DNA of 64,000 nucleotides from Microbotryum violaceum (taxonomy: Eukaryota): assembly GCA_001244265.2 (NCBI GenBank), contig CDLV01000012.1:930001-994000 (forward strand), in the 5' to 3' direction. The notes beneath the pieces are model-generated. The model had not been told where the DNA came from, did not search any database, and saw only the letters and a list, made by a program, of their open reading frames with translations. Shown here piece by piece: positions 1 through 64,000 of this stretch (its first letter is position 1; the number at the start of each line of letters is the position of its first letter). The position numbers and the translations under genes were made by a program.

Positions 1-767
1 TGCGAGACGACGGCTGGGGCTGGGGTGGGGCCGGGTAGAGTGGGTAGGAAGGGGACAGGATGGGACGATGGGCGCTCAAAGTCAGGAACGAGCACGCAAT
101 GAGGTCGGATTAGGCACGACGAGTGGGCAGTCGAGCCTTGTAGGTGGTGGGAACGTGTGAGTGTGACCGGTGAAGAAGGACCAGACGGGTTGAGGACGAT
201 TTCGCAAATGCACGTGAGGTGTCAGGTAGCAACTAAGGGGCGCGGTGGGGGACCATACTTGCCTATACTCGCTGCCGCAAGGTGCGCTCCAAAGCTCCAA
301 CGTTAACTCCAACCGCTCCAAATGCGAGTTTCGATTAAGACTTCGAATTTTGTGGTCATCCACTGCACTCGCGTACTGTTCGGGCGGATGTGGCAGGCAG
401 TGGAGGTCAATACAGTGACCAAGCTCAAGCCACGGAGACGCTGTGGCAGCTAAATATCAGACTAAGATCCCACAACCCCCGAGAACTAAATCAGCTTGGA
501 CACGATCTACTGCTGGCACGGCTCGGAGTCGGTATCGCCACAAAGCTTCGACTGCGACTCCCAGAGCCCCGGCGTCTAGGCCTCTCATCATCTTTCAATC
601 CACGGGGCGCAGAACCTAAGCCGTGGGAGTGTTGCATTCCACCATCCGCTTTGTAACGTGCCGTGCGGCCCTCGTGCAATGAATTATCCTTTCCTCCGCC
701 CGGCCACTGCACTGGCAGCGACCTGCCAATCCATAACTTGATATCCAACAACGACGACAGCGGCGCA

Positions 768-797
768 GACGACGACGACGATGACGATGACGACGAA
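768..797. repeat. (GAC/GAT)n trinucleotide microsatellite
   Basis: gacgacgacgacgatgacgatgacgacgaa read directly. Confidence 0.8.
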
Positions 798-2026
798 GAT
801 ACCATTCTCAGTAAGAGGGATTGCGCGGCGTTGGGTGACAGTGCGTGCCTTGTAGTTGTAGTGTTCTACGTGATATCCGGCGCGCGTGAGTTCTAGGTTT
901 TTGCCTTAACTTCTTCGAGATATGGTGCAGGTTCACGTAGGAAGGGCAAGTCGCGAACTTTGGTCACGTGATGCATACTTGCTTGCACTTGACTGGCAAG
1001 TTCGTCGAAGACAGTGCCACGAGATCCAAGTCGTTCATCGAGCTGTGAAGATAGTACGTCACGTGACGAAAGTTCGCGACACCCATCTAGTACGTAAATT
1101 TAAACTCCGTGCCTTCATCTCGAAGAAGTTAGGACACCAACTCAAACGCGCGCCGAATGCCCCGTAGTAGACGATGAGGGCCAGAGTTCCCATTTGTATC
1201 CCCACAAAAGATTTGGCACAGACAAGCTGCCCAACCCAGAGGCTGAGAATCACGTGCGCGGTCGAGCTCGACTCGGCGTTTGGAGATGAATTTTTCGCCG
1301 TCGGGGACGGGCTTGCCCTCGGTGATTGGGCGTCCGACGTGATCACGACGGGTAGAGTCGATGTCATTATACCAAAAAAACAGTGTGGGGTCGAGGGGTA
1401 CAGAAGAAATATCGCTAGGGAGGGCAAGGCACGATTTGGGCATTTGCCCCTGCCGATCAAGTTTCAAGACCCACAATATTAATCAGATTGCGGGGTGAGC
1501 TCGTCTTGCGGCTGCGCATGGCGGCGATCGTCCAACAGCTGCGAGTCAGGAGCCTGGGACTACTGGTCCCACCGACGTCTGCGCAGGGGGTGCGCACTCT
1601 CGATTCTCTGGCCTCGGTTGGAGCCGGGCTACATCTCCGCCCCCCTTGGCCAATACCACATTACCAAGTCTTCGCGATAGTAGCGCAATGAGCCGCGGGG
1701 AAGGATCCTGGCAAAGCATGGCCATGCTGGCAAGCGAGCTCAAAGTCGGTAAGAAAGACATGGCGAAGCTCGCGAAGTTGGTCGGGTAGTCGGCGGGCCT
1801 GAGCTTCGCGTCGGCCACTTGATAATACGATCCCATTTGTAATTGACAGACCCGGTTCGCTCTAAAATTATTTGGTTAAGTAGCACTTACTGACTTGTAT
1901 GTGCTGGCGAGAATCAGGTAAGTAGGATAACGTAACGCTGACGGGGCCCTCCAGTAAAATCCCAGGGACGTCTTGCCCGGCCCTGGCCCTAGGCAAACCC
2001 TCACCTGTTGACGACCGAAGACTTCT

Positions 2027-4231
2027 TTATTCCGAACCATTCGCCTTAAGCTCTGTCTCCTTGGATTCTTGACTGCGAACCGTACCACTCGCGGTCTGAC
2101 GCCGTTCTTCCCCGCGAGAGATAGTGGCGCCGTGGGCTTGGGACGAATTTTCGATGGGAGTAGGTCCGGCCAAACCTTTCTTCAAGAAATGGGCCAATTC
2201 CGAGATGGGAATTTTTTGCTCCATGATTTGAGTCGCCGCTAGACCCTCCCACTGATCCGGACTGAGTGCCAGAGGGCTAGGAATACCCCGGCCGCAGGCA
2301 GTCACGAGGTTAGCAATCCACCCGGAAAGCGTAGAGGACGCCAGCGTCCACTGGTGCTTACAAGTTGTTGTCGACGAAGAAGAAGTTTGCCGGATCCGTG
2401 TCACTTGTTGGGTGGGCGACAATCTCCTTCAGTTCGCGCAAGATCACTTCGGTGTACGACTCCAAATCGAGGTCCGAGCTGTGTGCACCGACTAAGCATC
2501 AATTGACCGCGTGCCGCTTCGATCCGACGCAGCGGAGATAGGTTCGTGCACTCACGCATCATAACCAAGAGGCTTCGAGGACGAAAGAGGTCAATCAACA
2601 TCAACTTGGTCCACTTTCTGATTTTGACCATCTTTAGAGAACCTGCTCACATTGTCGATCTCGTTCCCAATTTGCAAGAACCCGATGAAAACGAACGTGA
2701 TCAGCGCCGTGGCGGGGATCGTCTAGTAGAGCGAAAAAAAATACGCCTCTATCAGCGTGTAAAGGAGGAAGATACATGACGGTCAATTACTCACCTTCCA
2801 TCCGAACGACCCGTAAAGTTGACTCGGGAGTAGCAAGAGGTACAACCAGATCACGTGGCGGAGATGCAGGGCGTACGCGATTGGCATGGGCGAGAGCAGC
2901 ACCCTTTCAAGGCCAGTGAGCGAGTCGGTCAAACCTTGCAGAGCTGCAAAGAGCGCGTTGGTGGTCGGCACGTCGATCGATTTGCGCCTCTGTAAAGCGG
3001 CGACCCAACCGGAGAGGAACAGCGTGATCTCGAGGGGAACATTGTCTCCGTCCTTGTCGTTCTGCAGGGGCCTTCGCTTGCGGGTTTGCTTTTGCCTCTT
3101 GACGCGATGTCGCAATTTTCGTTGGCCTCGTCTGAGTAGACCAAACAGGTCACAAAACAACGCATAGAAAGGGATGTACTCGTCCCAGGCGATCGGAGGA
3201 GGGTTGCGCGGCGGTAGTAGTGCGTGAGGGCTGATAAGTCGACGTTGCTCGTGCTGGTGTTGACCGTGTGCACGGAGATTGACCGTGGTCGCTGATCCAC
3301 TTTGTCCTGAAGGTTCGCGGTGCAAGAGAACAGAGGCCGAGGTCGTGCGCGCGCTTCCGGTGGCGGTGAAGGGGATCACCGTCGAACTCGCGCCGGACGT
3401 CTCGCGCGTGAGGGGCTCAAAGTTGTGCTCCACGTCGAGGTCGGGTCGAGGGATGAAGGTGGATGCGGGTAGCCGATCTGAATTTATTTTCGCTGAAGTG
3501 ATTAGGCTAAAAGAAGGTCACGTCCTTGATGAGAGCAGTACTCACACTTTGGGAGATGACAGACATAGGAGTAGAGATCTTCGTAGTAGACGCTCGCCTC
3601 GCCACGGCAGTAATGCTTCAGCGCGATGCAAAACCCTCCGACCAGCCTGATCGCCGACGTTTTTTCGATCAGAGCCCTTCGCCGGTCGTCTTCGCCAGCC
3701 GGGCTCGATCCCGGGTCGATAGTGTCGGGGACGTGGATCCATGCGGTGCGTGCGAAGCATCGCGACGCGAAGATGATGGACGACCAGTACCGACGACCTT
3801 CCTGGTAGCACGAATATGCCGAGGATGTGCGGAAAGAGATGAGAAAGCCCAGCACGCTACCAAACACCTGCAGATCGAAAGCGAAAATGATAATAGCAAA
3901 TAAATACGTTAGAAAACGAGAATGCTACCTCCAGCTCCTTTCAGAGGAAGGACCGCTCAGGACGGGCGAGGAGAGTCGGGCTGAACGAACGGTGGTGAGT
4001 GTCGTGGCAATCTGCAAGGAGACCACCCTCTGCGAAACGATGGTGACCATGGTCGCGACCAAAGTAAAGAAGATGACCTGCGACACGATATCGTCAGTAC
4101 CGTAGCGGATCAAGGTGAAACAATGGGCTTTGCCTACGCCAATTTGCGAAGCCGTAGCCACGTACCTCGGGGAGGATCAGCCAAAGGACGGTGAATTTGA
4201 GATGAACAAGGCCCGAAGACCTCAGCCCCAT
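2027..4231 (-). CDS. Bestrophin/UPF0187 family anion channel-like membrane protein (multi-exon; start uncertain)
   Basis: Spliced translation gives ILPEVIFFT..., VLGFLISFRTSSAYSCYQEGRRYW, LTGLERVLLSPMPIAYALHL, FIGFLQIGNEIDNPLGYDASDLDLE; GT-AG introns; motifs typical of fungal/bacterial bestrophin-2 proteins. Confidence 0.85.
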
Positions 4232-4727
4232 GTCGTGGCGATGGTACTGAGGATCAGCCATTGCTTGTACGACTGCCTTGATAACTGCTGAATCCTCAGC
4301 TGGACCACTCTGCGGGTTTGAGGGCAGAATTTGGCGGTGAACGCGAGAGGCAGGCCGTGGCCCGTTCGGCGCGGAGGGGGAAGCTGCTTTGGGGAGCTCT
4401 GCCTAATCGTCGTTGGCTCCCTTCTGAGCCATAGCAATTAGGCTTGACCCAGCTTAGCGCCTAGGAGACGTCCGTTGACCCAGCGCTCTCATATTAGTCC
4501 TCGTGAGGTGTAGACGGACTGACGTGGACGAGGCCCGTTCTCCGACGCTAGCGCGCATGGCCCCTCTTCTGTCGGGCGGCAGCGGGCGAGTGCGGGTGAG
4601 TGCGGGCATCTGCGGGCGTCTGCGCGAGTCTGCGCGCGTGACCCGTACTTGCAAGCAGGCGAGCTTTGACCTTTGTCTCTGTACCGACAGCGTCCGCTTT
4701 CCGAGCTCTCGCCGGATAAAGACAGGA

Positions 4728-6162
4728 ATGCCATTCGGACAGGTCGTCATCGGTCCACCAGGCTCAGGCAAGAGTACATACTGCTATGGGCTGTACCAGG
4801 TCAGTTGCTCTCGCCGTCTCACGCCTTCGGACCCATTTTACTCTCCTGCGGTCGCGAAGCCCCCCACCCCTCCACCCTCGGACTGACCCTCCTCGGCCCG
4901 TCGCTCATTCCATGCCTAGTTCCTCAATGCCTTGGAGCGACCGGTGATCATCGTCAATCTGGATCCGGCCGCTCCTGCACCACCCTATCCGTTCTCGATC
5001 TCGATTACGTCACTCATATCACTCCAGGATGCCATGACCGCTCATCACCTCGGCCCCAATGGTGCGATGCTCTACTGTCTCGAATACCTCGAGGCCAACA
5101 TCGATTGGCTCGAAGAAGAGCTCGATCGCGTGTTGGTAGAGAAGGGCTACGACGGCGATCGGAGGGAGCAGGCGTTTGTCGTGTTCGACACACCGGGCCA
5201 AGTGGAGCTCAGCACCGACCACGGTAGTCTCAAGAGGATAGTCGAGAGGTTAGGCAAGAAAGGTGGCTGGAGGGTGAGTCACTAACCCCTTTGCGGGAGA
5301 ACTCGATTTGGGACGATGTTCACACCAATCGGTTCGGATCTCACAGCTCGCGGCGGTACACTTGCTTGATGCGCACCACATCCTCGACGCCGGGAAATAC
5401 GTTGCTCTGCTACTGCTGTCATTGCGCACTATGCTTCAGATGGAGCTACCTCATATCAACGTACTGTCCAAAATCGATCTGCTGTCCACAGCTGGCGAGC
5501 TACGTGAGTCTCATACCCTCAGCGCGCACGTTAGTCGTCGCACGGCAAGTTGATCGGGATGCGCTTGTGCAGCATTCAATCTCGACTTTTATACCGAGGT
5601 CAAGGATCTCCAGTACCTGCTACCTCTGCTGGAGAAAGACCAGAGAACACGGCGATTCTCGGAGCTCAATAGGGTCATTTGCGAGTTGATTGACGAGTTT
5701 GGCCTCGTGAGCTTTGAAACGCTCTGCGTCGAGGTAGGTCCCGGACTCGATATCCCATGTGGCATGTGGTGACTTGCCTGGAGATAAGGTCTGACCACCC
5801 TGCATCGTCTCTATCACTATCACCTTATTTTTTCCTGGTAGGACAAGGAATCGATGCTGCGGCTTGTCCAGGTGGTCGACCAAGCTGTAGGCTATGTCGC
5901 ACCAACGCCGTTGGCCGACAGTGACATGGCCGACTCTCCGGCACAAGCCCATGCACACCATCATTCGCACCAATCTGAGCTTCCTTCTATGGTCGACCCC
6001 TTGTCGCAGCTCTACTATTCTTCGACCGTTCAGGAAAAATGGATCGACCACCGCGACGAGTACGAGACCCACGAGAAGAAGATGTGGGAGCAGGAGGGCG
6101 ACCGAGCGATCGAGATGGCGAACGAGCAAAGTCGAAGAGCCGCAAGTGCAGCAGACTCGTGA
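4728..6162 (+). CDS. GPN2: GPN-loop GTPase 2 (multi-exon)
   Basis: MPFGQVVIGPPGSGKSTYC (P-loop), VNLDPA, LGPNGA (GPN loop), FDTPGQVEL, ELPHINVLSKIDL; N-terminus matches the GPN2 subfamily. Confidence 0.92.
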
Positions 6163-6478
6163 AGACGCGTAGGTTGGAACGTGTTGTAGTATATTGATTC
6201 GTTAAACTTGTACAGTTCGCGCAAGTATAGCAGGAACGTTTTCACCGTCGCGTATCGTCGGGGTCGAAAATTGTGGGCCATCTCGAGATTTGTTCACCAG
6301 TCGGTTCGAACTTCGGAAGCGAAGACGTCATCGGTCGGAAGGAGCTCGGCCTTCTCGGACTTTCTCGGACTATGCTTGCCAGTGCTCGACCAAACGTGCG
6401 ACCCGTTGCATTCCCCTTTCTCCTTCCCAGCCCCATCTCTTCTCACCATACATCTTCCCAACCCTATCTTCGTCAAAC

Positions 6479-9400
6479 ATGGGTAAAGAGGAAGCCCCAC
6501 CCCCGACCATGATCCCTTCCGAGCTCAGCGCCTCGCCCGATTCGCCCCTCAGCTCGCTCGCGGTTCAGCTCGACGTCGATGAGCTGTCGAAAGCATATGA
6601 TGCGTCGCACCTCGACCGCGTGCACCAGAGCTGGCGTGCTTCGTGTTACCTCGCGACAGCGCAGATCTTTTTGACCGGAAATGCCACGATGGAAGAGAAG
6701 CTGACCAGGAAACACATCAAACCTCGTCTCCTCGGCGTAAGTTACAAGCAAGAGCTGATGGCGCGAGCTAGATCGGGCATCGGGCTTGACAGTCTTTATC
6801 GACGAGGAGGCGACTGTCACACTACCGGGAAGAAGTTTTCGGTCGGGTGACTTTGTGGTGGTTCCATAACTTGTCGACGTGCGAAAGCCGTATCTACTGT
6901 CGCGGCCACGATGCCATCGCATCGTCTCGCACGCCAAGGTATCGCCTCCGTTCCCAATCGCGTGCGCAGACCGAATGCGGCGATGACGCGTCGGGCCCGA
7001 AGGTCCACATGGGGCCCCGCATGTTGAACCCGACGCGACGTGCCACGACGGTGCCCACTTTACCCGTCCCCGAGTCAGCCGTGCCCACTTTATCCGTCAC
7101 CGAACAAACGGTGCCCAATTTACCCGTCACCGAACCAAGAACTAACATGGACATTCAAACCCCTTCCTTGATACCAAACAGCACTATGGTACGACCGGCG
7201 GTCTCGCGTTCGCCTACTCGCACACCCAAGCTCTCATCCGTCGTCGCGGCGAACAAGAAGACGGGAACGAGCCCAGCTTTCTGTTCATCACCGGCCCGGG
7301 CCATGGAGCGCCTGCGATCCTCTCCGAGCTCTACATCGAGGGTGCCATCTCCAAGTTCTACCCCGAGTACGCCATGGACAAGCAAGGCCTCAACAAGTTC
7401 GTCAAGAGCTTCTCTTGGCCGGGAGGATTCCCTTCCCACGTCAACGCTGAGACACCAGGATGCATTCACGAAGGTGGAGAGCTTGGTGCGTTCAAGAGAT
7501 CATAGCCCAAAATGTAACGATCTTCTCTGACCGCGCCTTTGCCTGGTCTTGCAACCGCAGGCTATGCTTTGGCCGTCGCTTACGGCAGCGTTTTTGACAT
7601 GCCTGACCTCATTTCGGTCGTCGTCGTCGGGGACGGAGAGAGCGAGACGGGTCCAACGGCGACTGCCTGGCACTCGCATAAGTGGCTCAACCCCGCGACT
7701 TCAGGCGCCGTCTTGCCGGTGCTGCACGTCAACGGCTTCAAAATCTCGGAGCGCACGCTCCCCGGAACCATGGACGCGACGGAATTAGCTTTGCTATATA
7801 CGGGCTATGGCTATCAAGTCCGCTTCGTCGAGTATGAGCCAGAGGGAGAGCCCACCATGGGAGGAAACGACCCAGCGGACATCAAGCTCAACCGCAACAT
7901 GGCAGTTTCGATCGATTGGGCGTACAGCGAAATCCGTAGAATTCAGAAGGCTGCGCGCTCGGGCCAGCCCCTGCAAAAGTCTCGCTGGCCATTGCTGATC
8001 TTGCGCTCGCCCAAAGGTGAGAGCGGCGTGTGTCTAAAGATACACGAGACGCGTAACAAGCTGACTTTTGGATTCTTTCTCCTTTATCTAGGATGGACGG
8101 GGCCCTTGACCGACGGCAAAGGCAAGCAGCTGCTCAACTCGTTCGCCTCGCATCAGGTTCCTCTCCCGGCCGCTGGCAAGGACGACGAACAGTTAGATCA
8201 TCTCGAGAGATGGCTCAGATCGTACGAGCCAGAGAAGATCTTCCAGCCGGAGCACAAGCTTTCGCAAGGCACCTCTATTCTCAATCAAGACTACGACTCT
8301 GTCCTTCCCAAACAACGAGAGCGTCGACTTGGTTTCGTCCCTGAGGCCTATCAGGGTTACAAGGTGCTCGATCTGGGCGACTGGAAAACGATGACGTACG
8401 AGAAGGGCGCAGAGGAGATATCGTGCATGAAGGCGATCGGGAAATTCCTCGCCGACACCATCAAGCGCAACCCGCGCAAGTTCCGCATCTTCTCTCCCGA
8501 CGAGCTCGCGTCGAACAAGCTCGACGGCGTGTTTGAAGTCACCAGTCGCGCCTTCCAGTGGGATCCCGAGACAGCGGACAAGGAGAATGCGGCAGTGATG
8601 GAGATGCTATCGGAACACACTTTGCAAGGCTGGCTTCAAGGCTACACCCTCACTGGCCGTTCAGGTGTCTTCCCTTCGTACGAGGCGTTCTTGGGCATCA
8701 TTGCGACTATGATGATCCAATACGCCAAATTCACCAAGAGTGAGTAGCGCGCTCGGCCCTGTGTTCTCGACCGCGCACCCCGAATCGAACACAAGGTTAA
8801 CTATCCTGGTGAGCACTCACTGATGCTTTCTACCCCTTTCTCCGGCTTGTTATTTTTCTTTAACAGTGGCTCTTGAAACTCCATGGCGTGGCCCGACGGC
8901 GAGTCTGACCTACATCGAGACCAGCACGTGGACACGCCAGGAACACAATGGGTACTCGCATCAGCAAGTGGGCTTCATTTCTTCCGTGCTCTCGTTGCCT
9001 GTTCACCTCGCTCGCGTCTACCTTCCAGCGGACGCCAACACCTCCGTCTCCGTCATTTCGCACTGCCTCAAGTCGAAGAACTATATCAACCTGATCATCG
9101 GCACCAAAGCGCCCTCTCCCGTATTCCTGACTCCGGACCAGGCCGAGGAACACTGCATCGCGGGTGCCAGCGTTTGGAAGTCTTACTCCACAGATGAAGG
9201 TGAGTCATAAGTAGTCTCAAGCCTTCCTCAACCTCTACCAAAACTAATTGCTGTTATGCTAGGTGTCAACCCGGATGTTGTGCTTGTCGGCATCGGTTTC
9301 GAGCTTACCGCCGAGGTTATCGCCGCTGCGGCTCGCTTGCGCAAAGACTTCGGTGACAGCCTCCGAGTCCGTGTGGTCAACGTCGTCGACTTGCTTGTGC

Positions 9401-9958
9401 TCGCGTCTGTCGGAGAACACCCGCATGCTTTGAGCGAGGCCGGTTTCAACTCGTTGTTCCCGCCCAACACTCCTGTAGTGATCAACTGGCACGGCCACCC
9501 TGCTCAGATCGCATCGTTGCTGTTCAACCGCCCTCACTCTGTTGGCCGCACCCGATTCCACATCAACGGCTACATCGAACAAGGATCAACGACGACTCCC
9601 TACCTTATGCTCAAGGTCAACAAGTGCGATCGTTACACGGTGGCTACGAACGCGCTCGATATGGTCGCGCTCAACTTTTCAAAGTACCCCAACCACTTTG
9701 CGCAGCTCGAGAAGCATGAACGTGTTGGCAGGGTCGTCGCTCAGGTTCAACAAAAGATCGCCATTTACGCTTCCAAGAACCAAGAGTTCGAGAAGTATGC
9801 TCAGTGAGTTGGTTCTGTTCCTCGCATACCATCACGGAAAAGCCGTGCCTGAAGTGAACTGACTGGCCCCTATCCTACTCGGCGCCTTTCGCTTCTGTAG
9901 AGAGACGCAGCAAGATCACCCCGAGATTGGTGCCACCGCGACCCTTGCTGAAGGCTAA
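6479..9958 (+). CDS. xfp: Xylulose-5-phosphate/fructose-6-phosphate phosphoketolase (TPP-dependent; multi-exon)
   Basis: [104 protein letters not shown]. Confidence 0.95.
7051..7140 (+). repeat. 3 x 30-bp tandem repeat within phosphoketolase intron 1
   Basis: gtgcccactttacccgtccccgagtcagcc / gtgcccactttatccgtcaccgaacaaacg / gtgcccaatttacccgtcaccgaaccaaga. Confidence 0.85.
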
Positions 9959-10417
9959 GAGCTTGTGAAAGCTCTTTCTTGTTGCTCCCAAATCCTCCAT
10001 TCGGTTCGACCTGCTCTCTATCTACTCAGTTTCCCGGACCGTATTATTTTCGCTGGTACTTCCGCCGTGTTTCGAACTCCGTGCAAATGAACATAGCCGA
10101 TGCTTTTCCGAGTGGATCGAGTAGCGTGTGTATTTCAAGAGTTTGACAACACAGATTTGTTATAGAGGACTACACATATTATTGTTCGTACAGACCGAGA
10201 TTGCCTTGGAAGTTGGTTTAGCTTCAAGTTCCCTTTTCTCGCAAAGGCTCCTATCGAAGATCGCACACGAGCTCCCATCAAACAAATTGGTGAATACGGT
10301 TTCCATTTCAGACTTCCCGGAAAGCAACCGGGGCAGCCGATCTACTTTATATTGACTTCTTTCTGATCACTGTTGACATATTGCCCACGTGATAGCTTCA
10401 ACGAGTGGCATCGTCGT

Positions 10418-11468
10418 TTAGAGCTTGGCCAAAACGGCTTCGGCACCGGAGACGGTGACTCCTCCGCCCTCCTCAATACCGATGTACTCGACCTAAAGAA
10501 CCAAAAACATTCGAATAAGCGAAGCTGTGCCATATATGAACCGCCGAGAGTGGCAAGTCTCACCTTGAGGTCATTGATGATCGCCGCGAAGCGCTTGGAT
10601 CGCTTGCCGAAGCCGACGTGGGACAAGTCTTGGACCAAGCCGGCCGCCTCGAGCCAAGTGAGGGTGGCGTCCGAGATGCAGGTCAACTTGTTGCCGGCCT
10701 TGAGAGCGCGTTGCCAGGCCGAGACTGGGGTTGGCAAAAGAGGGAAGCGACCATTTCGGTCAGCCGGGTCAGGCAGAGAGAGCAAGGGGCGAGAACAGGC
10801 TTACCGACAAAGACGTCGTTCGAGGCGATGCAGTAGACGGCGTCAACACCTGCGCAAGGGTACCACAATAAAGCAGGGTAGGTGTGCGAAGGCGGTGCAG
10901 ACAGGGCTCAAATTGGGGCCGTCGTTGATGAGCCATTTCGGGCCAGAGGATGGGTGGGGAAAGCGAGCGCAATTGTCAGGAGGTGGGGCGGAGGGACGCT
11001 TTCCACGTGGAATCGGATTGGGTGCAGCGAGAAACGTGCTGCACCGCGTACTCACCCTTGGACTGCAGCTTCTCAAAGCCCTCGAGATAACCGGGAAGGT
11101 GAGCCTCTGTTGAGATACAGGCGATGAGTGTCAGTACAGTGGTTACAGTGGTTACAGTGGTTACGGGCAGGGTGACACGCCGATACGAGAGGAGAGTGGG
11201 TCATCTACGCACCAGAGCAGGTCGGCGTGAAGGCTGAAGTGGCGGCGATGAACAAGTTGTAAAGTTCATCAGTCTACAGTCTCAAAGATCCTATCGTCAG
11301 ATCAGATCGAGACTGACCTCCGGGAACGCCGAAGAGAACAATCTTCTTGCCCTTCCACTCGTCGGTCTTGAGCTGCTGGGGCTTACCGCAGATGGAGGGA
11401 TCGTCATCCACGTTGTCAACGAAGGCGAACGTGCCGGAGGGGATCGTGGAGCCAACTTCGATCGTCAT
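10418..11468 (-). CDS. Peroxiredoxin, PRX5/Ahp1 (Redoxin) family, peroxisomal (C-terminal AKL PTS1)
   Basis: Six exons: MTIEVGSTIP...KKIVLFGVPG|AFTPTCS|EAHLPGY...|VDAVYCIASNDVFV|...RSKRFAAII|...VTVSGAEAVLAKL*; PGAFTPTCS catalytic motif. Confidence 0.92.
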
Positions 11469-12485
11469 AGTGCGTGTGTGAGTAAAGTGTTTGGAGTGAA
11501 GAGGTGGGGAGGAGGTTTTGTGTGTGTGGTGTGTGGTGTGTGGTAGAGCGGTAGAGCGCAAGCTACGCTTCCACGACGTTCTTGGCTCGCAAGGCGGCAT
11601 GACTACTGCATGACTAATTGCCCGGCTAGTGGGGATCCGGTGCCCCATCGGCAGGCAATTCATGCTTTGCTCAGCCTGCAGGGCCATCTTAGCCTACCTA
11701 CCTCCAACCTGGTTCGGACGTCTTTTTAATTTAGTAACAGTCGGTTAGGACTTGTTGCTTCGGAGACTCCGGGGATGAGACGCCAAATATCGTATTTTGA
11801 AGTGCTCGGGCCCGGGTCGAGTCAGCACCGTGAGTCAGCCGTCGCTTAAGCTTCTGCAATTTTGCTGCCGATCACCTCTGCAGCTCTTGGCGCAACAATT
11901 GCAGGTACATAGCTGAAAAGGTACACTTCACTTCTCGGCCCACATTCAAATCGAAAAACACAAATGCTTCTCGTACGTCGCAGGACCAGAGAGAAGGGTT
12001 TATGGCGGACGCACTCCAACTTCAAGGTTTGCGCCGCTGCTTCGCCTCCGATCAACGTCCCAGCCTGCGGAAATTAAAGCTGAGAAAGACTCATGGCATA
12101 AAATCAGCAGTATACATCAGAGCTCCAAGGCTCAAGGTACACCTCATAATCCACACCACAAAAATTTCGCGACCGAGCGTCTCAATCTGTCAAGTTGTCG
12201 TCTTCAAGTGTACGTGCACAAGGCGAGCAAGCTACATCCAAGACATATGCTTGACTGGCCGGGCGGGGTAATCGCTTCGACCCGGCGTCCGCGATGACGT
12301 CGCCCGACTCGCCCGATGTCGATCGCTGTCGCTCGCGAGTTGCACTGACGCGGACTGGACAGACTTGTCATTCTTTCCTTCCTTCCTTCCTTCCTTCCTT
12401 CACCAAAACCGGCCTCACCCTCTCCTTTGTTGCCACTTCCCGAATTGCCATTTGTGCCATCCAAAAAGACCCGTCTGCCTAAAGC

Positions 12486-13558
12486 ATGTCGGAAAGAAAG
12501 CAAACACGATCGCAACGAGCAGCGGCGCAGGCCAAGTCGGACGTGCAGTCAGTTGGCAAGCTCGGCGCGGATGCCGCCAAATCAGGAGCCTATCTATACC
12601 CAATGTGAGCCTCGAGCATGCACGTAGCTTGCCTCTCCACACCTGTATACTCATCGCTGCCTTGCTTCACATCTACCTCACGTCAACTAGCTACGGCCTG
12701 ATCTACTTCCTCCGCAACCCAAAGTTGTTCAATTCGGTCCGCGTCGCTCTATACCGCGGTGTCATGTGGTCCATATGTATCACCGTAGGGATGTTCATTG
12801 TGACGTACCTGCCTCAAGTCGCCGTGCTGTCCGTCGTCTCGGGCCCTCTCGGTGAGTCATCGGCGTTATATTCAGCTGGGCCCGCGTGACGTGACGATGA
12901 CCGGGTGGCTGCCCAGTATTGTGGTATCGGCTGACCCCGCAGTAAAGTTCCTATCGCAGCGTTCATTGCAGCGGTTCCAATCGTGCTCGCAGAATCCTAC
13001 GCAATTACGAACGTCCTGCTGAAGAGCTTCTTACTCGCCGGCGCGACCGACAAGCTTTTCGATGCGGTCCTCGTGAACAAGGGTCTCTCCTCGTTGGTAG
13101 AGCGAGGCCGAGAAGTCAACTCAACTCGCGGTGGAGGCGCTGTTCTCGGCAAATCGCTGCTAAAACCGATCTCGTCCAAGTTTTCGACCGAGGGCCTCGT
13201 TCGATACGTGTTGACGCTGCCGCTCAACTTGGTCCCCGCGGTCGGAACAATCTTTTTCCTCTTCTTCAACGGGCGGTCATCGGGCCCTGCGGCGCTGAAC
13301 CGCTACTTCCAACTCAAGGGCTTTGATAAGCAAGAGAAGAAGGCATTCGTCGACCAGTACCACCCCGGATTGACCTCGCTTGGAGCTGCTCAGCTCGCTC
13401 TCGGCCTTGTTCCCATCGTCGGCACGATCTTCACGTTCTCGAACGCGGTGGGGGCTGCCTTGTACGCCGTCGACCTCGAGAAGACGTCATCGGAGGGGGG
13501 AGAAGCCGGTGGGAAAGATACGCAACAAGTCGATCTCGGCAACCACGACGAGTTGTGA
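12486..13558 (+). CDS. EI24-domain membrane protein (Lds/Rrt8-like)
   Basis: SGAYLYP|..GLIYFLRNP, YLPQVAVLSVVSGPL, LFDAVLV, TLPLNLVPAVG, RYFQLKG, LVPIVGTIFTFSNAVGAALYAVDLEK; hydrophobic pattern of this fungal family. Confidence 0.75.
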
Positions 13559-13848
13559 ACAGAACGCCAGCTAGTCGGGGGATCGCCTACTGCATCCCGC
13601 CGAACACCTGTTGGACCCTCGCGCGCTGGAAAAAACGAAATGAACGATTGTAGCTTATGTATGTAATGCAGAAAAATGATGCTGTGACACCTTCGGATGC
13701 GCGCGATTTATCGGAAAGAATATGAAAATATGGGCCCGACCGGTAGCCGACTCGGAAGCCGAGAGCAGTGAGGCGAGGGCGCACGTGCCTATAATGCTGG
13801 CCCGTCTCCGTCCACAGCTCGCCAAGTGTAACTTGAAGCCGTATCACC

Positions 13849-15458
13849 ATGACCTCGCCGCTGTCAGCTTTCCGTATCTCCGGTGGAGGAACCTTCGAGG
13901 AGGCCAAGGAGGTCGAGATTGTGGACCAGCTCGTGCTGCCGCACACGGTCCAGTGGGAGACCGTCAACACGATCGAAGGTGCTTTCGCAGCGATCAAGTC
14001 GATGAAGGTCCGTTCAGCTTCTTGTCTCCCCCCCGCCCCCTCGATGAACTGACACAGTGTTCAGTGTGACTCTCTAGTGTGACACGCATCATGCTGAACG
14101 TTGATCCCCACTGGACCGTCCCCCCACAGATTCGAGGGGCCCCCGCCATCGCCTCGCTTGCTTCGTTAGGCATCGCTTCCGAGCTCTACACGCTGCTTTC
14201 CGGCTCATCGTCGCCGGCGTTTCCCGTCTCGTCACTCGAATCTACCCCGAAACTGCTCGATTTCTTGCTCCAACAGACCGCCTACCTGTTGACGTCCCGA
14301 CCGACAGCAGTCAACCTCTTGGAAGCGCTCAACCGTATCGAAGCCGTGGCCAATTCGACCGCGGCCGAAGCAGGAGCGACCGCCGAGCAGCTGGCCAAAG
14401 CCGTCATCAAGGTCGCGATCAAAGTGTTTGAGGAGGACAAGGAGCGATGTCAGCGCATTGGAGACAATGGGGCCGATTGGATCGTCAACAAGCTAGAGGG
14501 CGAGGGGTCCATCGAAAAAGGCGAAAAAATCGCTGTGCTGACGGTCTGTCTCAAGCACAGTCGGCGGGAACCATCGTGGACGTGTAGAATGCTGATCTAG
14601 CCATCGGCATACGTACACACAGGTTTGCAACACTGGCTCATTGGCAACTTCCGTTCGTTTCGTCCTCTCCGTTACGCGTCGCACTCTGCCTCCCCCGAGA
14701 CTGACCTCGGTGACTGTCGACAGGGCTACGGGACGGCACTGGGTGTTATCGCTTCGTTGGCCGCCAAGAGACGGCTATTGCATGCCTACTTTGCTCAAAC
14801 AGGTCCTTATCAACAAGGAGCCCGCTTGACCTCGCTCGAACTCGCAAGTCTGGGGGTTAAAAACACCATGGTGTGCGATACCGCGATCGGCGCCTTGATC
14901 GCAGAAAAGAGGATCCACCTCTTCGTCGCCGGTGCGGACCGGTCAGTCTATCGCTCTTCAGACCTCATCTCGCTCCGGCATACTTATCTGATCATGCTTC
15001 GCATCAATTCTTACAGAATCGCTGCAAACGGTGATACGGCCAACAAGATCTCCACGTACCAGATCTCTCACCTTTGCTCCTCCCCTCACCCATTCTCGCC
15101 CAACCCGCCCGTTCCAGTGCTCGTGGCGGCCCCCGTAGCCACCTTGGATCTAGCGATGGAGTCCGGACGGTCGATCGTCATCGAGCAACGACCGTCGTGG
15201 GAAGCGTGCACTGTTCGTGGACGAGTCGTCGACGTCGCTCAGATGGCAAAGTCGAACGGTACGGTTCCGCAAGAACAAGAGATCAAGGTCGCGACGGTTC
15301 TCATCACCCCGCCAGGCACACGAGCATGGAATCCTGCTTTCGACGTCACACCCGCGGGCTTAATAAGTGGTATCGTTACCGAATTCGGCGTTGCGCATCC
15401 GTTAGGGAAGGACGGTCACTATGACCTCCAGAAATTTGTGTCTGCCAACCGCAAGTAG
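13849..15458 (+). CDS. MRI1: Methylthioribose-1-phosphate isomerase (methionine salvage)
   Basis: IVDQLVLPH, IKSMK|IRGAPAIA, SRPTAVNL, CNTGSLATS|GYGTALG, GADR|IAANGDTANKI, WNPAFDVTP. Confidence 0.93.
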
Positions 15459-15624
15459 ACGCAAGGAGCAAAGGCCATGAGGAATATAGAACAGAACTTT
15501 ACCGCGGCACGCGGTTCGTCACATATGTGTCCGCTCGACATCACGACATAACGCTGTCGGGTGTACGGTGAAAACCAACTGCGGTTCTAAATAAGAACAA
15601 ACAATAGCCTCAAAAGTAGGATGT

Positions 15625-18600
15625 CTACTCCATTCGGTACCCGTCGCCATCGTATGACCGCGACTGCAAATGACACGTCTGGTGCCACAAATGACCATTC
15701 TTGCCGACCACGATCCCATTCGGGGGCTCGAGTTTTGCTTCGGCCGGTCTACCACGAGCGCGTGGATCCGACAAGGCCGGCCAGTCAACCTCCTTGCCCT
15801 TGATCGAGGGTCGCTGTTTCATCTTTGGGCGACCCGTCAACCCGAGCGAATCGACGACGAGGGATACCGAGGCGCTCCGACTCATCGGCGGCGAAGTTCC
15901 ATGTCCGGCTGGACCCCACACGGATTGCAGGCACTCGGCACAGACTTGACCCTTGGCTCGCCATCCTTTGGCACCCTCAACTTGGAGCGTTTCGACGTAT
16001 TCGAACAAGTCTTGCGACGCAATCGAGGATGTCAACTGGAGGAACTCGCCTTCCGACACATATGTATCGAGCATGGAGGTGACGATGGCTTTGAACTCGC
16101 GATAAGCGCGGTCGCCCGCGGGCGAGCGGGCGTTCGAGTCGATGATGCGGCGCATCAGATCTGGGAATGATACTTCGCGCGTCGACGTCGTTGACACCAG
16201 CGAAGACAGAGCACTTGGGATCAACGACGACAGAACATCTTGGGCTCGTGGGGAAAGGGGTTCAGGTTCATCGTCGTTGACGATGATGGATGCGCCAGAA
16301 ATGCGACGATGTGAAGACGAGCGGTCAGAGTGTCGAACAGGGGCAGGAGCGATGGCGCGGACGGCGCGGATCGTAGTCACCAAGGATTCGAGCAAACTGA
16401 ACCATAGGTCCTCAATTGACATCTCCTGAGTTCGCTGGGGACCGGTTGCCTGCTTGACGCAGGTTGCGATCGCCACTATCGAGATGGCTGCAATCTGCTC
16501 GACCAGCGTATCGCTTGCCGACCTTGCCCGTAATACCCGGGGACGTTCGTCCTCGTCATCCTCTTCTTCGATCTCGTGCGCCTGAGACGGCTTTCCATTT
16601 AGCATGAGCTGTACGAGTTGGCCGACTCGCTTTTCGAGCGTCTCGTTCACTTTCTCGAGCGCCGCCTTGGTACTTCCGCGCCGATCCAAGGACCACACGA
16701 GAGCGTCGAACGCTTCAGCACGCTCGCAGATGCGAAGAACCTCGTCGTCATCGATGAGGCGTTCAACATCGGCTTCCAAGAACCGAATGACGTTCCGCGG
16801 GTCGTGGGTACACAGCAGGGATAGATATCTTAGGCGCAGCGGCCTGTCGGGGCGAGCTGAGGGCGCGCGATGGCCATGACCCGGTTCCGAGTGGGCCTCG
16901 GTGTGCGCGGGTTCGAGTAGACAGCGGAGATACGCAAACTGCCTCCATTGATTCGAGCCAAGTCGATCGATAATCGCAGCATGATATGACGGCAGGAAAT
17001 TGTCGATCAGATCGGCCAGATGTTGAAGCCCATGTTCCTCGGCCTGGATTAAAGTCGGAACCGCGTCCAAGATCGTCTCGGCCAAGTCATCGACCTGTTT
17101 TGTGTCGACCGCTTTGCTCGCCAGCTTAAGTGTAGCATGTAGATGCAGAAATACGTCGCTGCCAATGTTTGGGTCACGGACGTAGGTTGATGCCAGCGCC
17201 GCCCACTTCTTCGAACTGCGATAGATGGATCGCAGCACTCGGAAGAAGCCCGCCTTCTCGAACAAGGCAATCATACTATCGAGATCGGGAGGCGTATAAC
17301 TCGACAGAAGGTATTCGGCGGCAAGTTGACGATCCTCAATAGTACTTTGATCCAAATCGGTGACAAGCTCGATCAGGACTTGTTGCAGGACGGCAGGCTT
17401 GAGGCGGATGTACTGCGGATACTTTGGCATGTTGCGGGCGACGAAGATGTTGAAGAAGGTCCTGTCGATGGCCGTGAACTCGTCGTTGGGGCTCGTCATC
17501 GACGGGTGCATCACTTCGAGCAAGCGATCGATGATGATTTGTCGAGTCATGCTTTTACCCGCGGCATCGTCATCATCCAAATACGACTCCTCGAAGGCGA
17601 GGTCCAAGGCGTCGAGGAAAGCCTCGGCGTCGAATCGGAGCAGGAGCCGCAGATACGGATACGTCGGCTCGTTTGTGCCTTCGTCGTCCGATGTGAGGAC
17701 AGGTCGACCGCCCTTTGCGGGCCAGGATATGGTCGATCCAGACAACAGAAAGCAAAAGACAGCGCTGCGAGCTCGATTGCCCTCGGCGTAGGGAAGGGGC
17801 TCTCGACTGGGGTACGTCAAGCCGGTCAATGCCTGGGCGATATAGGCGAAAATCTTGTACGCATCGGGCACCGTCGCTTCCACACCGTCATCGGCCCATG
17901 GAGATGTATACTCGCTAATAGGATCGTCAAATGAGGAAGTCGCATCGCTGGCATCAAATTCGCCTACTCTTCGTGGTCGATCCTTGCGATGCAGCACAAT
18001 TGCTCGCACAAGCCCCAGCAGTTCGACGAGGGGCGCGACAAAGTCGTGCATTGCACGAGTGTAGACGTAGACCATGGCATCGTACAACTTTTGGCGTTGA
18101 CAGAGTCCCAGTGCCTGGTTGATGTCGATGGCTTCGGGATCGACATGCCAAATGATTCGCTGTGCCGCCTCGAATTGCCCTCTTTCCTCGTGGATGGCGA
18201 TCAGCCGCTGACTCACACTCGGGGGAAGAGCGTGGACGGATCCAGACAGGACGAAGGGCTCTATCCGCTCAAGAAAAATCGAATCGATGCCATTCTTCTC
18301 GTAGTGTTCGTACAATTCATCGAACAGCCAGTCGACGTCCCCCGTCGCCAAGCAAGCGCGCACGCAGGTTCCGACGAGACCTTCAAAAAGCTGTTGCATC
18401 GTTGCGCCGTCGGCGTGACTGCCGTCTCGCAATCGGTCCTCAGCAAAGACAAAATCGAGTGATGCCGCCAGAATCTCGCGCAGTTTGGGCTCTATGATGT
18501 CGCGCCTGGCTACAGGATCGTCTGGTAGCGCAATAGTCGAAGCATCGGATTGTCCCAGGGCGTACAATGTCGTCAACTCGATGGCTTCCAGGATGGATCC

Positions 18601-21152
18601 GGGCTGCATCAGACCGAGTATCTTGTCGGCCCAAGAGAGGATAGCGCCAACACGCACTTCACCCGTGGTCTGCACGAACAAACCGATACCAGAGCGGTCA
18701 GTCGACCATTGTCTTCCCCAAATCATGTGTTAATGTGTTACAACATCACTCACCAGCGCAAACAGCTTCTTCTTGTGGGTGGCGAGGCTCGAAGAGTACG
18801 ACAGGTGCTGAGCCGAAGCCGAAGATGAGGCCTTGACAGGGAAAGCGGAGGCATAGTAGTTGTGGGCGACTAAATGACGCACATCGAGTGCGTCCCTTCC
18901 CAATCGTTGCCGAGATGACACGTCCCAGATATCGACACAGTTTTCCGTGATCACAAAAATTATCTGTCGTCGAACCAACCGAGAGATCAGCAATGGCCAA
19001 GTTTTTCTCTAAGGCCAGGCATGACACCTACACGTTGACTGTACCATTGAATGCCCACCACCGGCCCGTCACAGATCCATCCCTCGTTCTCCACGAACTG
19101 GATTCCCGTACTCAAGGACCCATCGGCATTGTCTTGCACTTCCTTGCGTACGCCCACGAGTCTGATCCTTTTCCCCCAAGCAAACGCCAAGAGCGGGTCC
19201 TGCCCCTCAGCCGGTAAGTCCTTCGGTTTCGGTGTCCCATTTGTGACAGGTCCTGCGTCTTTGTCCATACTGGGCCACCAGCTCAACACCCCCGAATTGG
19301 CGTAATCCAAGCCATTCGTTTCATGTTCCCCTTTGACGGGTGTCGATCTCCACCAGGTCCGTGGTGTAGGTTTCAAGCCCACAATGACGAGTTTTGTTGG
19401 GGTCAGGATCGCGACGAGCGACTGGGCATCGCTGGCATGCTGGGCTGGACCGAGCGGCAACGGTGCCATGTCGAATATCGTGGATGGCCTCTTGGGGACC
19501 GAGGCCCGGGCCCCACTCGCTGTGGAAGAGCCCGGCGGATCCGGATATCGACCCAGCATTCGAATGATGTCGGTCGAAGCGAGCATGAGCACTTTGCCGA
19601 GCGAGTGATAGAAAGCAAGGCCTGTTTCGTCAGAGGACACGATCGCGGTGTGCCGGGCCCCCACGAATCCGAGGTGTAGGATTTTCGACCCGATGAGGTG
19701 ACCTTCCTTCCGACCTGACAGTATGAGCTGCAAAGATGCTGGCGGAACGGAGCGAGCAGGCTTGATGGGCTGTACGAGGGCGTAGAGATGGATCCAGCCT
19801 GTGGCATGCCCTGCGGCGATGAAGGTGTGATCTTGTGATATCGCGACTGAGGTGACTGGACCTGCTTCCTTGCCTGGATCGGAGACGGAGCGAGGTATTT
19901 AGCACATTCCTCACTCGACAGTTAACCAAACTGCACGTGCACTCACTGATAGTTTCGGAGCCACACACGCATTTCAGGTTTTGAGCAAAGTCAAAAACCC
20001 TGACCCAACCCTTGTCGGTTCCAATCGCGACGATACTACTGACCGCCAAGGTAGTAGGACGACCTATGAGCCCTGCCGAGGCCGCATTCATTGATGTCAA
20101 CCCTACGATTGCGGACCCGTTCGAGCCGTGGCTCTTTGTCGTGGTCGATGAAGGTGGATAAATGCTCTGCGAAATCCGTTTCAGCGCCGTCCACTTGATC
20201 GGCGCATCGGAGGAGGCTGCCGCCGCACCTGCCTCGGACGTGTTCGCTGTTGAATTTCGTGACGCGCCAAGACCCAATGAAGCGACCCCAGCGCGTTGTG
20301 GGTCGTGGTGATCGCCGCCAAATAGATTCGAGGTCGACGACCTTCGCGAGGCCAAGTCGAACGCCGAAGTCCCCGGCGAATCGAATCGGGGCGGGCCCCC
20401 ATTCTCAAAGTAGGTGCTGCTCGAAACGAAGCGTTGAGGTTGATGCGAGCCCGAACGCAGCCGCGAGAACTGTGGGTGGAAGGAAGGTCGACGCGGAAAG
20501 GCAGAGGAGGTGGATGCAGCAGGCGAACCGTGCACCGAGGTCGCGGCCGAGTGCCGTGCTCCTGGTCGAGTTCGACTCGGCGCGTAGCCCGGGAAGGTGT
20601 CGTCGGATGGGGTGGTGAGAGCAGACGCTGCAGGTGAATCCTGGAGGCAGGGGTCGGATAGGAGTCAGACTTGCGCCAAAGACTAGGTCTCTTTCGCCCA
20701 CTCACTGCCAGTCCGGATTGTGGTGCTCCGATACGAGAGCTGCGTTTCGGTGTGGCTGGTGCACTCGTAGTGCCTGTCGATTCTACACCGTCGACACCTT
20801 CATCGACGATGGCTTTCATTCTCTCTTCGTATGAGCGCGTGTCGTCGAAGTGCACCGGTGTTTCCCCCCTGCTGTGGTCGGTCTGCTCATCCATCTCGTC
20901 GTCATCCATCCGCGGTCTTTCCACATCCTTGCCCGTGTAGACAAAGTCGCCAAACTCGTCCTGGTTTTCGTCATCGCCCTCATCTACTCTGTTTTCATCG
21001 TCTTGGCCGTGCGTGTCGCTCGCAACTCCGAGCACTTGGTCCAGATCAGCTTCGTAGGACGTGTGGGCGAGTGATCGATCGAGTTGTGATCCCGCAGCTT
21101 CGACCGTGTCCTCCGGCACAAATGAAGGTCGAGCTCCGGCAGAGTCGGACAT
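15625..21152 (-). CDS. VPS8: CORVET complex subunit Vps8 (multi-exon)
   Basis: Acidic N-terminus, beta-propeller (IAIGTDKGWVRVFDF, EGHLIGSKILHLGFVG, SSDETGLAFYH), IFLERIEPFVL...LPP, LLRFDAEAFLDALDLAF, C-terminal degenerate RING (CAEC...WHQTC). Confidence 0.88.
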
Positions 21153-21400
21153 GACTTGGATGGTTCAAGTGGAGGGGAGCTGGACTGTATCCCACGTCGA
21201 CGAGGGAGATGTGTTCTATCGCCCTGGTACAGAGGTCATTATGCCTCGGCTGCGAACGCGTGTGGGGGAAAGGCAGAGGCGAGAGGGTCGGCGACGACCT
21301 CGCGCTTGGGCCGGCCACTGCAGCCGGATAATTCTGGAGCTCCTTGATCGCATTACAATGTCATAGTTTCTGCACGATCTTGATAATGTTCCGGAAAGCA

Positions 21401-23085
21401 TTATCCCATCAAGACTTTAGCCCACTGCTCCTGCTCTTTCCCGTGGCTAGCTTCCCACACTCGGTCACTCGGCCATTCCTGAACATCCAGGTACCACCGC
21501 AGCTGTGACATCCATCCCGGCGTGCATTCTGTCGGTGGTGCCACCTTGTCCCAAGCTCGAAGAAGACCCATCCATCCATTCAATCCTGCAGGCCCCGAAG
21601 CTGCATGGACGAGGACTCGCACTAGCCAGAACCAGCCCTGTCGAAAAGCTTTCACCGTTGTCCAATCCCTTCGTCCGTCCCCCGGAAGCTTCAAGATGCG
21701 CACCGTCGGAGCTAGCTCAACCGTGTACCCGAATGAAGAAGCTTTAATCGCCTCGATCGCTTGGTCTCGTGCCCGGTGCAAGTAGGCAGAACTCCGCTCC
21801 GGCGGCAACAGGTGAAATAGGAGCAACAGCGTCTCGACTTGGGACACCAAGTTAGACGCGACGAGTGACGGGATGCGATGCGCCGGAACGTCCTTGGGCG
21901 GCGAGAGGCGAGAAGAGAGAAGCGCATGAGCGCGTTGGTACGTGGTCACGATGAACTCGAGCCGCGGTATCGACCCAGCCGACGGTGCAGAGTTCTCCAG
22001 GAGATGGTCGGCAGCGGCGCAGAGCAAGGACGGGTCATCCTGCCGAGACGAAGCAAGAGCATTGATCGTGCTTAAAACTTGCTCGGGTGCGAGGTAGAGC
22101 GCATGGTTTGTCGGAACGGCGCCCCTACAGCTGGTATTGACGGAGATCTGGGCGAGAACCAACTCGAGCTCCGCGGACGATGACGACGAGGGGCCGAATC
22201 GGGACAGTTCGGCAGCTCGGGACAGTGCAGAGACCGCCGACTCGGCCAATGTGGCACTCGTCGTAGGATCTGAGGTACTGACCAGATCGAGTAACCGCAG
22301 GTCAAGTTCTATCGCCTCGAGTAAGGTGCCGATGACTTGCCGTGGTACAACGATCCGGCCTTCTGTTGCAGCCGCTGTGTGGATGCTACCGGGGTCTGCG
22401 GCAGTCGCATCTTGCATGTCGACCTCTAGCGGTGTATCTGTCGAGCCTTCGCGAAATATTGGGTCGAGCGCACTTCGCTGCAGCTGCTCGACTTCGGAAA
22501 AGATCCGTTTTGCAGCGAGCAGACGTGCATGGTCCGACCCCGTGGCCGCTGAGCTCGATGCTTTTGACGGGGAAGAAAATATGCTGATCCCGTCATCGTA
22601 GAGATCCTGCAGAGCGACCAGGGCCTGGGCGAGATTGAAGCTCGAGTCGATGACCTCATCCGTGCTGGTCGCAGCGGTCTGCGCCATCCGAAACGTGGCG
22701 ATCGCCCTCTGCATCATGTCCACACAGTCCGATGCCTCGAGATGGTCGGATGTCAAAGTGAACATCACCCTTGCGGCATTGTAAACGGGATCAAAGGCCG
22801 GGCTTGTGGACCGCGACGCCGCAAGTCGATACGAAACGATCGCGTTGTGGTAATGTCGGGCTGCCTTTGCACCGTGCTGGTAGCGGTCTCCCTGGCTCTC
22901 TTGCTGTACCCCATCTGCATTGATGGACATGAGAGGCCGACTTGTCAGTCCACTGTGTTACTGCCCCACCCGCCCACGATCGCCTGACCTTGAAGCCATT
23001 GCTCTGAGTCGAGCGAAGCCGCTGCGGCTGTCTCGAGGGAGCTGTAGTTGATCGGAGGCGGTCGAAGTTTCCTTTTAGGAGCCAT
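21401..23085 (-). CDS. Uncharacterised fungal alpha-helical (TPR-like) protein, 2 exons
   Basis: Exon 1 MAPKRKL...SEQWLQ (23085-22989) splices in frame to a ~500-codon exon (DGVQQESQGDRY...FDPVYNAAR...FNLAQAL); Ala/Leu-rich helical repeats. Confidence 0.7.
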
Positions 23086-24477
23086 ACGGGTTATTTCGAG
23101 CGATGGCGACGCAGAGATCGTAGCTGGGTGAGCTGGTCAGCTCGCGAACCGTCATCGCAGCGCGTCCCTGTGCGGGCCCTGTCACCACTCTGCCCATGCG
23201 AGAGTCTTGCGAGCTCGGCTCGAAGCCACAGCGAGCGGGTAGGTGGGGCTCCATCTTGCTACAAGCTACTGTCGAGATGTGAGGCTCCGGATTCTGGCGG
23301 CTCTGTGAAGGTGAGACAAGAAGCCCAAATGATGCAGCTATCATTCAACTGTATTGTTGATTTGCCTCTTTCAGCCTGGTTGTTACGCGAACCAACTTGT
23401 GTCTGCCCCGACTCGTTGGAGTGCTTGGATGATCTCTCATCCCGACAGAGGCCACTGCACCTGTGTGAATGAACGAATGAACGCGGATGGAAAGGTCCAG
23501 GGTGTGCCCACCGCTTATTACTAAAGTAATTTTCATAAATCTGTTTCCTGAGACGAAGCTCTGTGTACGACTTACCACTTGGATTACCGAGCATGTCCGG
23601 AGCTCAGAACCGAGATCAGTGGTTGAGTGCGATGTTCAGTCCAAATGTGACCCACGTCCTGCATCGGGAACGGCGGGAAAGCAGGTCGGTGGGGTGAACA
23701 CGTTCTCGATGTCGGTACTCAGGTAGAAATGGTCTTCAACCTCACTCGGAATTAGGGTATGAGACCTCAAATTACCGAATCCCGAAGCTAAGTGGGTCAC
23801 CCGGCCGGGAACGCTGGCCCAGGACGTCGCAGCGTCGGAGGTCCGCTATATCGGCAACGAAATATCCAACGACCTCACATATTGCAGTCAAATTCGAGCT
23901 CCTATTCAGGATATTCCTCCGCTTGTCGGTCACGATTCAGCAAATTTCAAAGGCCTTTGAGACCGACTTGGCCAAGCACGTGACCTCGCAGGCTTTTGAC
24001 CGAGCCCGGAGCCCTCAGCTGTTATCTTGTCGTAAGGGGATACTGCGCTCCGCAGTAGAGTGTGAACAGAGGCTGCAGCACACCTTGGAAAGTGCACCTT
24101 GCAAAGACGAATTGAGCTGCAGAAGCTGCTGCAGCCGCTGGATCTGGCTCGAAGCTGACTCGCGCTCGATCGATCGTCGGCCGCGGCGGGCACATTGGAC
24201 GCAATGACGACATGCTGCCACACTTGGCTCGGCAGCGCTCGCGTCGACCGAACGAGGCTACCTTCTGGAACGGGGGAAATCCAAAGAGAACGGCTCCCTC
24301 TTGCACTCTCTCCCATCACTCGCCACCATTTCTTCTCTTTTTGCTTCCGCTACACGTCAATCGCGCCGAGCTACTGCCTTCACCTGCTCCACTCCCCACA
24401 AGCTCTCATCAGCAAACTCATCGAGCTTCCTGCGCCTCGGACCTCGTCACTTTTCAAGTTGTCGATCTCGATCCAGC

Positions 24478-25561
24478 ATGTCCAACGACCCCTACACCGC
24501 GAAGGCTGCGTCCAATGCCTCGCCCGCCGAGATGATCAAGGAGCTGCGTGACGAAGTCATCAAGTCGTCCAAGTGTAGGTCATTATCGAAGCCATGCCTG
24601 ACACCAGGTGCCTCACGTGCTTTCCCCCAACGATAACGCGCCTCCTGTCTCGACCACCACCGAACCGCTCCGGGGGACCAAGCTGACCTAGACGTCGCCG
24701 ATTAACTTCGTTATGCAGTCGCTATGCTCACCACTCGCAGCAAGGATGGTACTCTTCATTCGAGGGCCAGTGAGTACACCCTTGGCACCTCTTTATATGT
24801 CCCTCAGGCGGCTTCTGACAATATACCCGTTCGCGGTTGATTCGTCCTCCCCCTGCCCTCCCATCTCAGTGAGTCCCGCCTCCGACAAGGGTCTTGTTTT
24901 CGTCTTCATCGCCAACAACGAGTCGGGTTAGTCTGAGAAAAGGGGACGGAATTGCAGTTCGTCCAAAGACACTGAACTCGTCTCTTCCATGCCATCCCCA
25001 CAGGCAAATTCGACGACCTCGAACACGATGAGAACGTGAACATTTCATTCTCAGACGCTTCGAGCACCAACTGGGCTTCGGTGTCGGGCAAGGCGTGAGT
25101 GTGGCAAATTGGCCGCTAACCTTATTATAGAGCATCCTTATCTGTAGCTGAGCATCTCAATTCTGTGTGGTATCATTGTCGCACACTCAGCAAGACCATG
25201 ACGGACCCCGAGTCGATCAAGCCGTTCTGGAACCCCGCGCTCAAGGCTTGGTTTGGAGACCTCGGTGGCGAGAAGAACGGCACGTACACGGACCCCCGTG
25301 TATCGGCTATTGTAAATCCCGCCCTCGTCGTGCCTTGCATGTCTTTTCTGGCTTCTTTCTGACCAGCCTCGTCTATCTGCCCGAATTGTGCAGGAAGTGC
25401 GCCCTTCCGAGATCAACTACTGGGTGTCGACGCGCACCTCGATCGGACAAGTTCTCGACGTCGCCAAATCGGCTCTCACTGGGGAAACAGCAGCACCTGG
25501 TCACCTGCGCACCATCTATGGCTCAGACTTGGAGATCGCCAAGACAAGTGAGCAGAAGTAG
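24478..25561 (+). CDS. BLI-3-like / general stress protein 26 family (FMN-binding split barrel), 6 exons
   Basis: Spliced: MSNDPYTAKA...FAMLTTRSKDGTLHSRAM...FIANNESGKFDDLEHDENVNISF...WASVSGKA...WNPALKAWFGDLG...DPRVSAIEV...TGETAAPGHLRTI. Confidence 0.88.
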
Positions 25562-28500
25562 GCGTGCAATTTGGCTTCACGCTTCGCATCACGCCAAGGA
25601 CAACATGTTTCAGCTCGTTCAAACACTTCTAGCTCTGTAGCAGTCCGTGATCCATCAAATTTGAAGTTCAATTGTGAAATGTACATAGCATCGTTCCTCT
25701 GGCACTTGTATTTGCTCTTAGATAGTGACAAAATCCTACAACCTCAGCATTCGTCGTAAGTGCTCTCTGCTCCAGATCATGCAGGGTCACGTTTAGTTGG
25801 ATCGTATCACAGTAGTGAGCAACATGTGTCTAATCGATTAAGAAACACATTCCTATATCCCACATCAGTACATGGTCGAAGTAGTATGAGCGGACCCGAA
25901 AGTCTCTGAGTCATGATTGGCTCTTTCAAAAAGATGACACCGCACACCGCCTGCAAATCATAGGGGCCTCATTTCAGTAGTCCCCGACGATGCGCCTCAG
26001 TCTCTCGACCGGCGACTGAGCAATATACGGTCGATGGTGATGTTGTGGACTTGGTATTGCTACTCTGGAATCCAGTGCGTGGCAGTGCTATTCAGTTCAC
26101 CTGCGTCGCGAGTGACGGAGTGCAGCCGGGGCGTTCGCCTACTGCGCTACAGTTTCGGAAAGGAGATTGCGACAGCAGTTGCTCGTATACAGACCAGTCA
26201 ATTTTGACGTGGTACATGGACCTTCATGTTAGAATCTTCGACCTGTCGAATGTGCACGGAAATGTAGGAATCATCAGGAGCCGAGGAAATGGTGAAGGGC
26301 TGCCACTGTCAGGCGGGCGAGCTCTGCCACTTTGAGGAACAACCACTGCCCAGGTTTGTGGCGAAATGAAGGGTGGTTGAAACACAGCTCATTCACACGG
26401 CCAGGATGGAGTACAACCTTTACCAAATCGATCAGTCAGCTCGAGCGAACTTGTTAAAATTTGCCCGTGCTCGGCAAGCGCTGCGCAATCTTGACTGCGG
26501 GCACAAGTGAGCCGGTCGACTTATCAAGCGCACCATGAGCTCCAGGAAGTACATCAACCCAGCTCAGGTTGTCTGATACCATGAACTGTAGCCGAGGCAG
26601 CGCACTGATTGGTCCGGCAGAACACCGCGAACAAAGCATCCAGCTGCACAAGACGGCGAGGCACAAGCGCGGGGCTTGTGAGGAAACGGATCGCCAAACA
26701 CAGAGAAGAGGAAATCGGCTCACTCGCAGTCCCAGTAGTAAAAGGAACGACTGTGAACGCATCAATATTAGTCAGCATTATCACGAGCGAGAACGCACTG
26801 ACCAAGTGGTGCGTGTACCGAAAGGCCTCAACGCATTCAGTCCTAATACTTTTGGGCGCAGTGCTATAGATGGGGAGCAGAATTATCATGTGGCCGGCGA
26901 ATCCACCTGCAGGAAGAAATATGCAGCCGGAAGTCGGCGTGCAAGACGGCAGGTGTCAAACGACACTGCGCAGAGTGAGGAAACCAGAAAATGATTTCTA
27001 CCCTGCCTGCGTGTACATGGTTGCCCAAGCGGTTTCCTTGCTGATCTGAGTACGTTGGACGTTGAGCATGTTGATACATGTGGCGTGACAGGCGCATTAA
27101 GCTGAATTTGGGTCAGAATGGACGTCTAGAAATCCGAGCAGATTGTCTGGCGCAAGTCGACAGAGCACCAAGGTTGGCGTTGGCGAGCAAATGACGTACA
27201 GGTCCGACGAGACAGCTCACAGCATGTTCCAAACCAGCTTCGAACCCGATAGTTAGAGGCGAGAGAGCACGTATGACTGCCTGTATCAATCGTGCGAGCC
27301 GCCACGGAGACGCGCGACTGATGGGACAGGAGTCACAGCGCTGTCCCGGCCTAGGGAGTGCTCGGCGCCGGGCTCACCTAAACTGCGCAGCGCTGCGGCA
27401 CGGGCCCACACATGCACTACATCTACCGGTCTTAACAGTGGGTGTTTTGGTGCGTACGCAAAGCCATATTCCAGGTATTGAGTTCACCATGGATGCACCA
27501 GTCCAGCTGGAAGCCCAGTGGGAGTTCCAGCGCGCCCCGCCAAAGCCCTGCAGTGTTGTACGCACTCCTTTTTGTTTCGAGATTTGTAAATAATTTATAT
27601 ACCTTGTGGAATAGTCTTGCATGTGTAGCGTTCAGCGAGCGCTGAATCGACTCAAAAGTGACTCTTTTTTTTGAGTAGCAACGTGGACTACCTGAGCAAG
27701 TAGATAAACAGGTGGGGCCAGTAAACCCGGTCGGCCGAGCCACGTCGGCGAGAGCAAGCTAACCCGGCTGCATTTGCTTGGTTAGCGCGCGCCGCGCACG
27801 AGCCCGCCCGTCATAACGACAGAGAATGAAAGTCAACTGACACCAAAGCCGCGTCCTCGGGTAGCATTGCCTACTACGGGTACATGCCTACTCATTACAC
27901 ACACCGTAAGGACCTTTCAAGCGTCTGTCTATCTCCCTTGGCTAACTTTTTTTTTGTATCAAGCCTGATTAGATTTCACATATTCGGTTATCTACGCAAA
28001 ATCAGTGTTTCTTGAAAAGGGGGGTTGGACTTATATAAAGTCATAGCCACTAGATCCATGCAGCCCCCACACTCCCGAAACCACCAAAAGTGTGATTCCA
28101 ATCATGTGAGCACCAACCTATTTACTTTTAACTTGAGTTGGCGGGTGCGTAGTGAAAGGCGTGAAAGGCACGAGATCGCTCTCGAGCCTCACTACCGGTT
28201 CTGAAAGAATCAAACGGTGTAATTCGCAGGCGCAGAAGGAGAATGAGAATTTGAAAGACCGTCAAAAGAACCAACGTCAAGAGATGCTGCGGCGCCGCGC
28301 GCGAGGCCAAGCTTGAGGCGGCCGATATTGGCCCGAAATATTGGCTCGAGGAGGCCTTACACGCCGCTCATTCGAGAAATCTGCAAAGCATTTGGCCTGG
28401 CGATAATTCTCCAACGTGTACCTGGTGTCGAATCGAACACCAAGGTAGCTGCCTCCTGCGCGCAATTGTCTACTCGTGAACAATGCGATGTAGGTAAGTA

Positions 28501-29577
28501 ATCAAATTTTCAGGCTTCAGCTTACAGCTTACGTAAGAGGCCGAGGCAGGCCGTCAGACCACTGACCAGCCAGTTCTTTTTGCTTGACTCGGACACGCAT
28601 CCCGTTCCGCCCGTTCAGCACCAGGTGATTCGAGTGAACGCCAAGGCGTCAAAGTCTCAAAAGAGGCTTTGGAAGATCACCGCGAACAATCGGCTCTTCG
28701 TCTCCCGAGTTATGCTCCCACTTCTTCACCCAAGCACCGGTAAGAAGTTCCCTGCTACCTGACCAATCAAGTTGTTGGTTCCTTGAAAACTCCTGAGCTC
28801 CCTCTTTAAGACGCCGAGGCCTACGCACGCACTCGCTCCGAACGTGTTGCGGATGCCGTAAAATCCTAATCCTGCAGGGTTTGACTACCGGTATCTAAAT
28901 TACTTCCTTGGTTCCAGAACCGAGTCCTGACTGACCTAGTGCCCACAATGCGCCGGTGCCCCGTTGGATCATCTGTCATAAAATTAATCGCTGGCCACTG
29001 GCCAAGCTGTTGACAAATGAACTACTCATCTCTCCGCTCCCGAGATCTCGGCGAATCGCCATGAGCAATGCGCGATCCTTTTTGCTGGTCGAGGCAAGTC
29101 ACGATCACCAATGCTCGTGGCGCTATTTTTGGTCCCCGCATGACCCCCGCGAAATCCCCGCGTGTCGCCTGCGCGTCCTGTGTGAGCGCTGTGAGCGCCG
29201 AGCATCGAACGCGATGGGCTACGCTCTGTTGCCGCCTGCCGGGGCGAGCGCTTCACCCTCCAGGACCTACCCAAAAATAGCGTCGCATTTCGCCCCCGGT
29301 CCGGCACCCCAGAGCACCCGCGTTTCCCGAGTAAGACAAGGAGCAAAACGCGGGGCAACGCCCCCTACGGTCATAGAAGACGGCCGAACCGAATCTGGAT
29401 CTCAAGAGCTGCTGCCTGACCCCGCCCTCATCTCAGGTGTCTCGAAAGGCAGTCACTTGACCCCGAACCCCAACCCCTTCTTTCCTTTCCTTCTTCCCAT
29501 CGTCCTCGCTAGCCAGCCCTCGAACCTTCTCCCACCTTGAACAGATCGCTTCTGAATCCTCCCACTACCACTGAGCA

Positions 29578-31139
29578 ATGGAAGCCACCCGGTGCGTGTC
29601 CCATTACTGTCTCCTCCACCTGCGGTTGCCCAGGTCTTTCGACTGACTCCCCCGCCTTGCCCTCGTTTCAGCCCCCATCTCGATCGAGCTCATGGCGATA
29701 TTGAAACCGGTGTAAGCTGCTCAGGCCCCACTCCCAACCCCTCCTCGCGTGTTCTGACGCGTCGATCATCATGCTGATCTCATACTTTCACTCCTGATTG
29801 TCCTCCAACAGTTCGCGGATGTTTTGCAGCCGCGTATTGAGGCTCAAGTTCAGCATGCCGCCCCTCCCATGTGGTTGACGAAGTGGGAGTCAAAACGCCC
29901 GATCTTGTTGACCGAATGTGTTGCCGAAATGATCGGAGTGTTCTTTTACGTGAGTAGATTACTTGCCTGCTCCGAAGCTGCTTACGTATTAGGAGCATGT
30001 TCTGTCACGGGGGTAAAGGGGTGTGGGCGGTGAAACGTGGCTGAACCCAATGCCTCCTGTCTTCGCTAGACGTTCTTCGGTCTCGGAGCCTCGGCCGCGT
30101 TCTTCCTGTCTACCGTCGCGAAGGAGGCTGGATTTGGTAGCTTGTTGACCATCGGTTTCGCTTACGGTGGAGGTATCGTGTTCGCCCTCGTCGCAGTCTG
30201 TTCGACGTCCGGAGGACATCTCTCCCCTAGGTGAGTCCCACTTGGTCATCGGTACCCGGTCGAAACCACTAGACTAATCATACATGGATGGCCTTCCGAC
30301 TCCGCCAGTTACACCATTGCCTTCGCCGTCTTCAAGGGCTTCCCCTGGCGCAAGGTCCCCTTCTACATTCTCTCTCAAATTTTGGGTGCCTTCCTGGGAG
30401 CTCTGGCCGTCTACGGTGTGTACAAGCAAGAGTTCGATCAGGCCGCCGCCGGATTCAAGGCCCTCGGCCCCACTGGAGAGGCCGCCATATTCACTGCTCA
30501 AGGTCCTGCCGGAGTTTTGGGCTTGTTCCCGGGTACTACACAAACCACCAACTACCTCGTGGCGGTCGAGTTTCTCGCGACCCTCATCCTGTCCATGATC
30601 GTCTTTGCTGTCGTTGACGCGTCCAACTTCTTGTCGTCTCTCGCAAGTGCTCCTTTCATCATCGGTTTCGCTTATTCGGTCGTCATCTGGTGCTTCGCCA
30701 TCGACTCGATCTCGCTTAACTCTGCCCGTGACCTCGGTGGACGCATGGCCTGCTCGGTCGCCTTTGGTTCCAAGTGCTGGACCGCTTGGCCCAAGTACAC
30801 CGCTATCGCCGCGCTTGGTGAGTGTCTCCATCCTTCGTTTTCTAGGCGAATGCCACTCTCTTCTGGGAACCAGCTCTGAACCTGACTCCATTTCTGATCT
30901 TCCTCATGCGCGCAGTCAACATCCCGGGCACGCTCTGCGGTTGCGCTATTCAGGTCCTTCTTCTAAGTGATAGCGCTCGCAAGCTTCTCCTCCACAACGT
31001 CCCTCCCAAGATGGCCGAGATCGCGAGGTCGCACAACGAGCGCAACGGTCACTCCGAGTACGACGCCACTTCGATGCGCGTCCTTACTCGCGACACCCAG
31101 AACATCCCCGTTCAGTACTCGAACGGCAAAATGGACTAG
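29578..31139 (+). CDS. Major intrinsic protein (aquaglyceroporin-type) with SPS/NSA in place of NPA/NPA
   Basis: AEMIGVFFY, SGGHLSPSYTIAFAVFKGFPWRKVP, SQILGAFLGAL, EFLATLIL, SLNSARDLGGR; 5' microexons. Confidence 0.9.
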
Positions 31140-31358
31140 TCCTCTGCGTTGTGCTGTCGCTTCTCGATTAGTCCGTGAATCCTCTTAGGGTGAATACTGT
31201 TTCGTGGGATCTATGTTGAATGAAATATTAGTGCTTTTAAAACCTACCTATCTTACGTGATCGCCGAAGAGCTTCAAGCCATAAGATCGTGCGTTCAACT
31301 CCTCCCGACCGTGCTTTTAGCTTTCCTTTGGCTTCATACGAACAGTGCTCATGGGTAC

Positions 31359-31869
31359 TGTGGTACTCGGAATCCCGTCACGTGCAGCAAAGTCGGAAAT
31401 GAGACTCCCGTGGTCGGAAATGAGATGGGACTCCTGATCGTTGTGGAACTCGGGATCCCGTCGCGTGCAGCAAAGTCGGAAATGAGATGAGACTCCTGTG
31501 GTCCGAAATGAGATGGGACTCCTGATCCCGTCGGCTGAATTAGAATACTCGGGTCACGCGGGCGTCGGCTAACTCGGCCTAGCGCCACATGAGCGGATAA
31601 AAGTTCAGAGCAAGGGATGGCGTGACCAGGACGAAGTATGGCGTGATCAAAAGGCCGAGTGTCGGAAAAGAGGAGGAAGCTGGCCCGGAGGGATTGGAGT
31701 GTCCTGGCGCCGGAGGGGAGTGTGCTTCTTGTTCTTAGGCAGACCACTTCTAGGATCCGATACAGCATCTTAGTTAATCCTCACTTTCTGTGTGTTTCGT
31801 TCTCGTACTCGGTCTCGTTTTCCCTTGTTCCTTCATATCATCTTTGATCGACCGCTTTGCTATACCATA
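31359..31869. mobile_element. Putative solo LTR (511 bp) with internal ~85-bp tandem duplication
   Basis: Starts TGTGGTA, ends TACCATA (7-bp inverted termini, 1 mismatch), flanked by GTAC on both sides (31355-31358, 31870-31873); duplicated block at ~31361-31528. Confidence 0.55.
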
Positions 31870-32643
31870 GTACGGCTTGAGAATATGAGAATGCTTCCCA
31901 TACGTACCTATGTGCGTGGAAGCAGCCTTCGACTTGAGTCAAACGGTCCTACCCCAAAGCCTTACAGCCATATAACTAGCCTCTCAAAAGCTTGAGAATT
32001 CCAGCTAGCACGACTTGCTTTTGGTTTAATGTTGAAGAGCCGCCACCGATTCTCGTCGAATCTTTTGGAACCGAACACCGAAACGGCACCCGAGGAGCTC
32101 CGGGCGTCAATTCAGGAGTCCAAGGGTCTCCTTCAGTCTCTACGAACTACTTAAGGGGCTTTAGTGGGCATGATTGATTCTGATTCAGGCTCGATGAGTC
32201 CTACACTACTGGCCCAGCCAGTGTGCTTAACTGCATTGCCTCCGAGTTGTCCAAAGGTTTTTAGGTATTAATATCTTATACTGTTATTGAAATTCTATAA
32301 ACAAAAATACAAAAGAGCGACAGATTGAATTATGCAGAGAGAAAAAGAGAAAATTACTCTCGAAAGATAGCGTAAGGACAAAAACGCCCTCGGATTCTCG
32401 ACTTCTGTAACACTTGATACATCAGCTCACAACCAAGAGGGTAGCTTCTTATACTTGTTGTGATCAGCGCCGTATACTCAGAATCTCCAGAGTTGCCGTG
32501 AGAAGTCAGTCGACCGTCATCACGGTCGCAAAATCAGGGGCCTCATCGATCGTCGACGCGGAGTTCGCGAATCAACGTTGGCCTCCTTCCGCATTCTCGC
32601 CCCGACACCGAAGTCACTTTTGACTTTCGACACTGAAACACCG

Positions 32644-32942
32644 TTTCAAGAAGGGAAAATTGTTCATGGAAAGAAGGAGCTCACGGATGCAGGCTATCGA
32701 TATGCCCTTGATTACCAGTTTCAGCTCGACGTTCGCAAGTCTGGCACGCGTCGTTGGCACGTCGTGTACAAGAATGTCCAAAATCCTCCGTGCGCCTTCT
32801 CTGCCACTGCTGAATCCAAAGGAGAAGGCAGTGTTTGAACCATCACTGTCTTCAATGAAGCTGCGTGTCAGACTTGCGAAGGCCGAGCTGAAACTGGTGA
32901 TCAAGGGCGTATCGATAGCCTGCGTCCGTGAGCTCCTTCTTT
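32644..32942 (+). pseudogene. MuDR/Mutator transposase N-terminal domain fragment with 80-bp inverted duplication
   Basis: FQEGKIVHGKKELTDAGYRYALDYQFQLDVRKSGTRRWHVVYKNVQNPPCAFSATA resembles the MuDR DNA-binding domain pattern (G..F..K.EL..A...YA....F......S...R....C.....C.F); arms 32670-32749 and 32863-32942. Confidence 0.5.
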
Positions 32943-33322
32943 TCGTAGAATCCATTGTTCAACTGCCTCACTGTTGCTCCCCTCACATCTTCACCTTCGA
33001 CGTACTCACTTTTCATGCTCCTCTTCGACCGTCAACCTCGCCTTGACCCCACCGTCCTCCTCTTGCTTACGTCATCCACTTTCGCCGAGTCCACCTCGGA
33101 GATTTGGCATTTCGTGGAGTTTCTCCGCCATTCGGCCGTTCGAGACGTCATGACGGGTATCATTAAAGATAACACAAAGAAAGTATTGTGCGCAACATGT
33201 TTGACTACCTACAAGTACTTCTCCTTTCTCCCCCCTTCTGCTTGGACCTGAAGTTGCGAGGTGGTGCCGCCACGATGGTTGCCCCCGCTGCCAGCAGCTA
33301 GCAGCTGCTTCAACTCGGAATA

Positions 33323-33736
33323 CACATGCAAGCGCGAAACTTACGGCTGCCGTAGGGCACAACTTGCCAAAAAAGAAAAGTGTGTCTGCAAGGACCAAAA
33401 TAACGTTGGCTCCCTTCTGATTTCAATCAGCATTGATTGAAATTAGTAGCTTTTTTTGCTGTGTGGTCCAGTGCAAGGCCAGCCCCTTCACAACTGGACT
33501 ACACACAGAGTTCCCTTGCGCCTTAAATGGCTCGCTTCTGATTTCGCAACCATTGAAATTGTTCGCTTTTTTGGCTGTGTAGTCCAGCTGTGAGGGGCTA
33601 GCAAAAAACCTAACAATTTCAAGCGATGCTGATTGAAATCAGAAGGGAGCCAACGTTATTTTGGTCCTTGCAGACACACTTTTCTTTTTTGGCAAGTTGT
33701 GCCCTACGGCAGCCGTAAGTTTCGCGCTTGCATGTG
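33323..33736. mobile_element. MITE / fold-back DNA element, ~112-bp perfect TIRs, TA target duplication
   Basis: TA|CACATGCAAGCGCGAAACTTACGG...CCGTAAGTTTCGCGCTTGCATGTG|TA. Confidence 0.9.
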
Positions 33737-33840
33737 TACGTCAGCCTGGCCCTGACAGGTCAGACGAGGGATGATCGATGATGAAGAGGAAGGATGGATG
33801 TGTAGGGCTTCGCTGTGTTTGCTTTTTCTTTTCTTCTACA

Positions 33841-35792
33841 CCAGTGGGAACCCGTTAAATTAACGGGAGGATCAAATTCAAAAAATAGCAGGATAATCGA
33901 ACAGTCTGCATGATATCAGCGCAGAGGTTAAGAAAACACAATACGAAATACAGCAAAGAAACAAAATCCATTCATCTTACATTCATTGCCGAAACAGCCT
34001 GCATGTCGCTTGTTGCCGGACTTGGCTTCAAACACTCGTGCAATGAGATCCGGACGGTTGCATGCGCTATCGGCCCCAGTGCAGCCTTGATTTCCGGTGA
34101 GTCGGGGTCATACGTCATCGTGATGAGCAGCGGAGGCTTTCCATGTTTGACAACGCACGCCATCGCATCCTGGTATCGCTGCGTGATGTCGCGATTTGGT
34201 TCGGGGTCAAGCCGTTGATGCCTTGGGTCGTGGTGAGGCGTAGGTTCTCTTGATGTAACCGGATGTGTTGAGTCAATCGGTCTTGACTTGGGAGTACATC
34301 CGTAATTCACGAACTCCAGGAAGGGACGTTGGGTGCAATGCGGGATTGAGAAGTGCTCGTCGCGTTTGGCAAGTAGTGCGCAAAGAATTGTGAACGCGAG
34401 ACTCGCCACCTCGACCCCTTTACTTGACCTTCGTCCTAGATGTTCAAAAGTTCAATGTCAGTCTGTGCTTGCGCCTTAGACAGAATGGAACATCAGAGGA
34501 AGAGCCGAAGACGCGTACGTTCGCCATCACCATCCTCTTCGTCCCCTTCCTCGCCGTCTTCATCCTCATTGTCGCGGTCTTCGTCCTCCTGTTCGTCTTC
34601 GTCATCCAGACCGAGACCGGCAAGTACCTCGCGCAATTGGACACCATTGTCGATCTGCTCTCAGTTTCTGGCGATTGGCGGCCTGGCTTGGTGGAACCCC
34701 GCAAAGAGGAATGTTGGGGTGGAAGCCATCTTCCCGTGCAGGAAAAAGTAGTGGGTAACGGAGAGGCATCGCGGACGGATGGAGCGAGCTAACGATTTGG
34801 TACTTGGGCCGACCATCGGGACATCGATCACCGTGCACCTGGAGAATAAGGTCTTGCGGTCCACGATCTCCCGTGTTGGTGTCGGAATCGCAGATAAGCA
34901 TCGCCATTTCCGTGCTCGACGTAGGAGGGTTGTGGGTGCGTCGGTCTCGGCCTGGTGGTAGGCAGAGGCGCAGGACCCACTCTTTGGCCGTATCCCAACC
35001 CGCGCGGGCTTTGGCCGATGCGAACTCCCTCACAAAGCGATTGCCGGTGCGCAGGATGGACTCGACCTTGGTCAAAGTAGATCCTTGCATGCGACTGTCT
35101 GCGCCGTCGGGTCCAAGTCGAGTGTCGGTGACCTCGGCCGGGTCGATGAGCCATGTTTGAGCAAAGGCTGGGCGTTGATTCACGGCAGGGATCAGGGCAC
35201 CGAGTCGATGATAGAGGCGACCAAACACGCGAAACACGGTGGCTCCTAGTTCCCAGTGCTGAGCCTTGCAGTGGGTGCACACGGCCGTCTGGGGGCCGAG
35301 GTCGTCGCGGATCGAAACGTGGGGCTTGAGGGGTTTGAGCGCCATTCGAGCCCGGCGCACTCGCCTTTGCGGAGGTGGTGGTGGTGGGGCGAGCCCAGCG
35401 TCGAGTTGGCCATCGCGCTGACGACGCTGTCCGTTCTGCACAGCTGCACGGCGGGCTCGTATACGTGTCGCAATGCCAAGATCGGTTGAATTGTTGTCAT
35501 GACGCGTGGGGGGCTGATTCTGTTGATCGGTGCGGGGCGAAGAGGAGGGTCGAGCCGCGGGGCGCCCAGCAGCGGGCGCTCAGCAGGCCCATGGTAGCCC
35601 ATGGTACGGCGCTACCCTCGCGCCCAAGACTTGGCGAGGTTGCGATGGCCCTCCCTGAGTCCCTGGCGACCTTGGGACCGGGACATAGCAGCGAGGATTT
35701 GTTCTTGAATGAGTGTCACTAAAATTGGATGAGAGTGGGAGGGAGAAAGGAAAGGTTGGAGGGAGTGGCGCAGGATTATTTACGTGGTTTGA
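33841..35792 (-). mobile_element. Internally deleted Helitron carrying RepHel fragments
   Basis: CTHC, FRVFGRLYHRLGALIP..RPAFAQTWLID, SSLHPSAMPLRYPLLFP..EDGFH, QRYQDAMACVVKHGKPPLLITMT..P..PEI (Rep motif 1 region); 3' end on minus strand = palindrome CCCGTTAA-T-TTAACGGG then CTGG|T; 5' A|TC at 35792 is tentative. Confidence 0.82.
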
Positions 35793-36195
35793 TTTGTTGT
35801 TCAGCCCCTAATGCCGCTGGTCGAATGCCATACGGGCAAATTGGTTGTTCAGCCCCTAATGCCGCTGGTCGACTGCCGGAATGACACTGACACCGCCGGC
35901 GCACCGCATCACGTGACAAACGCCAGCCCTCGCCTCGCACGTCAGGCAGAGCTCTGCTGTAGAAGCAATATCATGCAAAGCCACGCGCTTGCGGTTCATT
36001 AAATGCAATATGAGTGGAAGCATTGTTTTATGTGAGCGAAAAAAAGAAGGAAAATACTGGGAGCGCTGTAGTTTCGTTGGAACGGCGCGGAAAATACAAA
36101 AGTCACCACAGCGCTTGTACATGACTTCTGATCGGAATCCCGACACCACAGGAAGGTGCGGCAGACACAACAGTATGCTGGTACATCCACCACAG

Positions 36196-36219
36196 GCGGC
36201 CCGGAGGGCCGCAACCTAG
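36196..36219 (+). mobile_element. Helitron-type 3' terminus (GC hairpin + CTAG|T)
   Basis: gcggccc-gga-gggccgc aac CTAG followed by T. Confidence 0.6.
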
Positions 36220-36347
36220 TTAAAAACAGCGACTTTAGGTACATTCCTTAACTCACTTTTTTTTTACTAGTTAGGGTAACTAGTTAGAGTAAACAAAGTC
36301 CGACGATCCACCGTTCTGTCATGCGATCGTGGTTCGACCGAGTGCCA

Positions 36348-36392
36348 GATCCAGCCTGATCCAGCCTGATCCAGCCTGATCTAGCCTGATCC
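36348..36392. repeat. 10-bp tandem repeat (gatccagcct) x~4.5 upstream of RIC8
   Basis: gatccagcctgatccagcctgatccagcctgatctagcctgatcc. Confidence 0.85.
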
Positions 36393-36560
36393 CATCCCCC
36401 GTCCTCCAACGTCCACGCCCCAGCAACTTCATCCGGCCGCTTGATCGACATCGGACCTTCCTTCCAGGTTTCCTCCCTCGGCCTCTACTCTCAGCCTTAT
36501 CCCACCTCTCCCGGACATCACTGGCAGTCTCCGCCTACAGCGTGGCTGGCCTCGAGCAAG

Positions 36561-39500
36561 ATGTCGGACCCACTGCACGCCTACCTTGACCTGTCTCAGG
36601 CTGCTCAGGAGTCGCCGTCGGTGTTACCCAAGCTTCAGCGTATGCTGCAAGGTCAGTCGGGTGCACCTTGTCGCCAGCCATCCATTGCCGTATCGACGGT
36701 CGGCGGTCGGCGGTCAGAGGTCGGAGGTCGGAGGTCGCCGCCCGCCCGGGCTAACTAGCCTCATTTTACTGACTACCTGCCTGTCTACCCTTGTCGTCGA
36801 CGCCCAAACCCGTCATCATCATTGATTGTCGGTTGATGGTCTGCCTCGATGTTGTCGTGATGACGCACCCCCGCCAGTGCTCCAAATGGGCGAGGAACCC
36901 GTGCCCGAAGTTCGGCGGCGATTGCTCGCCGCGATCCTGTCCTCGCTACAAGCCTCGTTCCTGCTCACCTCCTCGCCGACGATGCTCACTCCGATCGCGT
37001 CGATACTCAAGCTGCTCGGCCGCTCCGCTGCGGGGGGTGAGGAGCTCGGCCGTGCGCAAGCGTTGAGCGTACTCGTGCAGCTCGGCGGGTTGGACCGCGT
37101 TGGCCGACTGCCCGCCCCGACATCGCGCCGCAACTCGAGGGTGCTGCCGACCACCTTCAATGTGCAGGAACTCGGCCTAAGCGGATCGACAAGCGAAGAA
37201 GAGCCCGAGGACGGTGACTACCTGCAAGGGCAGTCGGATCCGTTGTTCCCCTACGAATGCGAGGCGCTGCGCTGTCTTTGCAACACCCTCATGCTCCATC
37301 CGAGCTCGCGCGACAGCTTCTCGGACTGGCTACGCAATGATCCCAGCCGCAAGGCAGTACGCGGCCTACTACGATTGCTCGACTGTGACACCGCAGGGTT
37401 CCTCAGCGGTCGCGTACTGTTCCTCATCACGAGCAAGCCCACTCCCTTGATCGTCGAGCTCACCGAAAATCGTGACACGATCGAAAAGATGCGAAAGGTC
37501 AGCAGCCCCATTTAGCTGCGGCTCAATTTTGGCCCACTTGCAACCGAGCGTTGTATTAGTTTCTGACAGTTTCCCTTTTGCGCGCTCCAGTTCGCCGATC
37601 GCTACCTTCGTAGGCTTCGAGATCCCGAGCTGGCCCTCTCGTTGACCACGGGGCCCATGCCGACCCCCGCCGACACATTGCGCGAGCACCTAAAACTGGC
37701 CTTCAACATCATGCTGCAGTATGGACGCCTTGCTCCAGCCCTGTCTCAGCCACCCCTCACCCCCGTCTCCGCAACCGAAGCGATGTCACCGTTATCCGTC
37801 CCTGACCAATCGGACTCGTCCACTTCGCCTGCTAGCTTCGTCTCCACCGACTCGTCCTCGTATTTCGATCCAGTCCGAGACACGAGTGATGTCGACGACG
37901 ATCTGTTTCAACCTCAATCAGAAGGCGCCCAGCGATTTGGCTCCCTCGGTTCGGCTACAACCGAGCTCGCCGTCAAGGAAAAGAAGGGGCGCTTCAGGTG
38001 GTCTGGCATGAGTAAGCGGTCCATCTCTACTACGACCGAGCCGAGCAGCGATGAGGGGGAGTCACTCAGAATGCCCGGAACCAGTGGCATGCTAGCATCG
38101 GCAACGGCCGACCGGCGGTTTTCCAAAACTTCGAGCAATTTTGGCCGCGAAATTCGTGAGGCCGTGGGGGGCTCTCCGGGCTCATCCACGCGTAGTCCGT
38201 CACCATCGCCAACTGTGACGCAGAGCTCCCTCTCCAGCCACACTTCTACACCAAGACGGGATACTGTTTCCCCCAATTCTGAAAACGGGAGCTCGGGGAT
38301 GCTCACACTCGAGAGCGTGCGACCGTTCCTGCCTCTGTTCAGGCCATGCCTGACGCTTGCCTGCTGCCTCGGGCTCGGTGACGATCCCCAGGATCCCAAT
38401 CCGCTGGTCCGCGGCGCTCTCAACACTTTGCTCAACTTCCCCATCGAGCTCGAGGAGTTCGATGGGCTCGAGTGTTCGTGGCTGCAGCCCGTGCCGGAGT
38501 CGGATTCGCTCACCCGCGTTACAACCTACTGCACGCGACGCAGTGTCCCGCGGCTTTCTCCATTACCAGGCCGATTGATGGAGATTCTAGCCATGACGTG
38601 CAACGCCTGGTTCCCCGTCGACAAAGCACCTTTGGAAAAGACCTTGCACGACCGTCGGCCTACCGTCCCGGCCAGCCACGTGCAGCTGCCTGCTCATCCC
38701 GACGATCTCTTGCCTCGAGGTACTGGCGGTGAAAGTGCCAAGGTGGATGAAATTCTCGGTCCCGTTATGTTGCTGTTGCGCAAGGTCTCGATGCTTGCGG
38801 AACCAGCCGAGATCATGCGAGAAATCCTTCTCCCCGATGACATGCGAGTCCCTGCAGTATCCCATCTCGCACCTCTCGTTCCAGGCCTGACTTGTTCGTT
38901 CATTCACAGAGATCGCTCGCTCCCTCTCGAACAAAGGTCTGACCTGACGGGTCACCTCGTACGGCTCCTTTCGTCTCTATTGCTACCCAACACCGCATAC
39001 GGCGTCGGTGAATTCCTCTACAACCTGTGCGACCGGGACCCAGCCATCCTCTCGACGCAGATCGGCTATGGCAACGCTTCGGGATTCCTTCAGAATCGAG
39101 GTGAGCTCATCCCTCCGCCGCCCATCCATCAATCTCCGCAAAGGAATTCGCGGCGCAAGAGCGGGAACCCCATCAGTTCCGTGAAGACGTCTGATGGTAC
39201 CGCCGAGAAGGACCGTCCTTGGAGCACGCTCTCATCGGCTTCAACGGTGCGAGAAGAGGGGAACGAGATCAACGCGATGCGATGCGGACCCCGAATCGTC
39301 AATCCCATCACGGGTGCTTTCGAGCTCCCACCCGAATTCAACACTGAGGACGAAATGACCGAGGAGGAAAAAGAGCGAGAAGCCGAGAAGCTATACGTGC
39401 TCTTCGACCGCATGCAGCGCACGGGTGTCATGGACGTTGAGAATCCGATCCGCAAAGCGCGAGGGGAGGGCAAGTTGGAGGAAACCACGGACGAGCTTGA

Positions 39501-39609
39501 AGCAGAGCGCAAGAGGCTGGACGAAGAGGATGCGCGTGTGGAGAAGGAGGTCGAGACGGAGATGGCGAACTTCAAATTGAGGAAGCGTGGTGGACAAGAG
39601 CTAACCTGA
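36561..39609 (+). CDS. RIC8: G-alpha GEF/chaperone Ric8 (synembryn), multi-exon
   Basis: EALRCLCNTLML, GEFLYNLCDRD...QIGYGNASGFLQNRG, VNPITG, EMTEEEKEREAEKLYVLFDRM. Confidence 0.9.
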
Positions 39610-39859
39610 ACGGCTATGCGAGAAGCTGGCATGTCGTGCATATAGAAACTCCTCCTCAAAGTAACATATAATATTTTCAGTGGCCCTGATTCTGCAGTGT
39701 TCAGTACGACGCTTGTAGAAGCTAGAAGACTGCTCGAGCAATTTTCCAACCATGGCCCGCTGAGCGTGGACATCAATCAGAACCTGAAAGTCCATACAGA
39801 AACTAAAACCAAGCTGATACTACAATAATCTTGGTAAATTGGGAAGACCGGCAGAGTCC

Positions 39860-42800
39860 TCACACCTGGAAGTCTGCAAAAATTGGCTCGACTCCCTTCC
39901 ACTCGGTCTCTTCTCCCCTTTCCTTGGCCTTGCCGACGCGGGTTCTCTCTTCCCAATACTCGACCATCCCGTCACTTGTCTTGACGGGCTCCCAAAACGA
40001 CTCCCCGGTGTCTTTGTCCTTACTTCGTCGGAACCAACGCGCTGCGTGCGGTGGACATTGACCTTGCTCACGCTTGCGGCGCGTGGCGCGTTGATGGTCC
40101 TCCAGTTCAGATTTGAGATCGTTGGCCCGCTCGAACTTGCCATTCTCGAACGCGTGTTGGTCAGGACGAAGGCGGCAGTCGGTCGGCGGGAGCCACCTGC
40201 GCAATTTGGCGTTGTCGTCGTTGAGTTGCACCGCCCACGGGGTCAGGTTGAACGGTAAGGGCGGGTTCGGCTTCTCGGAGTTCTTCCACAGGCGAATGTA
40301 TTCGGGAGAGACGTCGCCATCCTTGTTTGTCGGCACAGCTGCGTCGGGCGCAAGATCACCTGAGCCGGCGCCTACACGACGAGCTACCAGCTGGCTAGAC
40401 CACTTGCCGGCAAGGTCCCAAAATTCCTTGCCATCCTTGTCCATGACCTTGCCCTTAACTTCAGCCGCGCCCGAGCTGCGCCATCCTCGCGGCTTAAACG
40501 TCAACTTGCACACGTGCCCCGTTCGGTGGTTCGTGATTATCATGTCGCCGAAGTGATCAATAATAGGATTGCCGAGCAAGAAGTTGCTGACCGACGTCGT
40601 AACTTTGGTCCAGCTGTAGTGCTCTTCGACGAGTCCTGGCGTGGTGGATGCCGGGTAGTTCGGCCCCCACGCCGCTGGTATCTTTAGTTTGGCATGAGCA
40701 ATACCAGTTGGGCGGATCTCGAAACTCTTGCCCATAAATTTGCTTTTGGCATCAACTAGGAACGGCAATAATGTCGAAGATCAGTTCAAATGCATGTTCC
40801 GAGGCAGATGACCTCGCGAAAGAGAGACAGAAAGGCGCACCGTCTCCATAATAGTCCCACGTCGCGGACTGGGCGATGCACGCGCTGATTGGGGGATGGT
40901 GCGACACCTGCTCCGAAATGTAGCGGTACTTCTTCGACAGATCCGCAAATTCAAAGGTCTCGCCCAGCATCGGGTTGAACGGTTTTGCAATGCGGCCAAT
41001 CGTGGACGAGTAGTTCGACATCGCAAAGGCCGCGACGAAAGCAATGCGCCTGGTGGCGTCCTCTTGCGCCGCGGCATGATCGAGCACGTCGGAAAACTCG
41101 ACGTCCTCGGCCATGCGCTGCAGCATCGACGTCGGCTCGTTGAAAAAGACGGGGAACGAGATCTTGGTCAGATCCTTGCCAATGGAGCCTTTGAGAATGG
41201 CCCAGAGTGATACGGGCGGCCGATTGTCGGTGGTGATGGGCAGTCGCTGGCGCAAGTTGCGGTAGCCTTCGAAGGGAGCGGTGTCAAACTTCGCACTCAA
41301 CGCCTCGGCCTCAGGTGCTGTGGGAGCAGATTTGTCATCGTCATCGTTGTCGACGGGAATCTGACCCGACTCGATCGCCTCAAAGAACTCGTCAGAATCG
41401 TCGGAGAGTGCCGAGTCGTCCTCGCCCGCTTCGCCAGCGAGCGCCGAATCAACGAGGTCTTCGAGTTCTTGCGGCTTGAGTGTGTGCATGGTGGTTGACC
41501 GGCCACGAGCATTTCGAGGACTACTCATCGCAGCAGCATTTGCCGCCGTCGCCGTCGCCAGACTTTGGGTGTCGACTTGCAGCGCCTTTGAACCCGGATT
41601 CGTGTCGATAGGCGTGCCGGCGATCGGACTCATTGGGGGCGACGACAGCAGGTTCGCCCGAACCTCTTGCAGCGCGCGCTTTCGTCGGGTGCTGTCTCGA
41701 GACGTCTTGTGCAGTTCCGCCTCGATAGCGGCGTGTTGAGCCGCAAGCTCCTTCATGTTTTCCTCCCACATTCGTTTGGCATCGATCTCGCGTTCGTACT
41801 TGCGAACGAAGAAGCGCTCGCGCAGGTTCACGACGTCGATGTACTCGTCCAAAGCAGACTCGAGGGTTCCCAGCGAGCCCACGATTGCCTTTCTGACCTC
41901 GTCGAACACGACGTTTGCGTTCGCAGGATCCGCCTCGGCCACGCGCAAAGTCTCGACGAGCTGTCGGGTCAACTCCACCTGCGTGCGAGTTCCCTGGGCG
42001 AGCAATTCAAAGTCATCGGCGTGCGGAACAGCATCGTTGTCGTCATTGAACGTTTCATCATCGAGAATCGATGCGTCGCGGTCGTGCAAAGCTCGGCCTT
42101 GCGAATCCATGCCGGCGCCGTCCGGGTCTAGAGTCGAAATCCGCGTCTCGAGGCTCCCTCCACCCACCGAAGGAGCGATCGAAGGCGCACGAGAAGGCGT
42201 CTGGCTGACCGTGTTGCTGAGCTCTTTGGCATAGGCAACGTTTTGCTTGAGGGCGTCGACCCAGCGCATGACCTCGACTGGGTGGCTGCCCTTGAGGAAG
42301 AATGATGGGAAACTTTTACCGAGCTTGTTATTGACCTCGAACTTGAGCTTGTCGGACGCCGATGTCACGATCTGCGCCACGCCCATGTTAATCGAGCCTC
42401 GCGAAGCCTTGCCTTCGTCCTCTTGCGAGCGGTAGTACGAGAGCACGCCGTTGGAGAGCACGAACCACCTCGAGCGATATCCCCGAGCCATGTTAGTCCA
42501 TTTGCTGAGGTAGCCCCGCATTGAGGGGGTCTCGCCCGCTAGTAAGGGTGCCCCGCTGGTGGACGACGAGAGGTGCGACGACGAAGCTTTGAGTGCTCGG
42601 CCCTCGGTGATCGCAGCTTGCTTCAGGTAGGACTTGATCCTCTCGTCCCTGGCGACGTCCAAAGGAATTTTGCCTTTGCCGTCACGAGCAAGCACGTCGG
42701 CCCCCTTCGAAATCGCGAGCTTGATGAGACCGAGATCTTTGCGTCTCGTCGCTTCGTGGAGCAAGGTCGTGCCCGTAGCGTGGTCCTTGAGCGAGTAGTC

Positions 42801-43983
42801 GATGCCCGTTGACCGGGGCTGCTGAAGAAAATGGTAAACGGCCTCGGCAGTGGCATTGCTGACATGGCCCGAGGCGGCTGAAACCTCGCCCGTCGCTTCG
42901 GATTTGCCTGGCCGGATCGACGCAAGGGAAGGGGTGTGTCGGTGTCCCGACGACGTCGATGTTTCGCCACCAGCGGAGGCGATGTAGGCGGCAAGCAAGG
43001 CGAGGTATTTTTCTGTGTAGTGCGAACGCGAGACTACACGCGACAGATTTCGACCACGAGCATCCCGGATCAGTCACTGAGATCCAGGCGATTCGAACTC
43101 TCTGTACCGGGGTAGCACCTTCCGCCTAGCCGAGATGACTCACCTGAAATGAGCTTAGCCGTGTCGGCGCTGCTTGCGGATTCGTGAGCCGTCTTGCCCT
43201 GGCAGTCCTTGACAGCATCGTTGATCTTGTCATCGAGCAGCAACAGCGCCACAACGTCCGTCCTGTTCAGAGAAGCGGCAACGTGCAGCGGGGTTTGGCC
43301 GCGTGGATCCTGGGCGTTGAGGCAGCCGGGCACCTGCTTGAGCACCGTTTCGACGACCGGGTCTGCTCAAAGGGCAAACGGGATCAGCAACCGCTTTTTT
43401 TCAAGATTGCTTCATGCAAGTGATGATCGTATGTACATTTTGCGCACCGCACCGCCATGTGCAAGGGCGAGTTGATCTCGACCTCAATTTCCCCTTCTTG
43501 GCGTTGCTTCTTGCGCGCCTCGGCATGCTGAGCGAGCAATGGAGCCAACGCGTCGACGTCACCTGGGAGGGTAGATTGCATTCGAAGGCGGGTCATCGGG
43601 TCAGCTGTCATCGTCAATCAACGGCGTGCGGCAACGAAAACCACCCCGAGAGACTCGGTCGATGGTGCAGCCAAGAAGGAGCCGGCCCGAAGTCGAGCGA
43701 CAATGACCCACCGGCTCGCAAGGCTTGCAGCATTGCGTACGATCTCAGCGATTTTTCAGGTCCGGCTGTATGGGCACGGTGACCACAAGATCAGTCAGTC
43801 GCGGATCAGCTGCCTGGGTGAAAGACGGGCGGAGCACTCACCTTTGGTCGCCAAAACGGTGAGGGTGGTTGCCTCATTGGCGGCATCGGCCTGATCGGGA
43901 ACGGCAGCACTCGACATCGAGGTCGTCAAGGCCATGCAAGACGAACGTCGACTGATGGACGGTCGGGATAGGCGAGATGACAT
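39860..43983 (-). CDS. Oxysterol-binding protein, Osh1/Osh2-like (ankyrin-PH-FFAT-ORD); start uncertain
   Basis: Ankyrin repeats (GQTPLHVAAS, GTTLLHEA), PH (GYLSKWTNMARGYRSRWFVL), FFAT (EFFEAIE), ORD (KDLTKISFPVFFNEPTSMLQR, KPFNPMLGETFE, EQVSHHPP, PPTDCRLRPDQ). Confidence 0.93.
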
Positions 43984-44930
43984 GAACGGCACGGTATCAG
44001 AGCGAGTGATAGGTTTCACGGTGCCGAGGATAGACGAACAGGTCACGGGTGAAGGTCAGCGGCGAGGTGGTGGCTGTACCGGCGGTGTCGGGCGTGGACG
44101 AAGGCGAGCGTGGGCGTAGACCGTGTAGACGATCAGAGCGGGCAAGGGAAGGGTCGATCACAGACTCAGTCAGCGGGGCTCGATCTGAAGCCAACTCGCA
44201 GTCGTCTGTAAAGCGGTTGAAGTGGGCCAAGATCGAGGTCGACTGGCCGTGAGGCAGGGAGACGTCAAGAGGGGCAGCTGCCGCCTTCCGAAGCTGCTCA
44301 ATCCGCGCCCCCGCCTGCCCAAGCCTGTCATTCCAGCCGTGGCCGGTGCGGGTGGGGCTGGTCGCCGTCGCTCCGACTCTATAGACCGAAGAGATACGGG
44401 CCCCGCGCGGCACCGAGCGCGACTCGAGTCGGAGCTTAAAGAAAGCTTCCAAGTAACTGCCGACGTGCAGCGGGCACCAATCCTTGTGAGATAACTCACC
44501 TGTTGAAAAGAGGCCGTAGAAATGACAGCCCAGATATGGGTCGGGTGGTAGGCAGATCTGGAACGGATTTGATGGCGTAAATAACCGACCGCCGACCAAC
44601 CGTGACGGCTCAAATGATTAATTCCCCCGCCGGGCGAACAGCGCTCTTGAGGCAACAGGTACGTCATCACGTGGCGTGATCGACGTCTGAACTCAGCCAA
44701 GTGTTTCGAGCTACGCTCACGCCGAGCTGGATCATTCCATGGTGCTTGTAAAATCCGAGAACGCTTCGCAGTAGTGTCCGTTCCCCCGTATTAACTTCGC
44801 TCGACGGATAACAGCGACACACGGAAATACTGTGACGTCTCCGCAGAAACTTTTCACACTTCTCGGATGCGCACTACCCATATTATCACACCAGGTCGAA
44901 GACGGTACAGAGGATCCCCCCCCCCCTTCC

Positions 44931-45058
44931 TTTTCTTTGCTTGTAGAAACTGTTCATAATATTGCCTTTGTCTCCTGTTCCCTGTTTTGGCCTACGGAGA
45001 AACTAGTTGGAAGTCGACGATAATGCCCGCCAAAGCGTGAGAAACGGGCCGGTGTCCC
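44931..45058 (-). mobile_element. LINE family A, short decayed 3'-end fragment
   Basis: tgtagaaactgttcataatattgcc...ttttggcctacggagaaactag..ggaagtcgacgat matches 51080-51200. Confidence 0.8.
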
Positions 45059-45815
45059 CTATTTTTTGAGACTTCTAATTGTTTTTGTATGAGACTCATC
45101 GCTAGTTTGCAAGACGATCAAACCCCCACGGAACTGAAGTGAATACCACCCACGATGCGCGATAACAACCACAACCGCCTGCATGACGCATTGTAAGTAG
45201 CAGAACAGACCACCCCGTCTGGCCCGCCCGCCACCCAGCGGTTGCTCCGTCCCAGAGAACGAATGAGGGGAAGATCAAAGATGGTACAGGAGACAAATGA
45301 GAGGTGTCGAGGGTGGAGTTGGTTCTAGTTCACTTTGTTGAACAGGTATGCGTCCGAGATGTTGTACAGTGGGAACCTGCTTCGCGCCTTCAACTTGGAG
45401 CCGCCTCCAGAGCCTCCTAACCCCTCGAGGCCCTCAGTTTATTCCTTGCCTTGCCCCAAACAAGGTTTCCGATGGCACGAGTCCGTGGTTCATCCGAATG
45501 AGTCACGTAGTCAAAGTGGGAATGCCACCCCCTTCGACCGCAGCAATCACGTACCCCTTGTGCCCGGGCAACTACACTACGCTAACGCCGCCGAATCCGA
45601 TCCACCTAACCAAAGCCCCGCCGCGACCCGGCAGAATGAAGCAGCCCCCCAGCCTCAGATCGTCCGCGTCTAATGACTGCAACTGGGAAACAAGGCCTCC
45701 ACACAAGGCACACGATCGAGAGATTTCCGCGAAAGGTCACCGGCGAGAGCATGTGACAATCCAGTGGACACGCCTGAGTCGGTCTGCAGCGCTGCGCGCA
45801 GGTGAGTGCCAACCA

Positions 45816-45899
45816 TTTCTTTTTGTTTTACCGGGGCTCAAAACTTGCAATCCTTCGGGTTGGCTGGGACCGTTACAAAAAACGCTAAGAGAGGTTTTA
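45816..45899 (-). mobile_element. LINE family B, short 3'-end fragment
   Basis: T-rich tail + ggggctca..ttgcaatccttcgggttggctgggaccg.tacaaaaa matches 46656-46737. Confidence 0.8.
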
Positions 45900-46043
45900 G
45901 GTAGCTAGGGCTCGGGGGCGCCGTGAGCACACCTCCGTGCGTGACTCAAGGTCGATGCGAGCTCCGCGTGGGGACAAAAAAAATCGGTGCGCGCGCCTGA
46001 GAATTATATGGCAATCTAAAATAGATGTAGAGCAGATGGGCTG

Positions 46044-46612
46044 GTTTGGTTTGGTTTGTTTTGTTTTGTTTTGTTTGTAGATACTGTTCATCATATTGCC
46101 CCCCATTCCTGTTCCCCCTGATTGGCCTACGGAAACACTAGATGGAAGTCGACGATGATAACACAAACCGCCCGCAAGATGCGAGAAACGGGCCAAGTCC
46201 ACCAATCCGATACTTCGGATTCAAGTGCCTCAGCCAAGCGGTTGCTTTCCCCAGGAGACGAATGAGAGAGAGAAGGAGAGAGAGAGAGAGAAAGGAAACC
46301 AACCAGCGTACTAACGACAAGAGGCCCTCCCCGCCGCCACTTCCCAACTCGGTCGAGACAAAGACAGGAGAGCGACTGCGCAGCTACCCTGACCCGCGAA
46401 GTCCCAAGTCTATGCTCGGTCACAACAAGACGCGGCGGAGGCCCCTCAAAACCTCCACCTCAGCAGTCCCTGGCCTCTCAAAGCCGACTTTCTGCCTGTG
46501 TCTGCTGATCCCTCCCTTGACTCAGAACCCCGAAGACAAAGAGCGCGAGCCACCGTCGAGTCAATCCCAAATCGCGAGCCGATCCATGAGCAACGAAAGC
46601 AGCCACCTGTAA
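46044..46612 (-). mobile_element. LINE family A, 5'-truncated copy (~570 bp of 3' UTR), tail decayed to (GTTTT)n
   Basis: Collinear but clearly diverged match to 51069-51615. Confidence 0.88.
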
Positions 46613-46655
46613 TAGATGCCCAATTTGTTGTTTTTTTCATTTTGAATGAAACTCG

Positions 46656-49042
46656 TTTTTTTTTTTGACTGGGGCTCATAAATTGCAATCCTTCGGGTTG
46701 GCTGGGACCGCTACAAAAAGAGCTAAAGAGGGTTATAAAGCAACGACGGCAAGCAGTTGGGTGAAAGTCAAACCCCTGCGCGCAAAGAGCGCTGCGCAGA
46801 TCAAAACCCGCCGAGCACCTAACGCGGACTCCAACGGGCGGTGAGTACTGCTGCCGCTTCACGTCCCAAGAGCGGGAATGAAGTAAAAGTGCACCACCTA
46901 TAGAGATGGCAGCAGTAGGACGATACGCAGCAGTGTCAGAACCGATAGTTGAGGAACAAGTGATTAAAGAAAAGCTAAACAAGGGAGTCCGCATTGCGAA
47001 GGCATAGGCCCACGCGCAAGAATATAATCCACTCAGACACTAAGTTTAATCCACTGCCTTAAAACCAATCGAGCCCTGGGCGCGCGCCGCGCCTCGTTAC
47101 CGATGGCCTACCACCTAGACAACAGGGAGCGAAGATACTCGAAAACCAGGCAAGAGCGCCTAGAGAAAGAAGGGGGAGAATATACAGAAAGTCACGACTG
47201 GGGATACGGAGAACCAGGAATACTAAGACAGAGAGGAGGGGAACACACCCGAGGGGCCAAGGGAGGGGGTCGAAGCCGCAGCCGCAGGTAGAGGTCCCCA
47301 GGGACTAACAGGCCGCAGCCAAGCCCCAGCTACTCGTCACCCCGACAGCGCCTGATGTCCTCCCTTGGCTAAATCTCGAGTGCTGGCTGTTGAGCCGTCG
47401 GGGCCGAGAGAAAAGCGATCCAGTACAACGAAACGAGCCTCGCCTTGACGCGAGGATATTGACCAGAAACGAGCGACCTTCCTTCCCGAGCCATGCCGTA
47501 GATCTTGACCAACGCGAACGAACGAACCATTCAACGGAATCCAACACACGGCTTAGGAGTAAAAGGAGAAGTGGCTGAAGCGTAGTCAACAACCGAGCAA
47601 CAGGAACGAGAAGAGGAAGGGAAGGGAAAAAGGGGGGAAAGGAGAGGGAAAAACTCAGAAAGCCTCCAACGCAAAGACAATCGACCTGGCTTGCCGATCC
47701 ATCCAAGAACAAAAAACCGCTACTGCGCAAAGTAGAGAGAGAGAGGGAGAGGTGCGCAGCCTTCCACTGCGCAACAAGTTCCAAGACAGTCAGCTTCTAA
47801 AAGAGGAGTCGACCTCCGAAAAAGAAGGGAGGAAAGGAGGGGAGGAAAATGGGAAGGAAGGACTTAACTCGGTCATCACACCTCCCAATCTCGAGCCCCA
47901 GGCACAAAACCCGCTCGAGAGAGAAAATCTCGCTCGAACGCTCTGAGTGCACTGGGGAGCGAGGGAGGGGCCACGACCTTGTCCAGCTCGAACCGCTGAT
48001 GAACGCGCCAGCGGAGCAAGTGCAGCCGCTGGAAGCCGATCGCGCAGGCCAGCCGAACCCACATCCATCTCGAGGTCGTTCTCCCACGACCCCGCAAAAG
48101 GGGGAGCCCCATAGTCAGCTGCTCCGGAGTGAACGTCGACGGATCGACGTCGGTATCCTCGATGCCCAGCTTGTCGAACAGAATGCGAAGCACCCAACCC
48201 AGAAGCTGGTCGAGTACGCGCACTCGAAGAAGTAGTGCGACACCGTCTCGATGACCGCTGCATCGTTGCCGCAGAACAGACACGTCGGCGAAGAGGCATG
48301 ACCCTGAGTATGCTGCCTCTTGCGCGTCGGCGTCACGTCGTACATGAGCCGCCAGTGGGTGTCCTGCTCCACAGCAGACGCGAACCGGTCATGAAGCCAT
48401 CTCCAGAAGCGCTTCCTATCGCTCTGAGGAGTCCCATCACGGAAACGCTTGACACGATCCTCCCTTCCTGGGAACCGAACCACGTTCACAAGCCGACGAA
48501 GCTTGCGAACAGTGAACGGTCGGGTGAGCCCAAAGAAGTTGAAGCACCGAGGACGGGGAGCCTCCTTGAGAGGTATCCGAGCAGGTCGCAACGCGGTCTT
48601 GGGCAGCAAGGCTTTCGCCTTGAGCAACTGACCCACGCGCGACCACACGTGCTCGTGCTGTAGGGCGGGTTCCTTAGAGTGCTGCCAGAACCCGCGTCGA
48701 TGACCAACCAGAGCCCAGCCCTTTCCTTCGTCCCTCCAGTACAGGTCCGCGATCTGCGCAAACTTCGCCACTGCGTCCGCATCGTCATATGCGTGCTTGG
48801 CACCTTCAGCATAGAGTGAAGGGAGGCGAGGCGGAAGCGAGAGCAATTCGGGGAGCGTAAGGAGTTCGGACTTGATGGTTGGAACTGTGACCCTGGCAGC
48901 TGCAACGACTGCCCCCCAGCGCGTCGAGTCGCGATACAGCTTCTCGACCCGAGCCGTGCTGCTGAAGAACCCCCACGGACTGAAATCGCGGGTCGCAGCG
49001 ACGAGGGACCTCCAGCTCTCGCGAGCTAGGGGCGCCCAGATC
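46656..49042 (-). mobile_element. LINE family B, 5'-truncated copy 1 (ORF2 C-terminus, ~1.2-kb 3' UTR, polyA)
   Basis: T11 at 46656-46666; WRLMYDVTPTRKRQH..CLFC....ETVSHYFFEC (zf-RVT-type CCHC); stop at 47876. Confidence 0.88.
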
Positions 49043-49318
<276 letters not shown>

Positions 49319-49321
49319 ACA

Positions 49322-51067
49322 CCTGCGCCCAAAGAGCGCTGCGCAGATCAAAACTCGCCGAGCACCTAACGCGGACTCCAACGGGCGGTGAGTACTGCTG
49401 CCGCTTCACGTCCCAAGAGCGGGAGCAAAGATACTCGAAAACCAGGCAAGAGCGCCTAGAGAAAGAAGGGGAGAGTATACAGAAAGTCACGACTGGGGAT
49501 ACGGAGAACCAGGAATACTAAGACAGAGAGGAGGGGAACACACCCGAGGGGCCAAGGTAGGGGGTCGAAGCCGGAGGTAGAGGTCCCCAGGGACTAACAG
49601 GCCGCAGCCAAGCCCCAGCTGCTCGTCACCCCGACAGCGCCTGATGTCCTCCCTTGGCTGAATCTCGAGTGCTGGCTGTTGAGCCGTCGGGGCCGAGATA
49701 AAAGCCATCCAGTACAACGAAACGAGCCTCGCCTTGACGCGAGGATATTGACCAGAAACGAGCGACCTTCCTTCCCGAGCCATGCCGTAGATCTTGACCA
49801 ACGCGAACGAACGAACCATTCAACGGAATCCAACACACGGCTTAGGAGTAAAAGGAGAAGTGGCTGAAGCGTAGTCAACAACCGAGCAACAGGAACGAGA
49901 AGAGGAAGGGAAGGGAAAAAAGGGGGAAAGGAGAGGGAAAAAACTTCACAAAGCCTCCAACGCAAAGACAATCGACCTGGCTTGCCGATCCATCCAAGAA
50001 CAAAAAACCGCTACTGCGCAAAGTAGAGAGAGAGAGGGAGAGGTGCGCAGCCTTCCACTGCGCAACAAGTTCCAAGACAGTCAGCTTCTAAAAGAGGAGT
50101 CGACCTCCGAAAAAGAAGGGAGGAAAGGAGGGGAAGAAAATGGGAAGGAACGACTTAACTCGGTCATCACACCTCCCAATCTCGAGCCCCAGGCACAAAA
50201 CCCGCTCGAGAGAGAAAATCTCGCTCGAACGCTCTGAGTGCACTGGGGAGCGAGGGAGGGGCCACGACCTTGTCCAGCTCGAACCGCTGATGAACGCGCC
50301 AGCGGAGCAAGTGCAGCCGCTGGAAGCCGATCGCGCAGGCCAGCCGAACCCACATCCATCTCGAGGTCGTTCTCCCACGACCCCGCAAAAGGGGAGCCCC
50401 ATAGTCAGCTGCTCCGGAGTGAACGTCGACGGATCGACGTCGGTATCCTCGATGCCCAGCTTGTCGAACAGAATGCGAAGCACCCAACCCCAGAAGCTGG
50501 TCGAGTACGCGCACTCGAAGAAGTAGTGCGACACCGTCTCGATGACCGCTGCATCGTTGCCGCAGAACAGACACGTCGGCGAAGAGGCATGACCCTGAGT
50601 ATGCTGCCTCTTGCGCGTCGGCGTCACGTCGTACATGAGCCGCCAGTGGGTGTCCTGCTCCACAGCAGACGCAAACCGGTCATGAAGCCATCTCCAGAAG
50701 CGCTTCCTATCGCTCTGAGAAGTCCCATCACGGAAACGCTTGACACGATCCTCCCTCCCTGGGAACCGAACCACGTTCACAAGCCGACGAAGCTTGCGAA
50801 TAGTGAACGGTCGGGTGAGCCCAAAGAAGTTGAAGCACCGAGGACGGGGAGCCTCCTTGAGAGGTATCCGAGCAGGTCGCAACGCGGTCTTGGGCAGCAA
50901 GGCTTTCGCCTTGAGCAACTGACCCACGCGCGACCACACGTGCTCGTGCTGTAGGGCGGGTTCCTTAGAGTGCTGCCAGAACCCGCGTCGATGACCAACC
51001 AGAGCCCAGCCCTTCCCTTCGTCCCTCCAGTACAGGTCCGCGATCTGCGCAAACTTCGCCACTGCGT
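49322..51067 (-). mobile_element. LINE family B, copy 2 (truncated at both ends, internal deletion)
   Basis: Near-identical to 46775-48776 but lacks ~46878-47127 (deletion at GGGA microhomology). Confidence 0.9.
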
Positions 51068-51723
51068 GTTTTTTTTTTTTGTAGAAAACGTTCATCATAT
51101 TGCCCCAGTTCCTGTTCCCCCTGTTTTGGCCTACGGAAAAACTAGATGGAAGACTACGATGATAACACAAACCGCCCGCAAAAGTGCGAGAAACGAGCCA
51201 AGTCCACCAATCCGAGATTCGGATTCAAATGCCCTAGCCAAGCGGTTGCTCCCCCCAGGAGACTAATGAGAGAGAGAAAGAGAGATGAAGAGAAAAAAAG
51301 AAAGAAAAGAAATGTACTAACGACAGAAGGCCCACCCCACAGCCACTTCCCACTCGGTCGAGACGAAGACAAGAGCACGACTGCGCAACCACCACGACCC
51401 TCGACGCTCCAAGTCTCTGCTCAGTCACAACAAGACGCGGTGAAGGTCCCTCAAAACATCCCCCATCGGCAGTCCCTGGCCCCTCAAAGCCGACTTTCTG
51501 CCTGTGTCCGCTGATCCCTCCCTTGACTCAGAACCCCGAAGCCGAAGAGCGCGAGCCACACCGAGTCGACGCCAAATCGCGAGATGGTCCATGATCCGCA
51601 ACGGTGAACCTGTAACAAATGAAAGATGAAAGCGATCTATTTAGTGTACAGTAGGAGAAAATGATGTCACGAGAATTTGGTGTGTGTGTGTGGTGGTGGT
51701 GGGGGGAAAGTCGAACCCAGCCT

Positions 51724-54700
51724 CTACTGCCCTCTCCTCCCCCAAGCTCCTCCCGCCCTCAGCTTCAACCTCTCCTCCAAGATGATCCTCCTCCTCACAA
51801 CACCCTCCATCTTCGTCCCCCACTTCTGCATCCCCCACCTCCCGCTGCTGATCATCTCCAAGACCAGCCCGGTGAATATTTCGATCGTCCTCCCGCTCCT
51901 TCTTGATCGCGTAGACTGGCCTTGAGCTTCGGAAGTCCGAACATGCGTTGAACAGCCGTGTAATGCGTGTTGTCGATCGTGTCGAGCCCCAGTGCGTCGC
52001 AGAGCACGCTCCTTGCCGCGATCCAAACGTTCCCAGAGTCAACGCAGTCGAAAAAGTAGTGGTCGGTGTCGTCCACCGGCGCCTCGCAGACGAGGCACGC
52101 GGGAGAAGTGTCGTGATTCTGTTGGTGTTGCAGCTTGCGCGTCGGGGTGAAGCGGAGAATCAGCTTGAACCAAACTTCCCTCTCCCTCGCCGTCAGTGCC
52201 TTCGAGTTGACCGCCTTCCAAAAGCTCCTGAGGTCGTCCGGCTGCGGTGGTCCCTTGAGCCCGAGCGTGTTGGTAAAGGCCTTCGCGTTCAGGACCCGGC
52301 GGATGCGACGGATGGTGTACGGTCGAGCCATGTTCAGCAGCTTGTACTGGCTCGCCTGCTGTGGAAGCACCGGGTCCGGAAGGCGCTGCTCCATTGCGAA
52401 GCGGGCCACGGGCTTGGGGAGAATCGCCTCGAGCGGTGCGCTGGTGCCGATCCGGGGAGGCACGTTGAGCCGTCCTGCCGCCACCGCCACCGCCAAGGGC
52501 GTGTTCTTGTGTCGATCGACAGTAAACCGGTACCAGGCCGCGATTGCCAGTCGCTGCGGGAGCCCGCGTCGATCGTACTCGCTGTTGTCGCCGAGCACAT
52601 CCGCCGGCGGCGTCCAAAGGTGAAACCCCCCACCCGCATACAACTCGCGCCGGTAGAGATCCGCCACCTTCGGGTAGCCCTGGAGACGAAGGTAGTCAGG
52701 TATATGAACCGCGTCGATGGTCTGTCTCCCTCTGATGGGGGTGTGGAGGCTGCCGAGCAAGGTGGGAAGCGCGAGCAGGTTCGCGGTGGTCAAGGTCCTC
52801 GGGTTGACCTGCGCGTCTTGCTGTTTCGGAACCCCCAATGCTGCTCGCCATCGGGGATGGAGGTCGCTGGGGATGGGAGTGGATGGATGTGGCCAGAGAT
52901 CGGTGGCCAGGTCGAGGTCGGACTGAGCTCGCTGGAGTGCCACGCGCGCAAGTCCTTGCCAGATCGCGCCCGAACCGCCGAGAAGAACGTCCCAGATCCG
53001 TGCCGCAACCGCGTCCACGACGTCCTGCATCCTGATCACCCCGAGTCCCCCTTGAGCTTGGCTGTGAACACGATATCTCTGCCGTAGCTGGTCCTGCCCT
53101 TGCCCCCACGGACGAAATCGACGAGCATGTCATCGAGCTTCTTGACGACTTCGGGCGGCGGGATGTCGGCTGCAAGGAAGTGCAGGATCTTGGGGATGGC
53201 GTACCGATTGACGTAAAAGGCACGGGTGTGGTGTGTGAGCCAGCGATGCTGAACCCCTTCCAGCGTCGCCTCGAGGCGTTCGATGAGATTCGCGTAGGCG
53301 AGTTCGGTGTCGCCGCTCGGGTCGAAGGGGAGGCCGATCCACTCGAGCGACTCGCCTGCGGCCTTGACGACGAGCGGGCGTTGCCCCGGGTCCCAGCGGC
53401 GTCCGATCGGTAGGACGACCGTCTTGTCCGTGTTGAGCCGGCCATTCGTTGCATGCCTCCAGTCGAGCGCCAGGTCATCGAGCAAGTTGAGTGACCCCAA
53501 GCCCGCGACGGCGACGACAACGTCATCGGCAAAAGCAAGCGATGTAATGGCGCGGCTCTGTGGGTACGGATGAAGTGCAGGTATGGAGAGATTCAGCGCG
53601 ATGTTTCGACGGTGTAGAGCATCCAGAAACGGCTGAAACACGATGTCCCAGACCGACGACGACGCCGGGTCCCCTTGGCCGAGCCCACATGTCAGTCGTA
53701 CCGGCGCCGTCAAGAACCCATTGATGATGTAGCGGGCCGAGGTCGAGTCACCCGAGTAGAGCATCCTCAGCACGCGAAGAAAGGTGGCAGGAGCGCCCAG
53801 AGCGTCAAAGATGGCAAAGATCCAGTCATGCTCGACGAGGTCGTAGGCGGACGATTGGTCAAGAGATAAGAGTGCGGCCGCGGGGAACTCGGTCCTGCGC
53901 GCGCCAACTTCCTCGATCAGGAGACGAAGGTGTAGTGCAGCGTCAGCCGATCGGCGGTCCTTGACGAATCCGTGCTGCTGCGGCGGGAGGAGATCCGGTA
54001 GAATTTGGTTCAAACGGGCGACATAGACCTTGGTAAAGATCTTGTAATCGCACTCGCGCAGGGTGATCGGCCGGTACGCCGAAAGTTCGGCGCGATCAGC
54101 ATTCTTCTTGTGTCGCTTGAAGATGAGGCGCACGAGTCCTTGGCCCTGCTTGGGAGAGAGTGAGCCTCGCTCTATCATCGCGTTGTAGGCCTTGGTCAGC
54201 ACCTTGGCCCACGCCTTGGGTGCGGTCTGGTAGAGTTCGTAGGGCACGCCCGACGGTCCCGGCGATCGCCCCGGGTGCGTCGTCCCGATCGCGGCCACGA
54301 CCTCGTCCTCGGTGATTGGTCGCTGGAGTAAGTCGTTCTGTGATTCCGAGAGTCGGCGCAGAAAGAGAGGATCCGAGCGCGGGTCGTCGCAAGTCCGCGC
54401 CGCCCTGATCGGCGCGAGGAAATCGTCCCGAAGTCGGTCGACGCGGTCCGGGTCACGAGGCTCGATGTGGTAGAGGCGCTGGAAATGCGCCTGCGTGTGG
54501 TCAAGAGCGACATCAATGTCATGCGTTAGCTCTCCGTTGCTCAAGCGCAGTGCTGTGATCTTGGAGTCCGAGTTCCGCGCCGCGAGCTTGGCGTGGACCG
54601 GCCGCGACAGTCGTTCCTCGGAGGCGATCTCGGGTACGTGGGCTCGGATCCGGAGTAGGCGCGCGCGCTCCTCGACCGCCCGCTTGAGTTCCTCGGACGT

Positions 54701-55739
54701 CCTTGTCCATTCTGCCGTTTCCGCCTCCCCCATTCCGGTATCGCCTCCAGATCCTGCACCCTCCCCACCAAATACTCCATCCGTTCCGTCCGCTCCCGAT
54801 GCAACCTCCTCGCCATCTCCCCACCCCTATCCCTGCACGCCTTCAGAATGACCTCGAGCTCCCCCACCGGTTCCTCCCCGCTTGCCCCTTCCAACCATCC
54901 TTCCATCATCCGCTGGAATTCCACCGTCTTAAAGGTTGTGGTGTTGATTCGATGTGGTTGGTTTGATGTGGTAGGTAGGCTGAGCTGTGGGAGGGTCGCA
55001 TCAGGATCGTCTGAGAGAGCCAGCACAATCAAGACCGGTCGGTGATCGGAAAGCTCCTTGGGATAGTCGTAGATCGTCGAGGCCTGATCGAGTCTTTTTT
55101 GGTGTGTCCGTTGCAGGAGAAAGTAGTCAAGCCGGGAGAAGGAGTTGGGTCGCTTGCGATTGGGATTAGGTCGAGTGAAGGATGGGGTGATGGGGTGTTT
55201 GTAGCGGATGCAGTCCGTGTAGGCCGAGTCGAGCTTGCCGATCAGGATTGGCCAGTGGTGGCCGCGCCGACTTTGGTTCCGCCGATCGACTTCTGGGCGC
55301 GGGCAGTCGTTGAGATCACCGCCAAGGAGTCGGAGGTGGGATTTCTGTGTTTTGTGAAATAAGAGTTTGTCAAAGAATTTCGCTCGTTGCTTTGGGTCAA
55401 CGGCGCGTAAACGTTGTTGATTTCTAGAATTTTGATGTCGCCCCGCAGTCGAAAGGACGTGACGAGGAGCCGGCCGTCGAGTGCCGAGTGGGTGCGCAAG
55501 AGCTCGGCGTCGATCAGGGGGGAGTCAGCCGGAATTAGAGTCAGACAATGTTGGTTGATGAAGAGCTTGCCCTCGTACTCGTCCTTGATGAGTTGCCAGA
55601 GGTGCGGTCTGATGAAGTGCTCTTGTATGAGAATGGCCGATGCTTTGAAAAGGGATAGGTAGTTGTAAATGTCACGTCGTTTCTCCGGGACCCCCATGCC
55701 CCTCCTCACGTTCCAGGTGATGATGGTGTGCTTAATCAT
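51724..55739 (-). CDS. LINE ORF2: APE endonuclease + reverse transcriptase + C-terminal zinc finger (about 4 apparent frameshifts)
   Basis: [101 protein letters not shown]; no RNase H seen. Confidence 0.9.
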
Positions 55740-58018
55740 TAATGGGTAGTTGAGGTCGAAGCGCTCTTGGCGGTGGTGACGTCCTCAAAGAGGGGAGGGC
55801 GGGCAGGACATCGTCCTCGGGCTCGTGGTCGGACCATCTTTTCTCCTCGGCTACCCCCTTTGCTTTCCCTCGGTCCACTTTCGTCACGCCAACCGGCATC
55901 GCCGCCGCCGCTGACATCGACCTCGTCACCCTCCGCCCCTCTGTTCCATCCTTGACAACGACGCGGCTCTTCCCTTTGATGATCACTCGCTTGGCGTCGG
56001 TCGGTTCGTCACTCGGGTCACTGAGGTCCGCCGCAGTCTGCGACCTCTTCATTACCGGCTTTTTGAACTTCGAAGCGGTCCCCCTGATATTGATGGAACG
56101 TATCTCACCGTCCTCATCCCACGTGGCAAAGTTGTGACGCACCAAAGGGGTTTCAGCGTCGAGCCTCCTCTCGATGCTTTGGTCCCGCTCGAGTCGTGCC
56201 TGCTCAACCCAGTTAGCTCTGATCCTGTCCCACTCCTCCCCTCGCGAAGCGACTTGGCAAGAGTTTCGGGTGACAAAGGTGGGGTTGGTTCGTGGGGTGT
56301 CGATTCGCGGGAAGCGGTGGCGGCGGTTGCTGTTGCGTCGCTGTCGTCGTCATTGCCCAGCCTGTTCGTCTCCCCTAAGTCCGTCGCTTCCGCGTTCTCC
56401 GCTTTCGTCGCTCCCCCTGCCTCGTCCACATCGTCCACCTCCGTCGCCACCTCCTCTTCCTCCATCTCCGTCGCCACCTCCCTTTCCTCCATCTCCGTCG
56501 CCACCTTGCCTTCTGTTTCGCCCCTTCCATCCGCCATCACCTCATCCTCATCAATCACCTCTCCATCGGATCCTCCGCAGTCCACTAAAACCGACTCGTC
56601 CTCGCTCTTAAGTTTGATGACCTCCGTTTTCACGGTCGCCTCTGATTCCATCTCCGAGTCCTCCGAGTCCTCGTCATCCGCCTTATCACCAGCCTCCTCC
56701 TCCCCCGATTCCTCTGGCCCCTGTCCGCTCTGGCCAGTTACCGCTTCCTCCTGTCCCTCCTCAACCTCGAGCCCGGCGAAGCGATTCTGTGATGCGATCC
56801 TGCTAACAACTGGCACAGGAATGGGGGCCTCGGCCTCCACAATGTTGGTGTCGTTGGTGATGGTGTTCTTGTTGGCGTTGGGGTTGCCGTTGCCGTTGCC
56901 GTTGCCGTTGTGAGCCTCCTTTCGCTTGCTCTCCTGATCCAGTCCGCAGGTTCCCACGTGACCAACGAAGTGGCACCTACCGCAAGCCGCCTCCTTCTCA
57001 TAGTCATGGCGAAGGGCGGTGACGGGGATGCCTCGAGTGGGAAGGCCGATTCTCGAAGGTAGGATCTCTTTCAAGGTCGTGTTAGGGCGTTTGAACAGGG
57101 AGTCGTCATCGAAGTGTAGGAAAGCTGAGTAGTCTCCGGCAACGTGGGCAAAGGCCGAGGCGTTGTCCACGCTGATAATGCGCAGAACCTGCACAAGTTG
57201 GCACGAATGTCCCTTGCCTGACAAGTCCTGCACTAGTAATTGGAACGATTTGATGATGGCATCCATGGAAGGCACTCCTTGAACACCGACGTTGATTCGA
57301 AGCTCGACCATGTTATGGTGGAACCTGTGAGATTTCGCGAAGCGGGCCTTCGCCGATCGCCAAGTGAGAGCAGGGGCGTCGTAAGCGCAGCGTCACGTGC
57401 CTCGCCGGTGACGAACCCAACGGTAACGCGATGGTGAGCCGCCCCATTACGCAGGATTGATGAATGTTGTACGCCTAGGATCTGTGGTCGATAGGCTGCA
57501 AGGTGGTCCGGCAGAGGAACTCCAGGCTCAAAGCAGATAGGAGAGATCGGCGATAACAGCCTCGTGACGCAGGCCACGAGATCGGTCTTGTCGGCATGAG
57601 ACGCTCGCGAGGCGCTCTGGTGAGACAGAGTCACTTCAAGGGCGTAATCAAAGATGTTCTCGACAGACCGGTTCGCGTTCAAGGCCGAGAATTTCAGCGA
57701 TGTGGCGGTGGCGACGGGGTAGAGTTCGGCGAAGTAGATGGCCTGGACCCAACGATCCATGCGGTTTCCGGGTACAGCACCCATGGCTTGTAGGAGGCTG
57801 CCCAGAGCCTTGGCACGCTGTTGTTGTTGTTGCTGTTGTTCAGGTGACTGAGTCGCCTGACTCGCAGCGGCGGCATAGTTGGGTGCGGCGGTGGCGGGGC
57901 CCGTGGCTTGCGTCTTCTTCGAGCTTATCGGGATCTGGTCGCGGGGTGGCTGGACGCTGGTGGCGGACACCGGTGGTGGCGGTGCCGGCGGTGGGGACCC
58001 AGGGTCTCCTGTAGACAT
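55732..58018 (-). CDS. LINE ORF1 (gag-like; zinc knuckle; 2 apparent frameshifts)
   Basis: Consecutive ORFs 58018-57233, 57311-56052, 56145-55732; [13 protein letters not shown] knuckle; polyQ, (NG)n and acidic tracts; stop overlaps the ORF2 ATG (ATGATTAA). Confidence 0.8.
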
Positions 58019-58141
58019 CTTGTCGGTGTATCACTTGTTAACTCGAGTATCGAAGACTGCGGTAGGGCGATTTCGAAGTGAATCATCTGGGGTAAATGTC
58101 ATTAATCGATATGCCAGGTAGGGCCAGTCTCTTCGTCCAAA

Positions 58142-58223
58142 GCCCGGTTGATCTAGTCGGTTATGATGCAGACCTAATAACGCGTTAAGTCTGATGTCGG
58201 CGGTTCGATCCCGCCACTGGGCA
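58142..58223 (+). tRNA. tRNA-Ile (anticodon AAT) with 8-nt intron (58180-58187)
   Basis: Cloverleaf: acceptor GCCCGGT/ACTGGGC+A, D arm ATC/GAT with AGTCGGTTA, anticodon stem CAGAC/GTCTG with CT-AAT-A, T arm GGCGG-TTCGATC-CCGCC. Confidence 0.93.
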
Positions 58224-58240
58224 TTTTCTTTTGTTGTTTT
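58224..58240 (+). terminator. RNA polymerase III T-tract terminator
   Basis: ttttcttttgttgtttt immediately after the tRNA. Confidence 0.65.
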
Positions 58241-58783
58241 GCTGCAGCCGGTAATTTCTTCGGGCAGGCCTAGAACATGCCCAAGCTATCTCTTTTTTCC
58301 CTCGGATGGCTACCGAAACATATGTGTAAGGCAGGACTTATGATGATTTCATCTTCCTACCACAGATCTCGTGCACGCACCGTTCGCTCCAAATCGAGGC
58401 GTTTGACCCCTGACATCTGTAATCCAACATGAGACGAATGTCAAGTTGTGGCACGACTCCTGTGACTAAGTTGTATATCTTCCCAAACTAGGTTCGGCGG
58501 CGCGCGGAGCGCGCCACCTCACACTGAAAATCAGCAGTTCTGTTACATTATTGCAGGTGGCTACGGTTTTTACGCTGCTTTCATCTATGTTTTCGGGAGT
58601 TCTTGCAGGACTGGACAGAAGTTCCGAGCTTTGACCATCGGCAGCTCCACCTTGCCGTCGTTGCAACTTGCCCTGAATACTGGAGGATCCCGTCCTCCCA
58701 AGCGTTCAAAGTCCCAGTGGAAGGCGTTACACTTCCGACACAGAAGATCCATTGCACCTAAGTCGTGTCAAGGGTAGGCTCCC

Positions 58784-58828
58784 GGCAGTGGACGCAGTGG
58801 ACGCAGTGGACGCAGTGGACGCAGTGGA
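58784..58828. repeat. 9-bp tandem repeat (gcagtggac) x5
   Basis: Read directly. Confidence 0.9.
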
Positions 58829-59149
58829 ATCGGTGACTGTGCGGCGGGTGGATGTCGCCGTGCGCGAACTGAACGCGCTCCCGGAGGTTCCAGACTTGTA
58901 GGTCGTCGCTGCGGGATAGAGTTGACATCGGGCGTTGGCTGGGGTGAAGGCGATTGATTGATAGATTCATTCTGCTGCCTTTCCCTGAGTCTCCGCAATT
59001 GTTGTGCCCTAGATCTTCTGGAAGTAGAATGATTCGTCGATGTTGATGCGGTAGAGGCAGGGTTCGGCGAAGAACTGTGTGGGACCGGACCGGAACGCTC
59101 TCGCTCAAGCCATCGTCGTTGCTGGCCTTCAGACCTCCGAGACGTCGTG

Positions 59150-60733
59150 CAACTATCAGTATTCTTGCTGTTGTCCATCTGTAGCTATGGCAGTAAAGAC
59201 TCACATTTAGTGTCCCAATGACCCGGATTCTCAACCGTATGAAGTCAAGCAGCACCTCAACTTCCCCCCAGAAGTCCGCATTCCATGAAGCAAGCGTCGA
59301 CGATCTATGCAGGCGATGACTTGAGAATAACGGGAAGGCATTGCTTCGGATCCCCTGTAATGTTACAGTCGAACCGGTCAGTTGGTCATGCTGCCCTGCG
59401 TTTTGCTTTTGAAAAATCGGCACACACCTGCCAACACGACGGTCACTCCACCGAACCGAGCTGTTGAGGATCTGCCACGGGATCTATACTGCATGCTGCA
59501 GACATTTCTTGATAAAACCTGTCCCGTATTCGTGGCAGAGCTTCGACGACGACCCCTTCGGGTGTCGCGAGTTCGAGGCCTATATGTCTCGAGCATAGAG
59601 AGATGCAGCACCTCAACGTCCCCCCAGAAGTCAGCATTCCATGATGCAAGCGTCGACGATTTGTGCAGGCGATGACTTGGGAATAACGGGAAGGGATCTT
59701 GAGAAAACTTGTCCCCTGTGATGTTGCAGTCCAACCGGTCAGTTAGTCATGCTGCCCTGCGCTGTGCTGTTGAAAGATTGGCACACACCTGCCAACACGA
59801 CGGTCACTCCAACGAACGGAGCCGTTGAGGATCTGCCACGGATGGTGAGCCGCAATTCACGGACCTGTTTTTCTTGCGTGACTCGTTACAACTATTAGTA
59901 TTCTTGCTGTTGTCCATCTGTAGCTATGGCAGTGAAGACTCACATTTAGTGTTCCAATGTCCCGGATTCTCAACCGTACAAAGTCAAGCAGCACCTCAAC
60001 TTCAACCCAGAAGTCAGCATTCATGATGCAAGCGTCGACGATTTGTATAGGCGATGACTTGAGAACAACGGGAAGGCACTGCTTCGTATCTCCTGTCATG
60101 TTACAGCCCAAACGGTCAGTTAGTCATGCTGCCCTGCGCTTTGCTTTTGAAAGATTGGCACACACCTGCCAATACGACGGTCACTCCACTGAACCGAGCC
60201 GTGGAATAATGGGAAGGCATTGCTTCGGATTTCCTGTGATGTTACAATCCAACCGGTCATTAGTCATGCTGCCCTGCGTTTTGCTTTTGAAAGATTGGCA
60301 CATACCTGCCAACGCGATGGTCACCCCACCGAACCGAGCCGTGGAATAACGGGAAGGCATTGCTTCGGATTTTCTGTGATGTTACAGTCCAACCGGTTAG
60401 TTAGTCATGCTGCCCTGCGCTTTGCTTTTGAAAGATTGGCACATACCTGCCAACACGACGGTCACTCCACCGAACCAAACCGTTGAGGGTGACGGGAAGG
60501 CATTGCTTCGGATCCCCTGTTACAGTCCAACCGGTCAGTTAAGCATGCTGCCCTGCGTTTTGTTTCTGAAAGATTGGCACACACCTGCCATCGCGACGGT
60601 CACTCCACCGAACCGAGCCGTCGAGGATTTGCCACGGGATCTGTACTGCATGCTGCACAGTTTCTTGAGAAAACTTGTTCCGTATTCGTTGCAGAGCTTC
60701 CACGACGACCGCTTCGGATGTCGCAAGCTCGAG
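59150..60733. repeat. Complex satellite: six ~140-bp units plus higher-order duplications
   Basis: Unit gggaaggcattgcttcgga...tcatgctgccctgcg.tttgcttttgaaagattggcacacacctgccaa..cgacggtcactccac.gaaccgagc starts at ~59332, 59688, 60070, 60211, 60351, 60494. Confidence 0.92.
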
Positions 60734-61178
60734 GTGGCAATGGGATGAGGTGCGATGGGTAAGGTGTGAAGAGCAGGAGGGAGAAAGATGGAGAAGCCTG
60801 CGCCTCAGTTTGAACCGGACTCATAGAATGTCGTGGAAGGCCGCGGAACGTCGTGGAGTGAAGCCCGAAGCAGAAGGTCATGTGCCAGGCTGCTTTGATG
60901 GGAAATGGAACCTCGGCGAACGTGGACGGAATGGTCTGTCGCCACGTGATTTGTCTCCCGTTCTCTGACGTTCTTTGACGTCGACGTGGTAGACACGCAA
61001 ACCAGTCTGCTTCGGGACACAGAGAGTCACGTGCTATTCAATGGAACCTCGGCGAACGTAGGCGAAACGGTCTGAAACAGCGCTAGCTAGCTGGGACGCG
61101 CTGGACCAAGAGCTGCTGATGACGTCACGCCACGTGGTTTGTCTTTTGTTCTAGAAGATTCATTGTCTCGACGTATCC

Positions 61179-61316
61179 ATTTAGTAGTATATAATAGTAG
61201 TATAAATAGTAGTATAATAGTAGTATAATAATATAAAATAATAATATAACTATACATATATATATATATATATATATATAGTTATATATATATATTTAGT
61301 AGTATAGATAGATAGA
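61179..61316. repeat. AT-rich compound microsatellite: (TAGTAGTATAA)-like x4 plus (TA)n
   Basis: Read directly; almost no C. Confidence 0.9.
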
Positions 61317-62893
61317 AGATGGTTTTAAGGATAGAATTCGCCGGTCGCTGGTTCGACCCGATGCCGGTGCCCGACCACTCGTCTGCGCCAGTCAGGAGCT
61401 CCGCCCCCACATGAATCGAATGCATCAAGTTGAGTCGGACCCTTTCGTCCACGCCTAAGCGAGGCCAGGCCCAGACACGCAACGCGACTCAGAGCGGCCC
61501 TCATTTCGGCGGATTCTGTCAGGGGTCGGACTTTCGGAGGCTTCCACACGGCCCAACGTCTACTAGTCAGATCGAGGTTTTAAATTCTTGCGATTGGGAA
61601 ATCGCCGAGTGGCGATTCGACCACAGTCGTCTGATCCGAGTTGACGGGGCACCTCAGACGCATTCGGCAGCACTGCACACCAAGTCAGAAGGCAAGCAAT
61701 CAAGGCTTGCGCATCCGCTGATCTTGACACCTATCTCACAAGCCTCCGTCAAGCTTGACGGCCAGCTGCTGAGTCGGCCAACTAATCAAGGAGGATAACA
61801 ACACCTGCGGCGACCGTCTCGTGCCACTGCCGCCGTGTCGACACACGCGGTGCAGGCACCGCCTCCAACCTCTAGTACCTTCTTGACGCTGGGATAACAC
61901 CACTTAGCAGCGAGCCTTTGCCCCACCTCAAGCCGCGGTACCGAGAGAAGCGTGGTCAACGGACGATCGTCACGACAATCTTGACGACACCGCCAATCTC
62001 AGTCCGAGTGCGATCCGTCGTCGACGACTCGACAGACATTCCCATTGCAACAGGGATGCCCATCACGTCTATATCGACTTCTTCGTCTTCGCCGAAAGCA
62101 CTCGACCAGATGTTGAGATTCAAAGATGTCGTTGTCAACACCAATGTTGGTGCATCACAGCCGCGGGGTACGCTGTCGGCGGCATCGGCTTTGACAAGTT
62201 TTGACTCCGAACCTCTACCTTTCGCTCCTGAACACTCCATCGGCTCTCTCGCAGATTAAAAATTAATGGTGCATCTTCAAGTTTCCAACTCAAGTTCGTT
62301 TCTGCTCTGAACAAGGCTGGTGTTGCGGGCTCCACTTGTTCAGTTTCGACCATCAAAGCCGAGTCTTCCTCCGTGCAATTAGTCTTCAGCGTGCCAGTCC
62401 GGATGACGCCCCCGCTTCCCATCAATGTCACCGCCAAAAGCGTATCGTTTCATTTTCCATCAATATGGTTTTGAGCTCAAAATCGCTCTTCAAGGTAGGC
62501 CAAATAATCCATGAGTATTATGCATGCGGGAGTCCGATGCAGATCACTGCCAGTCCTTTCTTTCTCAATCGCCCCTGTCCGTCTTCAGATGACTCCCACT
62601 TCGATGAGTCGATCGCTGGACAGACGGATCTCTCTTTTGTTCTCAGCCTGATCTTCAACTCTTCTTGATCCCTCAAACTCGTGTCGTTCGCTGGCAAGGG
62701 ATGATTTTTCGGACCGAGTTCTTGAGTTGACCAGCTCCGCTCTCAACCTTGACACGCTGCCCGCCGAAGCAATACTGTTAATGAGATTTCTCCTTTTGTT
62801 CGAATCGACCAGCGAGATAGTTTTATATCTGACGCTTTGCTACTATGGCAGAGCAACCAGCATGCCAGCGATCGTCGTCAACTCTTACGCCGT

Positions 62894-62958
62894 GCATCTG
62901 TCCCTGCCAGCTTACGGCGGATGGCATCTGTCCCTGCAGCTTACGGCGGATGGCATCT
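62894..62958. repeat. ~29-bp tandem duplication
   Basis: gcatctgtccctg(c)cagcttacggcggatg x2.2. Confidence 0.8.
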
Positions 62959-63250
62959 CGTTGTACAAGACGACAGCAATCTGGACCCCGCCCTCCCAAA
63001 GTGGCTGATGAAAATATTTCTAACCACACGATACAGCTTGGCGAGGTGAGCTCGGGCGCCTTCTTTATGGCCGGCCACTGCAACTGGTGGAGCAGTCGAC
63101 TCGTGCTCAAAGGAACCCCCAGATCCACTCCCATGGTACGGACCCGCCGAGCTCACCAACCTTCCCTCAAATGGTGACGATACCTCTTGGACGGTCTTTT
63201 GATGAGAGGAAAGGGGTCTGGAACATGCAAGACGCTTCGGACTTGTTCTA

Positions 63251-63640
63251 CACATGCGTGCGCGAAACTCATGGATGCCATATGGAAAAACGCCGTATGT
63301 CTGCCAAGACCAAAGTTACCTTGCACCGTGAACGGCTCCCTTCTGATTTCAATCAGCATCGATTGAAATTGTTATTATTTTTGCCAGCCCCTTCACAACT
63401 GGACTACACAGCCAAAAAAAGCCAGCAATTTCAAGCGATGCGGAATCAGAAGGGAGCCATTTAAGGCGCAAGGTAACTTTGCGTGTAGTTAGTTGTGAAG
63501 GGGCTGGCAAAAATAATAACGATTTCAATCAATGCTGATTGAAATCAGGAGGGAGCCGTTCACGGTGCAAGGTAACTTTGGTCTTGGCAGACATACGGCG
63601 TTTTTCCATATGGGCTCCATGAGTTTCGCGCGCGCATGTG
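63251..63640. mobile_element. MITE / fold-back element, ~150-bp near-perfect TIRs, TA target duplication; related to 33323-33736
   Basis: TA|CACATGCGTGCGCGAAACTCATGG...CCATGAGTTTCGCGCGCGCATGTG|TA; shared core ggctcccttctgatttcaatcagcat.gattgaaatt and ccagccccttcacaactggactacaca. Confidence 0.9.
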
Positions 63641-64000
63641 TAGGGGCTCAAATCGGTGAAGTGAGCTATAGCAACTTCGCTACAGCAATATCACAGACCA
63701 CTGACAGGATTTTCTCGTCGGACTTGCATCGTCGTGATTTTCTGGGCCAATCTTGTGGTAACAGGCGCTCATCTGTTTCAACGAAAACTTTGACTTGCAA
63801 AATCGCTACTTCTGTCACAGACCGATTTGGAGCGAGCGATGCGTTGGTGGCTGTAAGGTATGCGCCTCTGATGTGCATAAAATACAATTTGTCGTTCTTA
63901 AAAGCAAGTCGTAATTAGAACTCGACAATTCTAGCTACTCAGAGACTATTTATGGGGCTGTTCTGTAAGGCATCCCCTTGCAGTCGTGATCGGACTTGTG

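Follow-up and report, generated by a model that had tools for sequence, protein, structure and literature searches.

A head-to-tail LINE stack 59 bp from a tRNA-Ile gene suggests tRNA-directed integration in Microbotryum violaceum

Six LINE pieces lie head to tail beside a tRNA-Ile gene

The window, a 64-kb stretch of Microbotryum violaceum DNA, contains a head-to-tail stack at 44916-58082 on the minus strand. The stack consists of six LINE pieces (E1, E1b, E2, E3, E4, and E5) of two families, A and B, and one 279-bp solo-LTR-like repeat (X). The ~44 kb to the left of the stack carry host genes in ordinary gene-dense DNA, and no further family-A or family-B copies were found in the other ~50 kb of the window. 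The features are listed here from the tRNA gene leftward.

58142-58223, plus strand: tRNA-Ile(AAU) gene, 8-nt intron at ~58179-58186, T-rich run after it (Rfam RF00005, aragorn -i, sequence read)
58083-58141, no strand: spacer from LINE 5′ end to tRNA, 59 bp, single-copy (contig edges and L001 alignment)
51068-58082, minus strand: E5, full-length family-B LINE, 7,015 bp (Pfam; colinear with P0004 at 98-100%)
49322-51067, minus strand: E4, family-A LINE fragment (P0058 aa 1035-1333, 98%); 5′-truncated, adjoining the E5 tail; also 3′-truncated, without a tail
49043-49321, no strand: X, high-copy repeat of 279 bp bounded by TG..CA (TGTT/AACA); resembles a solo LTR, flanks without a match; not a LINE
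46656-49042, minus strand: E3, family-A LINE fragment (P0058 aa 944-1333); pure A11 tail at 46656-46666
46041-46655, minus strand: E2, 5′-truncated family-B 3′-UTR piece (85% to E5, 89% to L001); degenerate (CAAAA/CAAAC)n tail
45816-46040, minus strand: E1b, short piece with a family-A type 3′ end (87% to 46658-46734); degenerate A-rich tail
44916-45815, minus strand: E1, oldest piece; similarity to the 3′ end of family B (76-81%) confined to the final ~130 nt; tail A/G-rich and degenerate

The original prediction had placed a tRNA-Ile(AAT) gene at 58142, and that gene is real. Rfam model RF00005 matches 58142-58223 on the plus strand with 46.9 bits (gathering score, 29), and aragorn with introns allowed returns the identical span with an 8-nt intron. 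Neither default ARAGORN nor a whole-window Rfam gathering scan called a tRNA at 58142-58223. The anticodon loop reads CTAATA followed by the intron, and the canonical 37/38 intron position gives the anticodon AAT (Ile). We rejected the label Asn(att) that aragorn attaches to this span, since it arises from a different intron placement. This is the sole tRNA gene within the window, and it sits on single-copy contigs in four public runs.

The distance between the stack and the tRNA gene was fixed with contig edges and an independent copy of the element, L001. Single-copy contigs of runs X1, X2, and X5 (depth 10.8, 46.4, and 98.6) begin at 58079 or 58083, multicopy contigs of runs X1 and X11 (depth 264-343) terminate at 58082, and the alignment of L001 to E5 begins at 58082. 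Therefore, the spacer between E5 and the tRNA gene, which lie head-to-head, is 59 bp long. The 5′ end had been expected within ~120 bp of the tRNA gene; its closeness and orientation stand, and its position is now exact (58082).

The element nearest the tRNA gene is a full-length L1-type LINE

E5 has a 64-nt 5′ UTR (58019-58082) that opens with a single TTCAC unit. Next come ORF1, from 58018, and ORF2 (APE-RT-zf-RVT), which runs to ~51724, and then a 3′ UTR and an A12 tail (51069-51080). Pfam matches to APE (PF03372), RVT_1 (PF00078), and zf-RVT (PF13966) lie in that order on the minus strand, in a region colinear with a 2,082-aa Microbotryum gene model that extends from the ATG at 58018 to 51727. 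These data bear out the earlier call of a full-length APE-RT element with its ORF1 ATG at 58018. Family-B elements are ~7 kb long, with an ORF1 of ~735 aa ahead of the APE-RT-zinc-finger ORF2. ORF1 matched no Pfam family; its Atlas leads were weak (CCHC/RNA-binding, <0.9). No Pfam match to RNase H was found in E5, and the solved structure closest to its ORF2 is human L1 ORF2p (E value of 4.8e-25 over APE-to-RT). Judged from its sequence, the E5 family has the characters of the L1 superfamily: APE, RT, a C-terminal Cys/His motif, a poly(A)-type 3′ end, and no RNase H. The affiliation first proposed was “L1/Tx1,” of which we retain only the L1 superfamily, to which the closest solved structure belongs.

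In the window, the E5 frame is broken at about six places. Of these, four are probably assembly under-calls, because they coincide with G/C homopolymers at which the contigs of all four runs have one more base. Distant homologues of E5 ORF2 bear the automatic name “Transposon TX1.”

The stack is rearranged and appears ordered by age

All six LINE pieces lie on the same strand, and tails abut the truncated 5′ end of the next piece. This agrees with the at least six minus-strand segments originally described as running head to tail over ~13 kb; the 279-bp repeat at 49043-49321 is not a LINE. E1, E1b, and E2 are identifiable only through noncoding 3′-end similarity and tails. No coding similarity was found for E1, and clear family-B homology in E2 begins near 46612. 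E3 and E4 share 1.65 kb at 98.2% identity, and E3 has 247 additional bases (46878-47124) compared with E4. The family-A 5′ end is absent from all pieces seen.

The repeat X falls in the highest depth bin. In all four runs, 49042 is the last base with family-A homology, and the end of the joint is at 49321. The family-A consensus runs on beyond 49318, as it does in E3, so the 3′ end of E4 is missing. The missing E4 end and the TG..CA repeat inside the stack indicate a rearranged stack. In run X2, 49321 is connected directly to 51072 in one contig, which omits exactly E4.

E5 is 98-100% identical to P0004, while E4 and E3 are 98.7% and 96.9% identical, respectively, to P0058; private changes in E2 amount to 5.9%. 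E5 and E3 have pure tails; those of E2, E1b, and E1 are degenerate. Tail purity and divergence together suggest that younger elements lie nearer the tRNA gene.

A second copy carries the trace of another tRNA site

L001 is the only other 5′-complete family-B copy among the sequences examined. Ahead of its TTCAC-repeat 5′ end is a 102-nt extension comprising a spacer of ~62 nt and, in antisense, the first 40 nt of a tRNA-Ile-like gene. The 40-nt piece aligns in register with the window tRNA over positions 2-38 of the latter, a stretch that takes in both the A-box-like TGGTCTAGTGG and the loop CTAATA. The score of this alignment is 30, compared with 15.6 ± 2.5 for shuffled sequences (0 of 500 reach 30), and when all sequence examined was compared in 60-nt windows (10,828 in total), no non-self window apart from this piece reached 26. 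The 40-nt tRNA half was not called by Infernal, truncated mode included. Template switching onto a mature tRNA is excluded as the origin of the extension, since the piece is antisense and includes genomic spacer. We conclude that the source element of L001 lay ~60 bp upstream of another tRNA gene, in the same orientation. That source locus differs from the window locus, because the two spacers show no significant similarity (their score is reached by 36 of 500 shuffles) and L001 belongs to a different subfamily from E5.

The extension and the element form a single insert in a Copia gag sequence. The flanks continue in frame, the left one beginning at position 65 of 172 of the Retrotran_gag_2 profile, and poly(A) is present at the other junction. 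No tRNA was found near the insertion on its 12.4-kb contig; hence, targeting, if there is any, is not absolute. We found no target-site duplication (TSD) at L001 or E5 (2 of 2 copies). The transduction implies that tRNA-adjacent copies give rise to some transcripts whose start lies ahead of the element, either within the antisense tRNA or beyond it. A 5′ transduction marks the site of an expressed source copy and could therefore reflect a bias in expression, not in integration.

Among 120 listed homologous gene models, at least 8 are fusions with Copia or Gypsy domains, indicating that copies exist inside transposable element (TE) clusters. For L002 and L003, which are 5′-truncated distant relatives (45-49% identity), no tRNA was found within 3 kb and 10 kb upstream. 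The Microbotryum genome is ~26 Mb in size. With the 134 tRNA genes reported for a Microbotryum genome, the chance of a 5′ end falling within ~100 bp upstream of a tRNA gene in this orientation is of the order of 3 in 10,000. Just two tRNA-adjacent sites are documented, and the first of them (that in the window) was picked for its striking look.

Interpretation of the tRNA-adjacent stack

We consider it probable (roughly 0.65) that L1-type LINEs of Microbotryum have, by an independent origin, acquired TRE5-like, tRNA-directed integration. Two related L1-superfamily families, A and B, would prefer sites ~60 bp upstream of tRNA genes, with the element 5′ end toward the gene; family A is included solely on account of where it lies in the stack. 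Such a preference is not absolute. The landmark would be the same as for Dictyostelium TRE5-A, namely the Pol III initiation complex (TFIIIB/TFIIIC) assembled on the gene, and its reader would be an element protein. ORF1 is a candidate reader only by analogy, and a putative contact between ORF1 and TFIIIB is likewise pure analogy. Every new insertion would land between the tRNA gene and the preceding element, so that an ordered stack would grow away from the tRNA gene with the youngest element nearest, in the succession E1, E1b, E2, E3, E4, E5. TRE5-like targeting was the core of the original prediction, which gains from the fixed 59-bp spacing, the ~62-nt spacer of the L001 transduction, and the age order, and loses from the position of L001 in Copia gag and from L002 and L003, which have no tRNA upstream. 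A tentative extension, which we hold to be doubtful as a whole, combines independently evolved, Pol III-complex-guided integration ~60 bp upstream, in an L1-type lineage of the Microbotryomycetes, with use of the head-to-head position as a promoter, transcripts arising from in or beyond the antisense tRNA. If so, the tRNA gene would be both landing mark and ignition for an element with a 64-nt 5′ UTR.

The same stack might have grown by self- or tail-directed insertion, each LINE entering the poly(A) tail or end of an older one after a founder landed near the tRNA gene by accident. All junctions consist of a tail and then a truncated 5′ end, A/B head-to-tail chimeras occur at other loci (P0001, A then B, and P0003, B then A, both of them fused gene models), the run X2 contig links the E5 tail straight to X without E4, and poly(A) targeting by Candida Zorro3 is documented in the part of the source available (PMC7175516). 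However, such growth needs the downstream pieces to be younger, whereas it is E2, E1b, and E1 whose tails are degenerate and whose private changes exceed those of E3, E4, and E5; the age gradient toward the tRNA gene thus argues against it. E4, the would-be entrant into the E5 tail, itself has no tail. L001 entered gag coding sequence, not poly(A), and tail-directed growth does not explain why its transduction preserves a second tRNA with equal spacing and orientation. We regard this origin as quite unlikely.

Integration might instead be random, with head-to-head copies upstream of tRNA genes being tolerated where the genome is gene-dense, escaping silencing, or borrowing promoter activity and so persisting as expressed source copies. 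The gene-dense DNA of the window outside the stack and the 5′ UTR of only 64 nt are consistent with this, as is L001, which attests an expressed source copy evidently transcribed from upstream of the element. Nevertheless, biased survival seems unlikely to us: selection alone would not yield two sites within ~3 bp in spacing and in the same orientation, and the dead 5′-truncated pieces E1-E4 gain nothing from expression, yet accumulate at the same point. It is highly improbable that the apparent stack arose from a few insertions through segmental or tandem duplication and rearrangement. Although E3 and E4 have so much sequence in common, and E4 is cut at both ends and separated from E3 by a solo-LTR-like repeat without matching flanks, as from inter-element recombination, they are cut at different 5′ positions (P0058 aa 944 for E3 and 1035 for E4) and lie in different surroundings. 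Moreover, E1, E1b, E2, and E5 each have a distinct 3′ end and tail of their own, the families alternate along the stack, and duplication is silent on L001.

Position-specific tRNA-gene targeting by non-LTR elements is, to our knowledge, documented only in dictyostelid amoebae, and a literature search found no fungal non-LTR precedent for tRNA-directed integration. If tRNA-directed integration is correct, tRNA targeting would have arisen independently for the third time on a target-primed reverse-transcription chassis, here in a fungus. Reading of the Pol III complex by APE/RT elements would then be addressable outside Dictyostelium, in a genus for which long-read assemblies are numerous and population samples exist, and whose haploid yeast-like cells are transformable. 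For Microbotryum genomics, tRNA-flanking TE stacks would matter, e.g., as recombination substrates and assembly breakpoints, and the system could inform the design of safe-harbour insertion tools.

Comparison with known targeted elements

TRE5 elements of Dictyostelium have two ORFs, an APE-RT-zinc-finger ORF2, and a position upstream of tRNA genes, with copies accumulating at the same site, all of which resemble the arrangement described here; the element 5′ end also faces the tRNA gene, at 2 of 2 sites in our data. TRE5 elements make TSDs, unlike the two copies here. Further differences are the host kingdom, an ORF1 that here is a different protein with no Pfam match, and the occurrence of at least one insertion away from any tRNA. 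The distance of TRE5-A, TRE5-B, and TRE5-C upstream of tRNA genes in Dictyostelium discoideum is given as 40-54 bp in the available part of the source (PMC5911963), and the 59 and ~62 bp found here are of the same order but both slightly outside that range, for two sites and with one insertion not at a tRNA. The same excerpt describes modular A/B/C UTRs (PMC5911963), a feature that the 64-nt 5′ UTR with TTCAC repeats does not have. We expect the Microbotryum LINEs to represent convergence rather than a member of the TRE5 family. As far as the accessible text of the source goes (PMC5006619), a precedent for convergence is provided by NLTR-B of Polysphondylium pallidum and NLTR-A of Dictyostelium purpureum, two non-LTR elements that are not related to TREs and that each evolved integration upstream of tRNA genes independently (~50 bp and 2-6 bp away, respectively). 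Both are amoebozoan and have an RNase H domain, in contrast to the element here.

Among fungal elements, Zorro3 (Candida albicans) and Ylli (Yarrowia lipolytica) are L1-type LINEs, and Cnl1 (Cryptococcus neoformans) is CRE-type. Ylli resembles the element here in its long ORF1 (714 aa), 1,300-aa ORF2, and absence of a recognisable TSD, as described in the portion of the report at hand (PMC5014426). The targets reported in the available parts of these sources differ, being poly(A) tracts for Zorro3, subtelomeres or telomeres for Zorro1/2 and Cnl1, and none stated for Ylli; those parts report no tRNA association of Zorro, Ylli, or Cnl1. Zorro3-like poly(A) targeting does not fit the copies here, since the L001 target is gag coding sequence and the 5′ flank of E5 is a mixed-sequence spacer. 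Ty3, Ty1, and Tj1 of yeasts are LTR retrotransposons guided upstream of Pol III genes, according to the part of the source available (PMC5911963). They are LTR and integrase elements, whereas the LINE here uses target-primed reverse transcription with an APE nuclease.

A likeness to the Tx1 group lies in membership of the L1 superfamily and in the tie to Pol III or small-RNA genes, the targets of that group being in snRNA, 5S, or tRNA genes or microsatellites. Elements of the Tx1 type use a fixed sequence within a repeat as their insertion site. For E5, we rejected such sequence-specific insertion within a multicopy target, as the tRNA is intact (46.9 bits) and E5 lies 59 bp outside it. Because, in addition, the two spacers are unlike, the element would appear to read position, not sequence.

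A LINE stack adjoining a single tRNA-Ile gene

We resolved the pieces of the stack by self-comparison, sequence inspection and protein matches. All are on the minus strand, and the six LINE pieces are assigned to two related L1-superfamily families, A and B.

Features of the stack and the adjoining tRNA gene (P0058, a Microbotryum LINE gene model of 1333 aa)
58142-58223, plus strand: tRNA-Ile(AAU) gene; Rfam tRNA model 46.9 bits, gathering score 29
51068-58082, minus strand: E5, full-length family B, 7015 bp; ORF1 ATG at 58018; APE, RVT_1 and zf-RVT; pure A12 tail
49322-51067, minus strand: E4, family A, aa 1035-1333 of P0058, 98%
49043-49321: X, 279-bp high-copy TG..CA repeat with TGTT/AACA termini; not a LINE
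46656-49042, minus strand: E3, family A, aa 944-1333 of P0058; pure A11 tail
46041-46655, minus strand: E2, family-B 3' UTR piece; degenerate CAAAA/CAAAC tail
45816-46040, minus strand: E1b, family-A-type 3' end; degenerate tail
44916-45815, minus strand: E1, likeness to the family-B end in the last ~130 nt only

The original prediction of at least six segments arranged head to tail is thus confirmed, as is that of a tRNA-Ile(AAT) gene starting at 58142. ARAGORN with introns allowed gave the same span as the Rfam model, 58142-58223, with an intron of 8 nt. Default ARAGORN and a whole-window Rfam scan at the gathering score both missed the gene; this double miss is an effect of filters and the intron and is no argument against the gene. 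In the anticodon loop, the sequence CTAATA directly precedes the intron. The canonical position of tRNA introns is 37/38, and with the intron at that position the anticodon is AAT, hence tRNA-Ile(AAU); the ARAGORN label Asn(att) arises through another placement of the intron.

This is the only tRNA gene in the 64 kb, and every copy of family A or B in the window adjoins it. On the left of the stack, 44 kb of DNA carry ordinary host genes (phosphoketolase, Vps8, Ric8, an oxysterol-binding protein and an eIF2B-family protein) and no copy of either family. Single-copy sequence around the tRNA gene extends over only ~440 bp (58083-58523), ~300 bp of it downstream of the gene. From ~900 bp downstream of the gene there is a satellite-like array (59150-60734) of ~140-bp units 85-90% alike, which is multi-copy in all four sequencing runs compared. 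A scan against viral contigs gave no match.

Families A and B are ~45% identical in the RT region. Among the matches listed, the closest database relatives of both are gene models of Microbotryum with 96-99% identity. Many of these belong to clusters of 29-76 near-identical members, so both families are abundant and recent. Stacks with A then B (gene model P0001) and with B then A (P0003) exist at other loci. The repeat X separates E4 from E3, has flanks that do not match and reaches the top depth bin of the stretch; it probably represents a solo LTR, a remnant of recombination between elements. E4 lacks its 3' end and abuts X, a junction that would be expected after recombination between two LTRs. 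Many genomic copies of X lack 49088-49263, and the resulting joint is present in three runs. In run X2, position 49321 is connected directly to 51072 in at least one contig (depth 59.7; 30 letters on the short side), with exactly E4 left out; this contig may come from an E4-free allele or from a different locus. E3 has 247 bases in its 3' UTR (46878-47124) that are absent from E4, through either insertion in E3 or deletion in E4.

The 5' end of E5 is 59 bp from the tRNA gene

We matched Logan contigs from four runs with three organism labels to positions 48800-60000 at ≥90% likeness. Multi-copy contigs (depth 264-343) end at 58082; those of run X11 continue past this position into a GTGAA repeat that is absent from the window. 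Contigs of single-copy depth (10.8, 46.4 and 98.6) start at 58083 or 58079 and span the tRNA gene. A second family-B-like copy, on the metagenome contig L001, aligns to the window from exactly 58082 down to 51071. The depth break and this alignment together place the 5' end of E5 at 58082, giving a 5' UTR of 64 nt and a spacer of 59 bp, and sharpen the earlier estimate of a 5' end within ~120 bp of the tRNA gene. The idea that the gene and spacer are themselves parts of the element was rejected, since depth in the runs compared is single-copy from 58083 and the spacers of the window and L001 differ. A 6-bp candidate target site duplication (TSD), with its motif at 58056-58061, was likewise rejected, because with a 5' end at 58082 this site belongs to the element itself.

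Depth ratios suggest ~7-13 copies with intact 5' ends per genome and far more 3' ends. The number of TTCAC/TTTCAC units at the family-B 5' end varies, with one in the window (58078-58082) and at least four in both L001 (2880-2905) and a consensus contig of X11. Such variation may arise as a side effect of 5' end joining.

A second 5'-complete copy carries a tRNA-like extension

L001 holds the only other 5'-complete copy obtained, at 2880-9022 on the plus strand, with several TTCAC-type repeats at its start and poly(A) at its end. The copy sits in an antisense Copia gag gene. Translation of the left flank from 2775 downwards gives a match to positions 65-169 of 172 of the Retrotran_gag_2 profile, the right flank is the gag N terminus (a weak DUF4219 match), and the reading frame is continuous across both. 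No TSD was found in the gag flanks. Positions 1-2775 and 9024-9368 are one Copia element with its gag split by the LINE, and its polyprotein runs to the contig start.

Between gag and the TTCAC repeats are 102 extra bases (2778-2879). On the opposite strand, this extension consists of ~62 unremarkable nt followed by 40 nt that resemble a tRNA, in register with positions 2-38 of the window tRNA; the aligned part includes the loop CTAATA, a D stem of 4 bp and TGGTCTAGTGG, which resembles an A box. Against the tRNA, the 40 nt reach a local score of 30; shuffled sequences scored 15.6 ± 2.5, and 0 of 500 reached 30. We also scanned the window and L001-L008 (L002-L008 being remoter metagenome relatives) with the first 40 nt of the tRNA, on both strands, in 10,828 windows of 60 nt. 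The L001 extension was the only non-self window to score ≥26, with a runner-up of 25. When the extension was searched with Infernal in truncated mode, no tRNA was called at E values up to 10, which is unsurprising for 40 decayed nucleotides; the tRNA identity of the piece is based on the alignment in register and on the empirical scan of 60-nt windows.

Extension, element and poly(A) form a single insert. This is most simply read as a 5' transduction from a source that would have lain ~60 bp upstream of a tRNA gene, head to head with it, and whose transcript would have begun upstream of the element. We rejected template switching onto a tRNA, as in U6-L1 chimeras, because the tRNA piece has antisense orientation relative to the LINE and a genomic spacer of ~62 nt separates the two, so that a switch onto mature tRNA is not what happened. 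Nor is the source likely to be an orthologue of the window locus. The two spacers share a 32-column local match, but this is weak (36 of 500 shuffles reach its score) and beyond it they are unalignable. The subfamily also differs: among 576 positions of the 3' UTR, private changes number 65 in E5, 34 in E2 and 21 in L001, and L001 groups with E2, not E5. The unlike spacers and the closeness of L001 to E2 thus point to a different locus as the source.

Is integration directed by tRNA genes?

The Microbotryum genome is ~26 Mb, and one Microbotryum genome paper gives 134 tRNA genes. On these figures, the chance that a 5' end falls within 100 bp of a tRNA gene in this orientation is of the order of 3 in 10,000. 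The TRE5-like reading of the original prediction is partly supported and gained an independent second tRNA site from the L001 transduction, but L001 itself inserted away from tRNA genes: its landing site is Copia gag, and its 12.4-kb contig has no tRNA gene. At least 8 of 120 listed gene models join LINE to LTR-element domains. No tRNA gene lies on L002-L008, whose elements lack their 5' ends or are too distant to inform on targeting; L002 and L003, at 45-49% identity and 5'-truncated, have none upstream. We consider tRNA-directed, TRE5-like integration probable, at about two chances in three. A mechanism through the Pol III complex and ORF1 might be proposed by analogy only.

In behavior, the closest system is TRE5 of Dictyostelium, which integrates 40-54 bp upstream of tRNA genes with its 5' end toward the gene and through contact of ORF1 with TFIIIB (PMC5911963, PMC5006619). 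The Microbotryum element is not a member of TRE5, from which it is set apart by its UTR architecture, the lack of a visible TSD, its fungal host and a slightly larger spacing. It also differs from sequence-specific elements of the Tx1 type, in that the window tRNA gene is unbroken and the two spacers do not resemble each other, and from Zorro3, which targets poly(A) (PMC7175516), in that its targets are not poly(A). The open full texts searched contained no tRNA-associated fungal non-LTR element, and the non-LTR entries in the table of a 2018 review are all dictyostelid.

Direction of stack growth

Entry beside the tRNA gene predicts that pieces are older the farther they lie from it. Entry into the poly(A) tails of existing copies, in the manner of Zorro3, predicts instead that the downstream pieces are the younger ones. 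Identity to gene model P0004 is 98-100% for E5, and identity to P0058 is 98.7% for E4 and 96.9% for E3. For E2, private changes in a three-way comparison with E5 and L001 amount to 5.9%; we used this value and set aside the raw E2-E5 divergence, much of which is a subfamily difference. Tails are pure A runs in E5 and E3 and degenerate in E2, E1b and E1. Divergence and tail state fit growth from the tRNA side and would argue for it with moderate strength only, because subfamily differences inflate some of the distances.

Coding state of E5

E5 has ~6 frame changes in the window. At 51891, 53046, 55401 and 57372, contigs of all four runs have one base more than the window, and the family consensus is in frame. 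All the listed single-base sites fall in G or C runs, and at many G/C homopolymers the window is one base short of the contigs, a pattern typical of long-read assemblies that under-call homopolymers. The frame breaks at the four sites are therefore probably due to homopolymer under-calling in the long-read assembly, and apparent frameshifts elsewhere in the same assembly should be read with care. An inverted repeat pair unrelated to the LINE families lies at 33321-33738 and 63249-63557 (~330 bp, 65-75% alike, 30 kb apart).

ORF2 is of the L1 type; among solved structures, human LINE-1 ORF2p is the closest (E = 4.8e-25), and Pfam detected no RNase H in the element. Family-B ORF1 has no Pfam match, and in Atlas it gave weak CCHC/RNA-binding leads only, all below 0.9. 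At 57055-57093, ORF1 has a CCHC-like knuckle (CGRC..C motif), which is followed by a long acidic tract.
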